Source of the DNA: Macrostomum lignano
Taxonomy: Eukaryota
DNA length: 64,000 nucleotides
Direction: 5' to 3'
NCBI GenBank assembly: GCA_002269645.1
Contig: NIVC01001456.1
Coordinates: forward strand, 1-64,000
The position numbers were made by a program, and so were the translations under genes. Positions 1 to 64,000 of this stretch are shown here, piece by piece. Position 1 is the stretch's first letter; the number at the start of each line of letters is the position of its first letter. The notes below the pieces were generated by a model, which had not been told where the DNA came from, did no database searches, and worked only from the letters and a program-made list of their open reading frames with translations.

Positions 1-297
1 CCACGCTTAATTGACAAATAAATTCGCAATACAGTACGCGCATAAAGCACATAAAACACCATATAAAAATAAACAAGGATGAGTCCACAGCAATAGCAAA
101 GTGTCACGACTGTCGACCAAGTTTTCGGTAGTTAAGCCGATCAGGTGGCTTTCGGTCTCTCTTTGGGCGGACGCCATGCTGTAGCTCTTCCTTCTTGTTC
201 GCGCCAGCTTCGTTCAGCTGGCTCTGCTCCACCCTTGGCTTGTACTGTTCATTGTGCATTAATCTGCGGGCTCCGTCGCTGGTCTCGACTTCACCTG

Positions 298-1611
298 TCA
301 CCTCACCTTGCCCACTATTACAGCGGGCTTCCACTTCATGACGTTATTGTACTGTCGAATCCAGACTGGGTCGTTTAGGTTCGCAGACTTCCTGAGATTA
401 GTCACTTTGTTTCTCAAGAGTTGCCCTCTCATGAGCTCAGAGGGAGCTTTCCCAGTGCTGGAATGACAAGCGTTTCGGTACTGCATGAGAAATCGATCTA
501 CAGTAGCTTGGACGTCTTTGTAACCGGCTGCTCGCAAATGGTTTTTTAAATCTCTTACGAATCGCTCAGCACAGCCGTTGGATCTAGGGTGGTAAGGTGG
601 TGTGAGCACGTGGTTGCATCCGATGCATCTTAACCACATCTTGAATTCGTCGGACGTAAATTGTGGTCCATTGTCCGAAACAAGTGTAACTGGCACCCCT
701 TCCTGGGCAAAATTACGTCGAAGACGCCTAATAGTTTCTTCAGATGTCGTACTCCTGGTGATGTGCACTTCGGCCCATTTGCTAAAAGCGTCAATGATGA
801 CCAGTGCATATGCACCATTTGGGAATGGTCCAGCATAGTCGACATGGACACGCATCCACTTTTTAGTCTCTTCTGGCCACGAGCTCCATTGTTTGGTGGT
901 GTGATCCTTCCCTTGCTGACAGCCTTCGCAGGCCTTTACCTTAAGCGTGAGATCCTTGTCAATGCCAGGCCACCAAACACACTCTCTGGCCAGCGACTTC
1001 ATTCGCTCAACACCAATATGTCCTTCATGCAGTATCTCAGTCACCTTTTCTCTTAACATTTGTGGAATGATTATTCGATTCCCTGGGTAGATGATGCTGT
1101 CGTCTAGGCTGAGTTCGTCTGTCATTTTACGGAAGTGCGGCAGCTTTACTCTTCCTTCCTCAGTCCATCCAAACTTTAGCTGCTTGAACAAAAGGCGCAT
1201 CTCCTGATCCTGCTTAGAGACTTCCCGGATTTCTTTCTTGGAAATTGGCAGCTCTACTGAAGTGTACTGAATCTTATTCACTTCAAAATATTGTGCCTCG
1301 GCTGCTTCGCTTTCGCACCGTGAAAGTGCGTCTGCAACCGGGATCTCCTCAGATCGCAGACATTGAATGTCGTAGTCATACGCCATTAGGATGATTGACC
1401 ATCTTTTTATCCTTGCTGCTGCAACTGCCGAAATTCCTCTTCCTGGGTTAAAGATGAACTTGAGAGGTTGATGATCCGTCACTAACGTGAAGCGCCGACC
1501 AAAAAGGTACTTATGCAGGCGTTTGACAGCCCACGTAATACCCAGCGCCTCTCTCTCGATCTGTGCATACTTTCTCTCTGCTGACGTAAGCGTCTTGGAT
1601 GCGAACAGCAC
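298..1611 (-). CDS. RNase H and integrase portion of gypsy pol, truncated at its 3' end
   Basis: TDHQPL, ADALSR, H-X3-H...C-X2-C and DDE motifs. Confidence 0.88.
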   Translation of the reverse strand: MLFASKTLTSAERKYAQIEREALGITWAVKRLHKYLFGRRFTLVTDHQPLKFIFNPGRGISAVAAARIKRWSIILMAYDYDIQCLRSEEIPVADALSRCESEAAEAQYFEVNKIQYTSVELPISKKEIREVSKQDQEMRLLFKQLKFGWTEEGRVKLPHFRKMTDELSLDDSIIYPGNRIIIPQMLREKVTEILHEGHIGVERMKSLARECVWWPGIDKDLTLKVKACEGCQQGKDHTTKQWSSWPEETKKWMRVHVDYAGPFPNGAYALVIIDAFSKWAEVHITRSTTSEETIRRLRRNFAQEGVPVTLVSDNGPQFTSDEFKMWLRCIGCNHVLTPPYHPRSNGCAERFVRDLKNHLRAAGYKDVQATVDRFLMQYRNACHSSTGKAPSELMRGQLLRNKVTNLRKSANLNDPVWIRQYNNVMKWKPAVIVGKVR

Positions 1612-1740
1612 CGGGCCCTCAGACTGTTCCAGAACGGCACCAACACCGTGCGGGGAAGCATCACATGTCTAGCGTAATAGCCTGTCGCTCGGGTTAAATG
1701 GCTTCAAGATGTTACTTCTGGCTAGCATTTGCTTCAGCTT

Positions 1741-2879
1741 TTAAAAAGCTTGCTTCTGACTTGCTTGCCATGACCAACGTGTGTTCTGCCTGAGTAGCTC
1801 ACTCAGTGGTTCCTTCACTTCCGAGAGGTTTGGCAGAAACTTAGAATAAAACTCCATCATGCCAATGAACGATCGCAATTGAGCTGCATTTGTTGGCTTC
1901 TTGAATTGCAAAATGACATCAAGTTTCTTCGGGTTGGGTCGAATTCCTTGCTGGTTAATCAGAAATCCCAGAAACTCCACCACCAGTTGTCCAATTTTGC
2001 TCTTCTCCATGTTCACTTCCAGACTGTGCTCTTTCAGTCTGTTCAGAACGGCCTTTAGCTGCTGATCGTGACTCTGCTGATCCTTTCCATGCACTAGTAT
2101 GTCATCCTGATAGGAATGCACATTCTTCATGCCAAACAGAATTCGATCCATAAAACTTTGAAAGATGGCAGAACTCTGCTTGATTCCGAACGGAAGGAAG
2201 TTGTATCGGAAGAGTCCAAACGGTGTTGAAATTGTTGTCAACTTGGAGGACTCATACTGAAGTGGTAACTGCAAATATGCATTTGTCAAGTCCAAAGTAG
2301 AAAATATCTTTGAGCCATGCAGCTCAGCGAAAATGTCATCTGCTGCCGGAGTAGTTGTGACCATCCTGTTCAGATGCTCATTCAGAGTGACTTTGTAATC
2401 GCCACAAATTCGGATTTTACCATTTGGCTTGCGGACACACACAATCGGTGTTGCCCAGTCACTGTCGTCCACTTTGGTTATCTTGCCTTCTTTCTCCAGA
2501 TTCTCGAGTTCTTCCTTCACTTGGTCCCTTATGGCAAATGGAATAGCTCGTGGTTTGAGAAAATTGGCTTAGTGTCTTCAGCCAATGTGATTGACACTTT
2601 AGTTGATGATGATGCCACTCTCACCAGTTGCTCGGTATCTGCAGCATCGAGCCCCTCAACACCAAAAACACTGCTGCCAGATTTCACGATATACAGTGGA
2701 AGCTCTCCTCTGAATCCTACATACACTACACTGACGTGTGAGACACCTAGCAGTCCAATATCATTACCGTTGTAATCCTTGAACCTGCGAGTTGTGGTCT
2801 CTATTGGCGTGTGCTCTTTCAGCTGATTGAATTCAGCAAGTGACATAAGTGAAACATCAGACCCTGTGTCCAACAACAT
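1741..2879 (-). pseudogene. Protease and reverse transcriptase of the gypsy element, frameshifted
   Basis: LLDTGSDVS, then KPIF-[shift]-KPRAIPFAIRDQVKEELENLEK...LPFGIKQSSAIFQ...YQDDILV. Confidence 0.88.
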
Positions 2880-3782
2880 TTAAACGTGAGTACCATTTAT
2901 GACCCCCTGTCTTTTGAAACGTTCGCCGCCAAGGCTAAGAACATTATCACAGTCATCAGGTTCAGGTGTCTTACCGGTAACTGCACTGATAGTAGCACTC
3001 TTTGTCAGAGAATTTCCACCGCTTCTGCACACGGCCGTCTTCAGATGCCCAACCTTTCCGCAGAGTCTACACTTGAAGTTTTTAAACTTGCACTGTGCCT
3101 TGGAGTGGTTTGGCTTACCACAACAATAGCAGGCTCTTGCTTCATGCTTCTGCGCAGATTTGCTTCTGAGCTGAGTAGGCTTCGGTGTCCACTTGCTTGA
3201 TGCACTCGAAGATAAGAAATTCTTCTTCATCTGGACTTTAAAAACTTCTTCCTTTGACATGTCTTGTTCTCCTCTGCCGACAGCCTCACATGCTGACGCT
3301 ACTGTGGTGACCTTTTCCAAAGTTAGGTCTTCCAGCTTCTCTGTCAGCAGTTTCCTCAAGATGTCTCTATTCTCCAATCCGAAAATAAATTGATCACAAA
3401 GTCGCTCGTTGATGTCTGTAAACTGGCATCCTTCAGCACCCAGTCTCAGTCTTCTTGCGTAAGATGCAGTGTCTTCGTCTTTCTTTTGCTTCATTTGATG
3501 AAATTCATAGCGCAATGCAATCGCTAACTTATCCGGCTTGATCTGGCTCTTCAATACTCCAACCAGTTGCTCGTACGACTTAGAAGTTGGCTCATCAGGG
3601 GAAACCGCATCCGCGATTATATCAAATCCTTTCGGACCGATGGACGCTAAGAATGCGTTCCTTTTCGTATCATCCTTCCAACCTTCAGGTGAAGCGATGA
3701 TCTCGAACCTTTGGATCCAGCGCTTTCGGCACTCGTCGAAATTCAGTATCTCCAGTTGCCTTGCACCGATCCTCGTCGCCAT
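2880..3782 (-). CDS. Gag of the Mag-like gypsy element (300 aa, two zinc knuckles)
   Basis: ORF track plus the CCHC motifs; ATG overlaps the PBS-like motif. Confidence 0.85.
   Translation of the reverse strand: MATRIGARQLEILNFDECRKRWIQRFEIIASPEGWKDDTKRNAFLASIGPKGFDIIADAVSPDEPTSKSYEQLVGVLKSQIKPDKLAIALRYEFHQMKQKKDEDTASYARRLRLGAEGCQFTDINERLCDQFIFGLENRDILRKLLTEKLEDLTLEKVTTVASACEAVGRGEQDMSKEEVFKVQMKKNFLSSSASSKWTPKPTQLRSKSAQKHEARACYCCGKPNHSKAQCKFKNFKCRLCGKVGHLKTAVCRSGGNSLTKSATISAVTGKTPEPDDCDNVLSLGGERFKRQGVINGTHV
3773..3782 (-). promoter_or_regulatory. Primer-binding-site-like motif TGGCGACGAG
   Basis: Minus strand reads ...GACTAACA-A-TGGCGACGAG directly after a CA-ending LTR-like stretch, as is typical of Mag-clade elements. 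Confidence 0.6.
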
Positions 3783-3959
3783 TGTTAGTCTGTCGTTGGT
3801 CTCCTGGTTGAGTCACTAAGGCAGTTGACACGTTGGTACACCATTTTACCCTCGATTTTGAACAAGGAGAACTTCGAAACTGACAAACTCCTCTTCAATA
3901 TTGACACTCTATGGTCGGGCACTCAAAATCTACAATCAATATTGACAAGTACCAATATT

Positions 3960-4415
3960 GGGTACTTGCTATTTGGGAGAAGGGGTACTGGCTGCATGTA
4001 TCTACGAGTACATGTATGGGAATATTTTTATCCAGGGATGCTTGCTATCTGGGTGGATGTTTGCTACCTGGATGATGCTTGCTATCTGCAAGATGCTTGC
4101 TATCTGGGGGATGCTTGCTATCTGGGTGGATGTTTGCTACCTGGATGATGCTTGCTATCTGGGTGGATGTTTGCTATCTGGGTGGATGCTTGCTATCTGG
4201 GGGATGCTTGCTATCTGGGTGGATGCTTGCTATCTGGGTGGATGCTTGCTATCTGGGTGGATGCTTGCTGTCTTGGGATGTTAAATGACCGGCCTTTTGC
4301 TAGAGTCCCTTGAGAGAGCAGGGACTCTAGCAAGCATCCCTAAATAGAAATATTCCCATACATGTACTCGTAGATACATGCAGCCAGTACCCCTTATCCC
4401 AAATAGCAAGTACCC
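3960..4415. mobile_element. Second TIR element nested inside the MITE
   Basis: GGGTACTTGCTATTTGGGA...GGGAATATTT (3960-4027) is the inverse of AAATATTCCC...TCCCAAATAGCAAGTACCC (4346-4415). Confidence 0.75.
4037..4270 (+). repeat. ~20-bp minisatellite (GATGCTTGCTATCTGGGTG-like) in the core of the nested element
   Basis: About 11-12 tandem copies visible. Confidence 0.85.
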
Positions 4416-5039
4416 CCCCCCCTCAAGAGAGAAATCTTAGTAAAAATTGTCAAAATCTATTTCAAAAAATGTCTTAGTCAAAATTGATTGTTAACTGTTC
4501 AATATTGATTCGGAGTTGTCAAAAATGAAGCGGACTTTTTGGGTACACAAACCATAGAGTGTCAGTTTTGAAGCAACTCTGTCAAAATAGAATCAGACTT
4601 TGCAGCCCAACCAGTCAGGCTATTTTAGTCTGTGTGTCTAAAGGATAGAGAAAAATAAATTTTATCAATACTTGTAGATCCAAAAAGCAAAGTCAGAATA
4701 AGCTGATTTTGCACAGCTCACTTCAGCCCCGTTCAGGCTTTCATTGGATTACTTTGTTACCGAATTCTCCCAGGAGAAGTTGACTAAACGTGCATTGTCA
4801 AAATTGAACCAGAGTTTGTCAAAATTGAAGCTTGATCTGTCAATATTGATTGTAGATTTTGAATGCCCGACCATAGAGTGTCAATATTGAAGAGGAGTTT
4901 GTCAGTTTCGAAGTTCTCCTTGTTCAAAATCGAGGGTAAAATGGTGTATTGTTGGTTGATGTTGGCTCTTATTTATTTCATCTCTCCAACGCTCCTCCTC
5001 TTTTCTTGCTCTTTATTTCGGCTAGACAACGCATACACA

Positions 5040-6142
5040 CAAGCGGTCTGTAGCAGCTTTTTGAGCCATAGACATATGGCGCAGCTTGCGGACTTTAGCC
5101 GCTGCCCACAGCCAACACTTACGACTACCTGGGGCATCTTCTGCAACACGTGAGCTTCACCATAAAATAGAGCAAGTCCACGACCCCAGGACAGCACATA
5201 GTCTTTCTCGGCGTTCAAAATATCACAACTGACGGCGCGCTGTGGCTGCCCATGGATAATGCGGTCAGGGATTTGCTGAAAGACTGCCTCTCCAGCAACA
5301 ATGTCAAACTCAAACAACTTGAGAGGCTGGCCGGGAAGCTGTGCTTCTTGGGCCAGATCAACAAGCTGCTGCATCCGTTTCTTCGCCCGCTTTTTGACTT
5401 CATGGACGGTCGAGATCTCCGGCTGCCTCAAGAAGGTCGCGAGACGTGCTTCAATTGTGGCTGCAGGCAGTGGATTCTGACAGCACGGCTGCAGTCGGCA
5501 AGATCAACAAGCTGTTCTGCAGGCATCCGGCATTGTCCTGAGTCTAGGATTCAGCTGCATGCGTTTCATCTCCCTGGTCACATGAAGCTCAATAGCGAAT
5601 CTGCTTCTCGAGTGTTCAGCCCAAAGCATGAGCTCGTGAGCTTTGCTGGCGCCACTATGGCTCTCTGTGTGTCTGTCTTACTAAGTTTGTCTCGCACACC
5701 ATTTCTGCCGCGTCCTGCATCACCCTCCTTTCACAGATCAGAGCCGCGTTCCGCACGAACCTCTTACTCTAGCGTTCAAAACAGCCTCTTTGAGTGCAGT
5801 CTCTTTCATCCACAGGCGTCGCCAGCACCTGACCCCACCCAGGATAACACTCGACTGGCTTTCGTCTTCCGCGGAGACCGACAACTTCTGAGCAGGCAGC
5901 CACACAGCACAGCCGCTGTGCCCTATGTAGCACAGCACATCTTCTCCTTCTGCCCTGCAACAGCCCTCTGCTTCCATCTTCCGCTGTGGCCGCTCATTGC
6001 TGTCTGCCTGCCCTGGTGGCCTCCGCCTGACCATCGGCAAGTCTAAGACCAACCAGTTCAAGATCGCCAGCAGCTGCTAGCCTTCCTTATTTAATGCCCA
6101 CCGATCTGTCATGTTGCTGCTCTCTAGACAGTCATCCGGGTC
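5040..6142 (+). mobile_element. Decayed DIRS/Ngaro-type tyrosine-recombinase retrotransposon fragment
   Basis: RT C-terminus (LLQHVSFTIK*SKSTTPGQHIVFLGVQ), then LERLAGKLCFLGQINKLLHPFLRPL, an RNase H-like IQLHAFHLPGH and recombinase-like GGLRLTIGKSKTNQF. Stops and frameshifts present. Confidence 0.7.
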
Positions 6143-6519
6143 GAGCCGCAGCAGTCTCTGTTGTCTGTTCTGGGTGTCCACAGAGTCCCTTTGGCTGCCT
6201 CGGCCTTCATGCGTCTGATTAAGCGGGGCCTGTCGATTCGCGACATCCCAGGGGGCAACTTCTCAGGCAACAGTCTCCGCAGAAGCAGAGCCAGCCAGCG
6301 ACGTCTTCCACGTGCCTTGGTGACTGGCGCTCCGAATTCACCTTCCGCAATTGCTCGAACGATGCAGCTATTGCTCGTATGCGTTCTGCCGTCCAGCGGA
6401 TTGTTACTTCTGTTAACTAACTTTGGTTCCTCTACTTCCCTCGCTTTTTTTCTTTCGGGGTTGGGGTCGTCTCTTTTTCGTTGCCTTTTGCTCGCTGCCA
6501 CCCCGCCGAATTTGTGTTT

Positions 6520-7260
6520 GTTTCTCTGCTGTGGGTTTGCGAGTCAAAGAAATTTTTCGTGAATTCCCTGGGCTAACATATGCTTCAGATTACTCGATCT
6601 ATTCTACCACCCCAGTGAAACACTGCATCATCACTTCCGGCGACCCAGTTTTCTGCAACCCACGTCCTCTCTCTCCGGCAAAGTACACAGAAGCCAAGTC
6701 GGAATTTGAAAAGCTCCTTGAAAATGGGCATCCTTTGCCCGTCCTGCAGCCCTTTGGCTTTGCCCCTCAACATAGTCAAGAAAGCTGACGGACCGAGAAG
6801 ACCCTGCGGCGACTGCCGCGCCCTAAATAGCGCTACAATTCCCGACAGGTATCCACTTGCGCTTATCCAATATTTTCACCACTTACTCCACGGCAGCCAA
6901 ATCTTTAGCAAACTCAATTTGATCAAAGCTTACCACTTCATACCAGTCGCCGACAAGGACATCACTAAAACAGCAAGCTGTACACCGTTTGGCTCCTTCG
7001 AGTATGCCCGAATGCTATTTGGGATGCACAACTTCATTTGTACTTTCCAAAGTTTCAACGACTCACTATTTGGCAAACCTGCTTAGCGTCATAACTTGCG
7101 TCTGCAATATTCTAATTCATACCGAATCAGAGAACGACCACCATCGAGATGTTAAGATTGTTTTTCTACAACGCCTTCACAAGGAGGGCCTTCGAGTTCA
7201 GTAGACCGAATACCACTTCTTCTAAAGTAGCATCGAGTTCCTTGGTCACCTAGCAGCCGG
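6520..7260 (+). mobile_element. Decayed Ty3/gypsy reverse transcriptase fragment (different family from the 1-3.8 kb element)
   Basis: PVFCNPRPLSPAKYTEAKSEF, LNIVKKADGPRRPCGDCRALN, FSKLNLIKAYHFIPVA, TPFGSFEYARMLFGM, across frameshifts. Confidence 0.85.
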
Positions 7261-7702
7261 AATCCAGCCACTTTCGTTCCGTGTGGCAGCGCAGCGCAAA
7301 ACCTCGCCTCCAGAGATTTTAAGAGCCTCACGAGTACATGGAATGTCTGCGTTCAAACAAAGCCGGGTTCTATCCCGATTTTTCGACTTATCCGTTTCTA
7401 TATTTCTAGAAAGTTCTACTAAAAGATTAGATTAGGAGCCCACGTGAATGATAGGCGATTGCAAAGCCCGGATTTTAGCCGCTAATGCGCCCAATAGAAA
7501 AAAGTGAGCAGCTCTCTCGTTTTAACGCTCACCAGTAAGTCTGCGCTGAAATCAAAGAATATAAATCTCAAAAACATTTTCACAAAAGATTTCTAACTTC
7601 TTTGATATTTGACCATAAAACCCTAATGAATATATTCGTAAAATGAGCTATTTCCATTTCCTACACAAATAACTTTAATTTCAAATACAACCTGTAACTT
7701 AC

Positions 7703-10700
7703 CTGGCCATTCGCAGCGCACTGCTGCTCCAACTGAGACAAACGGTCCAAGCAAGTGCTCGCGTTCACGCATCCATTGGCTGCAGCGCAGTCGATCTCTC
7801 CCTGCATTTTATTGAAAACAAGCACATACGAGCGTACGAGTTGCACTGTGCCTTTGCTTTTACATTTCTAACCACAAATAGAAATGTACGTGTAAACATC
7901 AGCTCCTCACCATGCTGCAATTTATGCTTTGTCGACAAGGCGAACCGATCGGAACGCAACTCTTTGTTTCCAGACATGGCTCATATCCATACTGGCAGCC
8001 TCGACTGTACTCGACTCGGAGAATCTCGTCTCCGAAGTAGTTTCCGTCAGTCGGAGGCGCGTCCTGCTCCGGCAGCAGTCCGTTCCACAGTCTGCATGTT
8101 AAATTGACACTGCCCGGCTGTCTGAGTTGCACATAAAAGTATGAGCTCTCAACCGATAGCAGTAGGTATCCTGAGCCGAACTTTCTGACAGAAGCGCCGC
8201 CATAGTAGGTGTAGGCGTAGAGCGAATATTCGGTGTAGAGCGACGACGCCTCAATGTAGCAGTAGGCAGCCTTGCTCGGCGCCTCTCGACACAGCTGACG
8301 AACGTGGTCGTTGGGTGCGGAGTCGGGAAACTCGAACCGACCGAGACTGTCGCACCAAGGCGCAGATGCTGTCGACTGGTTCAATACTGCCTAAAATATT
8401 CCTTGGGTAGACATTGTCATACATGTATCCAGTGCCGTTCTTTTTCAGCACGACTGTCGGGAATCCAGCTGGTGGCGGTCGCGACTTCGGCGGAAGCAGG
8501 AATCCGTAGGTAGGCTGACACTCCGCGACTACTTGGCTGTCATTGTTAAAGTAGCGAACCCTCAGCTTTACCACGATAGACTCGCATTGGAGCCGGCGTA
8601 GTTGGACATTCCCAGAGCATCTGCGCTCACGCAGCTGTTATTATCGAGAAGCCTGTTGAGTGTAATTTCCTGTCCGATGCGGCTGTTGTCGAGCTTGTTG
8701 GATCCGAGTCTCATCACAGGAGGACCCACTTGCTGCACAACGGTGAAACGAACACTCAGATCCGCAGGAATGAAGCAGGAGTTTGTAGGCGACACGGACG
8801 TGATGATGGTCTTGTTGTTGGGACACGACCTCTTTGCCACCGCTTCATCGCACTGATCAGACTCGAGACACAAGTTGTATCCAGCATAACAGCGAACCAT
8901 GGAAGGTGAGCCTGTCGTGGTCGAGTTTGTGGAGTAGTAGCTTGTCGAACTGCAGGTAACGCTTGCGTAGTCGCATGTGGACCATGACAAATACTGCGTC
9001 CTATTGTAGCACATGCCTTGCTTCGGACAAAAGTTCTGAAAGAACGCAATTAAGAAAACATTTTTATTTTTTATCCTGGGAAAAAATTGAACCAATTGTC
9101 TAAAGATCTTAGTAAGGCAATAACTATCCTATCCTAAGCATCATCACGATTTAAAAGAAAAACTGCGATGCGCACGTAACGAAAATGCTTAAATCCTTAA
9201 AATAGCAGAGCACATCTTCTCCTTCTGCCCTGCAACAGCCCTCTGCTTCCATCTTCCGCTGTGGCCGCTCATCGCTGTCTGCCTGCCCTGGTGGCCTCCG
9301 CCTGACCATCGGCAAGTCTAAGACCAACCAGTTCAAGATCGCCAGCTGCTAGCCTTCTTTCCTTATGTAATGCCCACCGATCTGTCATGTTGCTGCTCTC
9401 TAGACAGTCATCCGGGTCGTGGTCAAAGCCTACCACTTCATACCAGTCGCCGACAAGGACATCACTAAAACAGCAAGCTGTACACCGTTTGGCTCCTTCG
9501 AGTATGCCCGAATGCTATTTGGGATGCACAACTTCATTTGTACTTTCCAAAGTTTCAACGACTCACTATTTGGCAAACCTGCTTAGCGTCATAACTTGCG
9601 TCTGCAATATTCTAATTCATACCGAATCAGAGAACGACCACCATCGAGATGTTAAGATTGTTTTTCTACAACGCCTTCACAAGGAGGGCCTTCGAGTTCA
9701 GTAGACCGAATACCACTTCTTCTAAAGTAGCATCGAGTTCCTTGGTCACCTAGCAGCCGGAATCCAGCCACTTTCGTTCCGTGTGGCAGCGCAGCGCAAA
9801 ACCTCGCCTCCAGAGATTTTAAGAGCCTCACGAGTACATGGAATGTCTGCGTTCAAACAAAGCCGGGTTCTATCCCGATTTTTCGACTTATCCGTTTCTA
9901 TATTTCTAGAAAGTTCTACTAAAAGATTAGATTAGGAGCCCACGTGAATGATAGGCGATTGCAAAGCCCGGATTTTAGCCGCTAATGCGCCCAATAGAAA
10001 AAAGTGAGCAGCTCTCTCGTTTTAACGCTCACCAGTAAGTCTGCGCTGAAATCAAAGAATATAAATCTCAAAAACATTTTCACAAAAGATTTCTAACTTC
10101 TTTGATATTTGACCATAAAACCCTAATGAATATATTCGTAAAATGAGCTATTTCCATTTCCTACACAAATAACTTTAATTTCAAATACAACCTGTAACTT
10201 ACCTGGCCATTCGCAGCGCACTGCTGCTCCAACTGAGACAAACGGTCCAAGCAAGTGCTCGCGTTCACGCATCCATTGGCTGCAGCGCAGTCGATCTCTC
10301 CCTGCATTTTATTGAAAACAAGCACATACGAGCGTACGAGTTGCACTGTGCCTTTGCTTTTACATTTCTAACCACAAATAGAAATGTACGTGTAAACATC
10401 AGCTCCTCACCATGCTGCAATTTATGCTTTGTCGACAAGGCGAACCGATCGGAACGCAACTCTTTGTTTCCAGACATGGCTCATATCCATACTGGCAGCC
10501 TCGACTGTACTCGACTCGGAGAATCTCGTCTCCGAAGTAGTTTCCGTCAGTCGGAGGCGCGTCCTGCTCCGGCAGCAGTCCGTTCCACAGTCTGCATGTT
10601 AAATTGACACTGCCCGGCTGTCTGAGTTGCACATAAAAGTATGAGCTCTCAACCGATAGCAGTAGGTATCCTGAGCCGAACTTTCTGACAGAAGCGCCGC

Positions 10701-13700
10701 CATAGTAGGTGTAGGCGTAGAGCGAATATTCGGTGTAGAGCGACGACGCCTCAATGTAGCAGTAGGCAGCCTTGCTCGGCGCCTCTCGACACAGCTGACG
10801 AACGTGGTCGTTGGGTGCGGAGTCGGGAAACTCGAACCGACCGAGACTGTCGCACCAAGGCGCAGATGCTGTCGACTGGTTCAATACTGGGCCTAAAATA
10901 TTCCTTGGGTAGACATTGTCATACATGTATCCAGTGCCGTTCTTTTTCAGCACGACTGTCGGGAATCCAGCTGGTGGCGGTCGCGACTTCGGCGGAAGCA
11001 GGAATCCGTAGGTAGGCTGACACTCCGCGACTACTTGGCTGTCATTGTTAAAGTAGCGAACCCTCAGCTTTACCAACGATAGACTCGCATTGGAGCCGGC
11101 GTAGTTGGACATTCCCAGAGCATCTGCGCTCACGCAGCTGTTATTATCGAGAAGCCTGTTGAGTGTAATTTCCTGTCCGATGCGGCTGTTGTCGAGCTTG
11201 TTGGATCCGAGTCTCATCACAGGAGGACCCACTTGCTGCACAACGGTGAAACGAACACTCAGATCCGCAGGAATGAAGCAGGAGTTTGTAGGCGACACGG
11301 ACGTGATGATGGTCTTGTTGTTGGGACACGACCTCTTTGCCACCGCTTCATCGCACTGATCAGACTCGAGACACAAGTTGTATCCAGCATAACAGCGAAC
11401 CATGGAAGGTGAGCCTGTCGTGGTCGAGTTTGTGGAGTAGTAGCTTGTCGAACTGCAGGTAACGCTTGCGTAGTCGCATGTGGACCATGACAAATACTGC
11501 GTCCTATTGTAGCACATGCCTTGCTTCGGACAAAAGTTCTGAAAGAACGCAATTAAGAAAACATTTTTATTTTTTATCCTGGGAAAAAATTGAACCAATT
11601 GTCTAAAGATCTTAGTAAGGCAATAACTATCCTATCCTAAGCATCATCACGATTTAAAAGAAAAACTGCGATGCGCACGTAACGAAAATGCTTAAATCCT
11701 TAAAATAGCAGAGCACATCTTCTCCTTCTGCCCTGCAACAGCCCTCTGCTTCCATCTTCCGCTGTGGCCGCTCATCGCTGTCTGCCTGCCCTGGTGGCCT
11801 CCGCCTGACCATCGGCAAGTCTAAGACCAACCAGTTCAAGATCGCCAGCTGCTAGCCTTCTTTCCTTATGTAATGCCCACCGATCTGTCATGTTGCTGCT
11901 CTCTAGACAGTCATCCGGGTCGTGGTCAAAGCCTACCACTTCATACCAGTCGCCGACAAGGACATCACTAAAACAGCAAGCTGTACACCGTTTGGCTCCT
12001 TCGAGTATGCCCGAATGCTATTTGGGATGCACAACTTCATTTGTACTTTCCAAAGTTTCAACGACTCACTATTTGGCAAACCTGCTTAGCGTCATAACTT
12101 GCGTCTGCAATATTCTAATTCATACCGAATCAGAGAACGACCACCATCGAGATGTTAAGATTGTTTTTCTACAACGCCTTCACAAGGAGGGCCTTCGAGT
12201 TCAGTAGACCGAATACCACTTCTTCTAAAGTAGCATCGAGTTCCTTGGTCACCTAGCAGCCGGAATCCAGCCACTTTCGTTCCGTGTGGCAGCGCAGCGC
12301 AAAACCTCGCCTCCAGAGATTTTAAGAGCCTCACGAGTACATGGAATGTCTGCGTTCAAACAAAGCCGGGTTCTATCCCGATTTTTCGACTTATCCGTTT
12401 CTATATTTCTAGAAAGTTCTACTAAAAGATTAGATTAGGAGCCCACGTGAATGATAGGCGATTGCAAAGCCCGGATTTTAGCCGCTAATGCGCCCAATAG
12501 AAAAAAGTGAGCAGCTCTCTCGTTTTAACGCTCACCAGTAAGTCTGCGCTGAAATCAAAGAATATAAATCTCAAAAACATTTTCACAAAAGATTTCTAAC
12601 TTCTTTGATATTTGACCATAAAACCCTAATGAATATATTCGTAAAATGAGCTATTTCCATTTCCTACACAAATAACTTTAATTTCAAATACAACCTGTAA
12701 CTTACCTGGCCATTCGCAGCGCACTGCTGCTCCAACTGAGACAAACGGTCCAAGCAAGTGCTCGCGTTCACGCATCCATTGGCTGCAGCGCAGTCGATCT
12801 CTCCCTGCATTTTATTGAAAACAAGCACATACGAGCGTACGAGTTGCACTGTGCCTTTGCTTTTACATTTCTAACCACAAATAGAAATGTACGTGTAAAC
12901 ATCAGCTCCTCACCATGCTGCAATTTATGCTTTGTCGACAAGGCGAACCGATCGGAACGCAACTCTTTGTTTCCAGACATGGCTCATATCCATACTGGCA
13001 GCCTCGACTGTACTCGACTCGGAGAATCTCGTCTCCGAAGTAGTTTCCGTCAGTCGGAGGCGCGTCCTGCTCCGGCAGCAGTCCGTTCCACAGTCTGCAT
13101 GTTAAATTGACACTGCCCGGCTGTCTGAGTTGCACATAAAAGTATGAGCTCTCAACCGATAGCAGTAGGTATCCTGAGCCGAACTTTCTGACAGAAGCGC
13201 CGCCATAGTAGGTGTAGGCGTAGAGCGAATATTCGGTGTAGAGCGACGACGCCTCAATGTAGCAGTAGGCAGCCTTGCTCGGCGCCTCTCGACACAGCTG
13301 ACGAACGTGGTCGTTGGGTGCGGAGTCGGGAAACTCGAACCGACCGAGACTGTCGCACCAAGGCGCAGATGCTGTCGACTGGTTCAATACTGGGCCTAAA
13401 ATATTCCTTGGGTAGACATTGTCATACATGTATCCAGTGCCGTTCTTTTTCAGCACGACTGTCGGGAATCCAGCTGGTGGCGGTCGCGACTTCGGCGGAA
13501 GCAGGAATCCGTAGGTAGGCTGACACTCCGCGACTACTTGGCTGTCATTGTTAAAGTAGCGAACCCTCAGCTTTACCAACGATAGACTCGCATTGGAGCC
13601 GGCGTAGTTGGACATTCCCAGAGCATCTGCGCTCACGCAGCTGTTATTATCGAGAAGCCTGTTGAGTGTAATTTCCTGTCCGATGCGGCTGTTGTCGAGC

Positions 13701-16700
13701 TTGTTGGATCCGAGTCTCATCACAGGAGGACCCACTTGCTGCACAACGGTGAAACGAACACTCAGATCCGCAGGAATGAAGCAGGAGTTTGTAGGCGACA
13801 CGGACGTGATGATGGTCTTGTTGTTGGGACACGACCTCTTTGCCACCGCTTCATCGCACTGATCAGACTCGAGACACAAGTTGTATCCAGCATAACAGCG
13901 AACCATGGAAGGTGAGCCTGTCGTGGTCGAGTTTGTGGAGTAGTAGCTTGTCGAACTGCAGGTAACGCTTGCGTAGTCGCATGTGGACCATGACAAATAC
14001 TGCGTCCTATTGTAGCACATGCCTTGCTTCGGACAAAAGTTCTGAAAGAACGCAATTAAGAAAACATTTTTATTTTTTATCCTGGGAAAAAATTGAACCA
14101 ATTGTCTAAAGATCTTAGTAAGGCAATAACTATCCTATCCTAAGCATCATCACGATTTAAAAGAAAAACTGCGATGCGCACGTAACGAAAATGCTTAAAT
14201 CCTTAAAATAGCAGAGCACATCTTCTCCTTCTGCCCTGCAACAGCCCTCTGCTTCCATCTTCCGCTGTGGCCGCTCATCGCTGTCTGCCTGCCCTGGTGG
14301 CCTCCGCCTGACCATCGGCAAGTCTAAGACCAACCAGTTCAAGATCGCCAGCTGCTAGCCTTCTTTCCTTATGTAATGCCCACCGATCTGTCATGTTGCT
14401 GCTCTCTAGACAGTCATCCGGGTCGTGGTCAAAGCCTACCACTTCATACCAGTCGCCGACAAGGACATCACTAAAACAGCAAGCTGTACACCGTTTGGCT
14501 CCTTCGAGTATGCCCGAATGCTATTTGGGATGCACAACTTCATTTGTACTTTCCAAAGTTTCAACGACTCACTATTTGGCAAACCTGCTTAGCGTCATAA
14601 CTTGCGTCTGCAATATTCTAATTCATACCGAATCAGAGAACGACCACCATCGAGATGTTAAGATTGTTTTTCTACAACGCCTTCACAAGGAGGGCCTTCG
14701 AGTTCAGTAGACCGAATACCACTTCTTCTAAAGTAGCATCGAGTTCCTTGGTCACCTAGCAGCCGGAATCCAGCCACTTTCGTTCCGTGTGGCAGCGCAG
14801 CGCAAAACCTCGCCTCCAGAGATTTTAAGAGCCTCACGAGTACATGGAATGTCTGCGTTCAAACAAAGCCGGGTTCTATCCCGATTTTTCGACTTATCCG
14901 TTTCTATATTTCTAGAAAGTTCTACTAAAAGATTAGATTAGGAGCCCACGTGAATGATAGGCGATTGCAAAGCCCGGATTTTAGCCGCTAATGCGCCCAA
15001 TAGAAAAAAGTGAGCAGCTCTCTCGTTTTAACGCTCACCAGTAAGTCTGCGCTGAAATCAAAGAATATAAATCTCAAAAACATTTTCACAAAAGATTTCT
15101 AACTTCTTTGATATTTGACCATAAAACCCTAATGAATATATTCGTAAAATGAGCTATTTCCATTTCCTACACAAATAACTTTAATTTCAAATACAACCTG
15201 TAACTTACCTGGCCATTCGCAGCGCACTGCTGCTCCAACTGAGACAAACGGTCCAAGCAAGTGCTCGCGTTCACGCATCCATTGGCTGCAGCGCAGTCGA
15301 TCTCTCCCTGCATTTTATTGAAAACAAGCACATACGAGCGTACGAGTTGCACTGTGCCTTTGCTTTTACATTTCTAACCACAAATAGAAATGTACGTGTA
15401 AACATCAGCTCCTCACCATGCTGCAATTTATGCTTTGTCGACAAGGCGAACCGATCGGAACGCAACTCTTTGTTTCCAGACATGGCTCATATCCATACTG
15501 GCAGCCTCGACTGTACTCGACTCGGAGAATCTCGTCTCCGAAGTAGTTTCCGTCAGTCGGAGGCGCGTCCTGCTCCGGCAGCAGTCCGTTCCACAGTCTG
15601 CATGTTAAATTGACACTGCCCGGCTGTCTGAGTTGCACATAAAAGTATGAGCTCTCAACCGATAGCAGTAGGTATCCTGAGCCGAACTTTCTGACAGAAG
15701 CGCCGCCATAGTAGGTGTAGGCGTAGAGCGAATATTCGGTGTAGAGCGACGACGCCTCAATGTAGCAGTAGGCAGCCTTGCTCGGCGCCTCTCGACACAG
15801 CTGACGAACGTGGTCGTTGGGTGCGGAGTCGGGAAACTCGAACCGACCGAGACTGTCGCACCAAGGCGCAGATGCTGTCGACTGGTTCAATACTGGGCCT
15901 AAAATATTCCTTGGGTAGACATTGTCATACATGTATCCAGTGCCGTTCTTTTTCAGCACGACTGTCGGGAATCCAGCTGGTGGCGGTCGCGACTTCGGCG
16001 GAAGCAGGAATCCGTAGGTAGGCTGACACTCCGCGACTACTTGGCTGTCATTGTTAAAGTAGCGAACCCTCAGCTTTACCAACGATAGACTCGCATTGGA
16101 GCCGGCGTAGTTGGACATTCCCAGAGCATCTGCGCTCACGCAGCTGTTATTATCGAGAAGCCTGTTGAGTGTAATTTCCTGTCCGATGCGGCTGTTGTCG
16201 AGCTTGTTGGATCCGAGTCTCATCACAGGAGGACCCACTTGCTGCACAACGGTGAAACGAACACTCAGATCCGCAGGAATGAAGCAGGAGTTTGTAGGCG
16301 ACACGGACGTGATGATGGTCTTGTTGTTGGGACACGACCTCTTTGCCACCGCTTCATCGCACTGATCAGACTCGAGACACAAGTTGTATCCAGCATAACA
16401 GCGAACCATGGAAGGTGAGCCTGTCGTGGTCGAGTTTGTGGAGTAGTAGCTTGTCGAACTGCAGGTAACGCTTGCGTAGTCGCATGTGGACCATGACAAA
16501 TACTGCGTCCTATTGTAGCACATGCCTTGCTTCGGACAAAAGTTCTGAAAGAACGCAATTAAGAAAACATTTTTATTTTTTATCCTGGGAAAAAATTGAA
16601 CCAATTGTCTAAAGATCTTAGTAAGGCAATAACTATCCTATCCTAAGCATCATCACGATTTAAAAGAAAAACTGCGATGCGCACGTAACGAAAATGCTTA

Positions 16701-19700
16701 AATCCTTAAAATAGCAGAGCACATCTTCTCCTTCTGCCCTGCAACAGCCCTCTGCTTCCATCTTCCGCTGTGGCCGCTCATCGCTGTCTGCCTGCCCTGG
16801 TGGCCTCCGCCTGACCATCGGCAAGTCTAAGACCAACCAGTTCAAGATCGCCAGCTGCTAGCCTTCTTTCCTTATGTAATGCCCACCGATCTGTCATGTT
16901 GCTGCTCTCTAGACAGTCATCCGGGTCGTGGTCAAAGCCTACCACTTCATACCAGTCGCCGACAAGGACATCACTAAAACAGCAAGCTGTACACCGTTTG
17001 GCTCCTTCGAGTATGCCCGAATGCTATTTGGGATGCACAACTTCATTTGTACTTTCCAAAGTTTCAACGACTCACTATTTGGCAAACCTGCTTAGCGTCA
17101 TAACTTGCGTCTGCAATATTCTAATTCATACCGAATCAGAGAACGACCACCATCGAGATGTTAAGATTGTTTTTCTACAACGCCTTCACAAGGAGGGCCT
17201 TCGAGTTCAGTAGACCGAATACCACTTCTTCTAAAGTAGCATCGAGTTCCTTGGTCACCTAGCAGCCGGAATCCAGCCACTTTCGTTCCGTGTGGCAGCG
17301 CAGCGCAAAACCTCGCCTCCAGAGATTTTAAGAGCCTCACGAGTACATGGAATGTCTGCGTTCAAACAAAGCCGGGTTCTATCCCGATTTTTCGACTTAT
17401 CCGTTTCTATATTTCTAGAAAGTTCTACTAAAAGATTAGATTAGGAGCCCACGTGAATGATAGGCGATTGCAAAGCCCGGATTTTAGCCGCTAATGCGCC
17501 CAATAGAAAAAAGTGAGCAGCTCTCTCGTTTTAACGCTCACCAGTAAGTCTGCGCTGAAATCAAAGAATATAAATCTCAAAAACATTTTCACAAAAGATT
17601 TCTAACTTCTTTGATATTTGACCATAAAACCCTAATGAATATATTCGTAAAATGAGCTATTTCCATTTCCTACACAAATAACTTTAATTTCAAATACAAC
17701 CTGTAACTTACCTGGCCATTCGCAGCGCACTGCTGCTCCAACTGAGACAAACGGTCCAAGCAAGTGCTCGCGTTCACGCATCCATTGGCTGCAGCGCAGT
17801 CGATCTCTCCCTGCATTTTATTGAAAACAAGCACATACGAGCGTACGAGTTGCACTGTGCCTTTGCTTTTACATTTCTAACCACAAATAGAAATGTACGT
17901 GTAAACATCAGCTCCTCACCATGCTGCAATTTATGCTTTGTCGACAAGGCGAACCGATCGGAACGCAACTCTTTGTTTCCAGACATGGCTCATATCCATA
18001 CTGGCAGCCTCGACTGTACTCGACTCGGAGAATCTCGTCTCCGAAGTAGTTTCCGTCAGTCGGAGGCGCGTCCTGCTCCGGCAGCAGTCCGTTCCACAGT
18101 CTGCATGTTAAATTGACACTGCCCGGCTGTCTGAGTTGCACATAAAAGTATGAGCTCTCAACCGATAGCAGTAGGTATCCTGAGCCGAACTTTCTGACAG
18201 AAGCGCCGCCATAGTAGGTGTAGGCGTAGAGCGAATATTCGGTGTAGAGCGACGACGCCTCAATGTAGCAGTAGGCAGCCTTGCTCGGCGCCTCTCGACA
18301 CAGCTGACGAACGTGGTCGTTGGGTGCGGAGTCGGGAAACTCGAACCGACCGAGACTGTCGCACCAAGGCGCAGATGCTGTCGACTGGTTCAATACTGGG
18401 CCTAAAATATTCCTTGGGTAGACATTGTCATACATGTATCCAGTGCCGTTCTTTTTCAGCACGACTGTCGGGAATCCAGCTGGTGGCGGTCGCGACTTCG
18501 GCGGAAGCAGGAATCCGTAGGTAGGCTGACACTCCGCGACTACTTGGCTGTCATTGTTAAAGTAGCGAACCCTCAGCTTTACCAACGATAGACTCGCATT
18601 GGAGCCGGCGTAGTTGGACATTCCCAGAGCATCTGCGCTCACGCAGCTGTTATTATCGAGAAGCCTGTTGAGTGTAATTTCCTGTCCGATGCGGCTGTTG
18701 TCGAGCTTGTTGGATCCGAGTCTCATCACAGGAGGACCCACTTGCTGCACAACGGTGAAACGAACACTCAGATCCGCAGGAATGAAGCAGGAGTTTGTAG
18801 GCGACACGGACGTGATGATGGTCTTGTTGTTGGGACACGACCTCTTCGCCACTGCTTCATCGCACTGTGTCTGTCTTAGACACATATTGTAACCGGAATA
18901 GCATCGGATCAGAGGCTCAGTGCTGGTGCTGGTGGCATTGTCGCACGGGCTGCTCATGTAACTGCAGGTGTCCCAGGGCATGTAAACAGTTCTGTTGTAG
19001 CAGATTCCTTGTTTAGGGCAGAAGTTCTAAAAAATATTTGTTAGATTATTATCTTTTTCACTTGGAAAGAAGTACGTAGTTGAAGGTAAAATTTTAGAGT
19101 TTCCATGCGTGTCAATGTGTGTACTATTGTTTTCTTGCAAGTCGGTGAATTTCGGGTGGACGGTGTACATTGGAGATCCTCGTACATATGCTTTGTATTG
19201 TTGTCTGCCATCCCAGAAGGCAAAGTGAATCTGCCCTTGTAGCTGCGAATGTTTTTTCGAAGATATAAGAATATGAGTCAAATTAAATTAAGTGACTCAA
19301 GAGCTGTTAAACTGACGTAAATGCTCGTAGATTTTTATGCGACTCATAACTGTGCATGAGAATTTGTTTTCTGATAAGTAGAACGAACAGAATGCAGCGC
19401 GTATACCAGTCAAATTTGGAAAATTTGTGATACGCAAATTTTTATTTGCTATTCCACCAGGGTGTATTAGAGACCGTCTACTGAAGAGAAGCAGGAAAAG
19501 AATTTGAAGCGAATCTCTTAGTCTTATATAGAGTTAGCAAAAAAATTGCGCGCTGGCTTTTGAATAAAAATTAGACTGTTAAAACCGTCTGACAAAGTGA
19601 TGACCAGAAACCAGTCCTGGACTATAACGAGTTAATAAGAACAAACACGATTCTTTCTTTGTCAAAAATTCCAGTGAATGATTTTTTTGAGAAAAACTGG

Positions 19701-21666
19701 ACCTTGAAGATTTCCACCCATTTGGATTCAAACTTATGCGAACTGGCACTAGATGTCAAAAGTCCTTATGACAGGGGCAGATTTTTATGCAAGCTAGAAT
19801 AAGAAACGAGGTGCAATTCAGGATGGACAATTATATATCAATATGTACTTTTGTAAAGTATTTTTACAGTAATTGTATTCTTCATGAAATAAGAATATTA
19901 AGACATTTCTATCCATGCGATGGGACAGAAAGAACGGCATAACCTACTTGGTTGTTCGTGGCACACTGCTGCTCCAAGTCAATAATGCTGCCCAAGCAGG
20001 CACTCGCGTTGGCACAACCGTTAGCGGCAGGGCAGTCAAACTCTCCCTGTAAATTTATTTTGTACGCTTCGTCAGGTACAGAAAATAGTTACTACTGAGC
20101 AGTTAAGTCCCTATATTAGTACATACCGCGGTACAGTTCAGTCGCTCCCGACACAAAGTGTCTGCTGGAAGGCAGTTTTTTGCTGGCAAGCACGGGTTCA
20201 GGCCCGATGGACAGTGTATACTGTATTTGATTTGGAGAATCTCGTCTCCAAAGTAGTTACCATCAGTCGGGGGAGTGCCTTTCATCGGCAGCAGTCCGTT
20301 CCACAATCTGCATGTCAGATTCACACTTCCTGGCTGTCTCAAATATGTATTCATATACATTTTCTTTATATCGAGGATCAGATATCCAGATCCATAGTGC
20401 ATTACTGGAGCACCACTGGAGTAGGAGTAGGCATAGATAGAATACTCTGTGTAGTGAGACGACGCCTCGATGTAGCAGTAGGCAGCCTTCCTTGGTATAT
20501 CTCGGCACAGTTCGCGCTTTCGCTTATTTGCTCCCCGTCCGGGAAACTCAGCGATACCGAGGCCATCGCACCATGGAGCTGATGCATTTGACTGGTTCAA
20601 TGCTGAGCTTAAAATATTTCCCGGGTAGACATAGTCATGCATGCTTGCAGTGCCGTTCTTTTCTAACTCGACTGTCGGGAAACCAGCTGGTGGTGGTCGC
20701 GACTTCGGCGGAAGCAGGAATCCGTAGGTAGGCTGACACTCCGCGACTACCTTGTTGTCCTTGTTAAAGTAGCGAACCTCAGCTTTACCCACGATAGACT
20801 CGCATTGGAGCCGGCGTAGTTGGACATTCCCAGTGCGTCTGCGCTCACGCAGCTGTTGTTATCGAGAAGCCTGTTGAGTGTAATTTCCTGTCCGATGCGG
20901 CTGTTGTCGAGCTTGTTGGATCCGAGTCTCATCACAGGAGGACCCACTTGCTGCACAACGGTGAAACGAACATTCAGATCCGCAGGAATGAAGCAGGAGT
21001 TTGTAGGCGACACGGACGTGATAATGGTCTTGTTGTTGGGACACGACCTTTTCGCAATCGCTTCTTCGCATTGACTAGATTTTAGGCATAAGCCGTATCC
21101 AGCATAGCATCGAGCCTTTGAACTGATGTTGTAACCCGAATAGCTGGTGCAAGATTCGCTGGAGTAATCGCAAGTGCCCCAGAAGTTGTACTCTGTTTGA
21201 TTCCAACAGCGGCCTTGCTTCGGGCAGATTGCCTAGGTGGGAATTAAAAAAATTGCATTAATTGTCTTATGTGTTGTTCATTTACGAGTACTATTAGAGA
21301 CTTTTGAGCGCATTGTGAATGCTCAAACTTCAAATACTCGAACGTCCATCGAGCGTTCACGACTAAGACTCTCACCAAGTCATTTGCGGCGCAATCCTCC
21401 TCCATCGATGTAATTTCGTCCATGCAGACGGAGAAGTTTTTGCAGCTACTCGTTGTTGGACAGAACATCTCAGTCTAAAATTGGAGTTTGCACATTGAAT
21501 GATTCCTATCATCTGGACTCTATTATTGGGCCCGTACATATCTGATCTCTTCAAAAACGACCGAATGACTTACTTCATCGGAACAGTTTCCAGGAGAGGC
21601 GGTTTGACTGGCCACACCGTGTGCCAGCAGCAGTGCCAACCACAGTTGAAGCAGGGCGCCTGCCAT
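7703..21666 (-). CDS. Large modular secreted Cys-rich glycoprotein of unknown family; 3' end not in the window
   Basis: Signal exon 21574-21666 (MAGALLQLWLALLLAHGVAS...). Small 99-nt exons at 21376-21474, 19948-20046, 17712-17810, 15209-15307, 12706-12804, 10203-10301, 7703-7801. Large exons at 20127-21232, 17920-19026, 15417-16544, 12914-14041, 10411-11538, 7911-9035. Every junction is canonical AG|...|GT in phase 0. No stop-containing terminal exon found. Confidence 0.8.
7911..9035 (-). pseudogene. Large module exon L6 with two small deletions (real lesion or consensus error)
   Basis: 1125 nt. The -1 near 8575 gives an immediate stop (ASLSW*); a -2 follows near 8388. Confidence 0.7.
9203..9760 (+). 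mobile_element. Chimeric DIRS-recombinase/gypsy-RT relic in each array intron (also ~11706-12263, 14209-14766, 16712-17269)
   Basis: 9203-9418 copies 5928-6142 and is joined directly to a copy of 6919 onward; 6143-6918 is missing. Confidence 0.85.
10411..11538 (-). CDS. Large module exon L5 (376 aa, same as L3)
   Basis: Array copy with the same splice sites. Confidence 0.85.
12914..14041 (-). CDS. Large module exon L4 (376 aa, same as L3)
   Basis: Array copy with the same splice sites. Confidence 0.85.
15417..16544 (-). CDS. Large module exon L3 (376 aa, intact)
   Basis: TTTCAG|NFCPKQGMCYNRTQ...INCSM|GTGAG; 1128 nt. Confidence 0.85.
17920..19026 (-). CDS. Large module exon L2 (369 aa, intact)
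   Basis: TTTTTTAG|NFCPKQGICYNRTVYMPWDTC...INCSM|GTGAG; 1107 nt. Confidence 0.85.
20127..21232 (-). CDS. Large module exon L1 (divergent copy, 1-nt deletion near 20780)
   Basis: AICPKQGRCWNQ...RERLNCTA|GT. Length 1106 nt, one short of 369 codons; split into the 88-aa and 229-aa ORFs. Confidence 0.75.
21574..21666 (-). CDS. Exon 1 of the modular gene: ATG and signal peptide (31 aa)
   Basis: MAGALLQLWLALLLAHGVASQTASPGNCSDE followed by a GTAAGT donor. Confidence 0.8.
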
Positions 21667-22560
21667 TTGTGGCGCTGGGTTGGGCGGGCGGGTTTTTTTA
21701 TGCTTGCAAATTGTACAACTCAACTTTGAGTTGGCATAGCCACAATCAGGCGGAGCAAAAATGGGCCCTGCCACCCCCTCCCCCCAACAATTAGGCTGGT
21801 AAAAGTCAAAAGTGTCCACTTTGCAGCAGTTTTAGTGCCCCGAAGCTGGCGCCCTATACAAAGGATACACTAATATGGTGCCCCGATCCGTGATCCTGGC
21901 TACCCCCGTGTACCTGTAAACACGTCTTTGGCTTTGTTTAGACAATGTTAAAGTTAAAAAATTCTAGTAAGTAGAATATTTCAAGTCAACTTCAGCAAAC
22001 AAAAAATTCTTTGTCTTATTTTTATCGGGGTACTAACTTATTATATTCGGAATAAAAGCGTAATAGCTGTCAGCTGCAATAATCTGATTTAAAAAGACAA
22101 AAATAGTAGGTCCACGCCAAGACTTTCTCACCGCGGTTCATCCCGGCAGGCTGCAGGTTGGTCCAAATTTTAACACCGGAAAATCGAGTTGATGCAAAAA
22201 GACAGGACTACGGGATTCTATAAGCAATGCAGATGCGCTTCTCTGTTGAATGCAGAACAGAGACCGGCGGTAAAGTAGCTATTTTGTTTTCCGCTCCAGC
22301 TTTATCCCCAATGCCCGCATGATGGATTGGGGTGGAAGCGGCGAGAGGAAGGGGCTGCTAAACCGATCGATGAGGGAAGAATGGGAAGAATGGCTGGGAT
22401 TGTTCAATCCTGCAGAGCCTCCAGTCTTGGGGGACGTGGGTCGCGCAATGCGCATCCATATTTACTTGTCCCAAAAAAACTCAGCGCTCAAACCCTCCGT
22501 GCAATCGAGGGGCCATGGTGGATGAAAATGCAATTACTCACGGATGCAATTGCCGAGTGA

Positions 22561-22565
22561 AGAGA

Positions 22566-22647
<82 letters not shown>

Positions 22648-22659
22648 GAGAGAGAGAGG

Positions 22660-22702
<43 letters not shown>
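22561..22702. repeat. (GA)n microsatellite
   Basis: Direct reading. Confidence 0.97.
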
Positions 22703-22704
<2 letters not shown>

Positions 22705-23432
22705 AGAGAATGGACCCAGGGGAGCAATAAAAGCAGACTGGGGGATGGCAGCCAGCTCCATGGATACGAATAGCAACAGAAATTTTCGTCTCTCCCACCA
22801 AGCTCGCATTCCAACCCTAACGACTAATTTTGTTTAGAGGGGGGTTGGCAGAGTGCGCGTCTAAAAAACGAACTGACTATAGGTATTTTTTATAGAGCTG
22901 CAGGCAGACCATGTGGCGTGACTTTACCTGGCGTAGAGTTCGCAGGTGCATGGTGGGATGATTCTGTCAAGCGCACAGCTTTTTCAGTCAGGCGCTGCCT
23001 GTACAGGTACAAGCCAGTTAGGCATCTGCGTGGTTAATTTTCATTTTTATGATGACTGATGACTACTGTCAAATATTTATCCACCCAATTATCTCGATTA
23101 AATATCTTTGCTCAAGAGACGGGCTGAATTTTAAATCGCGCAGTAATAATTTTTTGTTTATTGACGACAGTCGCTAACGCATTTTATTGATGCTACATCT
23201 GTGTGGGATAATTTTAGAAAATATTCACTGAATAGAATGAGAATATCCTAGAGGTTTTTTGTAGTGAATTTTGTCGAGGTTTAATGAATGGTCGAAATCA
23301 ATGAGATATTCCTTGCATAAAAAACATATTTTTAAGCCTCTGAAAAGTACGATAAAAAGTAAATTTGCCTTTTTTACATTTCTTAATCGTGATACAGGTC
23401 CGTCGATAAGCGTTAAGATTTATTAAAGGACT

Positions 23433-23682
23433 CAGTGGCGTACACAGAGGGGCCTAATTACCCCATAAAAATAGCGCTTCTTCCAAAGACTGAAAGAAGG
23501 AGGACACAAGGCCCTATAAATGACATAAGCTTAACTTTTGCCACCTCTTGGACATGGCATGATAATTTCTTATGGGGGCCGCCCACAATAAGAGACCCAG
23601 AGACAGGGCGCCCCACAACACCAAATATTTGCGCTACTAGGATTTTGGGCCCCCTCGAATTAAAATTCCTGCGCACGCTACT
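23433..23682. mobile_element. Small hAT-like MITE
   Basis: Imperfect 15-bp TIR (CAGTGGCGTACACAG / CTGCGCACGCTACTT, 11 of 15 match) and a degenerate 8-bp flanking repeat AAAGGACT / AACGGACC. Confidence 0.5.
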
Positions 23683-25031
23683 TAACGGACCGTCGTTACG
23701 ACATTTATTAATTAACGGATTGACGAATGATTGACGAATGATTGACGAAAGTTTTTATGGCTTGTTTCTTTTTTTTGTAGGGATTTTTGTAATTCTCGTA
23801 GAGCATTAGAAGGCCAAAAGTAAAAATTCTTTAAATATAACAACTAGCGGCTTTTTTATGTACTTTATTAAAAAGCATGCTACGACAGTTTTGTTTTAAC
23901 CCGCTGTTGCTAAGCAATCTATGAAAAAAATATTTTAACTACTCGACACTATTATATTTTATATCTATAGATCACATCATCTTTTAAAGTTGGTTAAAAA
24001 GGTTTTTGCCATTCACTGCTAATATCTCGAAACATCCGCTAATTTTCTGGATTATTTATGGAAAGCTTTTAGTTGAACTAGAACCATATCTTTTTCTTGT
24101 ATAACTACTTTCAAGCTAAGCTTTTTAACTTTCATTTAGCTTGCACTGCTTTATTTTTGGTTTAAATATGCGAGGATTTGACCCCCAACTAGCAAAGATG
24201 AGAAGTGCATACCCCTTCTGTATTATTTTAGTTTTCATGTACTTCTAAAAAGTACAGTAGTCCTCAAATATTATTTTTTTATTCAGCATGAATATGTATT
24301 AGCTACAAATAAATGCTAACACGATTTATACTCTGCTTATGAAATTTTGGAAACCTGTTTTAAAAGTTTTACTCACGACTTTATATTCTTCTAATACATC
24401 CAAGGTTAATCAACATTCTTGCTTCTATTTGAAAAGGTACCGCTTCTGAATCAGCTCAATTTAAATATATTTAAAGTCATTCTCGCGTGGTGCAGATTTT
24501 TGCTCACTTTATCTAAGCACAATATTATATCAAACAGGACTGGTTAATCAAATAGAGTACCATATGGCCAAATTCAATTTTTATGAACGATCTTAATTCT
24601 ACACTTTATATTGATACAAAGTTTTTTTGTAAATTGCAAGTATCTTTATGCTTTTAAAAGACAGAAATGCTACTAGTTCTATGCAAATTCAATAATGAAT
24701 TTGCAATTTATTCATTGCATAATATGGTGCCATTATAAAATTTTAAGCACAATTTACATGATGTGCCCTAGGCTTTGATATAAAATATACTATTGTAGTG
24801 CTATTTTTAACGCTTAATAATTTTTTTATAATTTTTAATGTCTTTAGACTAACAATCTATAGTTTAAATTAAGTATTTTGTCAGCACATTTCGATCGAAA
24901 CATATTGCGGATTTAAGAAGAAATCATATTTACAATAATTTATATACTTTAAGATGCCTGGTATTTTTTAAGTAGTCATGAAAAGCAGTTTACAGCAGAA
25001 AATTTGATTCCTGCCTATTTCTGACAGTAAA

Positions 25032-26483
25032 ATGGCTACTTCAGTTATCTCGGCCAATCTGCCACCCAACATTGATCCTACCAAGGCCACGATGGCCTAC
25101 GGAAATGGAGCTCTGCGACGTCTGGTAAGCTGAAATTCCAAGCTAATCTCCTTCTCGTGTCATTGTGCCAAGCAATTTCATTTTTTACTACACACTCAAA
25201 AACTCTTCAGAATCGAGAGCTGCAGGACACCGAGAACATGCTGACCCGTCAGAAAGCAGTAAAAGCCCTCTGTGATTACCTGCATGACCACGAGCACGTA
25301 GCCGCTGCTATTCACGAAGGTAGACCTCTGTTTGCCATTATCTTTCTGACTAATAAATAAAAATGAAAAGGGATGCTACTGCATAAGCGATTCGACTCCT
25401 TTTCAGGCATTGTCGTCTCACTAAAATCTCTTCTGCGGGACACCGATGTCACTTGTCGCCAGCTGTCTACAATGTGCTTCTACGTGATCTCCCGTAAGTG
25501 CAAGGTGGCTTCTAGAGGCGCAGCAAGTAGTTATTTATTGCTGAGGTCTGCAACCTATCGGAATTATCCAATTTTCAGAGCACTCCGTTGGCAGAGAGGC
25601 GATCTTGGACACCGGCACCATTGAGCCGCTGTCAGCCCTCTTTGAAGACGCCGAAGACATCTGCCGACGCAATGCTCACATGGCCATCGAGATGCTCTCC
25701 GAGGTGCCGTTCGGCGCCGATGGCATCGTCCAGGCCGCCCTGGTGCCGAAGCTCATCGAGAAGGTCAAATCAGAGCATGACGAGATCAAAGAGTACATCC
25801 TGGACACGCTGCACTTCTGCCTCATTGTCAACACGCAGGATGCACTGAAGGCCCACGGAATGGAAGTGTTCACCTCTCTGCTGGCCAGCAACCTCGCCAC
25901 TATCCGAGCCAAGGCTGCCAGGGATATCATGGATCTGAGGTGAGCTGGGATGCTGCTAATTATTTAGTTCGCTTTTTGGACTTATTAAGCCATTAACAAA
26001 CAAGCAGTCCTAAATCATTGTTTCAACTTCCACAGCGTGCCTCTCGACGGCAAGGACAAGGCGGTGGAAGTTGGCACAGTGCCAGCTCTAATTGGCCTGC
26101 TAGGAGACAATGCTAGCGCTGTGAGGGCCAATGCTGCTGGAGCTTTGTCCTTGTAAGTTCAATGCGGTATTTTTGGTCATTGGAACTGAATATTCACTCC
26201 AACTTGTCTCAACTGCCGCCTCAGCATCGCGGTGACAACGCAGGGCAAGTACACCGCTCTGAACGCCGATTGCGTCAACCCGCTTCTACCGCTGGTGAAT
26301 GATCCCAACAGTGAGGTCCGCGTCAACGCTCTGAAGGTGGTCACTTGCTTAGCCGAGGCCCCCGAGGGTCGCAAAATTCTCACCGGCCACGTGGAGCAGA
26401 TTCGCCAGCTCGAGTCGGACGAGATCACGAATGTTCGCAAGCACGCGGAGATTGCCGTGCGAGTCATCACCTGGAGGCCATGA
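25032..26483 (+). CDS. RSPH14: Radial spoke head 14 homolog (armadillo-repeat axonemal protein)
   Basis: Exons 25032-25124, 25211-25319, 25407-25493, 25579-25939, 26036-26152, 26225-26483 join in frame. Motifs TMAYGNGALRRL, TRQKAVKALCDYLHD, ILDTLHFCL, ANAAGAL, GKYTAL, LAEAPEGRK and terminal ITWRP match what I recall of RSPH14/RTDR1. Confidence 0.92.
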
Positions 26484-26889
26484 GATGCTAGAGGTGAAGC
26501 TAAATCAACAGATACAGCCTCGCAGTTTTTTCTTTTAAAAACTCGAATCCTTTCTTCTTTGCGACTTTGTTTAAACGCGTTGGTTATTTATTGTAACACA
26601 AGCAGATGCAGATGCTGTTCTTGTGAACGTGGGTTGCACTTGTTTATCCTGCCTAAATTTAATATATTTTCCTTTTATTATGTAATAATTGCAGCACACA
26701 TGGTTTAGAATTTAGCCTTTCTATTTATTGGATTTAGTTCATTCAAAACTGAAGAAAGAAAGAGTTGGCGATTCACAAGCCTTCGGTACGGCTTGATTAC
26801 CGACTGGGACGTTCTTGTCCCCTCATCTCAGCATAAGCCGACATGTAGAAAAACAATAAGCTGTCAAGGGGATACGGTAATTTGTCTGC

Positions 26890-27225
26890 CAGTGACACTT
26901 GACTGGCAGTGACATTTGACTGGCAGTGACATTTGACTGGCAGTGACATTTGACTGCCAGTGACGTTTGACTGGCAGTGACATTTGACTGGCAGTGACAT
27001 TTGACTGCCAGTGACATTTGACTGCCAGTGACATTTGACTGCCAGTGACATTTGACTGCCAGCTAGTGACATTTGACTTCCAGTGACATTTGACTGCCAG
27101 CTAGTGACATTTGACTTCCAGTGACATTTGACTGCCAGCTAGTGACATTTGACTGCCAGTGACATTTGACTTCCAGTGACATTTGACTGCCAGCTAGTGA
27201 CATTTGACTGCCAGTGACATTTGAC
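26890..27225. repeat. 17-bp minisatellite CAGTGACATTTGACTG(G/C), some units with a CTAG insertion
   Basis: About 19 copies; the unit is quasi-palindromic. Confidence 0.92.
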
Positions 27226-27589
27226 TATTTAGATTGTTTGGGTTTTCGTCAGCAGTGAATTTATTGTTCTCAGCGGCAAAACTTCGAGCTTTAAGGCTTC
27301 TAATTCTCCTGTTTCAGCTCGGCTGAGTTGACACTCAGAGCCTGGAAATGACAACGCAGAAAAGTCCCGCTTCTCTGTATGACAGTTATAAAAACAATTT
27401 TGCGTGTTACTCAGAAATGTATTTTAGGAATATTATTGTTGGATCAATTCTTACAAAAATAAAAATCTTGTACAGTTCTTAATAAAATGTAAAAATATTT
27501 ATGAAAAAATATTGTCAGACAAAAAACAGACTGCATGATATTTTGGGAAAGCAAAAAAATTATCCAAAAATCTGTCATCGTAGGTTTAT

Positions 27590-28030
27590 ATAGCATCTCA
27601 TTGATGGGCTTAATGATTCAAATCTATAAATCTTTCAGAGAAATTAGTGAAAATGTCAGTAAAAAGTGTAATATGAGCATCTCTTTGATGCGCTCAGTGA
27701 TTCAAATCTATAAATCTTTCAGAGTTAGTAAAATTTCAGTAAAAAACAGGAATATGAGCATCTTTGATGCGCTCAGTGATTCAAATCTATAAATCTTTCA
27801 GAGTTAGTAAAATGTCAGTAAAAAACAGGAATATGAGCATCTTTGATGCGCTCAGTGATTCAAATCTATTAATCTTTCAGAGTTAGTAACATTTCAGTAA
27901 AAAACAGGAATATGAGCATCTATTTGATGCGCTCAGTGATTCAAATCTATAAATCTTTCAGAGTTGGTAAAATGTCAGTAAAAAACAGGAATATGAGCAT
28001 CTCATTGATGCGCTCAATGGTTCACATCTC
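27590..28030. repeat. ~80-bp AT-rich tandem repeat (79-81 bp), ~5.5 copies
   Basis: GAGCATC recurs at 27675, 27756, 27835, 27914 and 27995. Confidence 0.9.
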
Positions 28031-28349
28031 ATCAATTCAGTTCAATTCTCATCTAAAAAATCTAAAAATCTAGTATTGGTAAAAAACATCTGAAAATAGC
28101 AAAACTGGTGCACTAATGGGGAACTAACTTGGCAATAAAGCTTACGACCTAAGAAAATATAAATCTAATGGAACTCTGAAACAGTCTGAACAAACAAAAC
28201 TTCAATCTGAAAAAAAATTCACTTTGAAAACCGACAAACTGTCAGTGTAACTTTCAACTGAGTTATGGTCAACTTTTGAAATCAAACACAAAACGAAAAA
28301 TAATTTCTCCAGTTGTGCCTTAGTGACATTTCCAGTGACGGCTTCATCC

Positions 28350-33717
<5,368 letters not shown>

Positions 33718-34899
33718 GAATGGAAGAGGCACAGCGGTGTAGCAGATCCTCAGACAGATGGAAAACTTTGGGAAACTCCTGTGGCTTTAGCCGAGGGAAC
33801 TCAGTATGGCCTTTTAGGGGGCTGAACTCTGCTCATATTTATAGAGAAAAATTCAGTCGTTATTCACAGGGATGTGAAAATTCATTTTGTTGAAAAATAT
33901 GTTTTTAATTAACTATGAAAATGCCTTGTTTTCTTTCACAAAGTGCTCAAAACATATTATTGCTTCTAGAATATTATAGTAAATAGTATTTTTTGGACAA
34001 GTCCTTTTCGCCAAATATTTTCGCGTTTTCATTGGATATTAAAACTCGAAAAACATGGGCGATTGTTTCGATTGTTAGAGCCTAGTTTCTTATACAATAG
34101 GACAGTTGCATCCTTTTTGTATAATTTTCGGCCTATTTCATAGCAGATAGTTCACTGGTGAACAGTAAATCAAATCACTGTTTGAAATGAATGCATGAAG
34201 TCATCAAAACCATCTGCTTTTTTAATTTTTGCAGCATCCTAAGCATTTTTAAGAATGACGCGTGCGTTTCTTCCAAATGAGTATTTTTAGACGCGAGCCA
34301 CACTTACTTGCACTCGTGACAAAACATTCACTGCTAGAGCCGGTACAGCGAGTTCGGCACTGCTACATTGTTGATACTGAATACACATTGCAGACTGCTG
34401 CCCCTGCAGTTCTTGCCTGTTTATGACAACAAACAGCTAGTCAACATTTTGATATTCACATTCGGTACCAACGCAGTTTCTATGCAGTATTCAGCAGTGT
34501 ACAAAAGGGGCTTCACATTTTGATGCTATGAATGTTAGCTAGCCAACAAATTTAAACAAACCTAAGCTGTAGAAAACCTAAATCGGATTAGCCACTGGGT
34601 CAGTTTCAACAAGCGCGACTCCTTTCATTCACTCTTAGCCGATGTTGACTATCCTATGGGTCAAAATCGCATGCACGAAACTGGCAGAGTTGGCAAACTG
34701 TGAGAAAGATGAATAAAGGAGTGAGTGGGCAGAAGGCTGGTGGCAGAATTATTTTGCAGTCTTTTCTTGATGGTATCTGTTGACATCAATCTAAAAGTCT
34801 AATCATGAGAATATTAATCATGCAAAATACATGTAAACTGTACATGTGCCAATGGAGTAGCACGGACGACATGGAGGTACAAGAAGATAGCAATAGCGA

Positions 34900-35230
34900 C
34901 GAAGTTCTTCTTCTCCCCGATGCAGCGTTAGGGGTCGCCGCGGTCGCCGTGCTGCCGTCGATGATGCTGTCCGCAACTGGTTGATAAGGACCTTCCGCTC
35001 TGCGGCTACGGCGCTCTGCCGCTTCAGCGGCGCTGAGGGTCGTCGGGACGTCGACCTGGTCGAGGCAGACGGCGCTGGCGGAACTTGGTCCGCGCGTTCA
35101 TTCCCGGCGACTCCAAAGTGCGCAGCGACCCAGATAAACCTGGGTGGGCGCCAGGTGGATAGGGGATGGCGCTCAGACAATGGCGAAGGGCCCGGTGTTG
35201 TGTTGAGAAAGTCAGACTGACGTGAAAGAC
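34900..35230 (-). mobile_element. Non-LTR retrotransposon RNase H fragment
   Basis: RFIWVAAHFGVAGNERADQ matches the WVPGHxGIxGNExAD motif of LINE-type RNase H. Confidence 0.65.
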
Positions 35231-35479
35231 ACGAGCTTAATCTCAATTTGGCATTCAGACTTGCATATTTATACTCCAGCCAGTGACAAATCGATATTGA
35301 CAAACATATGCACATAACTGTGTGTGTATGTACGCATGCAAACGCATAACGCAAGCCATCTACACAACATTCATTCTCCAACTTACAAGGAAAAATTGAA
35401 AACGAAAGGCTTGAAATTCGAAAGTCCTTTGCAGTCATTACAATTCTTAAGTCACCACATTCCCATATCACTCCTCGCA

Positions 35480-36620
35480 TTCCCTCGAATCGCCGTCGGT
35501 GCTCGTTGATCCGGCAGCAGCTCTTCAGCCGACATCTGAAGGGGGGCCGGCGCGGGCCGCTGCACCCGCACGCAGCTGTCGACGTGCACCCGAAAGTCGT
35601 TGCTGAGGATCACTGTGGTGGCGCTCGCGATTCTCGAGATCTCCAGCGGCTCGGACAGCTAGCTACTCAGCTTGCCACGCGCGAACGGCCGCCTCAAGCG
35701 CACCCAGTCGCCGACCTTGAACGTCAGCGGTGACCTCCTGGTCGAGTTGAGCTTGCACAAGACTCGCTGCTGCTTCTGCCAGTTTGTGCTGCGATGGCGT
35801 CCTTGGTTGCAGTGCCGTCAGTGGGGTACTGATTTTCCGGCCTGTCATCAGCTCCGCCGGTGACACCCCTGTCAGTGCGCGTGGGGTGGCCCAGCACAGC
35901 AGTGCCCTCACCGCGCCCCCCCCCCCCGACTGCAGCGCTGCGTTGCGGGTGGTAGTGCGGTGACTGGCGGATGCCGCAGCGCTGGAGGAAGTCTTTGAAG
36001 TCACCGGACATGAACTGCGAGACGTCGTCCCCAGCGGCTGATCAACGTCGTCAGGGTGTCGATCACATCAGTTGTGGTCACTGTGGACATTCAGGCTGCT
36101 TTCGGCCACTTCGTACAGCACCAGAATGAAGCATCATGAGCTCGGGGCCGAATGCAGCTCCCGGAAGATATCGAGCTGAAGCTCCTTCCAAGGTCGCGTC
36201 GTTTTTTTCGCTGAGCAGGCAGGCCTCGCAGTGCCGCACGAACTCCTCGATTTGGCTGTCGATCTGCGGCCATCAGACCGAGTCCCGGCAGTGATGCTTC
36301 ATTCTGTCGATGCAGTGCACCGTTCCTGAGCAGCCGTGCAGAATCTTACGTGGCACCTTCTGGAAGGCTGCCGGAGCGCTGTTGAGACCGAAATAAACCC
36401 GCTGGTACCGATAGAAACCCTTCTCCGTGATGAAGGCTGTCATATCGCGTCTGTTCTCGGTGAGCTAGAGTTGCAGATACGATGAGTTCAGATCTAGTTT
36501 TGAGAACACCGTCGAGCTCTTGAACTCTGTAGTCAGCTCCTCGAATGTCGGCAGAGGCTCTGGGACGCATATCAGATTCGAGATCCACTCAGATGCCTGG
36601 ATCTCCCGTCCGCTAGAAGC
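35480..36620 (-). mobile_element. Internally deleted, decayed Ty3/gypsy pol (RT fragment and integrase)
   Basis: YQRVYFGLNSAPAAFQKV; IDRMKHHCRDSV...IEEFVRHCEAC; SQFMSGDFKDFLQRCGI; TGVSPAELMTGRKISTPL; many frameshifts. Confidence 0.8.
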
Positions 36621-39574
36621 TGATCGATCTCAGCTGGGACCTTCTCCTTGAGGCTGAGCGGCGTCCGGCGGAGAGGCTGCGCCACTGGAGGCACCGCGGG
36701 GCTCACTCGGAGCCGGTGCTCGAACCCCCCCCCCGAGTCCTCGCGTCAACTGCTCGAAACTTTCTGGCAGCCAGGCCGGAAGCTGCTTGGTCTCATCCAC
36801 GGCGCGCACCAGGTCGCCGTCCCGTCCACAACTGGGAAGTTGAGATGCTGCATCAGATCTGTGCCCATGATTTCGGATCCCTGCTGCACTACTGCGAAGC
36901 AAAAGAACAGGATGCCAGGCAAAGCGCCTCATCAGCCAGCGGCATATCCCAGAATCTACCCGAGGTGGAAACAGACTGCCACTTGATTATTTGCCAGTGC
37001 TTGCAGACTGCATGGGCTACGTGAGCTCGGAGCTGTCCGCAAGTCAACAAAATGAATTCGTAAAGTCCAAAAAATGTTCTCACTGTTATTAGCATTGCCG
37101 TCTGTCAATAGATACCGGACATTCCCAGCTCCAATTGTTTGCTAACCAGCTGGTTGTGTTTGCACTGGAGCGATCAGCTTGCGTGATCAATTGAGGCCTT
37201 CCCTGTCATTAAGCTTAGCCGCTCGAGACGATTAACTATAGCCTTGTATAATATTTAACGAGGAACACTTCCAAACCAGCTCATAAAATTGATTAAATTT
37301 TAGAAATTGCTTCCATTTCCTACTAGTCACTACTTCTCTCAGTACTGAACGGAGCGAATTTCTACGAAGCCGTCGAGTTTTTGTCAAGAAGTGTGAAAGA
37401 GATCAAAACACGAATACAAGGCAGGCTTCAAGCTGTAACGCCTGCACTAAACATGTTCCCATAGTTATTCTGGAAATATATGAGATTCGTTTCATAATAA
37501 TTTTAATATATCAATACAATGCTTTAAATCAAGATGACTTCATAGAAAGTTAGAATATGAAGCCTTTTATTTAATCTATTTTCCCACTAAAGATATTGAA
37601 AAATACTGAGTAGGTGCACGCCTTACTTTTATAGAAGCACGCGGTCAAAAAGTCAAGAGCTGGAACTTAAAAGTACAGCTAAGCTGGTGCAGTTGTCGTG
37701 TTTGCAGAATCAATATAAACTAAGTCAAGAATCGGCTCGCGAGATGGAAAGAGTCATGCAACAATGCAAATATTAGTACAGTAAGTTTCCGGAATCAAAT
37801 GCACTCAAGTTGAAAGAGGTTGACTACAAAGTAATGTTGACTAGAAGAGATCATGCATAATCGATTACCACAGGTTATGCCACACACAGTCGGGGTTCGA
37901 AACGGCGTCATCACCTACCGGATTCAGAAATACGAACAATATTGCGCTCAAATACAACTTCACAGAAGTTTTAGCGCTTCACGGACTTCGGAAGGCCTGG
38001 TGGAGGTTGTCATCAAGGAAGAGTAGATGCACATGCTAACTGCTGGTGTCAGGTCCAGTCTTTCTTGACTAGTGGAAATGCATGTAAACTTGCTCATTTT
38101 TGTGCACCATTTTTTCAAGCGTACTGTAAAACACGTTCCACAGATTTACTGCAGCAGCAAGCAATCTCAAACACAGTTTTCAGTCCAATTGTTTGGACAG
38201 CTTTCATGGCAACAGCACAGGGCGCGGTTCTGGAACGCCGGACTCTCAGTTCATTTGATGGAGCCTGCGATGAATTCACATGGCAGTGGTGTAGGGTCCT
38301 TGCAACACCAATTAGTAGAACTGCTGGGATTGGGTTACCAACTGAGTACCTGAAGCTCTTGTCCCAATCGCCACTCCAGGGTTTTCTCTGCACTTTTCAG
38401 AGCTACTGCAGCCACTCGGGTTCCTAGCTATGCATGCAGAATTCTGCGTTTGTTTAACTTGGGATTTTAGCTGAAATCCAAATCAAACAATTTTCAAGTA
38501 GCTGCATACGTAAATATGTATTGCAAATTCTACTCAAAATAGGGTTATTCGCAACTCCAAGACAGCCCTATCGACTATAGGTATCAGGTTCTGCTTTTAA
38601 TTAAAGTAGCCAAACTGTTGAAGTTTTCGCGAGCACACCAAAAGTATTAAGGCTGGTGTGCAAATACAGAAGCAAATTTGCTTTCTGGAACTTCTCTCCC
38701 TTCTAGCAGCAAGTACGATGTTTCTAAAGTACAAGTTCATAGCCGCCTATCAAAAATCGGACTTGTTAGCAAACTAAACAAAGAGCTCTGTTAGCTCTTA
38801 CCTGCCTGAAAATGCTTGCCTGCAATGAAACTAACTGGTTGAGTGCCGATAATTGCATAAATATTAACAAATTGTGCACGACTATGCAAGATTGCTGAGT
38901 CCATGCTTACCTCTATGCTCACCTTGTGGGAGCTAAGAGCTAAAGTGTAGAAAATAATTTCTGCATTGTTTCAATAGACCATCAATGGAAGAGGGTCTTC
39001 TATTGGAACTTCTATTAAAGCTTCTGCTTCACTTTGAAAGTCCCTATTCAAGACAGATAAGTTTAACTTAGTGACATGTAGTTTGTTCACAGGGCACTGG
39101 ACACTGCCGCTATTAAGGCGACAAATTCATCATTCTGCTTGTTTCTGGTCTCCAAAAAACTTTTAAAAGCGGCAATTGACAACATTGTAAAAGCAACCAA
39201 AGTCGGACCAAAAGCCCAATGCTTTGGGTGCTCTTCGAAGTTGATAAGAGGAGAGCATCTCAATAGCAATTTTATTCGCTAAAACTTAGTCCAAAAAATA
39301 CTAACAATGCCAATTAAGCCATTTAAAGCGAGCCTTTGAAAAGCAAGCTGAATTTAGCCTTCAATAAAGTGTCTGTGATTTTGATGTGCTACGTCCTCTT
39401 ACATGTATTCAATCTTTATTTTTTGTGTAAATCAATGAGTTTTATATTCATACATGTATCATTAGGTTTAAGTTTAAGTTTTAGGATTAGGATTAGGATT
39501 AGGAAAAGTTTTTAGGATTAAGTTTAAAAAAATGCTTTTTAATACACCGACGAGCAAATTTCAGGCATGGAGGA

Positions 39575-41000
39575 TATTGTGAGCATGGAGTTCCTCCCGA
39601 GAGATGTTCTGAGCATTGAGTTCCTTCTGAGAGGTGTTCTGAGCATGGAGTTCCTTCAGAGAGATGTTCCGAGCATGGAGTTCCTTCAGAGAGATGTTCC
39701 GAGCATGGAGTTCCTTCAGAGAGATGTTCCGAGCATGGAGTTCCTTCTGAGAGATGTTCCGAGCATGGAGTTCCTTCAGAGAGATGTTCCGAGCATGGAG
39801 TTCCTTCAGAGAGATGTTCCGAGCATGGAGTTCCTTCTGAGAGATTTTCTGAGCATGGAGTTCCTTCAGAGAGATATTCCGAGCATGGAGTTCCTTCAGA
39901 GAGATGTTCTGAGCATGGAGTTTCTTCTGAGAGATTGTTACGAGCATGGAGTTCCTTCTGAGAGATGTTCTGAGCATGGAGTTCCTTCAGAGAGATGTTC
40001 TGAGCATGGAGTTCCTTCAGAGAGATGTTCCGAGCATGGAGTTCCTTCTGAGAGATGTTCTGAGCATGGAGTTCCTTCTGAGAGATGTTCTGAGCATGGA
40101 GTTCCTTCAGAGAGATGTTCCGAGCATGGAGTTTCTTCTGAGAGATTGTTACGAGCATGGAGTTCCTTCTGAGAGATGTTCTGAGCATGGAGTTCCTTCA
40201 GAGAGATGTTCTGAGCATGGAGTTCCTTCAGAGAGATGTTCCGAGCATGGAGTTCCTTCTGAGAGATGTTCTGAGCATGGAGTTCCTTCTGAGAGATGTT
40301 CTGAGCATGGAGTTCCTTCAGAGAGATGTTCCGAGCATGGAGTTCCTTCTGAGAGGTGTTCTGAGCATGGAGTTCCTTCTGAGAGATGTTCTGAGCATTG
40401 AGTTCCTTCTGAGAGGTGTTCTGAGCATGGAGTTCCTTCAGAGAGATGTTCCGAGCATGGAGTTCGTTCAGAGAGATGTTCCGAGCATGGAGTTCCTTCA
40501 GAGAGATGTTCCGAGCATGGAGTTCCTTCTGAGAGATGTTCCGAGCATGGAGTTCCTTCAGAGAGATGTTCCGATCATGGAGTTCCTTCTGAGAGATTTT
40601 CTGAGCATGGAGTTCCTTCAGAGAGATATTCCGAGCATGGAGTTCCTTCTGAGAGATGTTCTGAGCATGGAGTTTCTTCTGAGAGGTTGTTACGAGCATG
40701 GAGTTCCTTCTGAGAGATGTTCTGAGCATGGAGTTCCTTCAGAGAGATGTTCTGAGCATGGAGTTCCTTCTGAGAGGTGTTCTGAGCATGGAGTTCCTTC
40801 TGAGAGATGTTCTGAGCATGGAGTTCCTTCTGAGAGATGTTCCGAGCATGGAGTTCCTTCAGAGAGATGTTCTGAGCATGGAGTTCCTTCAGAGAGATGT
40901 TCTGAGCATGGAGTTCCTTCAGAGAGATGTTCCAAGCATGGAGTTCCTTCTGAGAGATGTTCTGAGCATGGAGTTCCTCCTGAGGGATGTTTTGAGAATA
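39575..41000. repeat. 30-bp minisatellite GAGCATGGAGTTCCTTCWGAGAGATGTTCY, ~47 copies
   Basis: Direct reading; 31-bp variant units near 39936, 40147 and 40688. Confidence 0.96.
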
Positions 41001-41328
41001 AGTTTTTTTGACTGACGGATCGATGTCAAGCATTGTTGTTTTTCAATAAAAACAGCTAAATGAGCCTACGCTCGTATAAATGCAACCAACTTCCAAACTG
41101 CCATTTACAAATTGCAGGCGAGCCATTTCCTGTTTGAAAATATGGCTGTAATAATGAGATTTCTTAATTTATTATGTCGCAATAAATTGAAACAAGTCTG
41201 TTTTAGAGTTTAGAGTCCAAGTTATTTCATTCTGACTGACCATTAGTACTTTTTAATACGGAAAATTTTAGTGCAATGCTTCATTTTCCGTAGATTAAAC
41301 TGCATTGATGCCTGCAGACAGAAACTAC

Positions 41329-43132
41329 TTAGAGGAGGCTCCTGCTGCTGCTGCAGTTGCAGGGAGCGGAGGTCTGAGCCGATGAGGCCATCTGTCTGGT
41401 CTGAATTATCAGGACAAAGTAGGTCATGAACAGGCTGGCCATCTGCAAAGTAAGACCTGGCGATAGCATACTTGCAGTCCTTAGAAATTGGAACAAACAA
41501 TTTCATCGGTAAATACTTACGCTGACGAGTAGAGAATAGTCAATGACGAAGAAATTCGAGCACGTGAGACCGCACTCATTGTTCGATACGGCATGGAGGA
41601 ATATCATAATCTGTAAATCAGAGGTGATCTAATAAAGCAATCGACCGACTAACATTGCAATAGCAGTTTATTTGGAAAGTTCTAGACACAAGGAAAACAG
41701 TCTTTATGGACAGAGAGTCGGGAAAGGTACAGGGGCTCTATATACAGAGCAGAAGGGAGGGGCGCTGAGGAGTGAGAGCTGGCAAAAAGGGCTGACCAAT
41801 CAGAGGGGGCGCTGAGGGGTGAGAGCTGGCAAAAAGGGCTGACCAATCAGGAGGGGCACTGAGGAGTAAGAGCTGGCAGAAAGGGCTGACCAAACAGGGG
41901 GGACCGAACGGTGGTTAGAAAAGGACAGCATTCAATCTCATCCATGACATTCCTATTATTGCCCATGAACTCACCTCTTTATCATTCTTCGATGTTATTT
42001 CCTGCCGATGCAGAATTTCTAGCGGCTTCTTTGCCTGAGGAGAAAAATGCCTGATAAAAGAGTGAACATTCCAGGGCTAAATAGACTATGGCGAGTAATG
42101 CCGCTGTTCACTTACCAAATTAAGGATGTGGCCACACACGAATACTACCATGCCTAGGATGAAAAGGCCCGCAACAAACCAGAACATCATGACAACTGCA
42201 GCGAGAAGGGACATGGTATTGAAGTCGAGAAGTGCATTCAGAATTAACATCACGGCGAACAGGACAAATATCAGTGTAATCCCGACGTAGTGCCTGAGCA
42301 GCGAGTCCAACCGGCTCACAACCTCCGTAATTTTCAGGTAGTACAGTCGGTACGCGGCGGCGCAGTCCGCGCTCAGTCCCGAGGACTCTTCGACCTGACT
42401 ACTCAGCCCTGAGCAGAACCCGGAAAGCAAGTACGCTACGAGAAGACCGAACACAACAAAGACGAAGAATCCGAAAATCCACAGAAATGTTTTGAAAATC
42501 CAGAAGAGCGAGACCACCACCTGCCAAGCGACTAGAAACCACGGCGCAGAGGTGATGGGCGGCAGCGGCTCGGAGCTGCTCCAGCTTCCCACTGCGCTGA
42601 TTCGGACGCTGAACTTGTAGGGCGGATCGTCCGGGTTTGTCATCACCAGGACGATGCACATCGCTCCGTTGCCGACGCAAACCAGAGACACGATGGGGAA
42701 GAGACGTCTGAACAGTCGTCGGAATCGACCGAGTCGAGCTCGCAGCGCTCTGGCAAGAGTTGGTCGACCGGCGCTGCTGATGACAATGTTGTCAATGTCT
42801 CGGAGGAAGCTGCTGATCTTCCCGGTGCTTCCCAGAATCAGGTAGGCCGAGTTGATGAAGCCGCTGTACAGAAAAAACAAGGCCGATAAGATGAGGAGAG
42901 TCGACTCGGCATTCAGATTGACCGGCACCTTCAGAAACAACGGCATGATCACGAGGCCTTCCATGTAGATTGAAAAATTAATTAGAACAGCCACAGATAG
43001 CCAGATAAAGCGTTGCTTTTTGGGAGCTTGAAACCTGGAAAACTCGAATACACTTAGAGTCCGTTGGGCTGAAACAGTGTGGAACTCGAATTCCTCTGCA
43101 TTAGCTGGTGCAACTTGAATTTGTTGAGACAT
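41329..43132 (-). CDS. Gustatory-receptor-like (Grl / 7TM ion channel superfamily) protein, 426 aa
   Basis: Exons 42116-43132 (339 aa, several TM helices, YLKITEVVSRLDSLL), 41975-42034 (AKKPLEILH...), 41521-41610 (...GLTCSNFFVIDYSLLVS), 41329-41442 (MASLFMTYFVLIIQT...). Three phase-0 introns near the 3' end and a TYxxxxxQ TM7 signature. Confidence 0.82.
41755..41900 (+). repeat. ~47-bp tandem repeat x3 containing GCTGACCAATCAG, in Grl intron 2
   Basis: GGGGCGCTGAGG..TGAGAGCTGGCAAAAAGGGCTGACCAATCAG recurs three times. Confidence 0.8.
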
Positions 43133-44715
43133 TGTAGCTGTGATACTTGTAGTTTCTATATAGTTCTTGTAGTGCTTTCCTTCAAAATTCCATGTGGTTA
43201 CTGGAAGGTTTGGTAGGTAGTGTTCAATATATACGATCCACGTCCTCACCGAGAATTCCTCTGATTTGCTAGCGCTAATTTTCACTTCATGCTGTTTGAA
43301 GCTGATTTCATTGGTGAGGAACTGTTTCCATGACATCAATTTCTGTTTGCGAGGAAGTTTTTCTAGTGGATTGAATTCATTAATCGCCCGGAAGCACTTT
43401 ATTATTGTTTCGCTAATCCATCAACTTCCTTTTGGTTCTACAGAGCTGCATGCACTGTAATCAAAGAATTATGTTCTGTTCTCCGTCCCTTTACTCTAAT
43501 GTCGGAAGAATAAAATACTTCAGAGCATTGTTTGCGCTGACACGCGGCAGCTTCATAGCAATGGAGGACGACTCTTAGAAATTTCGTAATTCATTTTGTT
43601 GTATCTGTCAGTATAGCCCAATGCAATGCAATCATCATTACTGTATCGACATATGAGACAATCGTGCGTAGACATCTATAATCAAATCAAGTTAATAAAG
43701 GGGATCCCTCAGAAAGAACGCTTTGCTCTCCCCCATGCATGCCTGTTCGTCTGTCCGTCGGTCTGAAGGTCGCGTATGTGCGGAGAGCAGACATATATTA
43801 TACATGTAAAATGTATGCTCCAATGACCACTTGCAGTAAAACAGGACGTAAAACTAAAAGATGGTGTAATTTTTGGAGGCAAATTTCCTGGACAGAATAC
43901 ACTGCGGAGATAGTAAAAGTTTTTTTTCATCGCAAAATCAATGAATCTTGCATTTGATCCAGGACAGTGAATTGATTACCATTATTTTAATTTAGCATTC
44001 ACAGCTTGTTGTTGTATTTTATGTTGTATTTAATTATTTATACAGTGAACTTGTTTCATTTTCATACTTTTATTTTATTTTATATAAAACGCAAAGTTGT
44101 TAATTACTACTAACAAGTGGCATCAGGTGAACTTTTTGTTTTGTTCCTTCAATATATTCAAGTCAAGTCAAATCAAGGCTAGGGGCCTGCCTAATTATGC
44201 CAATTGTGAGCATTTACAAATTTTGGGCTTAAAAGTAATAAGGAATGAAAGTTTTACTGCACAACTATATAAAATAAAGTACGTACAACAGAGTAACATG
44301 TTCTGCATGCTATAATTAAAAGACTGCATGGTAATCTTCGATATTTTTGAGATGAGGCTGTTTTCCCATCTCCTTAGAGTATTTTTCAGGAAATTGGCCT
44401 CCAAAAATGCACGATCTTTGAGTATACATACATGTACGTCCTGGTTGTCCTATAGTGGTTCTTGGTATATTCGTGAAGAAACGATAGAAAACTATGTACA
44501 ACCTTATTAGTTAGAAAGCAGCCGAAACAACCATAGGTGCTAGTTATGCACCGTCTGCAAACACACTTGGACATCCAACTGTCATCCGGTTTTGGTTAAG
44601 CATTGTTTATAGTAGCTCAAGTCATATAATGTACGTATACGTACGTGTACCAGATCTTAACAATCGAGCTACCGTTTACTTTTTTATAAAGTTAAAATCC
44701 TCTCCCCCGCTTGGT

Positions 44716-44727
44716 GTTGCAAGTAAC
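44716..44727 (+). promoter_or_regulatory. Candidate RFX X-box (GTTGCAAGTAAC) upstream of IQCA1; a second candidate GTTGCATAGCAAT at 45012-45024
   Basis: Matches GTNRCN-N(0-3)-RGYAAC, the second with one mismatch. Both lie within 400 bp of the predicted ATG of a motile-cilium gene. Confidence 0.45.
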
Positions 44728-45110
44728 GTCCTATCTTTTAACTAATTGCAAAAAAAACAATACCAGGACCACTGCATATAGCAGAACGTAAAACTCATAA
44801 TGCAGTAAAGTAAGTCCTTGAACAAAGTTATCTGGCAGTGTTGAGTTAACTGCATCGTCTTTTTTAACCGGCAATGTGTAAAGACAAACAAAGTTGTTTT
44901 CCTAAAATTTTCAGAAGTTTAGGTATATAAAATAACTACATCTTTTAGTTGTAAAAGTGTATTTTTTTATACTAGAACTTGAAAGTAAACAATTTTTGTG
45001 ATCTATTTGACGTTGCATAGCAATATTGCTGTGCACAGCTTAGATTTCAAAGAAATCAGAACATTTTTTTGACGAATTAAGGCCATCGTCCATCGACAGT
45101 ATTTGCGTCG

Positions 45111-48100
45111 ATGTCTCACATGTAAGTTGTTCTTGAAATTTATTATAAAATTTTCCTAAGATGACAGCATTTGTTTTAGATCGCTTATTTTTACAGATAA
45201 TGTTCTAATATTAACTGAACTACTTAACATGGGCAGCCTAATTTTGTCAGTTTTTACCAAAATCATGAGAGGAAATGAAAGATATCACCGAGAATATAAT
45301 TAAGTTTATTAATTTTTACGTACTTAAGAAACTTAGATAATCATATGATATTTCACTACCTTTATTTTTAGTAATGTTTTTCTCATAGCTATTGTAATTA
45401 TAATTACTTATTGAAATATTGCGTTTTAATCAAATAATTGGTACCATGATAAAATGATACGAAACTGATTCTTTAACAAAGGCGTTTTTTTAATTTAAAC
45501 TCATTGTCAATCAAGCTAGTAAGACCATGAACTATAATGACTATCACTCATTTCATTTAGAAAACTTTTCACTTCAATGACAATTCTTGAACTTTGAAGC
45601 AGAATAAAGCACAAGGAGAGCTTAATTTTTGTAACAGACCCGAGTTTTTGTAACAAATCAAATTATAATGTTCAAATATTCAGTTAAATATTATACAGTA
45701 ACTTTATTTGCAGTTGTACATAGGAGATTATTACTTTTCCTAAAAAGGGAATTTTTTGTTATTTTCATTCATGTTAAATAATTTTGTAAAGAGATGAGGC
45801 TCTAAATATATGCAAAAATATTAAATTTTTATTTCACATATTTAGTATTCATTACTAAATATATACATCTCAATACTAAAAATATCCATATACTAAAATG
45901 GTTTGTATGGTTCTTTAATTTTATATTCAGCATATTCTTCTTCTATTTACATATAAACAGAACCTACAATAAGGAGTGGCGGGAGGCCCAGCAGGCCCTC
46001 GCTGACCTCTTCGAAAATGAGAAGCCACCGGAAGCTCAAAAACCTGAAAAGGTGAGATGGCACGCTGAATTTCCTTCTATTATAGTCTAAATAAATCACC
46101 AATTCCAATGCTTCTTATTCATATTTTTCTTCAGGACAAAGTGGCATTCTTCCAGTTCCTCGCCACCATGTACATCAAGTACATCCAGATCCTCCGCAAG
46201 CTGGAGGCCTGCTACGACCAGATTGTTCATCCGCAGAAGCGCCTGGTGCTGCGAAACGTCCTCGACGGTGTCCTTGGCCGACTGCTCGAGCTCAAGCAGG
46301 AGATGGTGGACCTCGAGTGCCTGGAGTACCACTTCTTTGACGATATTTTGTCGGACCTGAAGCTGACGCCGGTGAGGCTGTTGGGTTTAACGGTTGCAGG
46401 CGAAAAATTGGGCTGGTAGCCATTGGGCCGTTTTATTGGTTTCTGAGTTATTAGAACAGCATAACCCCAAACTCTCAAAGCTGGTATTTAAAACTGGTAT
46501 TTAACGTCACTCGTCTTCCAGAATGACGTCGAGATGCCGATTCCAAAGTACTTTGTGCTTGAGCAGGAGAAGAATCTTCGAGCTCGACAGCAGCTGCTTG
46601 GCCAAATTCTGGCCAAGATGGGGCCCAGCGAGAAGGAGGAGAAGGCGGCCGAGGTGAAGATGTCGCTGGAGGAGGCCATCCGCTTGGTGCAGGTGCAAGA
46701 GCGCGCCAGGCAGGGCCGGCTGCGCGCCAAGTTCATGCGGGAGATCCGCGAGCAGGAGGAGAAGTCGCGGCAGGACGCCACCAGAGGCGCGCCGACACTT
46801 GACCCCGTGGACGCGGCCGTGCGGATTCAGAAGGTGCGCGGGGTCGGATGGAGCGGGGAGAGGATTAATCTGTTATTTACGAGTGTATCAGGTGATGATG
46901 GTATCTAACATGTGACACAATCCCGTCTAACAGGTGACACGATCCTGTCTAACAGGTGACAAAATCCTGTCTAACAGGTGACAAAATCCTGTCTAACAGG
47001 TGACACAATCCTGTCTAACAGGTGACAAAATCCTGTTTAACAGGTGACAAAATCCTGTCTAACAGGTGACAAAATCCTGTCTAACAGGTGACACAATCCT
47101 GGCTAACAGGTGACAAAATCCTGTTTAACAGGTGACAAAATCCTGTCTAACAGGTGACACAATCCTGGCTAACAGGTGACAAAATCCTGTTTAACAGGTG
47201 ACAAAATCCTGTCTAACAGGTGACAAAATCCTGTTTAACAGGTGACACAATCCTGGCTAACAGGTGACAAAATCATGTTTAACAGGTGACAAAATCCTGT
47301 CTAACAGGTGACAAAATCCTGTTTAACAGGTGACACAGCCCTGTCTAACAGGTGACACAACCCTGTCTAACAGGTGACACAACCCTGTCTAACAGGTGAC
47401 ACAGTCCTGTCTAACAGGTGACACGATCCTGTTTAACAGGTGACACGATCCTGGCTAACAGGTGACACGATCCTGTCTAACAGGTGACACGATTCTGTTT
47501 AACAGGTGACACGATCCTGTCTAACAGGTGACACGATTCTGTTTAACAGGTGACACGATCCTGTCTAACAGGTGACACGATCCTGTCTAACAGGTGACAC
47601 GATCCTGTCTAACAGGTGACACGATTCTGTTTAACAGGTGACACGATCCTGTCTAACAGGTGACACGATCCTGTCTAACAGGTGACACGATCCTGTCTAA
47701 CAGGTGACACGATTCTGTTTAACAGGTGACACGACCCTGTCTAACAGGTGACACGATTCTGTTTAACAGGTGACACGATCCTGTCTAACAGGTATCACAG
47801 TCCTGTTCAACAGTCAAAACTCCTCTCTAAGACAATGACACAACCGAATAAAAACGTCTTATATTTCTAAAAGTGCATGCTAGAGATTAAACAAGCGCTA
47901 ATATGTTTATTTGTCCCAATTTTCCCAAAAAATTGAACACCCGATTGCAGCACTGGAAAGGTTTTTGTACCAGAAAATTTTCCCGGCGGGAACGCGACGA
48001 AGAGATGGTGTTCATCGGCATGGTGAATTCCGGCAGCCTGTTTCTCTAGATGTTGTGTTGTACTTTTATTCTTAGTCCATTTTTCACTGCTTGTAGTGTT

Positions 48101-51100
48101 TTTTATGTTGTGCATCTGTTTTATTATTATTTCATTTAATTAATGTTGTGCTCCCACTTTACTCAACACTGACAGCTGTGGCGCGGAGTGATGATTCGTA
48201 GAAAAGTCACTCGACTCCGAGATGACGAATTCGTCTGGCTTGGAATGGTAAAGTATTGGCACGGGACTCTGATTGAATAGCAGCTTGTTGGCTAAAACTG
48301 CGCTTTAATCCGTGGTGATTGATTTTCTAACTGGTCTCTTGATTGCTAGGATTCTGCATGAGTTGCTTATGCGGCGCGAACAATAACGCACTATATATAT
48401 GAAGTGATAACGCGCCTCTCGCTCTCCCCGGTAAAGTCTCCCCGTGTTCGATTCCCATTAATTGATTGATTTGGGTCCTGTGCCACCGAGCTTCGACCCT
48501 GTGTGAGCTCGTGCTTCCGTACGCATCCGTGTGTGCGTGTGTGTTCTCCGAGGTCAGCGGAATGGGTCGACTGTCGCCTTACACTCAATTAACGAACTGT
48601 ACCTTTAATAAACTATTATAAATATTGGTAAAGCACCGCTCTAATTTGATACTCGCTTCGTAATGGAGGCTCTAACAGCAACATTCACTAATTGATTGTC
48701 AATCTTCATTTAACGCTTTTCAAATACAACTTGTACAGCTCTTCTCAGTCTAAGTAAAACATCAAAATCTCATCAAACAATGTCACTTTCCCGCAGAACC
48801 CACCAGCTCAGTTCCTGACCGCCAAGAAGTCAACAGCACAGGTGCATGCTCTGAAGGTGCAGGACATGCGCCGGGTCACCCAGTCGATGCACAGGCAGGA
48901 GTACGACCAGGCGCTCGTCACCATCAAGGAGAAGCTGCGCGAGACTGAAGGCCCCGACATGAAAGAGACAATGCAGGACCAGATCCGGCAGTGGTTTCTG
49001 GAGTGCCGAGATGCCACGGGCAAATTTCCAGACTACCCTGACGGAGAGGAGGGCAGCGCTGAGCTGTTCAAGCAGAAGAGCGTAGCCGAGCTGGAGCGCG
49101 AGCTCAAGGAGAAGGTGCGGGACTCCGCTTCTGCTGCTTGCTTTTTTGTCCGGGAAATTTGTCACAGTCTCCTGCTCCTGTTTGATGTTCGATTTAACAC
49201 TGTCTCCATTTGTTCCCAATCTAAACCAATTATCAAGGAGGAAGGCGGCGGCAAAGGCAAGGGCGGCAAGAAAGGCAAAAAGGGCGGAAAAAGCGGCGGC
49301 AAGAAGGGCAAAGACGCCAAAGGCAAGAAAGGCGGCAAGGGCAAGAAAGGCAAAAAGGACGACGTAAGTTTCAGTGGATTTTTTAAATACGAGCGTACTG
49401 GAATTTCTATTTTGCTTTCTGTGCTGTTTGGCTTCCCTGTCTGTTAGTCGGTAGGATTTCTTTGTGTGGCATGTGGGGTGGGGGTTTGTGGGGTAGGGGC
49501 TTTTAGAGTGGGGGTTGTGGAGTTGGGTTTTGTGGGGTGTGGGTTTGTGGGGTGAGGGTTTGTGAGGTGGGGGTTTTTGGGGTGAGGGTTTGTGGGGTGG
49601 GGGTTTGTGGGGTGAGGGTTTGTGGGGTGGGTTTGTGGGGTGTGGGGTTGTGGGGTGAGGATTTGTGGGGTGAGGGTTTGTGGGGTGGGGTTTAGTCTTT
49701 AGGTGAGGGTTTGTGGGGTGGGGGTTTGTAGGGTGAGGGTTTGTGGGGTGAGGGTTTGTGGGGTAGGGGTTTGTGGGGGGAAGGCGTTTGTGGGGTAGGG
49801 GTTAGTGGGGTGGGTGTTTGTAGGGTGGTGGTTTGTGGGGCATCGTTTTTGGTCGCAGTTGCTCGTACTTATTCTTAGTTTGTGGGTTGGCTAAGAATAT
49901 TTGAACTATTTGACCTTTCTTGCTCATAAAAATCCACAGGACGATGACGAAGGCCTAAAGATGAAGGAGTCGAAATTCACGGGCGATATCGGCAGGGCTA
50001 TGCAGGAGTACGAGAGTAAGTGCATTGGCACTCGCCGATAGAATTCGTTTTTTATAACGCCGTTTTTTATAACAAAAAATCTAAGTTTTTTATTTCAATT
50101 CACCACATGCAGGCATCTGGAAGCTGAGAGACGAGTCGGACAATTTCCAGCAGAAGCACGACTCCGAACTCATCAAGGAGGCCAAGCGGGTTGAGGTTGA
50201 ACGGGAGATCCGTCAGCAAGTTGACGAGCTGATGCGCCAGGAGCTGCAGAACCTCAAGGTGGCCATCGACAAGGAGAAAGTTCGCAAAGGCAAAAAGTCC
50301 GGCAAGAAGAAGAAGGGCAAGAAGGGTGAGCGCGAGAAAAGATTTACATTCGTGCCAATTTTCTTTGTTAAAACGGTTCCGTATTTCAGTTTTCTAAGAA
50401 AATCTTAGCGCACTTTTTCGAATTCTGATTCCAGGAAAGAAGGGCAAGAAGGGTAAATGACTGCTCGCTAACAGTTTTGCACTCTGTTGTTAGTCTCATG
50501 TACTTTTAGCCAAATGCACTTTAATAGTGCATCAAGTGTAAAGTACGCGCGCACTTTTCAATTTTCTTAGATATCCAATAAACGGTCAATAAATTTGCAT
50601 TATTTTCAGGCAAAAAGGGTAAAAAAGGAAAGAAAGGTACAAATATGTAGACACATGTTCGACTCATTTTTTCCGCATTCTGATTAGATACTCGTAATTT
50701 CTGTTAGTCTTTAGAAGATATTTTGAGTCGTAGTATATCTTATTATCAAAGTGTATTGTTTATGCAATTTAATGCTAAAACATGTTATCTATAGCTTTAG
50801 AAGATAAAGTTCTAACAAAATGTTTATAAAACACACATGCAGTCAGGATACGCATGCGTTCCAATCAAAGTTAGTAGATGCCGAACCTCTAAAGCAAGCA
50901 AGTTAGAGCTGAAAATTATCAACTTATCTAACCGAAATTACCTAAAAATAAAGTTTCCTAGGAATTTTGATTTACATGTATTCGAATTTTAAATGATTAA
51001 CAGGTAAGAAGTCTGGCAAGAAGGGCAAAAAGGGCAAGAAGGAGAAGGACCTGACACCCGACTCAACTATTGAGGAGCTGTTCGAGGAGCTCGTGATGAA

Positions 51101-53678
51101 TGGCATTATCAAGAAGGTGAGCACCGAGCTTCTTTTGCCAGTGTTCTGATGTTCATCTTCTTATGTACGCATTTGCATGTAACATTTCCATGTAAAACTA
51201 GTGAATTCGTCATTCTCTACACATTCTGATGCACTTTTTAGTATCACCATATACACAGCCTCATGTAGGTAGGCCTACTCGTGTACACATCCTCACGTAC
51301 CGGTAAACATTCTCATGTAGACATCCTCATGCAGCACGTTCTCGTGTAACACATCCTCGTGTACGCATCGGCATTAACACATTCTCATGTACACATCCTC
51401 ATGTAGCACGTTTTCATGTACGCATCATTATGTACATATCATTATGTACACATCCTCATGTACACATCCTCATGTACACATCCTCACGTACACATCCTCA
51501 CGTACACATCCTCATGTACACACACTCACGTAGACATTCTAATGTGCTCACTCTCGATGGACTCTGCTTCCCCAGGTGCCCAAGGTCAGCATGGCGGACT
51601 ACGAAGGCGAGTACAACTACCTGGGCACAACTCTGAAGCAGGCCAACTTGGAACCGATGCCATCCTTAGCGGACGTGAGGCGCACCGTGTCAGAGCTGGC
51701 CTGCCTGCCAATGGGCTCCGAGGTGGTGCACAAGAGTGCGCCCCTCGTTAAAAGCCTCCTACTCGCTGGGCCGTCCGGTATCGGCAAGAAGATGCTGGTG
51801 CACGCTATCTGCACGGAAACCGGAGCAAATCTGTTCGACCTGTCGGCTACCAACTTGGCGGGAAAATATCCTGGCAAGGACGGCCTGCGGAGGCTGATGC
51901 ACCTCATCTTCAAGGTAGGCACTTTTTTAGCTCTTTTCTACTTTATTTTATTAAGAACTAATTTGACCGATATGTATCGAAAACTAATTTGGCCAATACG
52001 TATTGAAAACTAATTTCACCGATATGTATCGAAAACTATTTCGACAGATAAGTATTCACAAGTGGTAATGAATCAATAATATTTTCAATTCCGACAGGTG
52101 GGCCGAGCCTTGCAGCCAAGCGTCTTCCTAATAGACGACTGCGACAAGATGTTCAAGAAGAAGATTCCCAAGAGCGACACCGTGAGTTTTTTAGTATTTT
52201 ATTTTTTTCTAAATATTCCGCAAGAAATGCGTCAATTCTACTTAAAGTAAAATGTAAAATATATTATGTAGAATTTTACGTTCTCTACACAGGATTCAGA
52301 GTCGATAAAAATCCAGTAAAAATATGTACTGCTAATGGCATTTGTGAGGGTATGAACGAATTCCTCGAGAAACTTCTCACTTGTAGTCACGGAAAGAAAC
52401 AAAACATCATCTAGCAAATGAAGTCACCAAATGTTTTTACAATTTTTCAATGTCACGTTTCCTAAGAGATGCTTTTTGCGCTGTCATTAACTTCGATAAT
52501 ATTCGCAAATTAACCGAAGACTTTCCAATTAATCCTCAGTCCGACCCCAAGCGTCTAAAGAAGGAGCTGCCGAAGGCCATGAAGAATGTCAAGGCCGAAG
52601 ATCGGCTTCTGCTGGTTGGCTGCTCGCGTTCGCCCTGGGAGGCCGATGTGAAACCGTTCTGCAGCCTCTACCAGCGCATCCTGCTCATTCCCAGGCCGGA
52701 TTATGCGTCCAGGCACCGTGAGTGCTGCTGGCTGAGGTTTACAGGAGCTTAGAGACACCAACCCGGACATTGTCGGGATCAGATCTATAAGGAGAGACAA
52801 CAAACCAGATGTACATTTTCGGGATGAGATCTATGGGGAGAGACACCAACCCGGATGTAGATTGTCGGGATGAGATCTATGGGGAGAGACACCAACCCGG
52901 ATGTACATTTTCGGGATGGATCTATGGGGAGAGACACCAACCCGGACATTGTCGGGATCAGATCTATAAGGAGAGACAACAAACCAGATGTACATTTTCG
53001 GGATGAGATCTATGGGGAGAGACACCAACCCGGATGTACATTGTCGGGGTGAGATCTATGGGGAGAGACACCAACCCGGATGTACATTTTCGGGATGGAT
53101 CTATGGGGAGAGACACCAACCCGGACATTGTCGGGATCAGATCTATAAGGAGAGACAACAAACCAGATGTACATTTTCGGGATGAGATCTATGGGGAGAG
53201 ACACCAACCCGGATGTACATTGTCGGGGTGAGATCTATGGGAGAGATGTAATGCACTGCTGCACCGATTAGAGATTTCGCGCACTCCAAACGCACTCCCC
53301 GCAGTGATCTGGCGCCGTCTCCTAGCCAAGCACAATGGCATCATCACGGGCGCCCTTGACGTGAGCACCCTGGCCAAGGTGACGGACGGAAACACGATGG
53401 GGCAGATCAAGCTGTGCTGCGAGGAGATTCTCACCGAGCGCCGCCTGGCCCAGATGGCCAAGCGGCCGCTGACCACCCAGGAGTTCATCCCGGTCATCGC
53501 CCGCCGCGAGTTCGTCCACTCCGAGGAGGAGGAGGCCTTCAAGAAGTGGTACAACAAGACGCCCCTCGGCAAGAAGCGGGCGAAGGCGATCGCGGCAGAC
53601 GAGGAGGAGGCCCAGGGCGGCGGCAAGGGCAAGGGAAAGGGCAAAGGAAAGGGCGGCAAGAAGGGCAAGAAGAAGTGA
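45111..53678 (+). CDS. IQCA1: IQ and AAA domain protein 1 / dynein regulatory complex subunit 11
   Basis: Exons 45111-45121, 45961-46051, 46135-46371, 46522-46833, [47951-48022 or 48176-48247], 48797-49114, 49238-49363, 49940-50015, 50113-50325, 50435-50452, 50610-50636, 51004-51116, 51576-51914, 52098-52181, 52540-52717, 53305-53678 stay in frame. Motifs: [30 protein letters not shown] motif, GKFPDYP, Lys-rich tracts, Walker A GPSGIGKK, Walker B LIDDCD. Confidence 0.93.
46905..47810. repeat. 22-bp minisatellite CTAACAGGTGACAMRATCCTGT, ~40 copies, IQCA1 intron
   Basis: CTAACAGG recurs at 46927, 46949, 46971 and onward. Confidence 0.95.
47951..48022 (+). CDS. IQCA1: IQCA1 IQ exon variant A ([24 protein letters not shown])
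   Basis: TGCAG| 72 nt |GTGAA, phase 0-0. Confidence 0.75.
48176..48247 (+). CDS. IQCA1: IQCA1 IQ exon variant B ([24 protein letters not shown])
   Basis: GACAG| 72 nt |GTAAA, phase 0-0, homologous to variant A. Confidence 0.75.
49472..49840 (+). repeat. G-rich degenerate ~15-16-bp repeat (GGGGTGAGGGTTTGT), G-quadruplex-prone, intronic
   Basis: Direct reading. Confidence 0.85.
52760..53240. repeat. 179-bp tandem repeat built from four ~45-bp subunits, ~2.7 copies, last IQCA1 intron
   Basis: Repeat-derived ORFs recur at +179 (52785/52964, 52809/52988). Confidence 0.9.
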
Positions 53679-54016
53679 GCAGAACCGATCCATTGAGAGC
53701 CAAGAAAGTCTCACTCAGAGCTCGCTTGCTGAGCAAAGTTGTACTGAGTACGCCGTTTTTTATTACTTCTGCTTGCATGTTTTTGTTTCACTCCGCTATC
53801 GTCCATTCCTGTTTTAAATTTATCTGTAACAGCAAACAAGCTGGTGACTGTGAGCAAGTTTATTAGTTTTTTAAATTTATTGAAGATTGACTAAAAATAA
53901 CAGAAAAACGAAAAGTTTTTCCAGCTTTTTAATGCGAATTATAAACACAATCAATTTGTTTTCTTGTTGCAGACGGCCTTTAAAACTTTTTTACCACCAT
54001 CCCTAACATTACTAAC

Positions 54017-54975
54017 CTAACAGCCCCATCCCCAACAGCCCCCTCCCCAACAGCCCCCTCCCCAACAGCCCCCTCCTCAACAGCCCCCTCCTCAACAGCC
54101 CCCTCCTCAACAGCCCCCTCCTTAACAGCCCCTCCCCAAAAGTCCCCTCCCCAACAGTCCCCTCCCAACAGCCCCCTCCTCAACAGCCCCCTCCCCAACA
54201 GCCCCCTCCTCAACAGCCCCCTCCTTAACAGCCCCCTCCTTAACAGCCCCCTCCCCAAAAGTCCCCTCCCCAACAGCCCCCTCCTCAACAGCCCCCTCCC
54301 CAACAGCCCCCTCCTCAACAGCCCCCTCCTTAACAGCCCCCTCCTCAACAGCCCCTCCTTAACAGCCCCCTCCTTCACAGCCCCCTCCCCAACAGTCCCC
54401 TTCCCAACAGTCCCTCCCCAACAGCCCCCTCCTCAACAGCCCCCTCCTTAACAGCCCCCTCCTTCACAGCCCCCTCCCCAACAGTCCCCTTCCCAACAGT
54501 CCCCTCCCCAACAGCCCCTCCTCAACAGCCCCCTCCCCAACAGCCCCTCCTCAACAGCCCCCTCCTCAACAGCCCCCTCCCCAACAGCCCCCTCCCCAAC
54601 AGCCCCCTCCCCAACAGCCCCCTCCTCAACAGCCCCTCCCCAACAGCCCCTCCTCAACAGCCCCCTCCCCAACAGTCCCCTCCCCAACAGCCCCCTCCCC
54701 AACATCCCCCTCCTCAACAGCCCCCTCCTCAACAGCCCCCTCCCCAACAGCCCCCTCCTCAACAGCCCCCTCCTCAACAGCCCCCTCCTTCACAGCCCCC
54801 TCCCCAACAGTCCCCTCCCCAACAGCCCCCTCCTCAACAGCCCCCTTCTTAACAGCCCCCTCCTTAACAGCCCCTCCTTAACAGCCCCTCCCCAACAGTC
54901 CCCTCCCCAACAGCCCCCCTCCTCAACAGCCCCTCCTTAACAGCCCCTCCTTAACAGCCTCCTCCCCAACAACTT
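54017..54975 (+). repeat. C-rich 14-15-bp minisatellite (AACAGCCCCCTCCYY)
   Basis: Direct reading. Confidence 0.93.
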
Positions 54976-55360
54976 CCTTAACGGCGTACTTAAAGAGGCC
55001 ACTAGACGCGTTTAAGACGTCGAAACTGAACGGACGCCAAGAAAAAGGGGCCGCTTCTCGGGTTACCAAGCGACGCATGAAAACAGATAAACACTACTCT
55101 GTACAAAAGCACTATCATTGAGTGAGTTGCCATAATAATCTCTCACGCGAACAAACTTAAGACGAAGAAATCTTGTTTCTCTTTAGTCTAGCAGACGTAC
55201 CAGAATGGCGCTAGCCCTTGGAAGGCAGCATTCCTGCTCGATACACAGACTACAAAAACTATACCATCAGGTCCGCTTATAGGAGAAGCGCCATCTTCTC
55301 AGTTTCACTTTGCACTACTCCCCAAACAGACAGGTCTCGAACTTGCAGGCTTACAGGCTT

Positions 55361-55900
<540 letters not shown>

Positions 55901-56773
55901 TAGTGCCTGATTTGTGTTTCTGTCTGGCTGTTGCGATACAAAGCTTTTCTCGATTTTCCGAGCCGTAAACGAGTTCGCGCTTCCTGTTTATTCATCATTT
56001 CTGCTTACATTTTACCCGAATGGTTCTAGATTATTTGGACTTTATGACTTTATCACGCTTATGTAAAATTCTAAATTAGAAACGGCGCACACTGATGTCA
56101 TTGCCGTTTTCAGCCACCCATGCGTGAATATTGGCTAGGAAAAGTAAACAAAACCAGCGTCCAGCAATACGTAATACGCAATACGTAAACAAAGAGACTG
56201 CTGTAAGTCCACCGCAGTAAACAGGATATGCTGAAAACTTGAATACATATAGGTTTAAAAAATCGGTGAAGATTTTCTGCTTAGCTAGCTGTATACATGT
56301 ACGATATATTGGAAAAGGAAAATTATGGCCCTTGTAAATTTGACGAGAAATAGTACCTTCCTACTGAGGCAGAGGTCAGCAAAAGTTATTATCTCAAGGG
56401 TCAGGTAAAGAATCCAGCTCATGCCTGCGGGTCTGATAAGAGAGGAAAGGAGTGGTAATAGAGGTTATGGAAGTGGAAGGAGAAAATGTAAGATAAGAGA
56501 AGAGAAAGGCCAATGACGAGAGAGGAGAAAAGAGGGGAGAGAAGAGTGGAGGGAAGAGGGGCGAGAAGACAGGAAAGAGCTGAGAAGAGACATGAATTTT
56601 GAGCGGGCCGGATAGCAATTTTGAAGTTTCAAAGAGCTCGAGGGCCGAATAGAGAGCCATGTGCCAGGAGATTGCCAACACCTGTTTTAAGATAAGGTTG
56701 CAGTAACGCTGGGAGCTCGCACAGTCTGTGGCCAGAACACTTTTCTGGTCGTCCGACGAACGCGCAGTTCGTA

Positions 56774-57977
56774 TTACAACAGCGAGCAGCCGGAACTCCT
56801 AAAAAGATGGTTAAAATTCGAAAAATTGGATGTAAACTTGAAGCAGCTACGAAACGCTTTTTAGAACAGTCGATTACAAATGCCGGGACATAACATCCAA
56901 ATCCCTCTTGTGCTCCCAGGGAATCAAGGGGATAGAAAATTGGAATTCTTGGAAATAGAATTTGACTCACTGTCGCCTGGACTGCTCCCGCTGCATCTCC
57001 GAGCGGATGGCCATCAGCGGGCTCAGGTAGATCCTGTTGAGCCAGCCCTGCGTGTAGGCCATGACCTCGATCAGCTGCTGGCCCCTGCCGGCCTGTCGCT
57101 GCAGGGCCATCATCTCGGCGCCGCCAGCTCGAATGCCGAGGGCCGTGACTGTCTCCGTCAGCGAGGAGAACTTCAAGAATACGTTGCTCTTCCCGTCGGG
57201 CAGGCTGGACACGGGGATGAACACCGGCCTGTTGTGTCGAGTTTGTAAAGCTTCGAAAATGTAAAAAGTGAATGAGCAAACGCACACAGGCGCACATGCT
57301 CTCATACGATGTACAATACAGGCAACTTCATCACAAAATCGTTCTTATTGCAATCGTTACTCTCTGAGTAAGGGGTGTTAGACGCGCCGGAGGGTGCCGC
57401 TGTACATATCGCTGTACTTTGGCGGGGGGTTGAGGTGTGGGGGTGTTGGCCGCGCCGGCCAGCTTAAAGCCTCTGCACCCGGCCCGGCTTGGCTCCGCCA
57501 CCATTTCTCAATTTTTTTATCTCCTTTTTACGAACCAATAAATATTAACTCGTTTAAACTAATAAATAAATGCTTCGCTTGATCCACTGGGATCCGTTTT
57601 ATCGGCCGCTGCCTGCTTTTCGCAACTGACTTTGTCTCGTTTGGCTCCTTCCGGCGTGTTTAATACGAGTATTAATGGTCCTTGGCCAGCAATAGCTAAA
57701 CCTTGTGCAGTCACCCCGATACAGTCTCCACTTACACCTTGTCGGGCGTGAGCTCTACAGCCAGACGAATCACCAGCAGTCTCTCGGAGCTGTCCAGACT
57801 GCGGTACAGCCTGTAGTTGGTGAGGTTGGCTGGCACGCAGTCGTCCAGCAGGCAGGAGATGCAGTGCAGGTAGTACATCAGCCTGGCCACATTGTCGTTT
57901 GGTACGGCTGCCGTAGTGCCAGAGTGTTCAATGCGCAGTCGCTGGTTCTCAAATTGGGCAAGAGCTAACTGACTCAT
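56774..57977 (-). CDS. Unrecognised 174-aa protein with C-terminal CaaX box (paralog 1)
   Basis: Exons 57736-57977, 56971-57228, 56774-56798 in frame: MSQLALAQFENQ...VPNDNVARLMYYLHCI...MAYTQGWLNRIYLSPL...SRRQSSGCSLL*. Confidence 0.75.
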
Positions 57978-58209
57978 GACGACTTGTTTGGCAAGTAGAC
58001 TTGGGCACCTGTAGAGGCATTTAATCGTTTTTACCCCATTTTACCCGTTTTTATAGGCTAAAATGTTTCGCCACTCGAGATTCGGTGCTTAGGTGCAAGC
58101 AAACCAGCTAATGCATAAACAAACTGCTGTACTAATTAATCTTTTTTGTTTCTTTGCGCGAGGTAAACCATCAGTTTATTATATTTTGTGCAATAAAAAA
58201 TATGAGTAC

Positions 58210-58419
58210 AATCTAGTCTGTAGATCTCTAGACTCTAGAGAGGAGGAAAAGAGAGATGAAAGGAGAGAAGGGGATGGGGCAGAGAAGAGAAATAAAGCTA
58301 AGAAGAGACAAACATTGAGCAAGCCGCATAGCTATTGTGAAGTTTCAATCGACCAGAGGCCGGATAGAGAGCCTTTGCGCGCCGCATGCAGTCCGCGGGC
58401 CGGGGTTTTCCGACCCCTG
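58210..58419 (-). mobile_element. hAT/Charlie-like MITE end with a purine tract; related copy at ~56420-56684
   Basis: Minus-strand ends CAGGGGTCGGAAAACCCCGGCCCGCGG and CAGGTGTTGGCAATC. Shared internal GATAGC.ATT.TGAAGTTTCAA...GGCCG.ATAGAGAGCC. Confidence 0.5.
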
Positions 58420-58505
58420 GTTCAGTGCTTAGAAACTGAAAATTTGCAATCTCGCTGTGCATTTTTAAATATAAAACCCTGCTCTAACTTTTTCTAAAAA
58501 TGCGC

Positions 58506-58872
<367 letters not shown>

Positions 58873-59564
58873 CAGTTAGCTGGAAATACATCTAGGGATT
58901 AAAGCGGCTCATTTGCTCTCAGCTGGTCCCCCACCATATTCCCCACATTTACTCACATATCCTCAGATCTATACTCATCTCTATCCAATTATCCTTACTT
59001 TTACCCACCTATCAACACCTTTAACCACCCATTCCCACCCTAGCCATGACTTCTATCCATCCTCACCCACCATTCTCAACCCTCCTAACTGAAACTTCGC
59101 TAACAAAGAGCTGTCTGTTCATCCGTTTTAAAACGAACTTCCGGATTCAGGAGCGTAGGGGCTCACATATTCAAATGGAGGCAAACTGGACTCAGTTTTG
59201 ATATTGTAACGTACGATGTAAAAAGAGCAATGTAATTATTCATTATTAACAAATTCACTTGAAGGAAAGGACTAAAACAGGATTAACCGTAAGGCAACAT
59301 TCAACCCATTAACACGAAAATGTTTATTTAATTAAACTATACAGAATACAGCAGCAGAATTCAATCAGGCCTTCACCAATCAGCAATAGATTTGCTTTCA
59401 GAAAAGTTACATTCCGGTCTGTGAGCAGTCGTTTCACTTTTCAGGCCTACAGCAGAGTGCAGCCTGAGCTAGAATTTCTGCAGCAAAATTTAGGGGGTGA
59501 GAGAATCGACAGAATCAAGCAATTCCTGCTTTTCATTGTCTAAGGCTAAACAATGAAGTTAGGA

Positions 59565-59720
59565 TGTGGCAGCCTAGTGGTCGGAGCATCTTGAAAGTCG
59601 GGTAATTGAGCGTGTGTGTGGCGACCCCCCAGTCATTGGACTGAACAGCCGTACGCAGCCTTCAGATGCGTACTTCAGATGGGCCTAATTGGAGCAGGTG
59701 TAATCAATTATTATATATAA
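59565..59720 (+). mobile_element. Internally deleted copy of the same SINE
   Basis: Shares GGTAATTGAG..GTGTGGCGACCCCCCAGTC..GGACTGAACAGCCGTACGCAGCCTTCAGATGCG and GCAGGTGTAATCA with 60380-60525. Confidence 0.75.
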
Positions 59721-60230
59721 TAAAACACTTAAGCTACGACATTCAGACAATTCGAGGAAAACGGCACAAGGCAACGACAAATTTTAGTGCACACTCGATA
59801 GTGGGCAGCGAAGCGATCGATAAATCGATAAAAATGCAACACTAGAATGAATGCCTTTCGAATAGATGAATGAATCTGACCAAAGCATACCTTCGAGCGG
59901 TCGCCTGTTCCCGTTGCATCTCCGAGCGGATTTCCATCAGCGGGTTCAGGTAGTTTCTGTTCAGCCAGCCCTGCGTGTAGGCCATGACCTCGATCAGCTT
60001 CTGGCTGCTGCCGACCTGTCGCTGCAGGTCCATCATATGGTGGCGCCGCCAGACTGAATCCCGAGAGCGGTCAGTGTCTCGCTGAGCGACGAGAACTTGA
60101 GGAACATGTTGCATTTGTCTTCTGGGAGGCGGGACACTGGGATGAACAGTGGCCTGAAATTTTTTTTAACATCGATGGTTTATTTGATAGATTTTTAATG
60201 ACCGCATTATACTACCAAAGTGCATAGCTT

Positions 60231-60580
60231 GGGGTTGCAGCCCAGTGGTTAGAGCGTCGGACGCACGACTTGAAGGTCGGGGGTTCGATTCCTGATTCCA
60301 CTGGAACAATCTGTGTCCTTGAGCAAGACACTTAACTCTTCACTGCTTCAGCTCACCCAGCTGTAAAATGGGTGCCAGCATTAGCTGGGGTAATTGAGGG
60401 TGCGTGTGGCGACCCCCCAGTCCATGGACTGAACAGCCGTACGCAGCCTTCAGATGCGCCGCGCAATAGCTGCGGCTGAGCTGTCGGTTGCACATCTGGC
60501 TCCATTGGGGCAGGTGTAATCACTTATTGTTATTATTGTTATCGTTATTATTGCTATAATTATTATTATCATTAATATTA
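60231..60580 (+). mobile_element. tRNA-derived SINE with a conserved-core-like body and (TTA)n tail
   Basis: A-box-like GCAGCCCAGTGG, B-box GGTTCGATTCC, then TGTGTCCTTGAGCAAGACACTTAAC and CAGCTGTAAAATGGG, and an A/T simple-repeat tail. Confidence 0.8.
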
Positions 60581-60899
60581 TTAGTATAGCTTGAAGATGC
60601 AGAAGCACGTTTTTACGAGTACCAGCCAAATCTGTTCAAAATGCTCTTTAAGCTTTAGAATTGAGTCCGTATTGTATGATCCAAATAACTTTCTTGCGAT
60701 TCTATCGGCTTAAAGTGGGGCAACCAGAGTGGAAATTTTGATCATGCAGCATTGAATTACAACGAATCTAATGTGGATAAGAGATTTTTTGGTAAGTTCA
60801 AATTAAAAACTCAGTTTTTCTTTATTCGTTTCCTTTGGGAGAGCATTCCGACATTGCTAGTAACATTATAAATGATGTTATTTACTGTGTTGTAGAGTA

Positions 60900-61440
60900 G
60901 TAGCAGTTGGAGTTAGCCGAACGCGGCCGCAGGAAATTCCGTGGAAATGCCGTGACTAAGTTGACGTACTGAAGAGATAGTTGGCAATGTTAAAGATATG
61001 AATAGTAGCGCCAGGGCGCAGCTGTGGCTCACTAAGAATAGGATTGAGCGATAAAGTTTTGGGGGAACGGGCAGGGAGAGGGGTGCACAGGTGGCAGCCC
61101 TAATTGCCTATAACACTTAAATTGCCTAAAACTTGCCTAGCACCTAATTACCTAACCCAATTGCCATTGAGCAGAAATGAGATATGAGATGGAAAGGCAA
61201 CTATTGAAACTATAGGTTTTATGCAACTATAACTATTCTCAGTACACTGATCGCCCTGATGTTACTACTTTTAACATTGCCATACATCTCTCTAGTACGT
61301 AAACGGGCAGGGACTTTTAGTTGTTTAGTTTAGCTGACTTGTAGTTTTGCTTGTCACAGAATTTCCGCGGCATTTCCACGGCATTTCCACGGAATTTCTA
61401 CGGAATTTTTTGCAGTGGTGTTTTGCTAACGCCAAACTAA
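60900..61440. mobile_element. Foldback/MITE-like element with long imperfect inverted arms
   Basis: GGAAATTCCGTGGAAATGCCG pairs with CGGCATTTCCACGGAATTTC; GTACTGAAGAGATAGTTGGCAATGTTAAA pairs with TTTAACATTGCCATACATCTCTCTAGTAC. Confidence 0.6.
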
Positions 61441-63187
61441 CCATTGGTAGGAAAGCTCTGTGTGAGCTTAGATTTCTCAGTCATTTAGACTACTGAGAAA
61501 AGTAGACGAATGAAGATTTGAATCGCAAAATTTTCCACAATGCCCGAAAACTTTCGCCATCACAAAATGAAAGTTCTGTGAACAACGAGAGTTGTGGGAG
61601 AGGACGGTGTGTGACTGACTGACGAAGGCAAACAAGCCCAGGCCCCCACTTTAGGTTGTCCCACTCTGCGTCTAGACGAGCTGCCTATCGAGGTATTCAC
61701 TTGTATTTACTTAGGTATTTACCTGTGTTCAATTATAACTCTCAGTAATAATGAATCAACGTTTTCATACACACTACGTTATAGGAGATACGGCTTCAAA
61801 TTGTTTTCCCGTTACTCGACAGTCGGCTTGCTTTGTTCCAGTCGGTGGCCGGGACTGTCCTGCTGTACAAAGCCGAGGCTCAGACGCTTACTGACTTACC
61901 AGCCTGGGCCGACTAAGTGAGCTGTTGGGCCGTCGGTGACTCCAGCTGGCAGGTCACATCATACGCGCCGAGTCGTATTGCCCACTTGCCCACAGCCGGT
62001 GCAGTCGGTGCTGCGATTAATGCTGAAGGCGCAATCTCAGCGGACAGGCGTGCACCCCGGGTTTGTGGCGCGCTCCCGGCTTCTACTAATTTGCTCTACT
62101 AATTTGCTAATTACTAAATTTGCTTCTACTAATTTGCTTTCACTGACTAATAAGTCAGTGAATTACATCCCGGATGAGGCTTCACTTACACTTCGTCGGG
62201 CGTGAGCTCCACAGCCAGACGAATCACCAGCAGTCTCTCGGAGCTGTCCAGGCTGCGGTACAGCGTGTAGTTGGTGAAGTTGGCTGGCACGCAGTCGTCC
62301 AGCAGGCAGGAGATGCAGTGCAGGTAGTACATCAGCCTGGCCACATTGTCGTTTGGTACGGCTGCCGTAGTGCCAGAGTGTTCAATGCGCAGTCGCTGGT
62401 TCTCAAATCGAGCAAGTGCTAATTGACTCATTTCGGCTTGTTCGGAAATTTGATTTGGGCACCTGTTGAGGTTTTTTATCGTTTTTGCCTAATTTTATCC
62501 GTTTTTATAGGCTAAAATGTTTTGCCTTTCAAGATAAGACAAGATAAGACAAGAGAAGAGTGGAAGGAAGAGAGATGAGGGGAGAGAAGAGAGATGAGGA
62601 GAGAGAAGAAAGATGAGGGGAGACAAGAGAGATGAGTAATATGTGTACCATGTCACTATGTGTACCCAAGGACCACTAGAAGTTACCGTTGTCCCATGAT
62701 TTTGCGGGCCGCACGGCCCACGGAATCGTCAATGTGTGCCCGCGATTTTAGTCTATGGCATTTATTATTAAGCGTAGAAAAACATAAATTTATCGAAGTA
62801 ACAGTACATGCTAGCCAGCATAACAAAAGTACATTTATAAATGTGACATAGTGACACGATGAACTTTGCTATAGGTTGCATGCACTGTAGTGTTGACTCG
62901 CTAGCAGTGAAGTTGTTATTGATCGGCTTAGAGATTGTATTTTATTCCACCCCACCCCATGCGCGCGTTTGAATCTGTCTGCACCCACCACCTCAGTGCT
63001 AAATAATAAATGTGAACAGCCTGGCTCTCAAACGAGCACCTTTTACTCACTCCTGCAATTCCACACTTCTGCCTCGCTTAACAAAGTTATCACAATAAAC
63101 AATACGTCAATAGCAGAATAGTTCATCAATGCTTCATCAAAAGCCATGCAGCGTTAAAGATAGAAGCTGAGTCTTACACCGTCTTTC

Positions 63188-63530
63188 TCAAGCACTGTTT
63201 GTCTCCTTTACAAATCGATGGATACTAGCCCGAAAGCCACGAATCGTATCCGGTGCATAGGTCTTCGTTCCAAGCACAGGATTAGCTCGCAGACTTACGT
63301 ACCAGAGGCGCAGATAGCCGTCTAAGTAGCTTTCAATGTCATCAGGCAGGTTTTTCTCTCGAAGAAATTTCTTGAACCGATTAATTTGATTCTTAGTGGT
63401 TGCTAAGGTGGATGCCGACTTTGACGACTGTTCAAGTCGTTTGATGTCCTCTAGTTCTTGTACATCTAAGTCGCGATACGAATCTTCCTGAGTCCGTAGT
63501 TGATATGAAATTGAATTGGCTGCAGAGTCT
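63188..63530 (-). mobile_element. Crypton-like (DUF3504/KCTD1-ZMYM-related) tyrosine-recombinase N-terminal fragment
   Basis: ATG-less frame not in the ORF track: ELEDIKRLEQSSKSASTLATTKNQINRFKKFLREKNLPDDIESYLDGYLRLWYVSLRANPVLGTKTYAPDTIRGFRASIHRFVKE*. It resembles my recollection of the Crypton N-terminal pattern. Confidence 0.5.
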
Positions 63531-63759
63531 ATAGAAAATTTTGTCCTTTTATATATTGTTCTAAAAGTGGAAGTTCCTTATTTTACAATAAGATACTAAA
63601 GATTAGCTTCAATTCGCCCCCAGGTCAGGCACCCCTAGCCCGCCCAACTATGCACACTCAGCATTTACACTCTACATGTATTGCGCTCGGACTTTGAGAG
63701 AGTACTAAACCCAATACTTCTGCAATGCACCGGAGCGAATCTCTGTCTATTATAGTTAG

Positions 63760-64000
63760 TAGTTAGCTGGAAATACGACTCGTACTCTTAGCGATTTCCT
63801 TCCTCCCACATCTCCCACAAATCTACCCATCTCTACCACCTATTCCCATGTCTATCCAACTCTCCACACTTTTACACACCTATTAACACGTTTAACCACC
63901 CATTTCCACCACTAGCCATGACTTCTATCCACCCTTACCCACCGCGCTCTAACCCTCCGAACTGAAAATTTGCTAACAAAAAATTATCGAGAAAATACTG
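63760..64000. repeat. Diverged copy of the paralog-2 downstream flank (58872-59130)
   Basis: Both share GTTAGCTGGAAATAC...TTTAACCACCCATT.CCACC..TAGCCATGACTTCTATCCA...ACTGAAA.TT.GCTAACAAA. Confidence 0.75.

Follow-up and report, generated by a model that had tools for sequence, protein, structure and literature searches.

Recent tandem amplification of an exon pair in a probable REJ-family glycoprotein gene of Macrostomum lignano

Introduction

It is textbook knowledge that exon blocks can be amplified with the frame preserved, and that long modular extracellular proteins arise in this way. In human LPA, the kringle IV-2 unit spans a few kb, contains two exons and preserves the reading frame; its tandem copies are nearly identical, their number sets the length of the protein, and copy-number polymorphism of the unit is documented.

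The sea-urchin SpREJ/PKD1 proteins have large ectodomains of modular build, a REJ domain and 1-11 transmembrane (TM) segments, and act in cell-surface recognition and signalling; the PKD1/REJ family further features a GPS upstream of TM1 and PLAT/LH2 (PMC1934368). In M. lignano itself, the glue proteins Mlig-ap1 and Mlig-ap2 contain repeats of 255 and 221 aa, 46 of them in Mlig-ap2, and carry vWD, TIL, LDL, TSP-1, EGF and C-lectin domains or Lys/Arg-rich regions (PMC6410801).

Here we analyze a 64,000-nucleotide stretch of M. lignano DNA (the window; contig NIVC01001456.1 of assembly GCA_002269645.1, positions 1 to 64,000). A previous reading of its letters (the sequence-only reading) had proposed that a 2.5-kb tandem array in this stretch is an in-frame exon-pair amplification inside one very large secreted-protein gene.

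Results

The gene lies on the minus strand of the window, a point that the sequence-only reading had not made, and consists of one signal-peptide exon, E1, followed by seven S exons that alternate with six L exons. E1 (21577-21666; 90 nt) carries the ATG and the signal peptide in 30 codons, reads MAGALLQLWLALLLAHGVAS|Q..., is in phase 0 and has the donor GTAAGT; the UniProt models of the locus place a tiny extra exon ('MNRAPQ') 5′ of it. The S exons were mapped to 21376-21474 (S1), 19948-20046 (S2), 17712-17810 (S3), 15209-15307 (S4), 12706-12804 (S5), 10203-10301 (S6) and 7703-7801 (S7), and the L exons to 20127-21232 (L1), 17920-19026 (L2), 15417-16544 (L3), 12914-14041 (L4), 10411-11538 (L5) and 7911-9035 (L6). 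Past S7, which has the donor GTAAGT, no further coding exon of the gene could be recognised in the window. AG and GT flank all 13 S and L exons (26 of 26 splice sites intact). The signal exon and the canonically spliced alternation described by the sequence-only reading are confirmed, and its outer limits, 7703 and 21666, proved exact. The L size of 1107-1128 nt that it gave holds for L2 (1107 nt) and for L3, L4 and L5 (1128 nt each, identical in sequence), but L1 measures 1106 nt and L6 1125 nt. The phase-0 splice product of ~2500 aa is not confirmed: only L2-L5 are open, and because of indels in L1 and L6 the ORF is not continuous as assembled.

Each of the seven S exons is exactly 99 nt long and encodes 33 aa with four Cys. 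The seven copies are in phase 0 and follow the pattern G-[ED]-x-D-C-x5-C-x5-C-x10-C...Q, with S1 the most divergent. The L exons (~1.1 kb, phase 0) encode 369-376 aa, with a Cys-rich N-terminal part, a beta-rich core that includes 'CQPxYG..LPP' and 'CRxWNG', and a C-terminal Cys knot; invariant columns are seen in the alignments. One S+L module has 409 aa, 24 Cys and 11 N-x-S/T sequons.

Five copies of the exon pair are almost identical and belong to a tandem array (6923-18846) with a period of 2,503 bp, ~4.8 units and at least 99.8% identity. Every position i between 8573 and 16343 is identical to position i+2503, so that 8573-18846 (10.3 kb) is perfectly periodic; between the final unit (6923-9422) and the one next to it there are only two SNPs and two indels. 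Within a unit, a single L and a single S exon are separated by an intron of 109 nt; the unit's other intron (1,167 nt) contains transposon-derived sequence. The two exons add up to 1227 nt (1128 + 99), or 409 codons, which preserves the frame. As in LPA kringle IV-2, the unit holds whole exons of a summed length that is a multiple of 3, in near-identical copies; the kringle domain and the lineage are unrelated. L2 is a hybrid unit, with its first ~180 nt unique and the sequence from 18846 downward identical to L3-L5. The centre of L1 (~21070-20650) shares 88-100% nucleotide identity with L3, and a tract of 98-100% lies between stretches of 47-82%, a sign of concerted evolution. Judged by this identity profile, the centre of L1 is an apparent gene-conversion tract that links L1 to the array.

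The distal end of the array (6922/6923) falls inside a reverse-transcriptase fragment on the plus strand (6706-7086; RVT_1, E 2.9e-6, below Pfam's cut-off), at the point between 'FSKLNL' and 'IKAYH' of one of its motifs, and only the part of the fragment from 6923 upward is present in every unit. Beyond S7, the intron of the unit leads into this fragment. About 780 bp past the array end, 5928-6143 is a 95% identical copy of the unit intron segment 11706-11922; together with neighbouring sequence, it makes up spurious 3′ coding exons in the UniProt models. The 7.7 kb downstream of S7 contains neither a terminal exon nor any REJ/TM part; retroelement-derived sequence is present there instead.

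The reading of the locus as one gene already exists as an automated public prediction. Four independent gene models of the locus, P0011 (UniProt A0A1I8J2W3, 2,727 aa), P0007, P0001 and P0012, carry the predicted junctions, and E1-S1-L1 and the following exons up to S7 are joined exactly there, in agreement with the earlier claim of one multi-exon gene rather than stand-alone 399-aa genes. A0A1I8J2W3, an M. lignano entry labelled 'EGF-like domain-containing protein', contains six L and seven S exons, the same count as the window. This entry and the related fragments A0A1I8FW02, A0A1I8J2V7 and A0A1I8J1P4 share the signal peptide and the S/L junctions, and are automated models of this locus. They differ from the window in that L6 is intact, L1 is made continuous by an impossible 'intron' of 11 nt, and the 3′ tails are taken from transposon-like or intronic sequence (matching 6540-6127, 6076-5768 and 5491-5132 at 99-100%). 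Fragments of a single repeat carry different names (EGF-like, Disintegrin, GON, ShKT), none of which Pfam reproduced. The NCBI annotation of Mlig_3_7, which left out repeat-overlapping transcripts (PMC5730564), yielded no protein of this locus.

In L1, a GGG run reads GG at ~20778, and this 1-nt deletion produces 14 stops in the nominal frame. With one base added, L1 is 1107 nt long and open across all 369 codons, 219 of them beyond the frameshift, and its dN/dS relative to L3 is 0.28 over the full length and 0.25 past the frameshift. L6, otherwise identical to L3-L5, has indels at 8573 (-1) and 8389 (-2), which throw the intervening 188 nt out of frame and create five stops there. No stops are present other than those caused by the three homopolymer indels of L1 and L6. 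Two UniProt models also imply the L1 deletion, since both skip an 11-nt GT..AG 'mini-intron' and so join 'SLSW' to 'VRYFNKD'; P0007, from a different contig, has other indel-bypassing skips at the same sites, and P0011 has an intact L6. The L1 deletion may be real, given the two models that bypass the site. More likely, the three contractions are consensus errors of a noisy long-read assembly rather than real lesions: error-free bases by REAPR amount to only 32% in ML2 and 64% in Mlig_3_7 (PMC5730564).

Pfam gave no EGF-like, Disintegrin, ShKT, GON or ZP match to the module, P0007 or P0008, even at E 1-10, and these names on the UniProt models are thus unsupported. Neither did the module match REJ (PF02010) in Pfam, and no TM or PLAT was detected in the window gene. 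A profile search of the PDB with the module was empty, and Foldseek on two mediocre AlphaFold models (pLDDT 58 and 66) returned TM values of at most 0.18. The view that the module has no assignable domain therefore holds in Pfam, in the PDB sequence search and in Foldseek. The adhesive or mucus role suggested by the sequence-only reading found no support. Mlig-ap1 and Mlig-ap2 are very large secreted proteins of the same species and, like the window product, are Cys-rich and glycosylated with internal repeats, but the module is unlike these known glue proteins; its unit is 409 aa long and shows none of their domains in Pfam.

The exon organisation recurs in relatives. The alternation, the AG/GT sites, phase 0 and the exon sizes were found on four genomic contigs at 52-63% identity. 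Three contigs (L001-L003) carry an L exon with one or two flanking S exons each (S-L, L-S, S-L-S), and the fourth (L004) carries only a partial L exon with its 3′ end. Complete S exons measure 99 nt (L001 and L002) and complete L exons 1110-1152 nt, a multiple of 3; the S copies of L003 are partial, with AG/GT present. For every boundary examined, an AG acceptor or GT donor lies at the matching position or no more than a few codons from it, the introns are 71-148 nt long, and similarity is lost past the exon ends. A profile search run exhaustively against 1.84 billion representatives returned seven matches; the named ones are all from M. lignano, and the others are environmental or SRA contigs. 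By these matches, the module family appears so far only in Macrostomum and environmental relatives.

The family link comes from three M. lignano paralogues, A0A1I8I1B9 (P0014), A0A1I8FVC6 (P0008) and BOX15_Mlig013328g1 (P0013). Between these proteins and the window, the L and S modules share 63-84% identity, the Cys pattern and the 'C-R-x-W-N-G' motif; like the window product, the proteins are extracellular and sequon-rich. Only in the paralogues are the modules followed by a diverged L-like module, a Cys-rich CGxC region, REJ, a stalk rich in Ser/Thr, a single TM helix and a cytoplasmic tail, and their models have one or two modules, in contrast to the near-identical array of the window. L modules and a REJ-containing C-terminus occur together in P0014 and P0008, and Pfam detects REJ in P0013 and P0014 at 62 bits (cut-off 25). 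On contig NIVC01001490.1 of GCA_002269645.1, an L module (L005:276-1391) is followed by REJ exons within ~10 kb; the paralogue's gene is compact compared with the window locus. The tblastn search of the window with the P0008 C-terminus gave no match. One hydrophobic TM stretch was seen by eye in the paralogues, and Pfam found no PLAT. P0013 has a GPS-like string ('CRSWSGADW..C..VTCVCHDISSF') by eye only, and Pfam does not report GPS at E ≤1; the window gene lacks a GPS cleavage motif. The description of a very large secreted protein is uncertain: the paralogues are single-pass membrane REJ proteins, and the window locus has no terminal exon. SpREJ/PKD1 serves as a functional analogy for the paralogues (REJ, large ectodomain). 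No Pfam-detectable GPS or PLAT, no C-type lectin and no PKD repeats occur in the paralogues, and no REJ, GPS, PLAT or TM in the window gene; the N-terminal S/L module is not known in SpREJ/PKD1.

Discussion

We consider it probable that the locus represents a real, cis-spliced gene, specific to its lineage, for a REJ-family glycoprotein; the window would show its 5′ part, which codes for the ectodomain and in which an exon pair was recently amplified. The S+L pair would encode a disulfide-rich, heavily N-glycosylated extracellular module. The multi-module structure is presumably ancestral, because the first two modules have diverged and S-L-S also occurs in relatives. More recently, the array would have been expanded or homogenised in its 3′ part by tandem duplication or unequal crossing-over of the 2,503-bp segment (one L, one S and the transposon-laden intron), with one breakpoint in the reverse-transcriptase fragment, and gene conversion would also tie L1 to the array.

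The main competing view, which we regard as unlikely, is that the locus is a truncated, decaying duplicate, i.e., a 5′ fragment of a REJ-family gene whose REJ/TM part was severed by a retroelement insertion, that now gains frameshifts and whose array grew neutrally by unequal crossing-over. It would account for the L1 frameshift common to the window and two UniProt models, the two indels and five stops of L6, the 3′ exon absent from the window, the reverse-transcriptase fragment, foldback-like element and Ty3/gypsy interior after S7, the paralogue's 1,900-aa C-terminus unmatched anywhere in the window, and the failure to find an NCBI protein model. It fits poorly with the preservation of all 26 splice sites, with stops that derive from three homopolymer indels alone, with 219 codons of repaired L1 open past the frameshift at a dN/dS of 0.25, with the intact L6 of P0011, and with the known indel-proneness of M. 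lignano assemblies; moreover, the remaining gene could sit past the window's left edge, behind the retroelement.

That the number of units is an assembly artefact, over-expanded or collapsed, with 100% identity generated by consensus or polishing across copies, seems distinctly improbable. Exact periodicity over 10.3 kb is unusual, M. lignano assemblies abound in repeats, redundancy and errors, and ML2 and Mlig_3_7 derive from the same PacBio reads, so the six L exons of the only other model, that of UniProt, are not an independent match to the window (PMC5730564). On the other hand, the ~12-kb array has unique, diverged flanks on both sides (the L1/S2/L2 head and the reverse-transcriptase fragment), its terminal unit has SNPs and indels of its own, the hybrid L2 and the L1 conversion tract are hard to obtain by mis-assembly, and paralogues and relatives independently have a multi-module structure. 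The exact identity of four units could nonetheless be partly a consensus or polishing artefact. We give almost no credence to the idea that every 2.5-kb unit is a separate gene, e.g., an SL-trans-spliced cistron for a ~370-400-aa protein. Each unit does hold a 399-aa ORF, and M. lignano commonly trans-splices its transcripts and makes polycistronic precursors (PMC5730564). But these ORFs start at a TTG within the intron, no L exon has an ATG followed by a signal peptide, and the product from the first ATG of L3 ('MCYNRT'), which has none, is Cys-rich and sequon-rich; across species, it is the S exons that are conserved in phase with AG/GT, and not the ORF extensions past the exon ends.

If the locus belongs to a REJ-family glycoprotein gene, the module is most likely, by analogy, the distal end of a REJ-type receptor or adhesion protein of the cell surface and would bind a ligand or a surface, because the same modules are N-terminal in the membrane REJ paralogues; module number would then set the reach and the count of binding units. 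One can speculate that protein length changes like an 'accordion', by copy number or exon skipping. A bolder proposal, that the S/L pair is an undescribed ~400-aa extracellular domain, macrostomid-restricted, that caps REJ-type receptors and is still expanding at this locus by unequal crossing-over and gene conversion, its module number then being polymorphic and tuning recognition, is in our view a long shot. On that view, gamete or mating-partner recognition would be one candidate function, by comparison with sea-urchin REJ, Macrostomum being a model genus for sexual conflict.

The locus opens no long-standing question, and gene growth by internal duplication is here a tidy, fairly ordinary case. 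As an example it is clean and very young: its units have stayed identical, one breakpoint lies in a transposon fragment, and conversion appears to reach an older module. ORF-style gene calling splits such genes, and automatic names on public models (EGF-like, Disintegrin, ShKT, GON, ZP) are unreliable. For flatworm biologists, the link to REJ membrane proteins gives an orphan module a concrete family.

Exon organization of the array

The window is eukaryotic in character, with a GC content of ~47% and abundant micro- and minisatellites. A 2,503-bp period was evident both in the direct repeats and in the spacing of the ORFs. Every base from position 8573 to 16343 equals the base 2,503 positions further on, without a break, hence the periodicity is exact over 8573-18846. 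A gapped comparison of the leftmost unit (6923-9422) with its neighbour revealed SNPs at 6922 and 6930 and two deletions, of 2 nt at 8389 and of 1 nt at 8573, as the only differences. Since this unit is near-identical to its neighbour, the young array was considered to consist of ~4.8 units (6923-18846).

The array gene lies on the minus strand. Its signal-peptide exon, E1 (21666-21577, 90 nt; MAGALLQLWLALLLAHGVAS/QTASPGNCSDE), ends at a GTAAGT donor and is followed by alternating short (S) and long (L) exons. Exons S1 to S7 (21474-21376, 20046-19948, 17810-17712, 15307-15209, 12804-12706, 10301-10203 and 7801-7703) are of 99 nt each and encode 33 aa with 4 Cys. L1 (21232-20127, 1106 nt) has a broken frame, L2 (19026-17920, 1107 nt) and L3, L4 and L5 (16544-15417, 14041-12914 and 11538-10411; 1128 nt each) are open, and L6 (9035-7911, 1125 nt) carries 5 in-frame stops. 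An AG acceptor and a GT donor were found at every S and L exon. A single S+L module comprises 409 aa, among them 24 Cys, and contains 11 sequons. As judged from this map, the coordinates and exon sizes proposed in the sequence-only reading were essentially correct.

Public models and splicing

The module is 99% identical to UniProt entries of M. lignano. A model obtained by cluster look-up, A0A1I8J2W3 (P0011; 2,727 aa), reads E1-S1-L1-S2-...-L6-S7, and its junctions are identical to those of our map. Its tail 'exons' map to 6076-5768 and 5491-5132, whereas in A0A1I8J1P4 (P0012) S7 is joined to 6540-6127 instead; both tails were taken as prediction artefacts, because they consist of unconserved sequence in a transposon-rich stretch. 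The one-gene reading is thus not new, an automated prediction being already in the public database. A word-index search for an NCBI protein model of the array locus, as an independent check of copy number, found none, and three ORFs of the window had no exact counterpart on record in the public assemblies looked up. The automatic names of the repeat models are inconsistent (EGF-like, Disintegrin and GON, with ShKT on a noisy L-S-L fragment), and the paralogue A0A1I8FVC6 (P0008) is named ZP; Pfam backs none of these names.

L exons with 52-63% identity were found on four short genomic contigs of relatives (Logan SRR28338156 and SRR19430222, ENA ERZ27315222 and JGI 3300038379). Three contigs (L001-L003) carry an L exon with one or two flanking S exons each, and the fourth (L004) has only a 3′ portion of an L exon. 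The similarity ends exactly at the mapped exon ends, and the boundaries examined have AG/GT at the equivalent position or within a few codons. Complete S exons (L001 and L002) are again of 99 nt, the L exons of 1110-1152 nt and the introns of 71-148 nt. Hence the S/L alternation is old and constrained. That each unit is instead a stand-alone or trans-spliced gene is unlikely, because the long ORF of each unit begins at a TTG inside an intron and none of the L exons encodes a signal peptide. The earlier proposal that the repeated exons belong to one gene is therefore supported, both by the junctions of the public models and by the exon layout of the relatives.

Frame breaks in L1 and L6

The continuous ORF of ~2,500 aa that had also been proposed is absent from the array as assembled, due to frame breaks in L1 and L6. 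L1 is 1 base short (GG in place of GGG at ~20778), so that 14 stops arise in the nominal frame. L6 has two deletions (on the coding strand, TT to T and CCC to C), which place 188 nt out of frame and generate its 5 stops. All three indels are homopolymer contractions. When one base was restored, L1 measured 1107 nt and was open throughout, with a dN/dS relative to L3 of 0.28 (0.25 in the 650 nt past the break). The L1 lesion is therefore either very young or an error. In favour of errors, L6 is intact in P0011, a model of the same locus, and P0007, from another contig, has different skips at the L1 and L6 indel sites. The two published assemblies are also rich in errors; according to REAPR, 32% of the bases are error-free in ML2 and 64% in Mlig_3_7 (PMC5730564). 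An argument to the contrary is that two UniProt models bridge L1 by an 11-nt GT..AG 'intron' ('SLSW|VRYFNKD'), so that their underlying sequence has the same deletion.

A G/T-run, 'TCGT[T/G]GGTAAAG...GAGGGTT', is located at 20778, at 8573 and at the equivalent position of every L exon; it differs among copies and among assemblies, in a W or L codon and in +1 or -1 indels. This run hosts both the frame breaks of the window and the skips in the UniProt models P0001, P0007 and P0011. It would be a hotspot of sequencing errors or else a genuine slippage site.

History of the array

Modules 1 and 2 are old; the dS between L1 and L3 is ~0.7. L2 is a hybrid, unique over ~180 nt at its start and matching L3-L5 at every position after that. 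The centre of L1 (~21070-20650) shares 88-100% nucleotide identity with L3 and its flanks 47-82%, a pattern that reads as a signature of gene conversion. We had considered the frameshift site as a recombination boundary, an idea that was dropped because the L1 conversion tract runs past it.

The S-to-L intron is 1,167 nt long in the amplified unit, compared with 143 nt between S1 and L1 and 124-148 nt in the relatives. On its opposite strand, the intron of the amplified unit carries the 3′ part of a reverse-transcriptase (RT) fragment. The array end (6922/6923) falls in the RT-fragment motif 'FSKLNL|IKAYH', and RT homology extends leftward in the terminal copy only. A 216-bp piece of the unit intron is repeated with 95% identity at 5928-6143, ~780 bp beyond the array end. 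The presence of the RT fragment in the unit intron, with the array end inside it, argues that transposon insertion preceded amplification. We propose that the intron would have gained a transposon fragment, and that unequal recombination, possibly between transposon-derived repeats, would then have amplified the 2.5-kb block.

The S/L module and its REJ-domain paralogues

Pfam searches with the module, P0007 and P0008 gave nothing credible, the only match (GH99) being sub-threshold and implausible. PDB sequence and profile searches with the module were empty, and P0008 against PDB gave an ADAMTS5 Cys-rich match with an E-value of 0.75. Two AlphaFold2 models (pLDDT 58 and 66) predict a core mainly of beta structure, with some helices, and Cys-rich segments on the flanks; Foldseek against PDB returned generic beta-sandwich matches only for both (TM ≤0.18), so that no fold was assigned. 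The statement that the module cannot be assigned to a known domain thus holds in Pfam, in the PDB searches and in Foldseek on these models. Rfam gave no match in the 64-kb window.

When 1.84 billion cluster representatives were searched exhaustively with a HMMER profile, only 7 proteins were found: M. lignano entries, 2 environmental/SRA contig proteins and 1 borderline bacterial repeat protein. P0008 (2,438 aa) was among them, and its tail led to A0A1I8I1B9 (P0014). The N-termini of both consist of L and S modules with 63-84% identity to those of the array gene. Next follow an L-like module that has diverged (alignment A2), a Cys-rich stretch with CGxC and, at 62 bits in Pfam (cut-off 25), a REJ domain; the C-terminal end has a Ser/Thr-rich stalk, one hydrophobic transmembrane (TM) stretch and a cytoplasmic tail. 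On contig NIVC01001490.1 (L005) of GCA_002269645.1, an L exon is followed by the paralogue's further exons, colinear within ~10 kb; hence the module plus REJ architecture is not a model chimera. This REJ-family gene is compact (276-10442), and the contig end truncates it, 276 nt before the L exon. The NCBI model BOX15_Mlig013328g1 begins mid-gene on this contig. A literature search found no paper on the accessions or on a Macrostomum REJ protein.

Sequence downstream of S7

A tblastn search found no trace in the window of the 1,900-aa C-terminal part of P0008. The sequence after S7 starts with the RT fragment and the second copy of the intron piece, and goes on through ORFs that could not be annotated to a foldback-like element and finally a Ty3/gypsy interior. 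Inverted repeats of ~110 nt (3845-3960 and 4835-4945) enclose a 19-bp satellite (4036-4273, ~13 copies), and this element (~3845-4945), which adjoins the gypsy gag on its upstream side, resembles a foldback or MITE-like insertion. The interior of the Ty3/gypsy-type LTR retroelement (298-3782, minus strand) runs off the window start. It contains a gag with weak Retrotrans_gag and zf-CCHC matches, a probable protease ORF, RVT_1 (E 9e-28), RNase H and integrase (rve, Integrase_H2C2); a search downstream of S7 for LTR ends and target-site duplications identified no LTRs of this element. There are three possible readings: further exons of the array gene may lie outside the window, with an inserted retroelement in between; the gene may be a truncated paralogue that encodes a secreted protein and stops close to S7; or it may be no more than the 5′ fragment of a dead gene.

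Neighbouring features

The minus strand also carries, upstream of the array gene, exons of an ADAM-like gene (29552-30313 and 32156-32704), with Disintegrin (PF00200, E 7e-15) and Reprolysin (PF01421, E 2e-7) domains; a (GACA)n microsatellite (29718-30032) abuts the disintegrin-coding ORF. A 417-aa ORF (42086-43339, minus strand), without Pfam match, has several long hydrophobic stretches, which suggests a multi-pass membrane protein. By eye, a Walker-A-like motif and a Lys/Gly-rich stretch were seen in plus-strand ORFs at 48842-49447 and 51576-52013, which resemble exons of a gene for an AAA-type ATPase. Within a 30-bp minisatellite of 47 copies (39573-40996), long ORFs stay open on both strands, and the Pfam 'Decapeptide repeat' match there is probably an artefact of the repetition. 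Other large arrays are located at 46904-47813 (22 bp, 41 copies), 54019-54971 (15 bp, 64 copies) and 31121-31703 (49 bp, 12 copies).

Discussion

In its mode of operation the array locus resembles other exon-block arrays that preserve the frame, the LPA kringle IV-2 repeat being the closest analogue. The secreted end state and the accordion-like change of length, also by exon skipping, that had been proposed are conjectural.

The known glue proteins of M. lignano have repeats of 255 and 221 aa and vWD, TIL, TSP-1, EGF or C-lectin domains (PMC6410801); on repeat size and domains, the array gene is not related to them, and the adhesive-protein idea was rejected. Members of the PKD1/REJ family are defined by REJ, GPS, PLAT and TM (PMC1934368). 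All four are missing from the array gene within the window, so that it is not assignable to this family itself; the REJ domain is present in its paralogues only.

The novelty of the locus is limited, and the S/L orphan module is of some interest. In view of the architecture of P0008 and P0014, this module is the distal unit of the ectodomain in a group of surface glycoproteins that carry a REJ domain and are lineage-specific.
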